NCBI GenBank assembly: GCA_964057225.1 | Contig: OZ059896.1 | Coordinates: forward strand, 3,162,001 to 3,226,000 | DNA from: Auanema rhodensis | Taxonomy: Eukaryota; Animalia; Nematoda | DNA: 64,000 nt | Direction: 5' to 3' | In this document: in pieces, positions 1 to 64,000 of the stretch | How positions within the stretch are numbered: the stretch's first letter is position 1 | How the letters are laid out: every line of letters starts with the position of its first letter | Position numbers and translations under genes: made by a program | The notes under the pieces: generated by a model | Seen by the model: the letters and a program-made list of their open reading frames with translations, nothing else | Database searches by the model: none | What the model was told of the DNA's origin: nothing

Positions 1-3000
1 TAATGCATCATTTTTCAAACGATCATAACTAATTTTTGTATTGAGTGTTTCCCAATGTAGTATAGTGCATTCGATGTGGATTTTTAAGCTGCGTCGATCT
101 GTGTTATCAGATTTGCGCTAGCTTAAAAATGCACCGAGATATCAACTGATATAAGTTCACACTTATATCCTCGATTTTCACCGTGAAGAATTAATTTTTT
201 TGTTGAATAACAATGTCCATCGTCTTTGTCTTGAAAAAAGGAATCTAAAAACATCTACTTTTTGTGAAATTATTTTGAAATTTTTCGGGAAAATTTTTGT
301 CAAAATGTTTTTGGAAGCAATGTTGAGTGTACATGGAAACTCAACATACACTAATGCATCATTTTTCAAACGATCATAACTAATTTTTGTATTGAGTGTT
401 TCCCAATGTAGTATAGTGCATTCGATGTGGATTTTTAAGCTGCGTCGATCTGTGTTATCAGATTTGCGCTAGCTTGAAAATGCACCGAGATATCAACTGA
501 TATAGGTTCACACTTATATCCTCGATTTTCACCGTGAAGAATTAATTTTTTTGTTGAATAACAATGTCCATCGTCTTTGTCTTGAAAAAAGGAATCTAAA
601 AACATCTACTTTTTGTGAAATTATTTTGAAATTTTTCGGGAAAATTTTTGTCAAAATGTTTTTGGAAGCAATGTTGAGTGTACATGGAAACTCAACATAC
701 ACTAATGCATCATTTTTCAAACGATCATAACTAATTTTTGTATTTAGCTTTTCTCAATGTAGTATAGTGCATTCGATGCGGATTTTTAAGCTGCGTCGAT
801 CTGTGTTATCAGATTTGCGCTAGCTTGAAAATGCACCGAGATATCAACTGATATAGGTTCACACTTATATCCTCGATTTTCACCCTGAAGATTTAATTTT
901 TTCGTTGAATAACATTGTCCATCGTCTTTGTCTTGAAAAAAGGAATCTAAAAACATCTACTTTTTGTGAAATTATTTTGAAATTTTTCGGGAAAATTTTT
1001 GTCAAAATGTTTTTGGAAGCAATGTTGAGTGTACATGGAAACTCAACATACACTAATGCATCATTTTTCAAACGATCATAACTAATTTTTGTATTGAGTG
1101 TTTCCCAATGTAGTATAGTGCATTCGATGTGGATTTTTAAGCTGCGTCGATCTGTGTTATCAGATTTGCGCTAGCTTGAAAATGCACCGAGATATCAACT
1201 GATATAGGTTCACACATATATCCTCGATTTTCACCGTGAAGAATTAATTTTTTTGTTGAATAACAATGTCCATCGTCTTTGTCTTGAAAAAAGGAATCTA
1301 AAAACATCTACTTTTTGTGAAATTATTTTGAAATTTTTCGGGAAAATTTTTGTCAAAATGTTTTTGGAAGCATTGTTGAGTGTACATGGAAACTCAACAT
1401 ACACTAATGCATCATTTTTCAAACGATCATAACTAATTTTTGTATTGAGCGTTTCTCCATGTAGTATAGTGCATTCGATGCGGATTTTTAAGCTGCGTCG
1501 ATCTGTGTTATCAGATTTGCGCTAGCTTGAAAATGCACCGAGATATCAACTGATATAGGTTCACACTTATATCCTCGATTTTCACCGTGAAGAATTAATT
1601 TTTTTGTTGAATAACAATGTCCATCGTCTTTGTCTTGAAAAAAGAAATCTAAAAACATCTACTTTTTGTGAAATTATTTTGAAATTTTTCGGGAAAATTT
1701 TTGTCAAAATGTTTTTGGAAGCAATGTTGAGTGTACATGGAAACTCAACATACACTAATGCATCATTTTTAAACGATCATAACTAATTTTTGTATTGAGT
1801 GTTTCCCAATGTAGTATAGTGCATTCGATGTGGATTTTTAAGCTGCGTCGATCTGTGTTATCAGATTTGCGCTAGCTTAAAAATGCACCGAGATATCAAC
1901 TGATATAAGTTCACACTTATATCCTCGATTTTCACCCTGAAGAATTAATTTTTTTGTTGAATAACAATGTCAATCGTCTTTGTCTTGAAAAAAGGAATCT
2001 AAAAACATCTACTTTTTGTGAAATTATTTTGAAATTTTTCGGAAAAATTTTTGTCAAAATGTTTTTGGAAGCAATGTTGAGTGTACATGGAAACTCAACA
2101 TACACTAATGCATAATTTTTCAAACGATCATAACTAATTTTTGTATTGAGTGTTTCCCAATGTAGTATAGTGCATTCGATGTGGATTTTTAAGCTGCGTC
2201 GATCTGTGTTATCAGATTTGCGCTAGCTTAAAAATGCACCGAGATATCAACTGATATAAGTTCACACTTATATCCTCGATTTTCACCGTGAAGAATTAAT
2301 TTTTTTGTTGAATAACAATGTCCATCGTCTTTGTCTTGAAAAAAGGAATCTAAAAACATCTACTTTTTGTGAAATTATTTTGAAATTTTTCGGGAAAATT
2401 TTTGTCAAAATGTTTTTGGAAGCAATGTTGAGTGTACATGGAAACTCAACATACACTAATGCATCATTTTTCAAACGATCATAACTAATTTTTGTATTGA
2501 GTGTTTCCCAATGTAGTATAGTGCATTCGATGTGGATTTTTAAGCTGCGTCGATCTGTGTTATCAGATTTGCGCTAGCTTGAAAATGCACCGAGATATCA
2601 ACTGATATAGGTTCACACTTATATCCTCGATTTTCACCGTGAAGAATTAATTTTTTTGTTGAATAACAATGTCCATCGTCTTTGTCTTGAAAAAAGGAAT
2701 CTAAAAACATCTACTTTTTGTGAAATTATTTTGAAATTTTTCGGGAAAATTTTTGTCAAAATGTTTTTGGAAGCAATGTTGAGTGTACATGGAAACTCAA
2801 CATACACTAATGCATCATTTTTCAAACGATCATAACTAATTTTTGTATTAAGCTTTTCTTAATGTAGTATAGTGCATTCGATGTGGATTTTTAAGCTGCG
2901 TCGATCTGTGTTATCAGATTTGCGCTAGCTTGAAAATGCACCGAGATATCAACTGATATAGGTTCACACTTATATCCTCGATTTTCACCGTGAAGAATTA

Positions 3001-6000
3001 ATTTTTTCGTTGAATAACATTGTCCATCGTCTTTGTCTTGAAAAAAGGAATCTAAAAACATCTACTTTTTGTGAAATTATTTTGAAATTTTTCGGGAAAA
3101 TTTTTGTCAAAATGTTTTTGGATGCATTGTTGAGTGTACATGGAAACTCAACATACACTAATGCATCATTTTTCAAACGATCATAACTAATTTTTGTATT
3201 GAGTGTTTCCCAATGTAGTATAGTGCATTCGATGTGGATTTTTAAGCTGCGTCGATCTGTGTTATCAGATTTGCGCTAGCTTAAAAATGCACCGAGATAT
3301 CAACTGATATAAGTTCACACTTATATCCTCGATTTTCACCGTGAAGAATTAATTTTTTTGTTGAATAACAATGTCCATCGTCTTTGTCTTGAAAAAAGGA
3401 ATCTAAAAACATCTACTTTTTGTGAAATTATTTTGAAATTTTTCGGGAAAATTTTTGTCAAAATGTTTTTGGAAGCAATGTTGAGTGTACATGGAAACTC
3501 AACATACACTAATGCATCATTTTTCAAACGATCATAACTAATTTTTGTATTGAGTGTTTCCCAATGTAGTATAGTGCATTCGATGTGGATTTTTAAGCTG
3601 CGTCGATCTGTGTTATCAGATTTGCGCTAGCTTGAAAATGCACCGAGATATCAACTGATATAGGTTCACACTTATATCCTCGATTTTCACCGTGAAGAAT
3701 TAATTTTTTTGTTGAATAACAATGTCCATCGTCTTTGTCTTGAAAAAAGGAATCTAAAAACATCTACTTTTTGTGAAATTATTTTGAAATTTTTCGGGAA
3801 AATTTTTGTCAAAATGTTTTTGGAAGCAATGTTGAGTGTACATGGAAACTCAACATACACTAATGCATCATTTTTCAAACGATCATAACTAATTTTTGTA
3901 TTAAGCTTTTCTTAATGTAGTATAGTGCATTCGATGCGGATTTTTAAGCTGCGTCGATCTGTGTTATCAGATTTGCGCTAGCTTGAAAATGCACCGAGAT
4001 ATCAACTGATATAGGTTCACACTTATATCCTCGATTTTCACCGTGAAGAATTAATTTTTTTGTTGAATAACAATGTCCATCGTCTTTGTCTTAAAAAAAG
4101 GAATCTAAAAACATCTACTTTTTGTGAAATTATTTTGAAATTTTTCGGGAAAATTTTTGTCAAAATGTTTTTGGAAGCAATGTTGAGTGTACATGGAAAC
4201 TCAACATACACTAATGCATCATTTTTCAAACGATCATAACTAATTTTTGTATTGAGTGTTTCCCAATGTAGTATAGTGCATTCGATGTGGATTTTTAAGC
4301 TGCGTCGATCTGTGTTATCAGATTTGCGCTAGCTTAAAAATGCACCGAGATATCAACTGATATAAGTTCACACTTATATCCTCGATTTTCACCCTGAAGA
4401 ATTAATTTTTTTGTTGAATAACAATGTCCATCGTCTTTGTCTTAAAAAAAGGAATCTAAAAACATCTACTTTTTGTGAAATTATTTTGAAGATTTTCGGG
4501 AAAATTTTTGTCAAAATGTTTTTGGAAGCAATGTTGAGTGTACATGGAAACTCAACATACACTAATGCATCATTTTTCAAACGATCATAACTAATTTTTG
4601 TATTGAGTGTTTCCCAATGTAGTATAGTGCATTCGATGCGGATTTTTAAGCTGCGTCGATCTGTGTTATCAGATTTGCGCTAGCTTAAAAATGCACCGAG
4701 ATATCAACTGATATAAGTTCACACTTATATCCTCGATTTTCACCCTGAAGAATTAATTTTTTTGTTGAATAACAATGTCCATCGTCTTTGTCTTAAAAAA
4801 AGGAATCTAAAAACATCTACTTTTTGTGAAATTATTTTGAAGATTTTCGGGAAAATTTTTGTCAAAATGTTTTTGGAAGCAATGTTGAGTGTACATGGAA
4901 ACTCAACATACACTAATGCATCATTTTTCAAACGATCATAACTAATTTTTGTATTAAGCTTTTCTTAATGTAGTATAGTGCATTCGATGCGGATTTTTAA
5001 GCTGCGTCGATCTGTGTTATCAGATTTGCGCTAGCTTGAAAATGCACCGAGATATCAACTGATATAGGTTCACACTTATATCCTCGATTTTCACCGTGAA
5101 GAATTAATTTTTTTGTTGAATAACAATGTCCATCGTCTTTGTCTTAAAAAAAGGAATCTAAAAACATCTACTTTTTGTGAAATTATTTTGAAATTTTTCG
5201 GGAAAATTTTTGTCAAAATGTTTTTGGAAGCAATGTTGAGTGTACATGGAAACTCAACATACACTAATGCATCATTTTTCAAACGATCATAACTAATTTT
5301 TGTATTGAGTGTTTCCCAATGTAGTATAGTGCATTCGATGTGGATTTTTAAGCTGCGTCGATCTGTGTTATCAGATTTGCGCTAGCTTAAAAATGCACCG
5401 AGATATCAACTGATATAAGTTCACACTTATATCCTCGAATTTCACCCTGAAGAATTAATTTTTTTGTTGAATAACAATGTCCATCGTCTTTGTCTTGAAA
5501 AAAGGAATCTAAAAACATCTACTTTTTGTGAAATTATTTTGAAATTTTTCGGGAAAATTTTTGTCAAAATGTTTTTGGAAGCAATGTTGAGTGTACATGG
5601 AAACTCAACATACACTAATGCATCATTTTTCAAACGATCATAACTAATTTTTGTATTGAGTGTTTCCCAATGTAGTATAGTGCATCCGATGTGGATTTTT
5701 AAGCTGCGTCGATCTGTGTTATCAGATTTGCGCTAGCTTAAAAATGCACCGAGATATCAACTGATATAAGTTCACACTTATATCCTCGATTTTCACCGTG
5801 AAGAATTAATTTTTTTGTTGAATAACAATGTCCATCGTCTTTGTCTTGAAAAAAGGAATCTAAAAACATCTACTTTTTGTGAAATTATTTTGAAATTTTT
5901 CGGGAAAATTTTTGTCAAAATGTTTTTGGAAGCAATGTTGAGTGTACATGGAAACTCAACATACACTAATGCATCATTTTTCAAACGATCATAACTAATT

Positions 6001-9000
6001 TTTGTATTGAGTGTTTCCCAATGTAGTATAGTGCATTCGATGTGGATTTTTAAGCTGCGTCGATCTGTGTTATCAGATTTGCGCTAGCTTGAAAATGCAC
6101 CGAGATATCAACTGATATAGGTTCACACTTATATCCTCGATTTTCACCGTGAAGAATTAATTTTTTTGTTGAATGACAATGTCCATCGTCTTTGTCTTGA
6201 AAAAAGGAATCTAAAAACATCTACTTTTTGTAAATTTATTCTGAAATTTTTCGGGAAAATGTTTGTCAAAATGTTTTTGGAAGCAATGTTGAGTGTACAT
6301 GGAAACTCAACATACACTAATGCATCATTTTTCAAACAATCATAACTAATTTTTGTATTGAGCGTTTCTTAATGTAGTATAGTACATTCGATGCGGATTT
6401 TTAAGCTGCGTCGATCTGTGTTATCAGATTTGCGCTAGCTTAAAAATGAACCGAGATATCAACTGATATAGGTTCACACTTATATCCTCGATTTTCACCC
6501 TGAAGATTTAATTTTTTCGTTGAATAACATTGTCCATCGTCTTTGTCTTGAAAAAAGGAATCTAAAAACATCTACTTTTTGTGAAATTATTTTGAAATTG
6601 TTCGGGAAAATTTTTGTCAAAATGTTTTTGGAAGCATTGTTGAGTGTACATGGAAACTCAACATACACTAATGCATCATTTTTCAAACGATCATAACTAA
6701 TTTTTGTATTAAGCGTTTCTCCATGTAGTATAGTGCATTCGATGCGGATTTTTAAGCTGCGTCGATCTGTGTTATCAGATTTGCGCTAGCTTGAAAATGC
6801 ACCGAGATATAAACTGATATAGGTTCACACTTATATCCTCGATTTTCACCGTGAAGAATTAATTTTTTTTTGTTGAATAACAATGTCCATCGTCTTTGTC
6901 TTGAAAAGAGAAATCTAAAAACATCTACTTTTTGTGAAATTATTTTGAAATTTTTCGGGAAAATTTTTGTCAAAATGTTTTTGGAAGCATTGTTGAGTGT
7001 ACATGGAAACTCAACATACACTAATGCATCATTTTTCAAACGATCATAACTAATTTTTGTATTGAGCGTTTCTCCATGTAGTATAGTGCATTCGATGCGG
7101 ATTTTTAAGCTGCGTCGATCTGTGTTATCAGATTTGCGCTAGCTTGAAAATGCACCGAGATATCAACTGATATAGGTTCACACTTATATCCTCGATTTTC
7201 ACCGTGAAGAATTAATTTTTTTGTTGAATAACAATGTCCATCGTCTTTGTCTTGAAAAAAGGAATCCAAAAACATCTACTTTTTGTGAAATTATTTTGAA
7301 ATTTTTCGGGAAAATTTTTGTCAAAATGTTTTTGGAAGCATTGTTGAGTGTACATGGAAACTCAACATACACTAATGCATCATTTTTCAAACGATCATAA
7401 CTAATTTTTGTATTGAGCGTTTCTCCATGTAGTATAGTGCATTCGATGCGGATTTTTAAGCTGCGTCGATCTGTGTTATCAGATTTGCGCTAGCTTGAAA
7501 ATGCACCGAGATATCAACTGATATAGGTTCACACTTATATCCTCGATTTTCACCGTGAAGAATTAATTTTTTTGTTGAATAACAATGTCCATCGTCTTTG
7601 TCTTGAAAAAAGGAATCTAAAAACATCTACTTTTTGTGAAATTATTTTGAAATTTTTCGGGAAAATTTTTGTCAAAATGTTTTTGGAAGCATTGTTGAGT
7701 GTACATGGAAACTCAACATACACTAATGCATCATTTTTCAAACGATCATAACTAATTTTTGTATTGAGCGTTTCTCCATGTAGTATAGTGCATTCGATGC
7801 GGATTTTTAAGCTGCGTCGATCTGTGTTATCAGATTTGCGCTAGCTTGAAAATGCACCGAGATATCAACTGATATAGGTTCACACTTATATCCTCGATTT
7901 TCACCGTGAAGAATTAATTTTTTTGTTGAATAACAATGTCCATCGTCTTTGTCTTGAAAAAAGGAATCTAAAAACATCTACTTTTTGTGAAATTATTTTG
8001 AAATTTTTCGGGAAAATTTTTGTCAAAATGTTTTTGGAAGCATTGTTGAGTGTACATGGAAACTCAACATACACTAATGCATCATTTTTCAAACGATCAT
8101 AACTAATTTTTGTATTGAGCGTTTCTCCATGTAGTATAGTGCATTCGATGCGGATTTTTAAGCTGCGTCGATCTGTGTTATCAGATTTGCGCTAGCTTGA
8201 AAATGCACCGAGATATCAACTGATATAGGTTCACACTTATATCCTCGATTTTCACCGTGAAGAATTAATTTTTTTGTTGAATAACAATGTCCATCGTCTT
8301 TGTCTTGAAAAAAGGAATCTAAAAACATCTACTTTTTGTGAAATTATTTTGAAATTTTTCGGGAAAATTTTTGTCAAAATGTTTTTGGAAGCATTGTTGA
8401 GTGTACATGGAAACTCAACATACACTAATGCATCATTTTTCAAACGATCATAACTAATTTTTGTATTGAGCGTTTCTCCATGTAGTATAGTGCATTCGAT
8501 GCGGATTTTTAAGCTGCGTCGATCTGTGTTATCAGATTTGCGCTAGCTTGAAAATGCACCGAGATATCAACTGATATAGGTTCACACTTATATCCTCGAT
8601 TTTCACCGTGAAGAATTAATTTTTTCGTTGAATAACATTGTCCATCGTCTTTGTCTTGAAAAAAGGAATCTAAAAACATCTACTTTTTGTGAAATTATTT
8701 TGAAATTTTTCGGGAAAATTTTTGTCAAAATGTTTTTGGATGCATTGTTGAGTGTACATGAAAACTCAACATACACTAATGCATCATTTTTCAAACGATC
8801 ATAACTAATTTTTGTATTGAGCGTTTCTCCATGTAGTATAGTGCATTCGATGCGGATTTTTAAGCTGCGTCGATCTGTGTTATCAGATTTGCGCTAGCTT
8901 GAAAATGCACCGAGATATCAACTGATATAGGTTCACACTTATATCCTCGATTTTCACCGTGAAGAATTAATTTTTTTGTTGAATAACAATGTCCATCGTC

Positions 9001-12000
9001 TTTGTCTTGAAAAAAGGAATCTAAAAACATCTACTTTTTGTGAAATTATTTTGAAATTTTTCGGGAAAATTTTTGTCAAAATGTTTTTGGAAGCAATGTT
9101 GAGTGTACATGGAAACTCAACATACACTAATGCATCATTTTTCAAACGATCATAACTAATTTTTGTATTGAGTGTTTCCCAATGTAGTATAGTGCATTCG
9201 ATGTGGATTTTTAAGCTGCGTCGATCTGTGTTATCAGATTTGCGCTAGCTTAAAAATGCACCGAGATATCAACTGATATAAGTTCACACTTATATCCTCG
9301 ATTTTCACCCTGAAGAATTAATTTTTTTGTTGAATAACAATGTCCATCGTCTTTGTCTTGAAAAAAGGAATCTAAAAACATCTACTTTTTGTGAAATTAT
9401 TTTGAAATTTTTCGGGAAAATTTTTGTCAAAACGTTTTTGGAAGCAATGTTGAGTGTACATGGAAACTCAACATACACTAATGCATCATTTTTCAAACGA
9501 TCATAACTAATTTTTGTATTGAGTGTTTCCCAATGTAGTATAGTGCATTCGATGTGGATTTTTAAGCTGCGTCGATCTGTGTTATCAGATTTGCGCTAGC
9601 TTAAAAATGCACCGAGATATCAACTGATATAAGTTCACACTTATATCCTCGATTTTCACCGTGAAGAATTAATTTTTTTGTTGAATACCAATGTCCATCG
9701 TCTTTGTCTTGAAAAAAGGAATCTAAAAACATCTACTTTTTGTGAAATTATTTTGAAATTTTTCGGGAAAATTTTTGTCAAAATGTTTTTGGAAGCAATG
9801 TTGAGTGTACATGGAAACTCAACATACACTAATGCATCATTTTTCAAACGATCATAACTAATTTTTGTATTGAGTGTTTCCCAATGTAGTATAGTGCATT
9901 CGATGTGGATTTTTAAGCTGCGTCGATCTGTGTTATCAGATTTGCGCTAGCTTGAAAATGCACCGAGATATCAACTGATATAGGTTCACACTTATATCCT
10001 CGATTTTCACCGTGAAGAATTAATTTTTTTGTTGAATAACAATGTCCATCGTCTTTGTCTTGAAAAAAGGAATCTAAAAACATCTACTTTTTGTGAAATT
10101 ATTTTGAAATTTTTCGGGAAAATTTTTGTCAAAATGTTTTTGGAAGCAATGTTGAGTGTACATGGAAACTCAACATACACTAATGCATCATTTTTCAAAC
10201 GATCATAACTAATTTTTGTATTGAGTGTTTCCCAATGTAGTATAGTGCATTCGATGTGGATTTTTAAGCTGCGTCGATCTGTGTTATCAGATTTGCGCTA
10301 GCTTAAAAATGCACCGAGATATCAACTGATATAAGTTCACACTTATATCCTCGATTTTCACCGTGAAGAATTAATTTTTTTGTTGAATACCAATGTCCAT
10401 CGTCTTTGTCTTGAAAAAAGGAATCTAAAAACATCTACTTTTTGTGAAATTATTTTGAAATTTTTCGGGAAAATTTTTGTCAAAATGTTTTTGGAAGCAA
10501 TGTTGAGTGTACATGGAAACTCAACATACACTAATGCATCATTTTTCAAACGATCATAACTAATTTTTGTATTGAGTGTTTCCCAATGTAGTATAGTGCA
10601 TTCGATGTGGATTTTTAAGCTGCGTCGATCTGTGTTATCAGATTTGCGCTAGCTTGAAAATGCACCGAGATATCAACTGATATAGGTTCACACTTATATC
10701 CTCGATTTTCACCGTGAAGAATTAATTTTTTTGTTGAATAACAATGTCCATCGTCTTTGTCTTGAAAAAAGGAATCTAAAAACATCTACTTTTTGTGAAA
10801 TTATTTTGAAATTTTTCGGGAAAATTTTTGTCAAAATGTTTTTGGAAGCAATGTTGAGTGTACATGGAAACTCAACATACACTAATGCATCATTTTTCAA
10901 ACGATCATAACTAATTTTTGTATTGAGTGTTTCCCAATGTAGTATAGTGCATTCGATGTGGATTTTTAAGCTGCGTCGATCTGTGTTATCAGATTTGCGC
11001 TAGCTTGAAAATGCACCGAGATATCAACTGATATAGGTTCACACTTATATCCTCGATTTTCACCGTGAAGAATTAATTTTTTTGTTGAATGACAATGTCC
11101 ATCGTCTTTGTCTTGAAAAAAGGAATCTAAAAACATCTACTTTTTGTAAATTTATTCTGAAATTTTTCGGGAAAATGTTTGTCAAAATGTTTTTGGAAGC
11201 AATGTTGAGTGTACATGGAAACTCAACATACACTAATGCATCATTTTTCAAACAATCATAACTAATTTTTGTATTGAGCGTTTCTTAATGTAGTATAGTA
11301 CATTCGATGCGGATTTTTAAGCTGCGTCGATCTGTGTTATCAGATTTGCGCTAGCTTGAAAATGCACCGAGATATCAACTGATATAGGTTCACACTTATA
11401 TCCTCGATTTTCACCGTGAAGAATTAATTTTTTTTTGTTGAATAACAATGTCCATCGTCTTTGTCTTGAAAAGAGGAATCTAAAAACATCTACTTTTTGT
11501 GAAATTATTTTGAAATTTTTCGGGAAAATTCTTGTCAAAATGTTTTTGGAAGCATTGTTGAGTGTACATGGAAACTCAACATACACTAATGCATCATTTT
11601 TCAAACGATCATAACTAATTTTTGTATTGAGCGTTTCTCCATGTAGTATAGTGCATTCGATGCGGATTTTTAAGCTGCGTCGATCTGTGTTATCAGATTT
11701 GCGCTAGCTTGAAAATGCACCGAGATATCAACTGATATAGGTTCACACTTATATCCTCGATTTTCACCGTGAAGAATTAATTTTTTTGTTGAATGACAAT
11801 GTCCATCGTCTTTGTCTTGAAAAAAGGAATCTAAAAACATCTACTTTTTGTAAATTTATTCTGAAATTTTTCGGGAAAATGTTTGTCAAAATGTTTTTGG
11901 AAGCAATGTTGAGTGTACATGGAAACTCAACATACACTAATGCATCATTTTTCAAACAATCATAACTAATTTTTGTATTGAGCGTTTCTTAATGTAGTAT

Positions 12001-15000
12001 AGTACATTCGATGCGGATTTTTAAGCTGCGTCGATCTGTGTTATCAGATTTGCGCTAGCTTGAAAATGCACCGAGATATCAACTGATATAGGTTCACACT
12101 TATATCCTCGATTTTCACCGTGAAGAATTAATTTTTTTTTGTTGAATAACAATGTCCATCGTCTTTGTCTTGAAAAGAGGAATCTAAAAACATCTACTTT
12201 TTGTGAAATTATTTTGAAATTTTTCGGGAAAATTCTTGTCAAAATGTTTTTGGAAGCATTGTTGAGTGTACATGGAAACTCAACATACACTAATGCATCA
12301 TTTTTCAAACGATCATAACTAATTTTTGTATTGAGCGTTTCTCCATGTAGTATAGTGCATTCGATGCGGATTTTTAAGCTGCGTCGATCTGTGTTATCAG
12401 ATTTGCGCTAGCTTGAAAATGCACCGAGATATCAACTGATATAGGTTCACACTTATATCCTCGATTTTCACCGTGAAGAATTAATTTTTTTTTGTTGAAT
12501 AACAATGTCCATCGTCTTTGTCTTGAAAAGAGGAATCTAAAAACATCTACTTTTTGTGAAATTATTTTGAAATTTTTCGGGAAAATTTTTGTCAAAATGT
12601 TTTTGGAAGCATTGTTGAGTGTACATGGAAACTCAACATACACTAATGCATCATTTTTCAAACGATCATAACTAATTTTTGTATTGAGCGTTTCTCCATG
12701 TAGTATAGTGCATTCGATGCGGATTTTTAAGCTGCGTCGATCTGTGTTATCAGATTTGCGCTAGCTTGAAAATGCACCGAGATATCAACTGATATAGGTT
12801 CACACTTATATCCTCGATTTTCACCGTGAAGAATTAATTTTTTTTTGTTGAATAACAATGTCCATCGTCTTTGTCTTGAAAAGAGGAATCTAAAAACATC
12901 TACTTTTTGTGAAATTATTTTGAAATTTTTCGGGAAAATTTTTGTCAAAATGTTTTTGGAAGCATTGTTGAGTGTACATGGAAACTCAACATACACTAAT
13001 GCATCATTTTTCAAACGATCATAACTAATTTTTGTATTGAGCGTTTCTTAATGTAGTATAGTACATTCGATGCGGATTTTTAAGCTGCGTCGATCTGTGT
13101 TATCAGATTTGCGCTAGCTTAAAAATGAACCGAGATATCAACTGATATAGGTTCACACTTATATCCTCGATTTTCACCGTGAAGAATTAATTTTTTTTTG
13201 TTGAATAACAATGTCCATCGTCTTTGTCTTGAAAAGAGGAATCTAAAAACATCTACTTTTTGTGAAATTATTTTGAAATTTTTCGGGAAAATTTTTGTCA
13301 AAATGTTTTTGGAAGCATTGTTGAGTGTACATGGAAACTCAACATACACTAATGCATCATTTTTCAAACGATCATAACTAATTTTTGTATTGAGCGTTTC
13401 TCCATGTAGTATAGTGCATTCGATGCGGATTTTTAAGCTGCGTCGATCTGTGTTATCAGATTTGCGCTAGCTTGAAAATGCACCGAGATATCAACTGATA
13501 TAGGTTCACACTTATATCCTCGATTTTCACCGTGAAGAATTAATTTTTTTGTTGAATAACAATGTCCATCGTCTTTGTCTTGAAAAAAGGAATCTAAAAA
13601 CATCTACTTTTTGTGAAATTATTTTGAAATTTTTCGGGAAAATTTTTGTCAAAATGTTTTTGGAAGCATTGTTGAGTGTACATGGAAACTCAACATACAC
13701 TAATGCATCATTTTTCAAACGATCATAACTAATTTTTGTATTGAGCGTTTCTCCATGTAGTATAGTGCATTCGATGCGGATTTTTAAGCTGCGTCGATCT
13801 GTGTTATCAGATTTGCGCTAGCTTGAAAATGCACCGAGATATCAACTGATATAGGTTCACACTTATATCCTCGATTTTCACCGTGAAGAATTAATTTTTT
13901 TGTTGAATAACAATGTCCATCGTCTTTGTCTTGAAAAAAGGAATCTAAAAACATCTACTTTTTGTGAAATTATTTTGAAATTTTTCGGGAAAATTTTTGT
14001 CAAAATGTTTTTGGAAGCATTGTTGAGTGTACATGGAAACTCAACATACACTAATGCATCATTTTTCAAACGATCATAACTAATTTTTGTATTGAGCGTT
14101 TCTCCATGTAGTATAGTGCATTCGATGCGGATTTTTAAGCTGCGTCGATCTGTGTTATCAGATTTGCGCTAGCTTGAAAATGCACCGAGATATCAACTGA
14201 TATAGGTTCACACTTATATCCTCGATTTTCACCGTGAAGAATTAATTTTTTTGTTGAATAACAATGTCCATCGTCTTTGTCTTGAAAAAAGGAATCTAAA
14301 AACATCTACTTTTTGTGAAATTATTTTGAAATTTTTCGGGAAAATTTTTGTCAAAATGTTTTTGGAAGCATTGTTGAGTGTACATGGAAACTCAACATAC
14401 ACTAATGCATCATTTTTCAAACGATCATAACTAATTTTTGTATTGAGCGTTTCTCCATGTAGTATAGTGCATTCGATGCGGATTTTTAAGCTGCGTCGAT
14501 CTGTGTTATCAGATTTGCGCTAGCTTGAAAATGCACCGAGATATCAACTGATATAGGTTCACACTTATATCCTCGATTTTCACCGTGAAGAATTAATTTT
14601 TTTGTTGAATAACAATGTCCATCGTCTTTGTCTTGAAAAAAGGAATCTAAAAACATCTACTTTTTGTGAAATTATTTTGAAATTTTTCGGGAAAATTTTT
14701 GTCAAAATGTTTTTGGAAGCATTGTTGAGTGTACATGGAAACTCAACATACACTAATGCATCATTTTTCAAACGATCATAACTAATTTTTGTATTGAGCG
14801 TTTCTCCATGTAGTATAGTGCATTCGATGCGGATTTTTAAGCTGCGTCGATCTGTGTTATCAGATTTGCGCTAGCTTGAAAATGCACCGAGATATCAACT
14901 GATATAGGTTCACACTTATATCCTCGATTTTCACCGTGAAGAATTAATTTTTTTGTTGAATAACAATGTCCATCGTCTTTGTCTTGAAAAAAGGAATCTA

Positions 15001-18000
15001 AAAACATCTACTTTTTGTGAAATTATTTTGAAATTTTTCGGGAAAATTTTTGTCAAAATGTTTTTGGAAGCATTGTTGAGTGTACATGGAAACTCAACAT
15101 ACACTAATGCATCATTTTTCAAACGATCATAACTAATTTTTGTATTGAGCGTTTCTCCATGTAGTATAGTGCATTCGATGCGGATTTTTAAGCTGCGTCG
15201 ATCTGTGTTATCAGATTTGCGCTAGCTTGAAAATGCACCGAGATATCAACTGATATAGGTTCACACTTATATCCTCGATTTTCACCGTGAAGAATTAATT
15301 TTTTTGTTGAATAACAATGTCCATCGTCTTTGTCTTGAAAAAAGGAATCTAAAAACATCTACTTTTTGTGAAATTATTTTGAAATTTTTCGGGAAAATTT
15401 TTGTCAAAATGTTTTTGGAAGCATTGTTGAGTGTACATGGAAACTCAACATACACTAATGCATCATTTTTCAAACGATCATAACTAATTTTTGTATTGAG
15501 CGTTTCTCCATGTAGTATAGTGCATTCGATGCGGATTTTTAAGCTGCGTCGATCTGTGTTATCAGATTTGCGCTAGCTTGAAAATGCACCGAGATATCAA
15601 CTGATATAGGTTCACACTTATATCCTCGATTTTCACCGTGAAGAATTAATTTTTTTGTTGAATAACAATGTCCATCGTCTTTGTCTTGAAAAAAGGAATC
15701 TAAAAACATCTACTTTTTGTGAAATTATTTTGAAATTTTTCGGGAAAATTTTTGTCAAAATGTTTTTGGAAGCATTGTTGAGTGTACATGGAAACTCAAC
15801 ATACACTAATGCATCATTTTTCAAACGATCATAACTAATTTTTGTATTGAGCGTTTCTCCATGTAGTATAGTGCATTCGATGCGGATTTTTAAGCTGCGT
15901 CGATCTGTGTTATCAGATTTGCGCTAGCTTGAAAATGCACCGAGATATCAACTGATATAGGTTCACACTTATATCCTCGATTTTCACCGTGAAGAATTAA
16001 TTTTTTTGTTGAATAACAATGTCCATCGTCTTTGTCTTGAAAAAAGGAATCTAAAAACATCTACTTTTTGTGAAATTATTTTGAAATTTTTCGGGAAAAT
16101 TTTTGTCAAAATGTTTTTGGAAGCATTGTTGAGTGTACATGGAAACTCAACATACACTAATGCATCATTTTTCAAACGATCATAACTAATTTTTGTATTG
16201 AGCGTTTCTCCATGTAGTATAGTGCATTCGATGCGGATTTTTAAGCTGCGTCGATCTGTGTTATCAGATTTGCGCTAGCTTGAAAATGCACCGAGATATC
16301 AACTGATATAGGTTCACACTTATATCCTCGATTTTCACCGTGAAGAATTAATTTTTTTGTTGAATAACAATGTCCATCGTCTTTGTCTTGAAAAAAGGAA
16401 TCTAAAAACATCTACTTTTTGTGAAATTATTTTGAAATTTTTCGGGAAAATTTTTGTCAAAATGTTTTTGGAAGCATTGTTGAGTGTACATGGAAACTCA
16501 ACATACACTAATGCATCATTTTTCAAACGATCATAACTAATTTTTGTATTGAGCGTTTCTCCATGTAGTATAGTGCATTCGATGCGGATTTTTAAGCTGC
16601 GTCGATCTGTGTTATCAGATTTGCGCTAGCTTGAAAATGCACCGAGATATCAACTGATATAGGTTCACACTTATATCCTCGATTTTCACCGTGAAGAATT
16701 AATTTTTTCGTTGAATAACATTGTCCATCGTCTTTGTCTTGAAAAAAGGAATCTAAAAACATCTACTTTTTGTGAAATTATTTTGAAATTTTTCGGGAAA
16801 ATTTTTGTCAAAATGTTTTTGGATGCATTGTTGAGTGTACATGAAAACTCAACATACACTAATGCATCATTTTTCAAACGATCATAACTAATTTTTGTAT
16901 TGAGCGTTTCTCCATGTAGTATAGTGCATTCGATGCGGATTTTTAAGCTGCGTCGATCTGTGTTATCAGATTTGCGCTAGCTTGAAAATGCACCGAGATA
17001 TCAACTGATATAGGTTCACACTTATATCCTCGATTTTCACCGTGAAGAATTAATTTTTTTGTTGAATAACAATGTCCATCGTCTTTGTCTTGAAAAAAGG
17101 AATCTAAAAACATCTACTTTTTGTGAAATTATTTTGAAATTTTTCGGGAAAATTTTTGTCAAAATGTTTTTGGAAGCATTGTTGAGTGTACATGGAAACT
17201 CAACATACACTAATGCATCATTTTTCAAACGATCATAACTAATTTTTGTATTGAGCGTTTCTCCATGTAGTATAGTGCATTCGATGCGGATTTTTAAGCT
17301 GCGTCGATCTGTGTTATCAGATTTGCGCTAGCTTGAAAATGCACCGAGATATCAACTGATATAGGTTCACACTTATATCCTCGATTTTCACCGTGAAGAA
17401 TTAATTTTTTTGTTGAATAACAATGTCCATCGTCTTTGTCTTGAAAAAAGGAATCTAAAAACATCTACTTTTTGTGAAATTATTTTGAAATTTTTCGGGA
17501 AAATTTTTGTCAAAATGTTTTTGGAAGCATTGTTGAGTGTACATGGAAACTCAACATACACTAATGCATCATTTTTCAAACGATCATAACTAATTTTTGT
17601 ATTGAGCGTTTCTCCATGTAGTATAGTGCATTCGATGCGGATTTTTAAGCTGCGTCGATCTGTGTTATCAGATTTGCGCTAGCTTGAAAATGCACCGAGA
17701 TATCAACTGATATAGGTTCACACTTATATCCTCGATTTTCACCGTGAAGAATTAATTTTTTCGTTGAATAACATTGTCCATCGTCTTTGTCTTGAAAAAA
17801 GGAATCTAAAAACATCTACTTTTTGTGAAATTATTTTGAAATTTTTCGGGAAAATTTTTGTCAAAATGTTTTTGGATGCATTGTTGAGTGTACATGAAAA
17901 CTCAACATACACTAATGCATCATTTTTCAAACGATCATAACTAATTTTTGTATTGAGCGTTTCTCCATGTAGTATAGTGCATTCGATGCGGATTTTTAAG

Positions 18001-21000
18001 CTGCGTCGATCTGTGTTATCAGATTTGCGCTAGCTTGAAAATGCACCGAGATATCAACTGATATAGGTTCACACTTATATCCTCGATTTTCACCGTGAAG
18101 AATTAATTTTTTCGTTGAATAACATTGTCCATCGTCTTTGTCTTGAAAAAAGGAATCTAAAAACATCTACTTTTTGTGAAATTATTTTGAAATTTTTCGG
18201 GAAAATTTTTGTCAAAATGTTTTTGGATGCATTGTTGAGTGTACATGAAAACTCAACATACACTAATGCATCATTTTTCAAACGATCATAACTAATTTTT
18301 GTATTGAGCGTTTCTCCATGTAGTATAGTGCATTCGATGCGGATTTTTAAGCTGCGTCGATCTGTGTTATCAGATTTGCGCTAGCTTGAAAATGCACCGA
18401 GATATCAACTGATATAGGTTCACACTTATATCCTCGATTTTCACCGTGAAGAATTAATTTTTTTGTTGAATAACAATGTCCATCGTCTTTGTCTTGAAAA
18501 AAGGAATCTAAAAACATCTACTTTTTGTGAAATTATTTTGAAATTTTTCGGGAAAATTTTTGTCAAAATGTTTTTGGAAGCATTGTTGAGTGTACATGGA
18601 AACTCAACATACACTAATGCATCATTTTTCAAACGATCATAACTAATTTTTGTATTGAGCGTTTCTCCATGTAGTATAGTGCATTCGATGCGGATTTTTA
18701 AGCTGCGTCGATCTGTGTTATCAGATTTGCGCTAGCTTGAAAATGCACCGAGATATCAACTGATATAGGTTCACACTTATATCCTCGATTTTCACCGTGA
18801 AGAATTAATTTTTTTGTTGAATAACAATGTCCATCGTCTTTGTCTTGAAAAAAGGAATCTAAAAACATCTACTTTTTGTGAAATTATTTTGAAATTTTTC
18901 GGGAAAATTTTTGTCAAAATGTTTTTGGAAGCATTGTTGAGTGTACATGGAAACTCAACATACACTAATGCATCATTTTTCAAACGATCATAACTAATTT
19001 TTGTATTGAGCGTTTCTCCATGTAGTATAGTGCATTCGATGCGGATTTTTAAGCTGCGTCGATCTGTGTTATCAGATTTGCGCTAGCTTGAAAATGCACC
19101 GAGATATCAACTGATATAGGTTCACACTTATATCCTCGATTTTCACCGTGAAGAATTAATTTTTTCGTTGAATAACATTGTCCATCGTCTTTGTCTTGAA
19201 AAAAGGAATCTAAAAACATCTACTTTTTGTGAAATTATTTTGAAATTTTTCGGGAAAATTTTTGTCAAAATGTTTTTGGATGCATTGTTGAGTGTACATG
19301 AAAACTCAACATACACTAATGCATCATTTTTCAAACGATCATAACTAATTTTTGTATTGAGCGTTTCTCCATGTAGTATAGTGCATTCGATGCGGATTTT
19401 TAAGCTGCGTCGATCTGTGTTATCAGATTTGCGCTAGCTTGAAAATGCACCGAGATATCAACTGATATAGGTTCACACTTATATCCTCGATTTTCACCGT
19501 GAAGAATTAATTTTTTCGTTGAATAACATTGTCCATCGTCTTTGTCTTGAAAAAAGGAATCTAAAAACATCTACTTTTTGTGAAATTATTTTGAAATTTT
19601 TCGGGAAAATTTTTGTCAAAATGTTTTTGGATGCATTGTTGAGTGTACATGAAAACTCAACATACACTAATGCATCATTTTTCAAACGATCATAACTAAT
19701 TTTTGTATTGAGCGTTTCTCCATGTAGTATAGTGCATTCGATGCGGATTTTTAAGCTGCGTCGATCTGTGTTATCAGATTTGCGCTAGCTTGAAAATGCA
19801 CCGAGATATCAACTGATATAGGTTCACACTTATATCCTCGATTTTCACCGTGAAGAATTAATTTTTTTGTTGAATAACAATGTCCATCGTCTTTGTCTTG
19901 AAAAAAGGAATCTAAAAACATCTACTTTTTGTGAAATTATTTTGAAATTTTTCGGGAAAATTTTTGTCAAAATGTTTTTGGAAGCATTGTTGAGTGTACA
20001 TGGAAACTCAACATACACTAATGCATCATTTTTCAAACGATCATAACTAATTTTTGTATTGAGCGTTTCTCCATGTAGTATAGTGCATTCGATGCGGATT
20101 TTTAAGCTGCGTCGATCTGTGTTATCAGATTTGCGCTAGCTTGAAAATGCACCGAGATATCAACTGATATAGGTTCACACTTATATCCTCGATTTTCACC
20201 GTGAAGAATTAATTTTTTTGTTGAATAACAATGTCCATCGTCTTTGTCTTGAAAAAAAGGAATCTAAAAACATCTACTTTTTGTGAAATTATTTTGAAAT
20301 TTTTCGGGAAAATTTTTGTCAAAATGTTTTTGGAAGCATTGTTGAGTGTACATGGAAACTCAACATACACTAATGCATCATTTTTCAAACGATCATAACT
20401 AATTTTTGTATTGAGCGTTTCTCCATGTAGTATAGTGCATTCGATGCGGATTTTTAAGCTGCGTCGATCTGTGTTATCAGATTTGCGCTAGCTTGAAAAT
20501 GCACCGAGATATCAACTGATATAGGTTCACACTTATATCCTCGATTTTCACCGTGAAGAATTAATTTTTTTGTTGAATAACAATGTCCATCGTCTTTGTC
20601 TTGAAAAAAGGAATCTAAAAACATCTACTTTTTGTGAAATTATTTTGAAATTTTTCGGGAAAATTTTTGTCAAAATGTTTTTGGAAGCATTGTTGAGTGT
20701 ACATGGAAACTCAACATACACTAATGCATCATTTTTCAAACGATCATAACTAATTTTTGTATTGAGCGTTTCTCCATGTAGTATAGTGCATTCGATGCGG
20801 ATTTTTAAGCTGCGTCGATCTGTGTTATCAGATTTGCGCTAGCTTGAAAATGCACCGAGATATCAACTGATATAGGTTCACACTTATATCCTCGATTTTC
20901 ACCGTGAAGAATTAATTTTTTTGTTGAATAACAATGTCCATCGTCTTTGTCTTGAAAAAAGGAATCCAAAAACATCTACTTTTTGTGAAATTATTTTGAA

Positions 21001-24000
21001 ATTTTTCGGGAAAATTTTTGTCAAAATGTTTTTGGAAGCATTGTTGAGTGTACATGGAAACTCAACATACACTAATGCATCATTTTTCAAACGATCATAA
21101 CTAATTTTTGTATTGAGCGTTTCTCCATGTAGTATAGTGCATTCGATGCGGATTTTTAAGCTGCGTCGATCTGTGTTATCAGATTTGCGCTAGCTTGAAA
21201 ATGCACCGAGATATCAACTGATATAGGTTCACACTTATATCCTCGATTTTCACCGTGAAGAATTAATTTTTTTGTTGAATAACAATGTCCATCGTCTTTG
21301 TCTTGAAAAAAGGAATCTAAAAACATCTACTTTTTGTGAAATTATTTTGAAATTTTTCGGGAAAATTTTTGTCAAAATGTTTTTGGAAGCATTGTTGAGT
21401 GTACATGGAAACTCAACATACACTAATGCATCATTTTTCAAACGATCATAACTAATTTTTGTATTGAGCGTTTCTCCATGTAGTATAGTGCATTCGATGC
21501 GGATTTTTAAGCTGCGTCGATCTGTGTTATCAGATTTGCGCTAGCTTGAAAATGCACCGAGATATCAACTGATATAGGTTCACACTTATATCCTCGATTT
21601 TCACCGTGAAGAATTAATTTTTTTGTTGAATAACAATGTCCATCGTCTTTGTCTTGAAAAAAGGAATCTAAAAACATCTACTTTTTGTGAAATTATTTTG
21701 AAATTTTTCGGGAAAATTTTTGTCAAAATGTTTTTGGAAGCATTGTTGAGTGTACATGGAAACTCAACATACACTAATGCATCATTTTTCAAACGATCAT
21801 AACTAATTTTTGTATTGAGCGTTTCTCCATGTAGTATAGTGCATTCGATGCGGATTTTTAAGCTGCGTCGATCTGTGTTATCAGATTTGCGCTAGCTTGA
21901 AAATGCACCGAGATATCAACTGATATAGGTTCACACTTATATCCTCGATTTTCACCGTGAAGAATTAATTTTTTTGTTGAATAACAATGTCCATCGTCTT
22001 TGTCTTGAAAAAAGGAATCTAAAAACATCTACTTTTTGTGAAATTATTTTGAAATTTTTCGGGAAAATTTTTGTCAAAATGTTTTTGGAAGCATTGTTGA
22101 GTGTACATGGAAACTCAACATACACTAATGCATCATTTTTCAAACGATCATAACTAATTTTTGTATTGAGCGTTTCTCCATGTAGTATAGTGCATTCGAT
22201 GCGGATTTTTAAGCTGCGTCGATCTGTGTTATCAGATTTGCGCTAGCTTGAAAATGCACCGAGATATCAACTGATATAGGTTCACACTTATATCCTCGAT
22301 TTTCACCGTGAAGAATTAATTTTTTTGTTGAATAACAATGTCCATCGTCTTTGTCTTGAAAAAAGGAATCTAAAAACATCTACTTTTTGTGAAATTATTT
22401 TGAAATTTTTCGGGAAAATTTTTGTCAAAATGTTTTTGGAAGCATTGTTGAGTGTACATGGAAACTCAACATACACTAATGCATCATTTTTCAAACGATC
22501 ATAACTAATTTTTGTATTGAGCGTTTCTCCATGTAGTATAGTGCATTCGATGCGGATTTTTAAGCTGCGTCGATCTGTGTTATCAGATTTGCGCTAGCTT
22601 GAAAATGCACCGAGATATCAACTGATATAGGTTCACACTTATATCCTCGATTTTCACCGTGAAGAATTAATTTTTTCGTTGAATAACATTGTCCATCGTC
22701 TTTGTCTTGAAAAAAGGAATCTAAAAACATCTACTTTTTGTGAAATTATTTTGAAATTTTTCGGGAAAATTTTTGTCAAAATGTTTTTGGATGCATTGTT
22801 GAGTGTACATGAAAACTCAACATACACTAATGCATCATTTTTCAAACGATCATAACTAATTTTTGTATTGAGCGTTTCTCCATGTAGTATAGTGCATTCG
22901 ATGCGGATTTTTAAGCTGCGTCGATCTGTGTTATCAGATTTGCGCTAGCTTGAAAATGCACCGAGATATCAACTGATATAGGTTCACACTTATATCCTCG
23001 ATTTTCACCGTGAAGAATTAATTTTTTTGTTGAATAACAATGTCCATCGTCTTTGTCTTGAAAAAAGGAATCTAAAAACATCTACTTTTTGTGAAATTAT
23101 TTTGAAATTTTTCGGGAAAATTTTTGTCAAAATGTTTTTGGAAGCAATGTTGAGTGTACATGGAAACTCAACATACACTAATGCATCATTTTTCAAACGA
23201 TCATAACTAATTTTTGTATTGAGTGTTTCCCAATGTAGTATAGTGCATTCGATGTGGATTTTTAAGCTGCGTCGATCTGTGTTATCAGATTTGCGCTAGC
23301 TTAAAAATGCACCGAGATATCAACTGATATAAGTTCACACTTATATCCTCGATTTTCACCCTGAAGAATTAATTTTTTTGTTGAATAACAATGTCCATCG
23401 TCTTTGTCTTGAAAAAAGGAATCTAAAAACATCTACTTTTTGTGAAATTATTTTGAAATTTTTCGGGAAAATTTTTGTCAAAACGTTTTTGGAAGCAATG
23501 TTGAGTGTACATGGAAACTCAACATACACTAATGCATCATTTTTCAAACGATCATAACTAATTTTTGTATTGAGTGTTTCCCAATGTAGTATAGTGCATT
23601 CGATGTGGATTTTTAAGCTGCGTCGATCTGTGTTATCAGATTTGCGCTAGCTTAAAAATGCACCGAGATATCAACTGATATAAGTTCACACTTATATCCT
23701 CGATTTTCACCGTGAAGAATTAATTTTTTTGTTGAATACCAATGTCCATCGTCTTTGTCTTGAAAAAAGGAATCTAAAAACATCTACTTTTTGTGAAATT
23801 ATTTTGAAATTTTTCGGGAAAATTTTTGTCAAAATGTTTTTGGAAGCAATGTTGAGTGTACATGGAAACTCAACATACACTAATGCATCATTTTTCAAAC
23901 GATCATAACTAATTTTTGTATTGAGTGTTTCCCAATGTAGTATAGTGCATTCGATGTGGATTTTTAAGCTGCGTCGATCTGTGTTATCAGATTTGCGCTA

Positions 24001-27000
24001 GCTTGAAAATGCACCGAGATATCAACTGATATAGGTTCACACTTATATCCTCGATTTTCACCGTGAAGAATTAATTTTTTTGTTGAATAACAATGTCCAT
24101 CGTCTTTGTCTTGAAAAAAGGAATCTAAAAACATCTACTTTTTGTGAAATTATTTTGAAATTTTTCGGGAAAATTTTTGTCAAAATGTTTTTGGAAGCAA
24201 TGTTGAGTGTACATGGAAACTCAACATACACTAATGCATCATTTTTCAAACGATCATAACTAATTTTTGTATTGAGTGTTTCCCAATGTAGTATAGTGTA
24301 TTCGATTTGGATTTTTAAGCTGCGTCGATCTGTGTTATCAGATTTGCGCTAGCTTGAAAATGCACCGAGATATCAACTGATATAAGTTCACACTTATATC
24401 CTCGATTTTCACCGTGAAGAATTAATTTTTTTGTTGAATACCAATGTCCATCGTCTTTGTCTTGAAAAAAGGAATCTAAAAACATCTACTTTTTGTGAAA
24501 TTATTTTGAAATTTTTCGGGAAAATTTTTGTCAAAATGTTTTTGGAAGCAATGTTGAGTGTACATGGAAACTCAACATACACTAATGCATCATTTTTCAA
24601 ACGATCATAACTAATTTTTGTATTGAGTGTTTCCCAATGTAGTATAGTGCATTCGATGTGGATTTTTAAGCTGCGTCGATCTGTGTTATCAGATTTGCGC
24701 TAGCTTGAAAATGCACCGAGATATCAACTGATATAGGTTCACACTTATATCCTCGATTTTCACCGTGAAGAATTAATTTTTTTGTTGAATAACAATGTCC
24801 ATCGTCTTTGTCTTGAAAAAAGGAATCTAAAAACATCTACTTTTTGTGAAATTATTTTGAAATTTTTCGGGAAAATTTTTGTCAAAATGTTTTTGGAAGC
24901 AATGTTGAGTGTACATGGAAACTCAACATACACTAATGCATCATTTTTCAAACGATCATAACTAATTTTTGTATTGAGTGTTTCCCAATGTAGTATAGTG
25001 TATTCGATTTGGATTTTTAAGCTGCGTCGATCTGTGTTATCAGATTTGCGCTAGCTTGAAAATGCACCGAGATATCAACTGATATAGGTTCACACTTATA
25101 TCCTCGATTTTCACCGTGAAGAATTAATTTTTTTGTTGAATGACAATGTCCATCGTCTTTGTCTTGAAAAAAGGAATCTAAAAACATCTACTTTTTGTAA
25201 ATTTATTCTGAAATTTTTCGGGAAAATGTTTGTCAAAATGTTTTTGGAAGCAATGTTGAGTGTACATGGAAACTCAACATACACTAATGCATCATTTTTC
25301 AAACAATCATAACTAATTTTTGTATTGAGCGTTTCTTAATGTAGTATAGTACATTCGATGCGGATTTTTAAGCTGCGTCGATCTGTGTTATCAGATTTGC
25401 GCTAGCTTGAAAATGCACCGAGATATCAACTGATATAGGTTCACACTTATATCCTCGATTTTCACCGTGAAGAATTAATTTTTTTTTGTTGAATAACAAT
25501 GTCCATCGTCTTTGTCTTGAAAAGAGGAATCTAAAAACATCTACTTTTTGTGAAATTATTTTGAAATTTTTCGGGAAAATTTTTGTCAAAATGTTTTTGG
25601 AAGCATTGTTGAGTGTACATGGAAACTCAACATACACTAATGCATCATTTTTCAAACGATCATAACTAATTTTTGTATTGAGCGTTTCTCCATGTAGTAT
25701 AGTGCATTCGATGCGGATTTTTAAGCTGCGTCGATCTGTGTTATCAGATTTGCGCTAGCTTGAAAATGCACCGAGATATCAACTGATATAGGTTCACACT
25801 TATATCCTCGATTTTCACCGTGAAGAATTAATTTTTTTTTGTTGAATAACAATGTCCATCGTCTTTGTCTTGAAAAGAGGAATCTAAAAACATCTACTTT
25901 TTGTGAAATTATTTTGAAATTTTTCGGGAAAATTTTTGTCAAAATGTTTTTGGAAGCATTGTTGAGTGTACATGGAAACTCAACATACACTAATGCATCA
26001 TTTTTCAAACGATCATAACTAATTTTTGTATTGAGCGTTTCTTAATGTAGTATAGTACATTCGATGCGGATTTTTAAGCTGCGTCGATCTGTGTTATCAG
26101 ATTTGCGCTAGCTTAAAAATGAACCGAGATATCAACTGATATAGGTTCACACTTATATCCTCGATTTTCACCGTGAAGAATTAATTTTTTTTTGTTGAAT
26201 AACAATGTCCATCGTCTTTGTCTTGAAAAGAGGAATCTAAAAACATCTACTTTTTGTGAAATTATTTTGAAATTTTTCGGGAAAATTTTTGTCAAAATGT
26301 TTTTGGAAGCATTGTTGAGTGTACATGGAAACTCAACATACACTAATGCATCATTTTTCAAACGATCATAACTAATTTTTGTATTGAGCGTTTCTCCATG
26401 TAGTATAGTGCATTCGATGCGGATTTTTAAGCTGCGTCGATCTGTGTTATCAGATTTGCGCTAGCTTGAAAATGCACCGAGATATCAACTGATATAGGTT
26501 CACACTTATATCCTCGATTTTCACCGTGAAGAATTAATTTTTTTGTTGAATAACAATGTCCATCGTCTTTGTCTTGAAAAAAGGAATCTAAAAACATCTA
26601 CTTTTTGTGAAATTATTTTGAAATTTTTCGGGAAAATTTTTGTCAAAATGTTTTTGGAAGCATTGTTGAGTGTACATGGAAACTCAACATACACTAATGC
26701 ATCATTTTTCAAACGATCATAACTAATTTTTGTATTGAGCGTTTCTCCATGTAGTATAGTGCATTCGATGCGGATTTTTAAGCTGCGTCGATCTGTGTTA
26801 TCAGATTTGCGCTAGCTTGAAAATGCACCGAGATATCAACTGATATAGGTTCACACTTATATCCTCGATTTTCACCGTGAAGAATTAATTTTTTTGTTGA
26901 ATAACAATGTCCATCGTCTTTGTCTTGAAAAAAGGAATCTAAAAACATCTACTTTTTGTGAAATTATTTTGAAATTTTTCGGGAAAATTTTTGTCAAAAT

Positions 27001-30000
27001 GTTTTTGGAAGCATTGTTGAGTGTACATGGAAACTCAACATACACTAATGCATCATTTTTCAAACGATCATAACTAATTTTTGTATTGAGCGTTTCTCCA
27101 TGTAGTATAGTGCATTCGATGCGGATTTTTAAGCTGCGTCGATCTGTGTTATCAGATTTGCGCTAGCTTGAAAATGCACCGAGATATCAACTGATATAGG
27201 TTCACACTTATATCCTCGATTTTCACCGTGAAGAATTAATTTTTTTGTTGAATAACAATGTCCATCGTCTTTGTCTTGAAAAAAGGAATCTAAAAACATC
27301 TACTTTTTGTGAAATTATTTTGAAATTTTTCGGGAAAATTTTTGTCAAAATGTTTTTGGAAGCATTGTTGAGTGTACATGGAAACTCAACATACACTAAT
27401 GCATCATTTTTCAAACGATCATAACTAATTTTTGTATTGAGCGTTTCTTCATGTAGTATAGTGCATTCGATGCGGATTTTTAAGCTGCGTCGATCTGTGT
27501 TATCAGATTTGCGCTAGCTTGAAAATGCACCGAGATATCAACTGATATAGGTTCACACTTATATCCTCGATTTTCACCGTGAAGAATTAATTTTTTTGTT
27601 GAATAACAATGTCCATCGTCTTTGTCTTGAAAAAAGGAATCTAAAAACATCTACTTTTTGTGAAATTATTTTGAAATTTTTCGGGAAAATTTTTGTCAAA
27701 ATGTTTTTGGAAGCATTGTTGAGTGTACATGGAAACTCAACATACACTAATGCATCATTTTTCAAACGATCATAACTAATTTTTGTATTGAGCGTTTCTC
27801 CATGTAGTATAGTGCATTCGATGCGGATTTTTAAGCTGCGTCGATCTGTGTTATCAGATTTGCGCTAGCTTGAAAATGCACCGAGATATCAACTGATATA
27901 GGTTCACACTTATATCCTCGATTTTCACCGTGAAGAATTAATTTTTTTGTTGAATAACAATGTCCATCGTCTTTGTCTTGAAAAAAGGAATCTAAAAACA
28001 TCTACTTTTTGTGAAATTATTTTGAAATTTTTCGGGAAAATTTTTGTCAAAATGTTTTTGGAAGCATTGTTGAGTGTACATGGAAACTCAACATACACTA
28101 ATGCATCATTTTTCAAACGATCATAACTAATTTTTGTATTGAGCGTTTCTCCATGTAGTATAGTGCATTCGATGCGGATTTTTAAGCTGCGTCGATCTGT
28201 GTTATCAGATTTGCGCTAGCTTGAAAATGCACCGAGATATCAACTGATATAGGTTCACACTTATATCCTCGATTTTCACCGTGAAGAATTAATTTTTTTG
28301 TTGAATAACAATGTCCATCGTCTTTGTCTTGAAAAAAGGAATCTAAAAACATCTACTTTTTGTGAAATTATTTTGAAATTTTTCGGGAAAATTTTTGTCA
28401 AAATGTTTTTGGAAGCATTGTTGAGTGTACATGGAAACTCAACATACACTAATGCATCATTTTTCAAACGATCATAACTAATTTTTGTATTGAGCGTTTC
28501 TCCATGTAGTATAGTGCATTCGATGCGGATTTTTAAGCTGCGTCGATCTGTGTTATCAGATTTGCGCTAGCTTGAAAATGCACCGAGATATCAACTGATA
28601 TAGGTTCACACTTATATCCTCGATTTTCACCGTGAAGAATTAATTTTTTTGTTGAATAACAATGTCCATCGTCTTTGTCTTGAAAAAAGGAATCTAAAAA
28701 CATCTACTTTTTGTGAAATTATTTTGAAATTTTTCGGGAAAATTTTTGTCAAAATGTTTTTGGAAGCATTGTTGAGTGTACATGGAAACTCAACATACAC
28801 TAATGCATCATTTTTCAAACGATCAAAACTAATTTTTGTATTGAGCGTTTCTTCATGTAGTATAGTGCATTCGATGCGGATTTTTAAGCTGCGTCGATCT
28901 GTGTTATCAGATTTGCGCTAGCTTGAAAATGCACCGAGATATCAACTGATATAGGTTCACACTTATATCCTCGATTTTCACCGTGAAGAATTAATTTTTT
29001 TGTTGAATAACAATGTCCATCGTCTTTGTCTTGAAAAAAGGAATCTAAAAACATCTACTTTTTGTGAAATTATTTTGAAATTTTTCGGGAAAATTTTTGT
29101 CAAAATGTTTTTGGAAGCATTGTTGAGTGTACATGGAAACTCAACATACACTAATGCATCATTTTTCAAACGATCATAACTAATTTTTGTATTGAGCGTT
29201 TCTCCATGTAGTATAGTGCATTCGATGCGGATTTTTAAGCTGCGTCGATCTGTGTTATCAGATTTGCGCTAGCTTGAAAATGCACCGAGATATCAACTGA
29301 TATAGGTTCACACTTATATCCTCGATTTTCACCGTGAAGAATTAATTTTTTTGTTGAATAACAATGTCCATCGTCTTTGTCTTGAAAAAAGGAATCTAAA
29401 AACATCTACTTTTTGTGAAATTATTTTGAAATTTTTCGGGAAAATTTTTGTCAAAATGTTTTTGGAAGCAATGTTGAGTGTACATGGAAACTCAACATAC
29501 ACTAATGCATCATTTTTCAAACGATCATAACTAATTTTTGTATTGAGTGTTTCCCAATGTAGTATAGTGCATTCGATGTGGATTTTTAAGCTGCGTCGAT
29601 CTGTGTTATCAGATTTGCGCTAGCTTAAAAATGCACCGAGATATCAACTGATATAAGTTCACACTTATATCCTCGATTTTCACCCTGAAGAATTAATTTT
29701 TTTGTTGAATAACAATGTCCATCGTCTTTGTCTTGAAAAAAGGAATCTAAAAACATCTACTTTTTGTGAAATTATTTTGAAATTTTTCGGGAAAATTTTT
29801 GTCAAAACGTTTTTGGAAGCAATGTTGAGTGTACATGGAAACTCAACATACACTAATGCATCATTTTTCAAACGATCATAACTAATTTTTGTATTGAGTG
29901 TTTCCCAATGTAGTATAGTGCATTCGATGTGGATTTTTAAGCTGCGTCGATCTGTGTTATCAGATTTGCGCTAGCTTAAAAATGCACCGAGATATCAACT

Positions 30001-32424
30001 GATATAAGTTCACACTTATATCCTCGATTTTCACCGTGAAGAATTAATTTTTTTGTTGAATACCAATGTCCATCGTCTTTGTCTTGAAAAAAGGAATCTA
30101 AAAACATCTACTTTTTGTGAAATTATTTTGAAATTTTTCGGGAAAATTTTTGTCAAAATGTTTTTGGAAGCAATGTTGAGTGTACATGGAAACTCAACAT
30201 ACACTAATGCATCATTTTTCAAACGATCATAACTAATTTTTGTATTGAGTGTTTCCCAATGTAGTATAGTGCATTCGATGTGGATTTTTAAGCTGCGTCG
30301 ATCTGTGTTATCAGATTTGCGCTAGCTTGAAAATGCACCGAGATATCAACTGATATAGGTTCACACTTATATCCTCGATTTTCACCGTGAAGAATTAATT
30401 TTTTTGTTGAATAACAATGTCCATCGTCTTTGTCTTGAAAAAAGGAATCTAAAAACATCTACTTTTTGTGAAATTATTTTGAAATTTTTCGGGAAAATTT
30501 TTGTCAAAATGTTTTTGGAAGCAATGTTGAGTGTACATGGAAACTCAACATACACTAATGCATCATTTTTCAAACGATCATAACTAATTTTTGTATTGAG
30601 TGTTTCCCAATGTAGTATAGTGCATTCGATGTGGATTTTTAAGCTGCGTCGATCTGTGTTATCAGATTTGCGCTAGCTTAAAAATGCACCGAGATATCAA
30701 CTGATATAGGTTCACACTTATATCCTCGATTTTCACCCTGAAGAATTAATTTTTTTGTTGAATAACAATGTCCATCGTCTTTGTCTTGAAAAAAGGAATC
30801 TAAAAACATCTACTTTTTGTGAAATTATTTTGAAATTTTTCGGGAAAATTTTTGTCAAAATGTTTTTGGAAGCAATGTTGAGTGTACATGGAAACTCAAC
30901 ATACACTAATGCATCATTTTTCAAACGATCATAACTAATTTTTGTATTAAGCTTTTCTTAATGTAGTATAGTGCATTCGATGCGGATTTTTAAGCTGCGT
31001 CGATCTGTGTTATCAGATTTGCGCTAGCTTAAAAATGCACCGAGATATCAACTGATATAAGTTCACACTTATATCCTCGATTTTCACCCTGAAGAATTAA
31101 TTTTTTTGTTGAATAACAATGTCCATCGTCTTTGTCTTAAAAAAAGGAATCTAAAAACATCTACTTTTTGTGAAATTATTTTGAAATTTTTCGGGAAAAT
31201 TTTTGTCAAAATGTTTTTGGAAGCAATGTTGAGTGTACATGGAAACTCAACATACACTAATGCATCATTTTTCAAACGATCATAACTAATTTTTGTATTA
31301 AGCTTTTCTTAATGTAGTATAGTGCATTCGATGCGGATTTTTAAGCTGCGTCGATCTGTGTTATCAGATTTGCGCTAGCTTGAAAATGCACCGAGATATC
31401 AACTGATATAGGTTCACACTTATATCCTCGATTTTCACCGTGAAGAATTAATTTTTTTGTTGAATAACAATGTCCATCGTCTTTGTCTTGAAAAAAGGAA
31501 TCTAAAAACATCTACTTTTTGTGAAATTATTTTGAAATTTTTCGGGAAAATTTTTGTCAAAATGTTTTTGGAAGCAATGTTGAGTGTACATGGAAACTCA
31601 ACATACACTAATGCATCATTTTTCAAACGATCATAACTAATTTTTGTATTGAGTGTTTCCCAATGTAGTATAGTGCATTCGATGTGGATTTTTAAGCTGC
31701 GTCGATCTGTGTTATCAGATTTGCGCTAGCTTAAAAATGCACCGAGATATCAACTGATATAAGTTCACACTTATATCCTCGATTTTCACCCTGAAGAATT
31801 AATTTTTTTGTTGAATAACAATGTCCATCGTCTTTGTCTTGAAAAAAGGAATCTAAAAACATCTACTTTTTGTGAAATTATTTTGAAATTTTTCGGGAAA
31901 ATTTTTGTCAAAATGTTTTTGGAAGCAATGTTGAGTGTACATGGAAACTCAACATACACTAATGCATCATTTTTCAAACGATCATAACTAATTTTTGTAT
32001 TGAGTGTTTCCCAATGTAGTATAGTGCATTCGATGTGGATTTTTAAGCTGCGTCGATCTGTGTTATCAGATTTGCGCTAGCTTAAAAATGCACCGAGATA
32101 TCAACTGATATAAGTTCACACTTATATCCTCGATTTTCACCCTGAAGAATTAATTTTTTTGTTGAATAACAATGTCCATCGTCTTTGTCTTGAAAAAAGG
32201 AATCTAAAAACATCTACTTTTTGTGAAATTATTTTGAAATTTTTCGGGAAAATTTTTGTCAAAATGTTTTTGGATGCATTGTTGAGTGTACATGAAAACT
32301 CAACATACACTAATGCATCATTTTTCAAACGATCATAACTAATTTTTGTATTGAGCGTTTCTCCATGTAGTATAGTGCATTCGATGCGGATTTTTGAGCT
32401 GCGTCGATCTGTGTTATCAGATTT
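1..32424. repeat. Satellite array A: about 92 head-to-tail copies of a 351-bp monomer (353-bp variants), open at the left window edge
   Basis: Near-identical text recurs every 351 bp (ORF-track starts 178, 529, 880, ...). Monomers differ by a few SNPs and a T7/T9 tract. The array stops abruptly after ...TTATCAGATTT at 32424. Confidence 0.99.
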
Positions 32425-32443
32425 ACTTCAACTTCTAATCAAC

Positions 32444-32470
32444 AACCCAACGGCCCTCTTTAGGGCCACA
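32444..32470 (+). promoter_or_regulatory. Histone mRNA 3' stem-loop (SLBP/CDL-1 binding hairpin), orphaned from its CDS
   Basis: AACCCAAC-GGCCCT-CTTT-AGGGCC-ACA: canonical 6-bp stem and 4-nt loop with A/C-rich 5' flank and ACA 3' flank. C at loop position 1 is the form known from C. elegans histone genes. Confidence 0.9.
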
Positions 32471-32789
32471 TTTAAATTTGATGTATTCATAATGATTTAT
32501 AATATAATACTGTGTCTGTCTTGTCTTTTTTTGCTATGTAATGATAATTGATAGGATATGTTTCGCTGTTATGTAAAGAAGAATCCCTATCTTTGATACT
32601 CCATATCCATCTCTATTTTTTTTTATGAATTTCATTAATTATGCTTTCATGTTGATAACAACAACAGTGATCATATCTAATGCCTCACATGTTTCTATTC
32701 CACGTTTGTTCGCAAATAAACAGTTGTTTATGTTATTCTTATCGTTTATATAAAATTTAAATATACATTTCTAGAATTGAGCGGCAAAA

Positions 32790-32903
32790 TTAAGCGCCAA
32801 TATGCTTGGTGGCGATTACAATGGGTTTTTGCGCGGTGACCTCTACAGCACTAGTATATAACGGAGATGCTAGGGTTACTATTCAACACACAGCTTGATC
32901 AGC
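32790..32903 (+). promoter_or_regulatory. Probable histone H4 core promoter and 5'UTR
   Basis: CCAAT at 32797-32801, TATATAA at 32855-32861, CTATTCA initiator-like site at about 32879-32885, short A/C-rich leader, then the H4-like ATG at 32904. Confidence 0.6.
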
Positions 32904-32948
32904 ATGTCTGAACGTGGTAAAGGAGGAAAAGGTCTTGAATTTATATGA
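32904..32948 (+). pseudogene. H4: 5' fragment of histone H4 (truncated pseudogene)
   Basis: ATG TCT GAA CGT GGT AAA GGA GGA AAA GGT CTT GAA TTT ATA TGA = MSERGKGGKGLEFI*, versus the conserved H4 N-terminus MSGRGKGGKGLG (10/12; both differences are one G>A change from GGA). 'GKGL' favours H4 over H2A. Confidence 0.85.
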
Positions 32949-33015
32949 TTGAATAATAAAATAGTGATTGACTTATCTGTGCTATGTGCTTGTTGTTGAT
33001 TAGAAGTTGAAGTAA

Positions 33016-33271
33016 TGATGCTGACTACAACCGCTCTTTCTTTTTTTTTAAATGATATGATTGTTTAGATTTTCATTGCTTGCTTATGCTATTTTGAAAA
33101 TTTGAATATTCTTAGTGTTGTATTTTTTTTAATTTTTATTTTTTCTCTTTTTTTTTTCATATTTATACTTATATATATAAATATAATGTATATATTGAGA
33201 TTTAGCTAACTAGTTAATATATTAGCATTTGTACAGTTCGGCTTTCATTGACGTTAGGAATGTGGGCGTGG
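33016..33271. other. Unique AT-rich, low-complexity spacer between the histone relic and satellite B
   Basis: Poly-T and (TA)n tracts, no ORF, no evident similarity to either satellite. Confidence 0.7.
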
Positions 33272-33510
33272 TTTATTTACTCTAGTATACTCTATACATC
33301 TCCTGATAATTGTTTGATCTTATTTATATTTGTTGAAAATTCTTCACATTTTCTTATTGAAAGTGCTTCTTGATTTTTCTTCTTTGCTTTTATTATTTGA
33401 TTTTACAATGACTTGATATAACTTTCTTTTGTATCCTGTTCATGGAATGAATAATTATATACTGTAGTATAATTTGTACATCTCTTGATAATTGTTTGTT
33501 CTTATTTGTT
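33272..33510 (-). repeat. Degenerate, reverse-oriented edge copies (about 1.3 monomers) of satellite B
   Basis: Reverse complement matches satellite B with many mismatches (e.g. TTTTCTTATTGAAAGTGCTTCTTGA, GTATCCTGTTCATGGAAT, TGTACATCTCTTGATAATT). Confidence 0.9.
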
Positions 33511-36500
33511 ATCCATGAACAGGATACGAAAGAAAGTTATAACAAGTCATTGAAAAATTAAGTATTAAAAACAAAAAAAAAGTATCAAGAAGCATTTTCA
33601 GTAAGAAAACATGAAGAAATTTTAACAAATACAAATAAGAATGAGAAAATTATCAAGAGATGCATAACGTATTATAGAGTATCAGTAAACATTTAAAATA
33701 TGAACAGGATTCAAAAAAAGTAATATCAATTCATGGGAAAGTATTAAAAGCAAAGAAGAAGTATCAAGAAGGATTTTCAGTAAGAAAACATGAAGAAAGT
33801 TTAACAAATACAAAGAAGAATGAGAAAATTATCAAGAGATATATAACGTACTATAGAGTATCAGTAAACATTTTAAATATGAACAGGTTTCAAAAAAAGT
33901 TATAACAAGTCATGGTAAAATCAAGTTTTAAAAGCAAAGAAGAAGTATCAAGAAGGATTTTCAGCAAGAAAACATGAAGAAATTTTAACAAATACAAAGA
34001 AGAATGAGAAAATTATCGAAAGATGTACAAATTATACTAGAGTATCAGTAAACATTTAAAATATGAACAGGTTTCAACAAAAGTAATATCAAGTCATGAT
34101 AAAATCAAGTATTAAAAACAAAAAAAAAATATCAAGAAGCATTTTCAGTAAGAAAACATGAAGAAATTTTAACAAATACAAAGAAGAATGAGAAAATTAT
34201 CAAGAGATATATAACGTACTATAGAGTATCAGTAAACATTTTAAATATGAACAGGTTTCAAAAAAAGTTATAACAAGTCATGGTAAAATCAAGTTTTAAA
34301 AGCAAAGAAGAAGTATCAAGAAGGATTTTCAGCAAGAAAACATGAAGAAATTTTAACAAATACAAAGAAGAATGAGAAAATTATCGAAAGATGTACAAAT
34401 TATACTAGAGTATCAGTAAACATTTAAAATATGAACAGGTTTCAACAAAAGTAATATCAAGTCATGATAAAATCAAGTATTAAAAACAAAAAAAAAGTAT
34501 CAAGAAGCATTTTCAGTAAGAAAACATGAAGAAATTTTAACAAATACAAAGAAGAATGAAAAAATTATCAAGAGATGCATAACGTATTATAGAGTATCAG
34601 TAAACATTTTAAATATGAACAGGTTTCAAAAAAAGTTATAACAAGTCATGGTAAAATCAAGTTTTAAAAGCAAAGAAGAAGTATCAAGAAGGATTTTCAG
34701 TAAGAAAACATGAAGAAATTTTAACAAATACAAAGAAGAATGAGAAAATTATCGAAAGATGTACAAAGTATACTAGAGTATCAGTAAACATTTAAAATAT
34801 GAACAGGTTTCAACAAAAGTAATATCAAGTCATGATAAAATCAAGTATTAAAAACAAAAAAAAAGTATCAAGAAGCATTTTCAGTAAGAAAACATGAAGA
34901 AATTTTAACAAATACAAAGAAGAATGAGAAAACTATCAAGAGATATATAACGTACTATAGAGTATCAGTAAACATTTTAAATATGAACAGGTTTCAAAAA
35001 AAGTTATAACAAGTCATGGTAAAATCAAGTTTTAAAAGCAAAGAAGAAGTATCAAGAAGGATTTTCAGCAAGAAAACATGAAGAAATTTTAACAAATACA
35101 AAGAAGAATGAGAAAATTATCGAAAGATGTACAAATTATACTAGAGTATCAGTAAACATTTAAAATATGAACAGGTTTCAACAAAAGTAATATCAAGTCA
35201 TGATAAAATCAAGTATTAAAAACAAAAAAAAAGTATCAAGAAGCATTTTCAGTAAGAAAACATGAAGAAATTTTAACAAATACAAAGAAGAATGAAAAAA
35301 TTATCAAGAGATGCATAACGTATTATAGAGTATCAGTAAACATTTTAAATATGAACAGGTTTCAAAAAAAGTTATAACAAGTCATGGTAAAATCAAGTTT
35401 TAAAAGCAAAGAAGAAGTATCAAGAAGGATTTTCAGTAAGAAAACATGAAGAAATTTTAACAAATACAAAGAAGAATGAGAAAATTATCGAAAGATGTAC
35501 AAAGTATACTAGAGTATCAGTAAACATTTAAAATATGAACAGGTTTCAACAAAAGTAAAATCAAGTCATGATAAAATCAAGTATTAAAACAAAAAAAAAG
35601 TATCAAGAAGCATTTTCAGTAAGAAAACATGAAGAAATTTTAACAAATACAAAACAGAATGACAAAATTATCGAAAGATGTACAAAGTATACTAGAGTAT
35701 CAGTAAACATTTAAAATATGAACAGGTTTCAACAAAAGTAAAATCAAGTCATGATAAAATCAAGTATTAAAAACAAAAAAAAAGTATCAAGAAGCATTTT
35801 CAGTAAGAAAACAGGAAGAAATTTTAACAAATACAAAAAAGAATGAGAAAATTATCAAGAGATGTACAAAATATACTAGAGTAAAATATTATTTATTCCA
35901 TGAACATGATACGAAAGAAAGTTATAACAAGTCATGGTAAAATCAAGTATTAAAAACAAAAAAAAGTATCAAGAAGCATCTTCAGTAGGAAAACATGAAG
36001 AAATTTTAACAAATACAAAAAAGAATGAGAAAATTATCGAAAGATGCATAACATATTATAGAGTATCAGTAAACATTTGGAATATGAACAGGTTTCAAAA
36101 AAAGTTATAACAAGTCATGGTAAAATCAAGTTTTAAAAGCAAAGAAGAAGTATCAAGAAGGATTTTCAGTAAGAAAACATGAAGAAATTTCAACAAATAC
36201 AAAAAAGAATGAGAAAATTATCGAAAGATGCATAACATATTATAGAGTATCAGTAAACATTTGGAATATGAACAGGTTTCAAAAAAAGTTATAACAAGTC
36301 ATGGTAAAATCAAGTTTTAAAAGCAAAGAAGAAGTATCAAGAAGGATTTTCAGTAAGAAAACATGAAGAAATTTTAACAAATACAAAGAAGAATGAAAAA
36401 ATTATCAAGAGATGCATAACGTATTATAGAGTATCAGTAAACATTTTAAATATGAACAGGTTTCAAAAAAAGTTATAACAAGTCATGGTAAAATCAAGTT

Positions 36501-38436
36501 TTAAAAGCAAAGAAGAAGTATCAAGAAGGATTTTCAGTAAGAAAACATGAAGAAATTTTAACAAATACAAAGAAGAATGAGAAAATTATCGAAAGATGTA
36601 CAAATTATACTAGAGTATCAGTAAACATTTAAAATATGAACAGGTTTCAACAAAAGTAATATCAAGTCATGATAAAATCAAGTATTAAAAACAAAAAAAA
36701 AGTATCAAGAAGGATTTTCAGTAAGAAAACATGAAGAAATTTTAACAAATACAAAGAAGAATGAAAAAATTATCAAGAGATGCATAACGTATTATAGAGT
36801 ATCAGTAAACATTTTAAATATGAACAGGTTTCAAAAAAAGTTATAACAAGTCATGGTAAAATCAAGTTTTAAAAGCAAAGAAGAAGTATCAAGAAGGATT
36901 TTCAGTAAGAAAACATGAAGAAATTTTAACAAATACAAAAAAGAATGAGAAAATTATCGAAAGATGCATAACATATTATAGAGTATCAGTAAACATTTAA
37001 AATATGAACAGGTTTCAAAAAAAGTAATATCATTTCATGGGGAAGTATTAAAAGCAAAGAAGAAGTATCAAGAAGGATTTTCAATAAGAAAACATGAAGA
37101 AATTTTAACAAATACAAAGAAGAATGAGAAAATTATCAAGAAATGTATAACGTATTATAGAGTATCAGTAAACATTTAAAATATGAACAGGTTTCAAAAA
37201 AAGTAATATCAATTCATGGGAAAATCGAGTTTTAAAAGCAAAGAAGAAGTATCAAGAAGGATTTTCAGTAAGAAAACATGAAGAAATTTTCAAGAATACA
37301 AAGAAGAATGAGAAAATTATCAAGAGATGTACAAAATATACTAGAGTAAAATATTATTTATTCCATGAACATGATACGAAAGAAAGTTATGACAAGTCAT
37401 GGTAAAATCAAGTATTAAAAACAAAAAAAAGTATCAAGAAGCATTTTCAGTAAGAAAACATGAAGAAATTTTAACAAATACAAAAAAGAATGAGAAAATT
37501 ATCGAAAGATGCTTAACATATTATAGAGTATCAGTAAACATTTAAAATATGAACAGGTTTCAAAAAAAGTAATATCATTTCATGGGGAAGTATTAAAAGC
37601 AAAGAAGAAGTATCAAGAAGGATTTTCAATAAGAAAACATGAAGAAATTTTAACAAATACAAAAAAGAATGAGAAAATTATCGAAAGATGCATAACATAT
37701 TATAGAGTATCAGTAAACATTTGGAATATGAACAGGTTTCAAAAAAAGTTATAACAAGTCATGGTAAAATCAAGTTTTAAAAGCAAAGAAGAAGTATCAA
37801 GAAGGATTTTCAGTAAGAAAACATGAAGAAATTTTAACAAATACAAAGAAGAATGAAAAAATTATCAAGAGATGCATAACGTATTATAGAGTATCAGTAA
37901 ACATTTTAAATATGAACAGGTTTCAAAAAAAGTTATAACAAGTCATGGTAAAATCAAGTTTTAAAAGCAAAGAAGAAGTATCAAGAAGGATTTTCAGTAA
38001 GAAAACATGAAGAAATTTTAACAAATACAAATAAGAATGAGAAAATTATCAAGAAATGTACAAAGTATACTAGAGTAAACTATTATTTATTCCATGAACA
38101 GGATACGAAAGAAAGTTATAACAAGTCATGGTAAAATCAAGTATTAAAAACAAAAAAAAAGTATCAAGAAGCATTTTCAGTAAGAAAACATGAAGAAATT
38201 TTAACAAATACAAATAAGAATGAGAAAATTATCAAGAAATGTACAAAGTATACTAGAGTAAATAATTATTTACTACATGAACAAGATACGAAAGAAAGTA
38301 ATATCAAGTCATGATAAAATCAAGTATTAAAAACAAAGAAGAAGTATCAAGTAGGATTTTCAATAAGAAAACATGAAGAAATTTTAACAAATACAAAGAA
38401 GAATGAGAAAATTATCAAGAAATGTATAACGTATTA

Positions 38437-38918
38437 GGCGCTGGTATTGTTTCGCCCACCCCCCCCCCCTAATAATCAGAGAGTTAACATTAGAGCGCGC
38501 TTATAACATTTTGGGGACACACCAGCTTTGCATAAACTAGCGGGAGTGCTCTATCCCAGATCCGGGGGGTCTGGGGGGGTATCCCCCCCAGATAGAGAAA
38601 GCTTCAACAAAATTTAGAAGTATTAAACTCGCAGAAATGAGACTGTATTTTCGAGTAAATAACGCATGATCTAAGATAACATTTTGGGCACGCACTAGCT
38701 TTGCATAAACCAGCGGGAGTGCTCTATCCCAAATCCGGGGGGTCTGGGGGGGTATCCCCCCCAGATAGAGAGAGCTTCAACAAAATTTAAAAGTATTAAA
38801 AGTATCAGAGAGAGCACTCCCACTCGCAGAGATGAGACTCTTTATTTTCAGGTAAAAAACGCATGCGCTCTAATGTTAACTCTTAGGGGGGGGGGGTGGG
38901 CGAAACGATACCAGCCCC
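38437..38918. mobile_element. Non-autonomous DNA transposon (MITE), 482 bp, 8-bp TSD ACGTATTA; Merlin-like by termini (superfamily tentative)
   Basis: TSD at 38429-38436 and 38919-38926, present once in empty monomers. TIRs GG(C/G)GCTGGTAT(T/C)GTTTCGCCCAC11TA..AGAGTTAACATTAGAGCGC at 38437-38498 and 38865-38918. Interior is two diverged direct repeats (38503-38675, 38676-38864); no ORF. Confidence 0.93.
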
Positions 38919-41149
38919 ACGTATTATAGAGTATCAGTAAACATTTAAAATATGAACAGGTTTCAAAAAAAGTAATATCATTTCATGGGGAAGTATTAAA
39001 AGCAAAGAAGAAGTATCAAGAAGGATTTTCAATAAGAAAACATGAAGAAATTTTAACAAATACAAAGAAGAATGAGAAAATTATCAAGAAATGTATAACG
39101 TATTATAGAGTATCAGTAAACATTTAAAATATGAACAGGTTTCAAAAAAAGTAATATCAATTCATGGGAAAATCGAGTTTTAAAAGCAAAGAAGAAGTAT
39201 CAAGAAGGATTTTCAGTAAGAAAACATGAAGAAATTTTTAAGAATACAAAGAAGAATGAGAAAATTATCAAGAAATGTACAAAGTATACTAGAGTAAATA
39301 ATTATTTACTACATGAACAAGATACGAAAGAAAGTAATATCAAGTCATGATAAAATCAAGTTTTAAAAACAAAAAAAAGTATCAAGAAGCATTTTCAGTA
39401 AGAAAACATGAAGAAATTTTAACAAATACAAATAAGAATGAGAAAATTATCAAGAGATATATAACGTACTATAGAGTATCAGTAAACATTTTAAATATGA
39501 ACAGGTTTCAAAAAAAGTTATAACAAGTCATAGTAAAATCAAGTTTTAAAAGCAAAGAAGAAGTATCAAGAAGGATTTTCAGTAAGAAAACATGAAGAAA
39601 TTTTAACAAATACAAAAAAGAATGACAAAATTATCGAAAGATGTACAAAGTATACTAGAGTATCAGTAAACATTTAAAATATGAACAGGTTTCAACAAAA
39701 GTAAAATCAAGTCATGATAAAATCAAGTATTAAAAACAAAAAAAAAGTATCAAGAAGCATTTTCAGTAAGAAAACAGGAAGAAATTTTAACAAATACAAA
39801 AAAGAATGAGAAAATTATCAAGAGATGTACAAAATATACTAGAGTAAAATATTATTTATTCCATGAACATGATACGAAAGAAAGTTATAACAAGTCATGG
39901 TAAAATCAAGTATTAAAAACAAAAAAAAGTATCAAGAAGCATCTTCAGTAGGAAAACATGAAGAAATTTTAACAAATACAAAAAAGAATGAGAAAATTAT
40001 CGAAAGATGCATAACATATTATAGAGTATCAGTAAACATTTGGAATATGAACAGGTTTCAAAAAAAGTTATAACAAGTCATGGTAAAATCAAGTTTTAAA
40101 AGCAAAGAAGAAGTATCAAGAAGGATTTTCAGTAAGAAAACATGAAGAAATTTCAACAAATACAAAAAAGAATGAGAAAATTATCGAAAGATGCATAACA
40201 TATTATAGAGTATCAGTAAACATTTGGAATATGAACAGGTTTCAAAAAAAGTTATAACAAGTCATGGTAAAATCAAGTTTTAAAAGCAAAGAAGAAGTAT
40301 CAAGAAGGATTTTCAGTAAGAAAACATGAAGAAATTTTAACAAATACAAAGAAAAATGAAAAAATTATCAAGAGATGCATAACGTATTATAGAGTATCAG
40401 TAAACATTTTAAATATGAACAGGTTTCAAAAAAAGTTATAACAAGTCATGGTAAAATCAAGTTTTAAAAGCAAAGAAGAAGTATCAAGAAGGATTTTCAG
40501 TAAGAAAACATGAAGAAATTTTAACAAATACAAAGAAGAATGAGAAAATTATCGAAAGATGTACAAATTATACTAGAGTATCAGTAAACATTTAAAATAT
40601 GAACAGGTTTCAACAAAAGTAATATCAAGTCATGATAAAATCAAGTATTAAAAACAAAAAAAAAGTATCAAGAAGGATTTTCAGTAAGAAAACATGGAGA
40701 AATTTTAACAAATACAAAGAAGAATGAAAAAATTATCAAGAGATGCATAACGTATTATAGAGTATCAGTAAACATTTTAAATATGAACAGGTTTCAAAAA
40801 AAGTTATAACAAGTCATGGTAAAATCAAGTTTTAAAAGCAAAGAAGAAGTATCAAGAAGGATTTTCAGTAAGAAAACATGAAGAAATTTTAACAAATACA
40901 AAAAAGAATGAGAAAATTATCGAAAGATGCATAACATATTATAGAGTATCAGTAAACATTTAAAATATGAACAGGTTTCAAAAAAAGTAATATCATTTCA
41001 TGGGGAAGTATTAAAAGCAAAGAAGAAGTATCAAGAAGGATTTTCAATAAGAAAACATGAAGAAATTTTAACAAATACAAAGAAGAATGAGAAAATTATC
41101 AAGAAATGTATAACGTATTATAGAGTATCAGTAAACATTTAAAATATGA

Positions 41150-44100
41150 ACAGGTTTCAAAAAAAGTAATATCAATTCATGGGAAAATCGAGTTTTAAAA
41201 GCAAAGAAGAAGTATCAAGAAGGATTTTCAGTAAGAAAACATGAAGAAATTTTCAAGAATACAAAGAAGAATGAGAAAATTATCAAGAGATGTACAAAAT
41301 ATACTAGAGTAAAATATTATTTATTCCATGAACATGATACGAAAGAAAGTTATGACAAGTCATGGTAAAATCAAGTATTAAAAACAAAAAAAAGTATCAA
41401 GAAGCATTTTCAGTAAGAAAACATGAAGAAATTTTAACAAATACAAAAAAGAATGAGAAAATTATCGAAAGATGCTTAACATATTATAGAGTATCAGTAA
41501 ACATTTAAAATATGAACAGGTTTCAAAAAAAGTAATATCATTTCATGGGGAAGTATTAAAAGCAAAGAAGAAGTATCAAGAAGGATTTTCAATAAGAAAA
41601 CATGAAGAAATTTTAACAAATACAAAAAAGAATGAGAAAATTATCGAAAGATGCATAACATATTATAGAGTATCAGTAAACATTTGGAATATGAACAGGT
41701 TTCAAAAAAAGTTATAACAAGTCATGGTAAAATCAAGTTTTAAAAGCAAAGAAGAAGTATCAAGAAGGATTTTCAGTAAGAAAACATGAAGAAATTTTAA
41801 CAAATACAAAGAAGAATGAAAAAATTATCAAGAGATGCATAACGTATTATAGAGTATCAGTAAACATTTTAAATATGAACAGGTTTCAAAAAAAGTTATA
41901 ACAAGTCATGGTAAAATCAAGTTTTAAAAGCAAAGAAGAAGTATCAAGAAGGATTTTCAGTAAGAAAACATGAAGAAATTTTAACAAATACAAATAAGAA
42001 TGAGAAAATTATCAAGAAATGTACAAAGTATACTAGAGTAAACTATTATTTATTCCATGAACAGGATACGAAAGAAAGTTATAACAAGTCATGGTAAAAT
42101 CAAGTATTAAAAACAAAAAAAAAGTATCAAGAAGCATTTTCAGTAAGAAAACATGAAGAAATTTTAACAAATACAAATAAGAATGAGAAAATTATCAAGA
42201 AATGTACAAAGTATACTAGAGTAAATAATTATTTACTACATGAACAAGATACGAAAGAAAGTAATATCAAGTCATGATAAAATCAAGTATTAAAAACAAA
42301 GAAGAAGTATCAAGTAGGATTTTCAATAAGAAAACATGAAGAAATTTTAACAAATACAAAGAAGAATGAGAAAATTATCAAGAAATGTATAACGTATTAG
42401 GCGCTGGTATTGTTTCGCCCACCCCCCCCCCCCCTAATAATCAGAGAGTTAACATTAGAGCGCGCTTATAACATTTTGGGGACACACCAGCTTTGCATAA
42501 ACTAGCGGGAGTGCTCTATCCCAGATCCGGGGGGTCTGGGGGGGTATCCCCCCCAGATAGAGAAAGCTTCAACAAAATTTAGAAGTATTAAACTCGCAGA
42601 AATGAGACTGTATTTTCGAGTAAATAACGCATGATCTAAGATAACATTTTGGGCACGCACTAGCTTTGCATAAACCAGCGGGAGTGCTCTATCCCAAATC
42701 CGGGGGGTCTGGGGGGGTATCCCCCCCAGATAGAGAGAGCTTCAACAAAATTTAAAAGTATTAAAAGTATCAGAGAGAGCACTCCCACTCGCAGAGATGA
42801 GACTCTTTATTTTCAGGTAAAAAACGCATGCGCTCTAATGTTAACTCTTAGGGGGGGGGGGGTGGGCGAAACGATACCAGCCCCACGTATTATAGAGTAT
42901 CAGTAAACATTTAAAATATGAACAGGTTTCAAAAAAAGTAATATCATTTCATGGGGAAGTATTAAAAGCAAAGAAGAAGTATCAAGAAGGATTTTCAATA
43001 AGAAAACATGAAGAAATTTTAACAAATACAAAGAAGAATGAGAAAATTATCAAGAAATGTATAACGTATTATAGAGTATCAGTAAACATTTAAAATATGA
43101 ACAGGTTTCAAAAAAAGTAATATCAATTCATGGGAAAATCGAGTTTTAAAAGCAAAGAAGAAGTATCAAGAAGGATTTTCAGTAAGAAAACATGAAGAAA
43201 TTTTTAAGAATACAAAGAAGAATGAGAAAATTATCAAGAAATGTACAAAGTATACTAGAGTAAATAATTATTTACTACATGAACAAGATACGAAAGAAAG
43301 TAATATCAAGTCATGATAAAATCAAGTTTTAAAAACAAAAAAAAGTATCAAGAAGCATTTTCAGTAAGAAAACATGAAGAAATTTTAACAAATACAAATA
43401 AGAATGAGAAAATTATCAAGAGATATATAACGTACTATAGAGTATCAGTAAACATTTTAAATATGAACAGGTTTCAAAAAAAGTTATAACAAGTCATGGT
43501 AAAATCAAGTTTTAAAAGCAAAGAAGAAGTATCAAGAAGGATTTTCAGTAAGAAAACATGAAGAAATTTTAACAAATACAAAAAAGAATGACAAAATTAT
43601 CGAAAGATGTACAAAGTATACTAGAGTATCAGTAAACATTTAAAATATGAACAGGTTTCAACAAAAGTAAAATCAAGTCATGATAAAATCAAGTATTAAA
43701 AACAAAAAAAAAGTATCAAGAAGCATTTTCAGTAAGAAAACAGGAAGAAATTTTAACAAATACAAAAAAGAATGAGAAAATTATCAAGAGATGTACAAAA
43801 TATACTAGAGTAAAATATTATTTATTCCATGAACATGATACGAAAGAAAGTTATAACAAGTCATGGTAAAATCAAGTATTAAAAACAAAAAAAAGTATCA
43901 AGAAGCATCTTCAGTAGGAAAACATGAAGAAATTTTAACAAATACACAGAAGAATGAGAAAATTATCAAGAGATATATAACGTACTATAGAGTATCAGTA
44001 AACATTTTAAATATGAACAGGTTTCAAAAAAAGTTATAACAAGTCATGGTAAAATCAAGTTTTAAAAGCAAAGAAGAAGTATCAAGAAGGATTTTCAGTA

Positions 44101-47100
44101 AGAAAACATGAAGAAATTTTAACAAATACAAAAAAGAATGAGAAAATTATCGAAAGATGCATAACATATTATAGAGTATCAGTAAACATTTGGAATATGA
44201 ACAGGTTTCAAAAAAAGTTATAACAAGTCATGGTAAAATCAAGTTTTAAAAGCAAAGAAGAAGTATCAAGAAGGATTTTCAGTAAGAAAACATGAAGAAA
44301 TTTTAACAAATACAAAGAAGAATGAGAAAATTATCGAAAGATGTACAAATTATACTAGAGTATCAGTAAACATTTAAAATATGAACAGGTTTCAACAAAA
44401 GTAATATCAAGTCATGATAAAATCAAGTATTAAAAACAAAAAAAAAGTATCAAGAAGGATTTTCAGTAAGAAAACATGAAGAAATTTTAACAAATACAAA
44501 GAAGAATGAAAAAATTATCAAGAGATGCATAACGTATTATAGAGTATCAGTAAACATTTTAAATATGAACAGGTTTCAAAAAAAGTTATAACAAGTCATG
44601 GTAAAATCAAGTTTTAAAAGCAAAGAAGAAGTATCAAGAAGGATTTTCAGTAAGAAAACATGAAGAAATTTTAACAAATACAAAAAAGAATGAGAAAATT
44701 ATCAAGAAATGTACAAAGTATACTAGAGTAAATAATTATTTACTACATGAACAAGATACGAAAGAAAGTAATATCAAGTCATGATAAAATCAAGTTTTAA
44801 AAACAAAAAAAAGTATCAAGAAGCATTTTCAGTAAGAAAACATGAAGAAATTTTAACAAATACAAATAAGAATGAGAAAATTATCAAGAGATATATAACG
44901 TACTATAGAGTATCAGTAAACATTTTAAATATGAACAGGTTTCAAAAAAAGTTATAACAAGTCATGGTAAAATCAAGTTTTAAAAGCAAAGAAGAAGTAT
45001 CAAGAAGGATTTTCAGTAAGAAAACATGAAGAAATTTTAACAAATACAAAAAAGAATGACAAAATTATCGAAAGATGTACAAAGTATACTAGAGTATCAG
45101 TAAACATTTAAAATATGAACAGGTTTCAACAAAAGTAAAATCAAGTCATGATAAAATCAAGTATTAAAAACAAAAAAAAAGTATCAAGAAGCATTTTCAG
45201 TAAGAAAACAGGAAGAAATTTTAACAAATACAAAAAAGAATGAGAAAATTATCAAGAGATGTACAAAATATACTAGAGTAAAATATTATTTATTCCATGA
45301 ACATGATACGAAAGAAAGTTATAACAAGTCATGGTAAAATCAAGTATTAAAAACAAAAAAAAGTATCAAGAAGCATCTTCAGTAGGAAAACATGAAGAAA
45401 TTTTAACAAATACACAGAAGAATGAGAAAATTATCAAGAGATATATAACGTACTATAGAGTATCAGTAAACATTTTAAATATGAACAGGTTTCAAAAAAA
45501 GTTATAACAAGTCATGGTAAAATCAAGTTTTAAAAGCAAAGAAGAAGTATCAAGAAGGATTTTCAGTAAGAAAACATGAAGAAATTTTAACAAATACAAA
45601 AAAGAATGAGAAAATTATCGAAAGATGCATAACATATTATAGAGTATCAGTAAACATTTGGAATATGAACAGGTTTCAAAAAAAGTTATAACAAGTCATG
45701 GTAAAATCAAGTTTTAAAAGCAAAGAAGAAGTATCAAGAAGGATTTTCAGTAAGAAAACATGAAGAAATTTTAACAAATACAAAGAAGAATGAGAAAATT
45801 ATCGAAAGATGTACAAATTATACTAGAGTATCAGTAAACATTTAAAATATGAACAGGTTTCAACAAAAGTAATATCAAGTCATGATAAAATCAAGTATTA
45901 AAAACAAAAAAAAAGTATCAAGAAGGATTTTCAGTAAGAAAACATGAAGAAATTTTAACAAATACAAAGAAGAATGAAAAAATTATCAAGAGATGCATAA
46001 CGTATTATAGAGTATCAGTAAACATTTTAAATATGAACAGGTTTCAAAAAAAGTTATAACAAGTCATGGTAAAATCAAGTTTTAAAAGCAAAGAAGAAGT
46101 ATCAAGAAGGATTTTCAGTAAGAAAACATGAAGAAATTTTAACAAATACAAAAAAGAATGAGAAAATTATCGAAAGATGCATAACATATTATAGAGTATC
46201 AGTAAACATTTAAAATATGAACAGGTTTCAAAAAAAGTAATATCATTTCATGGGGAAGTATTAAAAGCAAAGAAGAAGTATCAAGAAGGATTTTCAATAA
46301 GAAAACATGAAGAAATTTTAACAAATACAAAGAAGAATGAGAAAATTATCAAGAAATGTATAACGTATTATAGAGTATCAGTAAACATTTAAAATATGAA
46401 CAGGTTTCAAAAAAAGTAATATCAATTCATGGGAAAATCGAGTTTTAAAAGCAAAGAAGAAGTATCAAGAAGGATTTTCAGTAAGAAAACATGAAGAAAT
46501 TTTCAAGAATACAAAGAAGAATGAGAAAATTATCAGGAGATGTACAAAGTATACTAGAGTAAACTATTATTTATTCCATGAACAGGATACGAAAGAAAGT
46601 TATAACAAGTCATGGTAAAATCAAGTATTAAAAACAAAAAAAAGTATCAAGAAGCATTTTCAGTAAGAAAACATGAAGAAATTTTAACAAATACAAATAA
46701 GAATGAGAAAATTATCAAGAGATATATAACGTACTATAGAGTATCAGTAAACATTTTAAATATGAACAGGTTTCAAAAAAAGTTATAACAAGTCATGGTA
46801 AAATCAAGTTTTAAAAGCAAAGAAGAAGTATCAAGAAGGATTTTCAGTAAGAAAACATGAAGAAATTTTAACAAATACAAATAAGAATGAGAAAATTATC
46901 AAGAAATGTACAAAGTATACTAGAGTAAACTATTATTTATTCCATGAACAGGATACGAAAGAAAGTTATAACAAGTCATGGTAAAATCAAGTATTAAAAA
47001 CAAAAAAAAAGTATCAAGAAGCATTTTCAGTAAGAAAACATGAAGAAATTTTAACAAATACAAATAAGAATGAGAAAATTATCAAGAAATGTACAAAGTA

Positions 47101-50100
47101 TACTAGAGTAAATAATTATTTACTACATGAACAAGATACGAAAGAAAGTAATATCAAGTCATGATAAAATCAAGTATTAAAAACAAAGAAGAAGTATCAA
47201 GAAGGATTTTCAATAAGAAAACATGAAGAAATTTTAACAAATACAAAGAAGAATGAGAAAATTATCAAGAAATGTATAACGTATTATAGAGTATCAGTAA
47301 ACATTTAAAATATGAACAGGTTTCAAAAAAAGTAATATCAATTCATGGGAAAATCGAGTTTTAAAAGCAAAGAAGAAGTATCAAGAAGGATTTTCAGTAA
47401 GAAAACATGAAGAAATTTTTAAGAATACAAAGAAGAATGAGAAAATTATCAAGAAATGTACAAAGTATACTAGAGTAAATAATTATTTACTACATGAACA
47501 AGATACGAAAGAAAGTAATATCAAGTCATGATAAAATCAAGTTTTAAAAACAAAAAAAAGTATCAAGAAGCATTTTCAGTAAGAAAACATGAAGAAATTT
47601 TAACAAATACAAATAAGAATGAGAAAATTATCAAGAGATATATAACGTACTATAGAGTATCAGTAAACATTTTAAATATGAACAGGTTTCAAAAAAAGTT
47701 ATAACAAGTCATGGTAAAATCAAGTTTTAAAAGCAAAGAAGAAGTATCAAGAAGGATTTTCAGTAAGAAAACATGAAGAAATTTTAACAAATACAAAAAA
47801 GAATGACAAAATTATCGAAAGATGTACAAAGTATACTAGAGTATCAGTAAACATTTAAAATATGAACAGGTTTCAACAAAAGTAAAATCAAGTCATGATA
47901 AAATCAAGTATTAAAAACAAAAAAAAAGTATCAAGAAGCATTTTCAGTAAGAAAACAGGAAGAAATTTTAACAAATACAAAAAAGAATGAGAAAATTATC
48001 AAGAGATGTACAAAATATACTAGAGTAAAATATTATTTATTCCATGAACATGATACGAAAGAAAGTTATAACAAGTCATGGTAAAATCAAGTATTAAAAA
48101 CAAAAAAAAGTATCAAGAAGCATCTTCAGTAGGAAAACATGAAGAAATTTTAACAAATACACAGAAGAATGAGAAAATTATCAAGAGATATATAACGTAC
48201 TATAGAGTATCAGTAAACATTTTAAATATGAACAGGTTTCAAAAAAAGTTATAACAAGTCATGGTAAAATCAAGTTTTAAAAGCAAAGAAGAAGTATCAA
48301 GAAGGATTTTCAGTAAGAAAACATGAAGAAATTTTAACAAATACAAAAAAGAATGAGAAAATTATCGAAATATGCATAACATATTATAGAGTATCAGTAA
48401 ACATTTGGAATATGAACAGGTTTCAAAAAAAGTAATATCAATTCATGGGGAAGTATTAAAAGCAGAGAAGAAGTATCAAGAAGGATTTTCAGTAAGAAAA
48501 CATGAAGAAATTTTAACAAATACAAAGAAGAATGAAAAAATTATCAAGAGATGCATAACGTATTATAGAGTATCAGTAAACATTTAAAATATGAACAGAT
48601 TTCGAAAAAAGTAATATCATTTCATGGGGAAGTATTAAAAGCAAAGAAGAAGTATCAAGAAGGATTTTCAATAAGAAAACATGAAGAAATTTCAACAAAT
48701 ACAAATAAGAATGAGAAAATTATCAAGAGATATATAACGTACTATAGAGTATCAGTAAACATTTTAAATATAAACAGGTTTCAAAAAAAGTTATAACAAG
48801 TCATGGTAAAATCAAGTTTTAAAAGCAAAGAAGAAGTATCAAGAAGGATTTTCAATAAGAAAACATGAAGATATTTCAACAAATACAAATAAGAATGAGA
48901 AAATTATCAAGAGATATATAACGTACTATAGAGTATCAGTAAACATTTTAAATATGAACAGGTTTCAAAAAAAGTTATAACAAGTCATGGTAAAATCAAG
49001 TTTTAAAAGAAAAGAAGAAGTATCAAGAAGGATTTTCAGTAAGAAAACATGAAGAAATTTTAACAAATACAAAAAAGAATGAGAAAATTATCGAAAGATG
49101 CATAACATATTATAGAGTATCAGTAAACATTTTAAATATGAACAGGTTTCAAAAAAAGTTATAACAAGTCATGGTAAAATCAAGTTTTAAAAGCAAAGAA
49201 GAAGTATCAAGAAGGATTTTCAGTAAGAAAACATGAAGAAATTTTAACAAATACAAAAAAGAATGAGAAAATTATCGAAATATGCATAACATATTATAGA
49301 GTATCAGTAAACATTTGGAATATGAACAGGTTTCAAAAAAAGTAATATCAATTCATGGGGAAGTATTAAAAGCAGAGAAGAAGTATCAAGAAGGATTTTC
49401 AGTAAGAAAACATGAAGAAATTTTAACAAATACAAAGAAGAATGAAAAAATTATCAAGAGATGCATAACGTATTATAGAGTATCAGTAAACATTTGAAAT
49501 ATGAACAGGTTTCAAAAAAAGTAATATCAATTCATGGGGAAGTATTAAAAGCAGAGAAGAAGTATCAAGAAGGATTTTCAGTAAGAAAACATGAAGAAAT
49601 TTTTAACAAATACAAAGAAGAATGAAAAAATTATCAAGAGATGCATAACGTATTATAGAGTATCAGTAAACATTTAAAATATGAACAGGTTTCAAAAAAA
49701 GTTATAACAAATCATGGTAAAATCAAGTTTTAAAAGCAAAGAAGAAGTATCAAGAAGGATTTTCAATAAGAAAACATGAAGATATTTCAACAAATACAAA
49801 TAAGAATGAGAAAATTATCAAGAGATATATAACGTACTATAGAGTATCAGTAAACATTTTAAATATGAACAGGTTTCAAAAAAAGTTATAACAAGTCATG
49901 GTAAAATCAAGTTTTAAAAGAAAAGAAGAAGTATCAAGAAGGATTTTCAGTAAGAAAACATGAAGAAATTTTAACAAATACAAAAAAGAATGAGAAAATT
50001 ATCGAAAGATGCATAACATATTATAGAGTATCAGTAAACATTTGAAATATGAACAGGTTTCAAAAAAAGTAATATCAATTCATGGGGAAGTATTAAAAGC

Positions 50101-53100
50101 AGAGAAGAAGTATCAAGAAGGATTTTCAGTAAGAAAACATGAAGAAATTTTAACAAATACAAAGAAGAATGAAAAAATTATCAAGAGATGCATAACGTAT
50201 AATAGAGTATCAGTAAACATTTAAAATATGAACAGGTTTCAAAAAAAGTAATATCATTTCATGGGGAAGTATTAAAAGCGAAGAAGAAGTATCAAGAAGG
50301 ATTTTCAATAAGAAAACATGAAGAAATTTCAACAAATACAAATAAGAATGAGAAAATTATCAAGAGATGTACAAAGTATACTAGAGTAAACTATTATTTA
50401 TTCCATGAACATGATACGAAAGAAAGTAATATCAAGTCAAGGTAAAATCAAGTATTAAAAACAAAAAAAAGTATCAAGAAGCATTTTCAGTAAGATAACA
50501 TGAAGAAATTTCAACAAATACAAATAAGAATGAGAAAATTATCAAGAGATGTATAACATATTATAGAGTATCAGTAAACATTTAAAATATGAACAGGTTT
50601 CAAAAAAGGTAATATCATTTCATGGGGAAGTATTAAAAGCAAAGAAGAAGTAACAAGAAGGATTTTCAATAAGAAAACATGAAGAAATTTCAACAAATAC
50701 AAATAAGAATGAGAAAATTATCAAGAGATATATAACGTACTATAGAGTATCAGTAAACATTTTAAATATGAACAGGTTTCAAAAAAAGTTATAACAAGTC
50801 ATGGTAAAATCAAGTTTTAAAAGCAAAGAAGAAGTATCAAGAAGGATTTTCAGTAAGAAAACATGAAGAAATTTTAACAAATACAAAAAAGAATGAGAAA
50901 ATTATCGAAAGATGCATAACATATTATAGAGTATCAGTAAACATTTAAAATATGAACAGGTTTCAAAAAAAGTAATATCATTTCATGGGGAAGTATTAAA
51001 AGCGAAGAAGAAGTATCAAGAAGGATTTTCAATAAGAAAACATGAAGAAATTTCAACAAATACAAATAAGAATGAGAAAATTATCAAGAGATGTACAAAG
51101 TATACTAGAGTAAACTATTATTTATTCCATGAACATGATACGAAAGAAAGTAATATCAAGTCAAGGTAAAATCAAGTATTAAAAACAAAAAAAAGTATCA
51201 AGAAGCATTTTCAGTAAGATAACATGAAGAAATTTCAACAAATACAAATAAGAATGAGAAAATTATCAAGAGATGTATAACATATTATAGAGTATCAGTA
51301 AACATTTAAAATATGAACAGGTTTCAAAAAAGGTAATATCAATTCATGGGTAAGTATTAAAAGCAGAGAAGAAGTAACAAGAAGGATTTTCAATAAGAAA
51401 ACATGAAGAAATTTCAACAAATACAAATAAGAATGAGAAAATTATCAAGAGATATATAACGTACTATAGAGTATCAGTAAACATTTTAAATATGAACAGG
51501 TTTCAAAAAAAGTTATAACAAGTCATGGTAAAATCAAGTTTTAAAAGCAAAGAAGAAGTATCAAGAAGGATTTTCAGTAAGAAAACATGAAGAAATTTTA
51601 ACAAATACAAAAAAGAATGAGAAAATTATCGAAAGATGCATAACATATTATAGAGTATCAGTAAACATTTGAAATATGAACAGGTTTCAAAAAAAGTAAT
51701 ATCAATTCATGGGGAAGTATTAAAAGCAGAGAAGAAGTATCAAGAAGGATTTTCAGTAAGAAAACATGAAGAAATTTTAACAAATACAAAGAAGAATGAA
51801 AAAATTATCAAGAGATGCATAACGTATAATAGAGTATCAGTAAACATTTAAAATATGAACAGGTTTCAAAAAAAGTAATATCATTTCATGGGGAAGTATT
51901 AAAAGCAAAGAAGAAGTATCAAGAAGGATTTTCAATAAGAAAACATGAAGAAATTTCAACAAATACAAATAAGAATGAGAAAATTATCAAGAGATGTATA
52001 ACATATTATAGAGTATCAGTAAACATTTAAAATATGAACAGGTTTCAAAAAAAGTAATATCAATTCATGGGAAAATCGAGTTTTAAAAGCAAAGAAGAAG
52101 TATCAAGAAGGATTTTCAGTAAGAAAACATGAAGAAATTTTCAAGAATACAAAGAAGAATGAGAAAATTATCAAGAGATGTACAAAATATACTAGAGTAA
52201 AATATTATTTATTCCATGAACATGATACGAAAGAAAGTTATGACAAGTCATGGTAAAATCAAGTATTAAAAACAAAAAAAAGTATCAAGAAGCATTTTCA
52301 GTAAGAAAACATGAAGAAATTTTAACAAATACAAAAAAGAATGAGAAAATTATCGAAAGATGCTTAACATATTATAGAGTATCAGTAAACATTTAAAATA
52401 TGAACAGGTTTCAAAAAAAGTAATATCATTTCATGGGGAAGTATTAAAAGCAAAGAAGAAGTATCAAGAAGGATTTTCAATAAGAAAACATGAAGAAATT
52501 TTAACAAATACAAAAAAGAATGAGAAAATTATCGAAAGATGCATAACATATTATAGAGTATCAGTAAACATTTGGAATATGAACAGGTTTCAAAAAAAGT
52601 TATAACAAGTCATGGTAAAATCAAGTTTTAAAAGCAAAGAAGAAGTATCAAGAAGGATTTTCAGTAAGAAAACATGAAGAAATTTTAACAAATACAAAGA
52701 AGAATGAAAAAATTATCAAGAGATGCATAACGTATTATAGAGTATCAGTAAACATTTTAAATATGAACAGGTTTCAAAAAAAGTTATAACAAGTCATGGT
52801 AAAATCAAGTTTTAAAAGCAAAGAAGAAGTATCAAGAAGGATTTTCAGTAAGAAAACATGAAGAAATTTTAACAAATACAAATAAGAATGAGAAAATTAT
52901 CAAGAAATGTACAAAGTATACTAGAGTAAACTATTATTTATTCCATGAACAGGATACGAAAGAAAGTTATAACAAGTCATGGTAAAATCAAGTATTAAAA
53001 ACAAAAAAAAAGTATCAAGAAGCATTTTCAGTAAGAAAACATGAAGAAATTTTAACAAATACAAATAAGAATGAGAAAATTATCAAGAAATGTACAAAGT

Positions 53101-56100
53101 ATACTAGAGTAAATAATTATTTACTACATGAACAAGATACGAAAGAAAGTAATATCAAGTCATGATAAAATCAAGTATTAAAAACAAAGAAGAAGTATCA
53201 AGTAGGATTTTCAATAAGAAAACATGAAGAAATTTTAACAAATACAAAGAAGAATGAGAAAATTATCAAGAAATGTATAACGTATTATAGAGTATCAGTA
53301 AACATTTAAAATATGAACAGGTTTCAAAAAAAGTAATATCAATTCATGGGAAAATCGAGTTTTAAAAGCAAAGAAGAAGTATCAAGAAGGATTTTCAGTA
53401 AGAAAACATGAAGAAATTTTTAAGAATACAAAGAAGAATGAGAAAATTATCAAGAAATGTACAAAGTATACTAGAGTAAATAATTATTTACTACATGAAC
53501 AAGATACGAAAGAAAGTAATATCAAGTCATGATAAAATCAAGTTTTAAAAACAAAAAAAAGTATCAAGAAGCATTTTCAGTAAGAAAACATGAAGAAATT
53601 TTAACAAATACAAATAAGAATGAGAAAATTATCAAGAGATATATAACGTACTATAGAGTATCAGTAAACATTTTAAATATGAACAGGTTTCAAAAAAAGT
53701 TATAACAAGTCATGGTAAAATCAAGTTTTAAAAGCAAAGAAGAAGTATCAAGAAGGATTTTCAGTAAGAAAACATGAAGAAATTTTAACAAATACAAAAA
53801 AGAATGACAAAATTATCGAAAGATGTACAAAGTATACTAGAGTATCAGTAAACATTTAAAATATGAACAGGTTTCAACAAAAGTAAAATCAAGTCATGAT
53901 AAAATCAAGTATTAAAAACAAAAAAAAAGTATCAAGAAGCATTTTCAGTAAGAAAACAGGAAGAAATTTTAACAAATACAAAAAAGAATGAGAAAATTAT
54001 CAAGAGATGTACAAAATATACTAGAGTAAAATATTATTTATTCCATGAACATGATACGAAAGAAAGTTATAACAAGTCATGGTAAAATCAAGTATTAAAA
54101 ACAAAAAAAAGTATCAAGAAGCATCTTCAGTAGGAAAACATGAAGAAATTTTAACAAATACACAGAAGAATGAGAAAATTATCAAGAGATATATAACGTA
54201 CTATAGAGTATCAGTAAACATTTTAAATATGAACAGGTTTCAAAAAAAGTTATAACAAGTCATGGTAAAATCAAGTTTTAAAAGCAAAGAAGAAGTATCA
54301 AGAAGGATTTTCAGTAAGAAAACATGAAGAAATTTTAACAAATACAAAAAAGAATGAGAAAATTATCGAAAGATGCATAACATATTATAGAGTATCAGTA
54401 AACATTTGGAATATGAACAGGTTTCAAAAAAAGTTATAACAAGTCATGGTAAAATCAAGTTTTAAAAGCAAAGAAGAAGTATCAAGAAGGATTTTCAGTA
54501 AGAAAACATGAAGAAATTTTAACAAATACAAAGAAGAATGAGAAAATTATCGAAAGATGTACAAATTATACTAGAGTATCAGTAAACATTTAAAATATGA
54601 ACAGGTTTCAACAAAAGTAATATCAAGTCATGATAAAATCAAGTATTAAAAACAAAAAAAAAGTATCAAGAAGGATTTTCAGTAAGAAAACATGAAGAAA
54701 TTTTAACAAATACAAAGAAGAATGAAAAAATTATCAAGAGATGCATAACGTATTATAGAGTATCAGTAAACATTTTAAATATGAACAGGTTTCAAAAAAA
54801 GTTATAACAAGTCATGGTAAAATCAAGTTTTAAAAGCAAAGAAGAAGTATCAAGAAGGATTTTCAGTAAGAAAACATGAAGAAATTTTAACAAATACAAA
54901 AAAGAATGAGAAAATTATCAAGAAATGTACAAAGTATACTAGAGTAAATAATTATCTACTACATGAACAAGATACGAAAGAAAGTAATATCAAGTCATGA
55001 TAAAATCAAGTTTTAAAAACAAAAAAAAGTATCAAGAAGCATTTTCAGTAAGAAAACATGAAGAAATTTTAACAAATACAAATAAGAATGAGAAAATTAT
55101 CAAGAGATATATAACGTACTATAGAGTATCAGTAAACATTTTAAATATGAACAGGTTTCAAAAAAAGTTATAACAAGTCATGGTAAAATCAAGTTTTAAA
55201 AGCAAAGAAGAAGTATCAAGAAGGATTTTCAGTAAGAAAACATGAAGAAATTTTAACAAATACAAAAAAGAATGACAAAATTATCGAAAGATGTACAACG
55301 TATACTAGAGTATCAGTAAACATTTAAAATATGAACAGGTTTCAACAAAAGTAAAATCAAGTCATGATAAAATCAAGTATTAAAAACAAAAAAAAAGTAT
55401 CAAGAAGCATTTTCAGTAAGAAAACAGGAAGAAATTTTAACAAATACAAAAAAGAATGAGAAAATTATCAAGAGATGTACAAAATATACTAGAGTAAAAT
55501 ATTATTTATTCCATGAACATGATACGAAAGAAAGTTATAACAAGTCATGGTAAAATCAAGTATTAAAAACAAAAAAAAGTATCAAGAAGCATCTTCAGTA
55601 GGAAAACATGAAGAAATTTTAACAAATACACAGAAGAATGAGAAAATTATCAAGAGATATATAACGTACTATAGAGTATCAGTAAACATTTTAAATATGA
55701 ACAGGTTTCAAAAAAAGTTATAACAAGTCATGGTAAAATCAAGTTTTAAAAGCAAAGAAGAAGTATCAAGAAGGATTTTCAGTAAGAAAACATGAAGAAA
55801 TTTTAACAAATACAAAAAAGAATGAGAAAATTATCGAAAGATGCATAACATATTATAGAGTATCAGTAAACATTTGGAATATGAACAGGTTTCAAAAAAA
55901 GTTATAACAAGTCATGGTAAAATCAAGTTTTAAAAGCAAAGAAGAAGTATCAAGAAGGATTTTCAGTAAGAAAACATGAAGAAATTTTAACAAATACAAA
56001 GAAGAATGAGAAAATTATCGAAAGATGTACAAATTATACTAGAGTATCAGTAAACATTTAAAATATGAACAGGTTTCAACAAAAGTAATATCAAGTCATG

Positions 56101-59100
56101 ATAAAATCAAGTATTAAAAACAAAAAAAAAGTATCAAGAAGGATTTTCAGTAAGAAAACATGAAGAAATTTTAACAAATACAAAGAAGAATGAAAAAATT
56201 ATCAAGAGATGCATAACGTATTATAGAGTATCAGTAAACATTTTAAATATGAACAGGTTTCAAAAAAAGTTATAACAAGTCATGGTAAAATCAAGTTTTA
56301 AAAGCAAAGAAGAAGTATCAAGAAGGATTTTCAGTAAGAAAACATGAAGAAATTTTAACAAATACAAAAAAGAATGAGAAAATTATCGAAAGATGCATAA
56401 CATATTATAGAGTATCAGTAAACATTTAAAATATGAACAGGTTTCAAAAAAAGTAATATCATTTCATGGGGAAGTATTAAAAGCAAAGAAGAAGTATCAA
56501 GAAGGATTTTCAATAAGAAAACATGAAGAAATTTTAACAAATACAAAGAAGAATGAGAAAATTATCAAGAAATGTATAACGTATTATAGAGTATCAGTAA
56601 ACATTTAAAATATGAACAGGTTTCAAAAAAAGTAATATCAATTCATGGGAAAATCGAGTTTTAAAAGCAAAGAAGAAGTATCAAGAAGGATTTTCAGTAA
56701 GAAAACATGAAGAAATTTTCAAGAATACAAAGAAGAATGAGAAAATTATCAGGAGATGTACAAAGTATACTAGAGTAAACTATTATTTATTCCATGAACA
56801 GGATACGAAAGAAAGTTATAACAAGTCATGGTAAAATCAAGTATTAAAAACAAAAAAAAGTATCAAGAAGCATTTTCAGTAAGAAAACATGAAGAAATTT
56901 TAACAAATACAAATAAGAATGAGAAAATTATCAAGAGATATATAACGTACTATAGAGTATCAGTAAACATTTTAAATATGAACAGGTTTCAAAAAAAGTT
57001 ATAACAAGTCATGGTAAAATCAAGTTTTAAAAGCAAAGAAGAAGTATCAAGAAGGATTTTCAGTAAGAAAACATGAAGAAATTTTAACAAATACAAATAA
57101 GAATGAGAAAATTATCAAGAAATGTACAAAGTATACTAGAGTAAACTATTATTTATTCCATGAACAGGATACGAAAGAAAGTTATAACAAGTCATGGTAA
57201 AATCAAGTATTAAAAACAAAAAAAAAGTATCAAGAAGCATTTTCAGTAAGAAAACATGAAGAAATTTTAACAAATACAAATAAGAATGAGAAAATTATCA
57301 AGAAATGTACAAAGTATACTAGAGTAAATAATTATTTACTACATGAACAAGATACGAAAGAAAGTAATATCAAGTCATGATAAAATCAAGTATTAAAAAC
57401 AAAGAAGAAGTATCAAGAAGGATTTTCAATAAGAAAACATGAAGAAATTTTAACAAATACAAAGAAGAATGAGAAAATTATCAAGAAATGTATAACGTAT
57501 TATAGAGTATCAGTAAACATTTAAAATATGAACAGGTTTCAAAAAAAGTAATATCAATTCATGGGAAAATCGAGTTTTAAAAGCAAAGAAGAAGTATCAA
57601 GAAGGATTTTCAGTAAGAAAACATGAAGAAATTTTTAAGAATACAAAGAAGAATGAGAAAATTATCAAGAAATGTACAAAGTATACTAGAGTAAATAATT
57701 ATTTACTACATGAACAAGATACGAAAGAAAGTAATATCAAGTCATGATAAAATCAAGTTTTAAAAACAAAAAAAAGTATCAAGAAGCATTTTCAGTAAGA
57801 AAACATGAAGAAATTTTAACAAATACAAATAAGAATGAGAAAATTATCAAGAGATATATAACGTACTATAGAGTATCAGTAAACATTTTAAATATGAACA
57901 GGTTTCAAAAAAAGTTATAACAAGTCATGGTAAAATCAAGTTTTAAAAGCAAAGAAGAAGTATCAAGAAGGATTTTCAGTAAGAAAACATGAAGAAATTT
58001 TAACAAATACAAAAAAGAATGACAAAATTATCGAAAGATGTACAAAGTATACTAGAGTATCAGTAAACATTTAAAATATGAACAGGTTTCAACAAAAGTA
58101 AAATCAAGTCATGATAAAATCAAGTATTAAAAACAAAAAAAAAGTATCAAGAAGCATTTTCAGTAAGAAAACAGGAAGAAATTTTAACAAATACAAAAAA
58201 GAATGAGAAAATTATCAAGAGATGTACAAAATATACTAGAGTAAAATATTATTTATTCCATGAACATGATACGAAAGAAAGTTATAACAAGTCATGGTAA
58301 AATCAAGTATTAAAAACAAAAAAAAGTATCAAGAAGCATCTTCAGTAGGAAAACATGAAGAAATTTTAACAAATACACAGAAGAATGAGAAAATTATCAA
58401 GAGATATATAACGTACTATAGAGTATCAGTAAACATTTTAAATATGAACAGGTTTCAAAAAAAGTTATAACAAGTCATGGTAAAATCAAGTTTTAAAAGC
58501 AAAGAAGAAGTATCAAGAAGGATTTTCAGTAAGAAAACATGAAGAAATTTTAACAAATACAAAAAAGAATGAGAAAATTATCGAAATATGCATAACATAT
58601 TATAGAGTATCAGTAAACATTTGGAATATGAACAGGTTTCAAAAAAAGTAATATCAATTCATGGGGAAGTATTAAAAGCAGAGAAGAAGTATCAAGAAGG
58701 ATTTTCAGTAAGAAAACATGAAGAAATTTTAACAAATACAAAGAAGAATGAAAAAATTATCAAGAGATGCATAACGTATTATAGAGTATCAGTAAACATT
58801 TAAAATATGAACAGATTTCGAAAAAAGTAATATCATTTCATGGGGAAGTATTAAAAGCAAAGAAGAAGTATCAAGAAGGATTTTCAATAAGAAAACATGA
58901 AGAAATTTCAACAAATACAAATAAGAATGAGAAAATTATCAAGAGATATATAACGTACTATAGAGTATCAGTAAACATTTTAAATATAAACAGGTTTCAA
59001 AAAAAGTTATAACAAGTCATGGTAAAATCAAGTTTTAAAAGCAAAGAAGAAGTATCAAGAAGGATTTTCAATAAGAAAACATGAAGATATTTCAACAAAT

Positions 59101-62100
59101 ACAAATAAGAATGAGAAAATTATCAAGAGATATATAACGTACTATAGAGTATCAGTAAACATTTTAAATATGAACAGGTTTCAAAAAAAGTTATAACAAG
59201 TCATGGTAAAATCAAGTTTTAAAAGAAAAGAAGAAGTATCAAGAAGGATTTTCAGTAAGAAAACATGAAGAAATTTTAACAAATACAAAAAAGAATGAGA
59301 AAATTATCGAAAGATGCATAACATATTATAGAGTATCAGTAAACATTTTAAATATGAACAGGTTTCAAAAAAAGTTATAACAAGTCATGGTAAAATCAAG
59401 TTTTAAAAGCAAAGAAGAAGTATCAAGAAGGATTTTCAGTAAGAAAACATGAAGAAATTTTAACAAATACAAAAAAGAATGAGAAAATTATCGAAATATG
59501 CATAACATATTATAGAGTATCAGTAAACATTTGGAATATGAACAGGTTTCAAAAAAAGTAATATCAATTCATGGGGAAGTATTAAAAGCAGAGAAGAAGT
59601 ATCAAGAAGGATTTTCAGTAAGAAAACATGAAGAAATTTTAACAAATACAAAGAAGAATGAAAAAATTATCAAGAGATGCATAACGTATTATAGAGTATC
59701 AGTAAACATTTGAAATATGAACAGGTTTCAAAAAAAGTAATATCAATTCATGGGGAAGTATTAAAAGCAGAGAAGAAGTATCAAGAAGGATTTTCAGTAA
59801 GAAAACATGAAGAAATTTTTAACAAATACAAAGAAGAATGAAAAAATTATCAAGAGATGCATAACGTATTATAGAGTATCAGTAAACATTTAAAATATGA
59901 ACAGGTTTCAAAAAAAGTTATAACAAATCATGGTAAAATCAAGTTTTAAAAGCAAAGAAGAAGTATCAAGAAGGATTTTCAATAAGAAAACATGAAGATA
60001 TTTCAACAAATACAAATAAGAATGAGAAAATTATCAAGAGATATATAACGTACTATAGAGTATCAGTAAACATTTTAAATATGAACAGGTTTCAAAAAAA
60101 GTTATAACAAGTCATGGTAAAATCAAGTTTTAAAAGAAAAGAAGAAGTATCAAGAAGGATTTTCAGTAAGAAAACATGAAGAAATTTTAACAAATACAAA
60201 AAAGAATGAGAAAATTATCGAAAGATGCATAACATATTATAGAGTATCAGTAAACATTTGAAATATGAACAGGTTTCAAAAAAAGTAATATCAATTCATG
60301 GGGAAGTATTAAAAGCAGAGAAGAAGTATCAAGAAGGATTTTCAGTAAGAAAACATGAAGAAATTTTAACAAATACAAAGAAGAATGAAAAAATTATCAA
60401 GAGATGCATAACGTATAATAGAGTATCAGTAAACATTTAAAATATGAACAGGTTTCAAAAAAAGTAATATCATTTCATGGGGAAGTATTAAAAGCGAAGA
60501 AGAAGTATCAAGAAGGATTTTCAATAAGAAAACATGAAGAAATTTCAACAAATACAAATAAGAATGAGAAAATTATCAAGAGATGTACAAAGTATACTAG
60601 AGTAAACTATTATTTATTCCATGAACATGATACGAAAGAAAGTAATATCAAGTCAAGGTAAAATCAAGTATTAAAAACAAAAAAAAGTATCAAGAAGCAT
60701 TTTCAGTAAGATAACATGAAGAAATTTCAACAAATACAAATAAGAATGAGAAAATTATCAAGAGATGTATAACATATTATAGAGTATCAGTAAACATTTA
60801 AAATATGAACAGGTTTCAAAAAAGGTAATATCATTTCATGGGGAAGTATTAAAAGCAAAGAAGAAGTAACAAGAAGGATTTTCAATAAGAAAACATGAAG
60901 AAATTTCAACAAATACAAATAAGAATGAGAAAATTATCAAGAGATATATAACGTACTATAGAGTATCAGTAAACATTTTAAATATGAACAGGTTTCAAAA
61001 AAAGTTATAACAAGTCATGGTAAAATCAAGTTTTAAAAGCAAAGAAGAAGTATCAAGAAGGATTTTCAGTAAGAAAACATGAAGAAATTTTAACAAATAC
61101 AAAAAAGAATGAGAAAATTATCGAAAGATGCATAACATATTATAGAGTATCAGTAAACATTTAAAATATGAACAGGTTTCAAAAAAAGTAATATCATTTC
61201 ATGGGGAAGTATTAAAAGCGAAGAAGAAGTATCAAGAAGGATTTTCAATAAGAAAACATGAAGAAATTTCAACAAATACAAATAAGAATGAGAAAATTAT
61301 CAAGAGATGTACAAAGTATACTAGAGTAAACTATTATTTATTCCATGAACATGATACGAAAGAAAGTAATATCAAGTCAAGGTAAAATCAAGTATTAAAA
61401 ACAAAAAAAAGTATCAAGAAGCATTTTCAGTAAGATAACATGAAGAAATTTCAACAAATACAAATAAGAATGAGAAAATTATCAAGAGATGTATAACATA
61501 TTATAGAGTATCAGTAAACATTTAAAATATGAACAGGTTTCAAAAAAGGTAATATCAATTCATGGGTAAGTATTAAAAGCAGAGAAGAAGTAACAAGAAG
61601 GATTTTCAATAAGAAAACATGAAGAAATTTCAACAAATACAAATAAGAATGAGAAAATTATCAAGAGATATATAACGTACTATAGAGTATCAGTAAACAT
61701 TTTAAATATGAACAGGTTTCAAAAAAAGTTATAACAAGTCATGGTAAAATCAAGTTTTAAAAGCAAAGAAGAAGTATCAAGAAGGATTTTCAGTAAGAAA
61801 ACATGAAGAAATTTTAACAAATACAAAAAAGAATGAGAAAATTATCGAAAGATGCATAACATATTATAGAGTATCAGTAAACATTTGAAATATGAACAGG
61901 TTTCAAAAAAAGTAATATCAATTCATGGGGAAGTATTAAAAGCAGAGAAGAAGTATCAAGAAGGATTTTCAGTAAGAAAACATGAAGAAATTTTAACAAA
62001 TACAAAGAAGAATGAAAAAATTATCAAGAGATGCATAACGTATAATAGAGTATCAGTAAACATTTAAAATATGAACAGGTTTCAAAAAAAGTAATATCAT

Positions 62101-62265
62101 TTCATGGGGAAGTATTAAAAGCAAAGAAGAAGTATCAAGAAGGATTTTCAATAAGAAAACATGAAGAAATTTCAACAAATACAAAGAAGAATGAGAAAAT
62201 TATCAAGAGATGTATAACATATTATAGAGTATCAGTAAACATTTAAAATATGAACAGGTTTCAAA
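41150..62265 (+). repeat. About 10.9/10.2-kb tandem duplication within satellite B
   Basis: ORF-track hits at 48405/49315/50042/51669 recur at +10216 (58621/59531/60258/61885). Upstream of the MITE site the offset is 10888 (41174 vs 52062). Boundaries approximate. Confidence 0.85.
42400..42884. mobile_element. Second copy of the same MITE (485 bp), duplicated together with its flanks
   Basis: Same as copy 1 by eye except C13/G12 versus C11/G11 homopolymers. Same TSD (42392-42399, 42885-42892) and same flanking monomer variants, 3963 bp downstream. Confidence 0.93.
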
Positions 62266-62506
62266 AAAGGTAATATCATTTCATGGGGAAGTATTAAAAG
62301 CAAAGAAGAAGTAACAAGAAGGATTTTCAATAAGAAAACATGAAGAAATTTCAACAAATACAAATAAGAATGAGAAAATTATCAAGAGATATATAACGTA
62401 CTATAGAGTATCAGTAAACATTTTAAATATGAACAGGTTTCAAAAAAAGTTATAACAAGTCATGGTAAAATCAAGTTTTAAAAGCAAAGAAGAAGTATCA
62501 AGAAGG

Positions 62507-64000
62507 TTCTTTCATTCTTATTTGTATTTGTTGAAATTTCTTCATGTTTTCTTATTGAAAATCCTTCTTGATACTTCTTCTTTGCTTTTAATACTTCCCC
62601 ATGAAATGATATTACTTTTTTTGAAACCTGTTCATATTTTAAATGTTTACTGATACTCTATAATACGTTATGCATCTCTTGATAATTTTTTCATTCTTCT
62701 TTGTATTTGTTAAAATTTCTTCATGTTTTCTTATTGAAAATCCTTCTTGATACTTCTTCTTTGCTTTTAATACTTCCCCATGAAATGATATTACTTTTTT
62801 TGAAACCTGTTCATATTTTAAATGTTTACTGATACTCTATAATACGTTATGCATCTCTTGATAATTTTTTCATTCTTCTTTGTATTTGTTAAAATTTCTT
62901 CATGTTTTCTTATTGAAAATCCTTCTTGATACTTCTTCTTTGCTTTTAATACTTCCCCATGAAATGATATTACTTTTTTCGAAATCTGTTCATATTTTAA
63001 ATGTTTACTGATACTCTATAATACGTTATGCATCTCTTGATAATTTTTTCATTCTTCTTTGTATTTGTTAAAATTTCTTCATGTTTTCTTACTGAAAATC
63101 CTTCTTGATACTTCTTCTCTGCTTTTAATACTTCCCCATGAATTGATATTACTTTTTTCGAAATCTGTTCATATTCCAAATGTTTACTGATACTCTATAA
63201 TATGTTATGCATCTTTCGATAATTTTCTCATTCTTTTTTGTATTTGTTGAAATTTCTTCATGTTATCTTACTGAAAATGCTTCTTGATACTTTTTTTTGT
63301 TTTTAATACTTCCCCATGAAATGATATTACTTTTTTTGAAATCTGTTCATATTTTAAATGTTTACTGATACTCTATAATACGTTATGCATCTCTTGATAA
63401 TTTTTTCATTCTTCTTTGTATTTGTTAAAATTTCTTCATGTTTTCTTATTGAAAATCCTTCTTGATACTTCTTCTTTGCTTTTAATACTTCCCCATGAAA
63501 TGATATTACTTTTTTTGAAACCTGTTCATATTTTAAATGTTTACTGATACTCTATAATACGTTATGCATCTCTTGATAATTTTTTCATTCTTCTTTGTAT
63601 TTGTTAAAATTTCTTCATGTTTTCTTATTGAAAATCCTTCTTGATACTTCTTCTTTGCTTTTAATACTTCCCCATGAAATGATATTACTTTTTTTGAAAT
63701 CTGTTCATATTTTAAATGTTTACTGATACTCTATAATACGTTATGCATCTCTTGATAATTTTTTCATTCTTCTTTGTATTTGTTAAAATTTCTTCATGTT
63801 TTCTTACTGAAAATCCTTCTTGATACTTCTTCTCTGCTTTTAATACTTCCCCATGAATTGATATTACTTTTTTTGAAACCTGTTCATATTCCAAATGTTT
63901 ACTGATACTCTATAATATGTTATGCATCTTTCGATAATTTTCTCATTCTTTTTTGTATTTGTTGAAATTTCTTCATGTTATCTTACTGAAAATGCTTCTT
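62507..64000 (-). repeat. Satellite B in reverse orientation, 179-bp class monomers, about 715-bp 4-mer repeat; open at the right edge
   Basis: After ...TCAAGAAGG (62506) the sequence reads as the reverse complement of the monomer. Period is 179, and equivalent ORF hits at 62997 and 63712 are 715 bp apart. Confidence 0.97.

What the first reader, a model, noticed from the sequence alone, without database searches (positions are those of the whole stretch)
32423..33015. Histone-locus relic (3' stem-loop + H4 promoter + H4 5' end) boxed by a perfect inverted repeat at the seam between two satellite arrays
Seen: almost the only unique DNA in 64 kb is a 593-bp cassette. It runs from the 3' stem-loop of one histone gene, through a spacer and TATA promoter, into 12 codons of H4, and both ends are a perfect 24-bp inverted repeat. 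Known: stem-loops mark replication-dependent histone genes, which are clustered and shed orphons. Inference: either a TIR-bounded element that captured a histone intergenic spacer (ends can be read TA|CTTCAAC...GTTGAAG|TA, compatible with a TA TSD) or a fold-back/template-switch scar where a histone cluster was rearranged between satellites. Regulatory parts are retained while coding parts are lost.
Basis: partly seen in the sequence, partly recalled or inferred. Interest (0 to 1): 0.75.

Follow-up and report, generated by a model that had tools for sequence, protein, structure and literature searches.

The report
Dead histone fragment at satellite seam
This is a broken, non-mobile piece of the worm's own histone gene repeat, stuck where two satellite arrays meet; its "terminal inverted repeat" is a 19-24-base repair scar copied backwards from sequence about 550 bases away, and the whole junction was later duplicated at least 14 times, so it is an ordinary though tidy rearrangement fossil.

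Summary
There is a perfect 24-nt inverted repeat (32423-32446 / 32992-33015), a histone 3' stem-loop, an H4 promoter and 11 H4 codons, all at the seam between a 351-bp and a 184-bp satellite.

The transposon reading fails.
- The right arm is native histone-cluster sequence. It lies inside an uninterrupted 336-bp match (32938-33273) to the H4-to-H2B spacer of the tandem H2B-H2A-H3-H4 repeat on contig C3.
- The 24-mer occurs once per native unit, in one orientation.
- All its other copies in the genome belong to this same junction, with identical flanks.

The left arm is 19 nt copied in reverse from that spacer. It is joined to the satellite through a 2-nt overlap and to the H3 3' UTR through a 3-nt overlap. 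This fits a microhomology-primed template switch or snap-back repair.

A blunt 360-bp deletion removed the rest of H4 and its stem-loop.

The cassette is not unique. There are at least 14 full copies (97-100% identical) on C4 and C5, in two subtypes. One of each subtype brackets every 184-bp satellite block in inverted orientation.

A genuine MITE with 8-bp target duplications lies in the same window and serves as a positive control.

The scan met this relic before on other DNA (s1-373189). The genome is probably Auanema rhodense, and the region is probably germline-restricted. Interest is low to moderate.

The parts
1..32424 (+). 351-bp satellite array (92 copies, 98% matches). It ends at the same monomer phase in all 14 full copies of the junction.
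32423..32446 (+). Left arm of the perfect 24-nt inverted repeat. Bases 32425-32443 (19 nt) can only come from the inverted H4-H2B spacer. TT (32423-32424) is shared with the satellite. AAC (32444-32446) is shared with the native H3 3' UTR.
32444..32493 (+). Remnant of the histone H3 3' UTR, starting 18 nt after the native H3 stop codon. It holds the stem-loop (stem 32452-32457 / 32462-32467, loop 32458-32461).
32494..32903 (+). H3-to-H4 intergenic spacer with the H4 upstream region (CCAAT 32797-32801, TATA 32855-32861). Over 32444-32937, substitution identity is 94.5% to native C3 units and 95.1% to the C1 fragments. The relic shares four indel states with C1 against C3.
32904..32937 (+). H4 5' end: ATG plus 11 codons and one base, with Gly3 changed to Glu. 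The open frame runs on into spacer and stops at 32946-32948 (14 codons).
32937..32938 (.). Blunt deletion junction. It removes 360 bp of the native unit: the last two bases of H4 codon 12 through the stop (278 nt), plus 82 nt of 3' flank including the H4 stem-loop.
32938..33273 (+). H4-to-H2B intergenic spacer, colinear with the native C3 unit (91.6% identity). It ends about 75 nt upstream of the native H2B ATG, just before its CCAAT box.
32992..33015 (+). Right arm of the inverted repeat. This is the native position and orientation of the 24-mer inside the spacer, and the template for the left arm.
33274..33640 (.). Start of the 184-bp satellite. About one monomer lies in the T-rich orientation, then the array flips to the A-rich orientation. 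The flip forms 129-nt inverted arms (33318-33446 / 33512-33640) and causes a spurious MIR837 match.
33515..62514 (+). 184-bp satellite block. It flips again at about 62510. The partner relic, in inverted orientation, lies beyond the window at C4:3233642-3234341.

Best explanation
The region 32425-33273 is a dead fragment of one unit of the genome's own tandem core-histone repeat, an orphon-like relic. That repeat has the order H2B-H2A-H3-H4 with all genes on one strand.

The relic runs from 18 nt after the H3 stop codon to about 75 nt upstream of the next H2B start. It lacks 360 bp that held the H4 body and the H4 stem-loop. It sits between a 351-bp and a 184-bp satellite.

The inverted repeat is not a transposon end. 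Its right arm is ordinary spacer sequence in its native place. Its left arm is a 19-nt reverse copy of that sequence, laid down when the broken H3 3' UTR end was joined to the satellite.

Inferred mechanism:
1. The 3' end of the break, ending in the complement of AAC, primed on the AAC at the edge of the spacer 24-mer on the same strand. This is a snap-back or template switch.
2. It was extended by about 21 nt.
3. It was released and joined to the satellite end through a 2-nt overlap.
This is the pattern of polymerase-theta end joining or microhomology-mediated replication template switching.

The finished junction was then duplicated in inverted orientation, giving subtypes A and B. The module [351-sat | relic | 184-sat block | inverted relic | 351-sat] was copied at least five times along 2.3 Mb of contig C4, and the junction occurs at least once on C5.

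The relic most likely has no function and marks the history of these satellite blocks.

Shown: origin, junction anatomy, copy distribution. Inferred: the repair enzyme or pathway, the order of events, and lack of function.
For: Native donor: C3:18.51-18.545 Mb holds 10 units of 3688 bp with intact H2B, H2A, H3 and H4.

BLAST of the window against one native unit:
- 32444-32509 matches the H3 3' end at 100%.
- 32509-32937 matches the H3-H4 spacer plus the H4 5' end.
- 32938-33273 matches the H4-H2B spacer at 91.6%, with exactly 360 bp of native sequence missing between the last two segments.

The 24-mer matches each native unit once. That site is where the right arm aligns, and it has the right arm's orientation, so the left arm is inverted relative to it.

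Base-level junctions show the TT and AAC overlaps.

A genome-wide pattern search at up to 2 mismatches gave 45 hits. Ten are in native units. All the rest are in relic copies on C4 and C5.

All 14 full copies align through both flanks with the same breakpoints. Every copy of the spacer part starts at the same deletion junction.

The relic copies fall into two subtypes, and each inverted pair holds one A and one B.

A true MITE in the same window (36-nt TIRs, 8-bp target duplications, dispersed copies on five or more contigs) shows what mobility looks like with these tools.

Templated insertions with minimal junction homology are the documented polymerase-theta footprint in C. elegans, including natural isolates (PMC4032859). 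A templated-extension-in-cis mode is described in PMC4912351 (abstract).
Against: - The template lies 545 nt from the insert, or about 905 nt if the H4 deletion came later. The C. elegans footprints are described as having templates close to the break.
- Overlaps of 2 and 3 nt in AT-rich DNA are only mildly unlikely by chance.
- The H4 deletion junction is blunt, so not all junctions carry the same signature.
- The order of events cannot be recovered, because no intermediate copies survive.
- Lack of function is assumed, not tested. An earlier scan note reports weak transcription across the relic.
Confidence: 0.8

Rival explanations
1. The 593-bp box is a TIR-bounded non-autonomous DNA transposon that captured a histone intergenic spacer and inserted at a TA.
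For: Literal perfect 24-nt terminal inverted repeat. The ends can be read with TA on both sides.
Against: - The right end is not a discontinuity. Native spacer homology runs uninterrupted from 32938 to 33273, through and beyond the arm.
- The right-hand TA is native sequence.
- The 24-mer occurs only in native units and in copies of this one junction.
- All copies share identical flanks.
- A real MITE in the window behaves quite differently.
Confidence: 0.02
2. The left arm is the stump of a once much longer fold-back (inverted) duplication of the histone fragment. A later, separate deletion fused the stump to the 351-bp satellite and trimmed it to 24 nt.
For: - Fold-back junctions are common here. 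The 184-bp satellite flips 300 bp away with 129-nt arms and again at about 62510.
- The relics themselves form large inverted pairs.
- The AAC overlap fits a fold-back priming site.
Against: It needs two events where one suffices. No copy keeps a longer left arm. The TT overlap at the satellite side fits release and rejoining in one event equally well.
Confidence: 0.15
3. The relic is functional. The retained H4 promoters of the inverted relic pairs fire convergently into the 184-bp satellite block, or the 24-nt repeat forms a hairpin in a read-through RNA. Either would yield double-stranded RNA and small RNAs that mark this satellite chromatin.
For: - CCAAT and TATA are intact and nearly identical to the native promoter.
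- Relics face each other across every 184-bp block.
- An earlier scan note (s1-373189) reports weak transcription across the fragment.
Against: - Promoter conservation is no better than that of the surrounding neutral spacer. Overall relic-to-native divergence over 32444-32937 is about 5.5%.
- The coding stub is already mutated (Gly3Glu) and the stem-loop needed for histone mRNA processing is deleted.
- Not tested here.
Confidence: 0.05
4. The junction is an assembly misjoin between a histone contig and satellite contigs.
For: Satellite-rich regions are hard to assemble, and no reads could be inspected here.
Against: The same junctions recur in at least 14 places. They carry two subtypes of substitutions and indels and lie in different large-scale contexts. 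A single misjoin cannot produce that.
Confidence: 0.02

Closest known systems
Histone orphons: solitary, dispersed pieces derived from tandem histone repeats, first described in sea urchin and Drosophila (cited from my own knowledge: Childs et al. 1981)
   Same: Derived from a tandem core-histone repeat unit. Located away from the parent cluster (C4/C5 versus C3). Keeps spacer and promoter sequence colinear with the parent unit.
   Different: Heavily truncated, with no complete gene. Carries an internal 360-bp deletion and an inverted templated insert. It is not solitary: it was amplified at least 14-fold as part of a satellite module.
Polymerase-theta-mediated end joining footprints (deletions with templated insertions) in C. 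elegans (PMC4032859, PMC4490562; snap-back mode PMC4912351)
   Same: An insert identical to nearby sequence, with short overlaps (2 and 3 nt) at both sides of the insert, in a rhabditid nematode germline genome.
   Different: The template is 545 nt or more away and in reverse orientation. The described footprints use templates next to the break. The enzyme cannot be assigned for a historical event.
Fold-back inversions, serial template switching (FoSTeS/MMBIR) and DUP-TRP/INV-DUP structures
   Same: Inverted copy joined through microhomology. Several orientation flips within 1.2 kb. Large inverted pairs around the satellite block. A neighbouring scan note describes a DUP-TRP/INV-DUP at the window's end.
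   Different: The inverted segment here is only 19-24 nt, which is at the small end for such events.
MITEs / TIR DNA transposons
   Same: Only the literal presence of a perfect terminal inverted repeat.
   Different: No target-site duplication, no dispersed copies, and no sequence discontinuity at the right end. The arm is host histone-spacer sequence.

Membership tests
TIR DNA transposon / MITE | Terminal inverted repeats at both ends | tested here: met
   24 nt, 100% complementary. The right arm is native spacer sequence, though.
TIR DNA transposon / MITE | Target-site duplication flanking the ends | tested here: not met
   The right-hand TA is part of the native spacer. The left-hand T belongs to the satellite and the A to the insert.
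TIR DNA transposon / MITE | Dispersed copies at unrelated sites with different flanks | tested here: not met
   All 14 full copies share both flanks and breakpoints. The 24-mer is found only in native units and in these copies. The MITE control in the same window does show dispersed copies with 8-bp target duplications.
Histone orphon / histone-cluster pseudogene fragment | Colinear homology to a unit of the tandem histone repeat | tested here: met
   32444-32937 and 32938-33273 are colinear with the C3 unit, apart from one 360-bp deletion.
Histone orphon / histone-cluster pseudogene fragment | Located outside the parent cluster | tested here: met
   Relics lie on C4 (1.96-5.45 Mb) and C5. The parent-type cluster lies on C3 at 18.5 Mb.
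Histone orphon / histone-cluster pseudogene fragment | Solitary copy | tested here: not met
   At least 14 full and at least 5 partial copies, amplified with the satellites.
Replication-dependent histone 3' stem-loop (Rfam RF00032) | Score at or above the Rfam gathering threshold | tested here: not met
   28.3 bits against a threshold of 34. All four stem-loops of the intact native unit also fall below it (28.3-33.9). The native H3 stem-loop scores the same 28.3, and the relic is 100% identical to native H3 3' sequence over the first 66 nt from 32444. So it is a true homologue of a working element.
Replication-dependent histone 3' stem-loop (Rfam RF00032) | Sits downstream of a histone coding sequence | tested here: not met
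   The H3 coding sequence and the first 18 nt of its 3' UTR are gone and replaced by the insert and satellite.
Polymerase-theta end-joining scar (templated insertion) | Insert identical to nearby flanking sequence | tested here: met
   19-24 nt identical to 32992-33015 in reverse complement.
Polymerase-theta end-joining scar (templated insertion) | At least 1 nt of homology at the junctions | tested here: met
   TT at the satellite side and AAC at the H3 UTR side.
Polymerase-theta end-joining scar (templated insertion) | Template in close proximity to the break | tested here: inconclusive
   The template is 545 nt away now. Published footprints stress close proximity.
Polymerase-theta end-joining scar (templated insertion) | Dependence on the polq-1 gene | not testable with these tools
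   This is a historical germline event.

The most novel reading that the evidence does not exclude
The inverted relic pairs are not passive. Their intact H4 promoters, facing each other across every 184-bp satellite block in DNA that is probably germline-restricted, would drive convergent transcription. That would feed a small-RNA or heterochromatin pathway acting on the satellites, and so a dead histone promoter would have been co-opted as a satellite transcription unit.
Probability: 0.05. Interest if true: 0.6.

Novelty: new member of a known kind. Interest (0 to 1): 0.25.

Why it matters
The case shows at base resolution how a fragment of an essential multigene repeat becomes trapped in satellite DNA, and how a short repair scar can imitate a transposon end.

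The relic is also a practical marker. Its two subtypes and fixed breakpoints let one trace how the 351-bp and 184-bp satellite blocks were built, by one inverted duplication followed by copying of 15-39-kb modules. These blocks are probably the terminal, germline-restricted blocks of Auanema rhodense autosomes.

It does not reveal a new kind of element or mechanism.

Tried and rejected
- **Mobile cassette.** Rejected after the own-genome DNA and pattern searches and the flank comparison.
- **Second native histone cluster as donor** (C3:5.26-5.34 Mb, unit 3545 bp). Rejected: only the stem-loops and the H4 start match, and it holds no 24-mer and no spacer homology.
- **C1 histone fragments as direct parent of the relic.** Rejected. 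They lack the H4-H2B spacer, and the relic lacks their H3 and H4 coding parts. Substitutions form a three-way split of 8 (C4 relic), 14 (C1) and 17 (C3).
- **Satellites derived from the histone unit.** Neither satellite produced a match to a native unit in the BLAST of window 31900-34200, apart from a 28-nt low-complexity hit.
- **Extension of the inverted repeat beyond 24 nt.** None on either side, by reading.
- **MIR837, MIR827 and MIR7996 matches at 33404-33552.** Far below threshold. They are explained by the palindromic flip of the 184-bp satellite.
- **Bacterial promoter and terminator scan.** Uninformative for a eukaryote: 6 sites found against 5.6 expected.
- **Satellite-containing own-genome query.** The query including 33273-33520 was swamped by satellite hits and was repeated without the satellite.
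- **Supplementary tables of the A. rhodense preprint.** Not held, so the satellite names AT-1/AT-2 could not be matched to the 351-bp and 184-bp units.
Full report
**What is in the sequence**

The window is G000:C4:3162001-3226000.
- A 351-bp satellite (92 copies, 98% matches) fills 1-32424.
- A 184-bp satellite is called from 33515 to 62514, and a 179-bp-period array in the opposite orientation runs to the window's end.
- Between them, the repeat finder reports one perfect 24-nt inverted repeat, at 32423-32446 and 32992-33015, with 545 nt between the arms.
- Rfam finds the histone 3' stem-loop (RF00032) at 32447-32493 with 28.3 bits and E 1.6e-5.
- An ATG at 32904 opens a reading frame that reads as H4 for 11 codons, with Gly3 changed to Glu.

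A perfect 24-nt inverted match within 600 bp is far beyond chance.

**Whose genome**

The histone proteins encoded in the native clusters are of the rhabditid nematode type; this is my own comparison with C. elegans from memory. G000 has 180,911,798 bases in 112 contigs. A 2026 preprint reports a 180.9-Mb PacBio HiFi germline assembly of Auanema rhodense. About 61% of that genome, mostly multi-megabase tandem-repeat blocks at autosome ends and centres, is eliminated from somatic cells (10.64898/2026.08.27.747507). Earlier notes of this scan also point to Auanema.

I take the genome to be that assembly and the window to lie in a terminal, germline-restricted repeat block. Both points are inferences. 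The preprint's repeat tables were not available. The contig is not human.

**The donor**

Contig C3 carries a tandem array of 10 units of 3688 bp at 18.51-18.545 Mb. Each unit has intact H2B, H2A, H3 and H4 on one strand, in that order.

BLAST of window 31900-34200 against three of these units (locus L021, C3:18526000-18535500) gives a simple colinear picture:
- 32444-32509 matches the H3 3' end at 100%.
- 32509-32937 matches the H3-H4 spacer, the H4 upstream region and the H4 start at 90% including gaps. Substitution identity over 32444-32937 is 94.5%.
- 32938-33273 matches the spacer between H4 and the next H2B at 91.6%.

Between the last two segments, exactly 360 bp of the native unit are missing. 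They comprise the last two bases of H4 codon 12 through the stop (278 nt) and 82 nt of 3' flank, which includes the H4 stem-loop.

The histone homology ends at 33273. That is about 75 nt upstream of the native H2B ATG, just before its CCAAT box. There the 184-bp satellite begins.

The stem-loop in the relic is therefore that of H3. Its sub-threshold Rfam score is a property of this lineage: the four stem-loops of an intact native unit score 28.3-33.9 bits, and the native H3 one scores the same 28.3.

A second native cluster (C3:5.26-5.34 Mb, unit 3545 bp) shares only the stem-loops and the H4 start with the relic, and is not the donor type.

**The inverted repeat**

The 24-mer occurs once per native unit, in one orientation. 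That site is inside the H4-H2B spacer, exactly where the right arm aligns. The right arm is thus native sequence in its native context, in the middle of an uninterrupted 336-bp match. It is not an element end.

The left arm is the novelty, and the base-level comparison shows the following:
- Satellite homology runs through 32424.
- Homology to the inverted spacer runs from 32423 to 32446.
- Homology to the native H3 3' UTR starts at 32444, which is 18 nt after the H3 stop.

So 19 nt (32425-32443) can only come from the inverted spacer. They are flanked by a 2-nt overlap (TT) with the satellite and a 3-nt overlap (AAC) with the H3 UTR. The repeat does not extend beyond 24 nt on either side.

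**Mechanism (inferred)**

The geometry works out strand by strand.
1. A break just upstream of the H3 stem-loop leaves a 3' end whose last three bases are the complement of AAC.
2. After resection, that end can pair with the AAC at the inner edge of the spacer 24-mer on the same strand.
3. Extension by about 21 nt copies the 24-mer in reverse.
4. Release and pairing of the last two bases with the satellite end then gives exactly the observed sequence.

This is the pattern of templated insertion with minimal junction homology. It is the documented footprint of polymerase-theta end joining in C. elegans mutants and natural isolates (PMC4032859; PMC4490562). It also matches the 'templated extension in cis' mode of the enzyme (PMC4912351, abstract).

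The caveat is distance. The template is 545 nt away, or about 905 nt if the H4 deletion is younger. A replication-type template switch (FoSTeS/MMBIR), or a fold-back duplication trimmed later, is about equally good. I cannot tell these apart.

The H4 deletion junction is blunt. The junctions of the sister fragments on C1 show 0 and 2 nt of overlap. Short-homology end joining in general is therefore the safest statement.

**Not unique, and not mobile**

An own-genome search with the cassette plus 24 nt of left flank and 85 nt of right flank returns 14 full-length matches at 97-100%. Thirteen are on C4 between 1.96 and 5.45 Mb, and one is on C5. There are also partial copies.
- With 1.5 kb of flank on each side, every full copy aligns through both flanks with the same breakpoints.
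- All 19 copies of the complete spacer part outside the native cluster start at the same deletion junction; a further partial copy (C4:5255212) lacks that end. No intermediate with an intact H4 survives.
- A pattern search for the 24-mer at up to 2 mismatches finds 45 sites. Ten are in the native units and all the rest are in these relic copies. The reversed control pattern finds none.

As a positive control, the same window holds a genuine MITE at 38437-38918 and 42400-42885. It is 482 bp long with 36-nt TIRs. Full-length or partial copies lie on C1, C3, C4, C5, C6 and C7. The four C6 loci examined each have different flanks and their own 8-bp target-site duplication.

**Large-scale architecture**

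The relic copies fall into two subtypes, A and B, that differ by 6-12 substitutions and a 12-bp indel over 849 bp. On C4 they come as inverted pairs 15-39 kb apart, and each pair holds one A and one B:

| Pair | First relic | Second relic |
|---|---|---|
| 1 (this window) | 3194400(+), type A | 3233642(-), type B |
| 2 | 3842982(+), type B | 3858401(-), type A |
| 3 | 4047703(+), type B | 4062503(-), type A |
| 4 | 4727658(+), type B | 4747236(-), type A |
| 5 | 5438951(+), type B | 5453914(-), type A |

The partner of this window's relic was fetched. It is 98.8% identical over 32300-33600 in inverted orientation, including the 351-bp satellite flank. The 184-bp satellite fills the space between the two relics, with several orientation flips and one partial relic.

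The simplest history has three steps:
1. One founding junction formed.
2. One inverted duplication gave subtypes A and B.
3. The whole module [351-sat | relic | 184-sat block | inverted relic | 351-sat] was copied repeatedly, in both orientations.

Because the 351-bp satellite is itself inverted on the two sides of a module, the module has no defined ends. It is a segmental palindrome, not an insertion.

The recurrence of the junction in many places, with two variant types, also argues strongly against a misjoin. Reads could not be checked.

**Sister fragments on C1**

At C1:3.37-3.47 Mb, the 351-bp satellite alternates with a roughly 1-kb histone fragment. The fragment holds H3 from about codon 37 to its stop, the stem-loop, the spacer and H4 codons 1 to about 63. 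Where copies are adjacent, the period is about 3.4-3.7 kb.

Over 32444-32937 these fragments are 95.1% identical to the relic. They share four indel states with it against the native C3 units. Substitutions split three ways: 8 on the C4 relic branch, 14 on the C1 branch and 17 on the C3 branch.

Neither fragment can derive from the other, since each keeps parts that the other lacks. Both therefore descend from an older histone unit that came to lie next to the 351-bp satellite. This also shows that nothing favours 'regulatory' over coding parts.

**Function**

I see no evidence of function.
- The promoter elements are intact, but no better conserved than the surrounding spacer.
- The coding stub is mutated and runs into a stop after 14 codons.
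- The stem-loop that would process an H4 message is deleted.

An earlier scan report on copies about 0.8 Mb away (s1-373189) describes the same relic. It reports weak transcription that starts upstream of the TATA box, with no small RNAs shown. I could not test RNA here. I leave the co-option idea, convergent promoters feeding double-stranded RNA, at about 5%.

**Verdict**

- The transposon reading is refuted, and the rearrangement-scar reading is supported.
- This is a new example of known things: a histone orphon-like relic, a templated-insertion scar and palindromic satellite amplification. The same scan had already met it on other DNA.
- Interest is low to moderate. It is useful mainly as a marker for reconstructing how these satellite blocks grew.

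Noticed in passing
window 38437-38918 and 42400-42885: A genuine 482-bp MITE sits inside the 184-bp satellite. It has 36-nt TIRs with G/C homopolymer runs and an internal duplicated core. The two window copies are 99.5% identical and 3963 bp apart, so they were copied along with the satellite. Full-length or partial copies lie on C1, C3, C4, C5, C6 and C7. The four C6 loci examined each have their own 8-bp target-site duplication (hAT-like length). A 63-nt piece of it is itself tandemly repeated on C17, C15, C10 and C8.
   Followed up: partly
window 33318-33446 / 33512-33640: The 184-bp satellite starts with about one monomer in the T-rich orientation and then flips, forming 129-nt inverted arms around a 65-nt loop. 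This causes spurious plant-miRNA matches (MIR837, 45 bits against a threshold of 117). Most relic copies share this flip.
   Followed up: partly
L022 (G000:C1:3425000-3434999); array C1:3.37-3.47 Mb: Higher-order repeat in which the 351-bp satellite alternates with a roughly 1-kb H3/H4 fragment (H3 lacking about its first 36 codons, H4 cut after about codon 63). The period is about 3.4-3.7 kb where copies are adjacent. Some copies carry a 15-bp direct duplication right at the H4|satellite junction, giving an open frame of 94 instead of 89 aa.
   Followed up: partly
G000:C4, relic pairs at 3.19/3.23, 3.84/3.86, 4.05/4.06, 4.73/4.75 and 5.44/5.45 Mb: Each 184-bp satellite block is bracketed by one A-type and one B-type relic in inverted orientation. 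Three modules (3.84, 4.05 and 5.44 Mb) have relics identical to each other, so blocks of 15 kb or more were copied very recently over distances of 0.2-1.4 Mb.
   Followed up: partly
L024 5394-6200 (G000:C4:3231394-3232200) and four other C4 sites; C4:1964543 and 2098532: Partial relic copies occur too. Five start at window-equivalent 32705 and lie about 1.85 kb inside the B-type relics. Two cover only window-equivalent 32400-32778 and lie about 930 bp upstream of the full copies at 1.96 and 2.10 Mb. Their junctions were not examined.
   Followed up: no
L023 (G000:C3:5265000-5274000); cluster C3:5.26-5.34 Mb: A second tandem core-histone cluster has a unit of about 3545 bp, identical H4 protein and diverged spacers. 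It holds at least 11 intact H4 copies plus one lacking codons 1-11 (C3:5262653). Spacing is irregular (3.5-44 kb), so other DNA is interspersed.
   Followed up: no
G000:C7:8905298-8905647: A solitary H4 pseudogene with in-frame TAA and TAG stops (85-98% identity in two pieces). It shares no similarity with the relic region used as query (window 32300-33600).
   Followed up: no
window 62510-64000: The 184-bp satellite flips to the T-rich orientation with a 179-bp period at 95% matches. An earlier first-reader note reads this as a DUP-TRP/INV-DUP structure.
   Followed up: no
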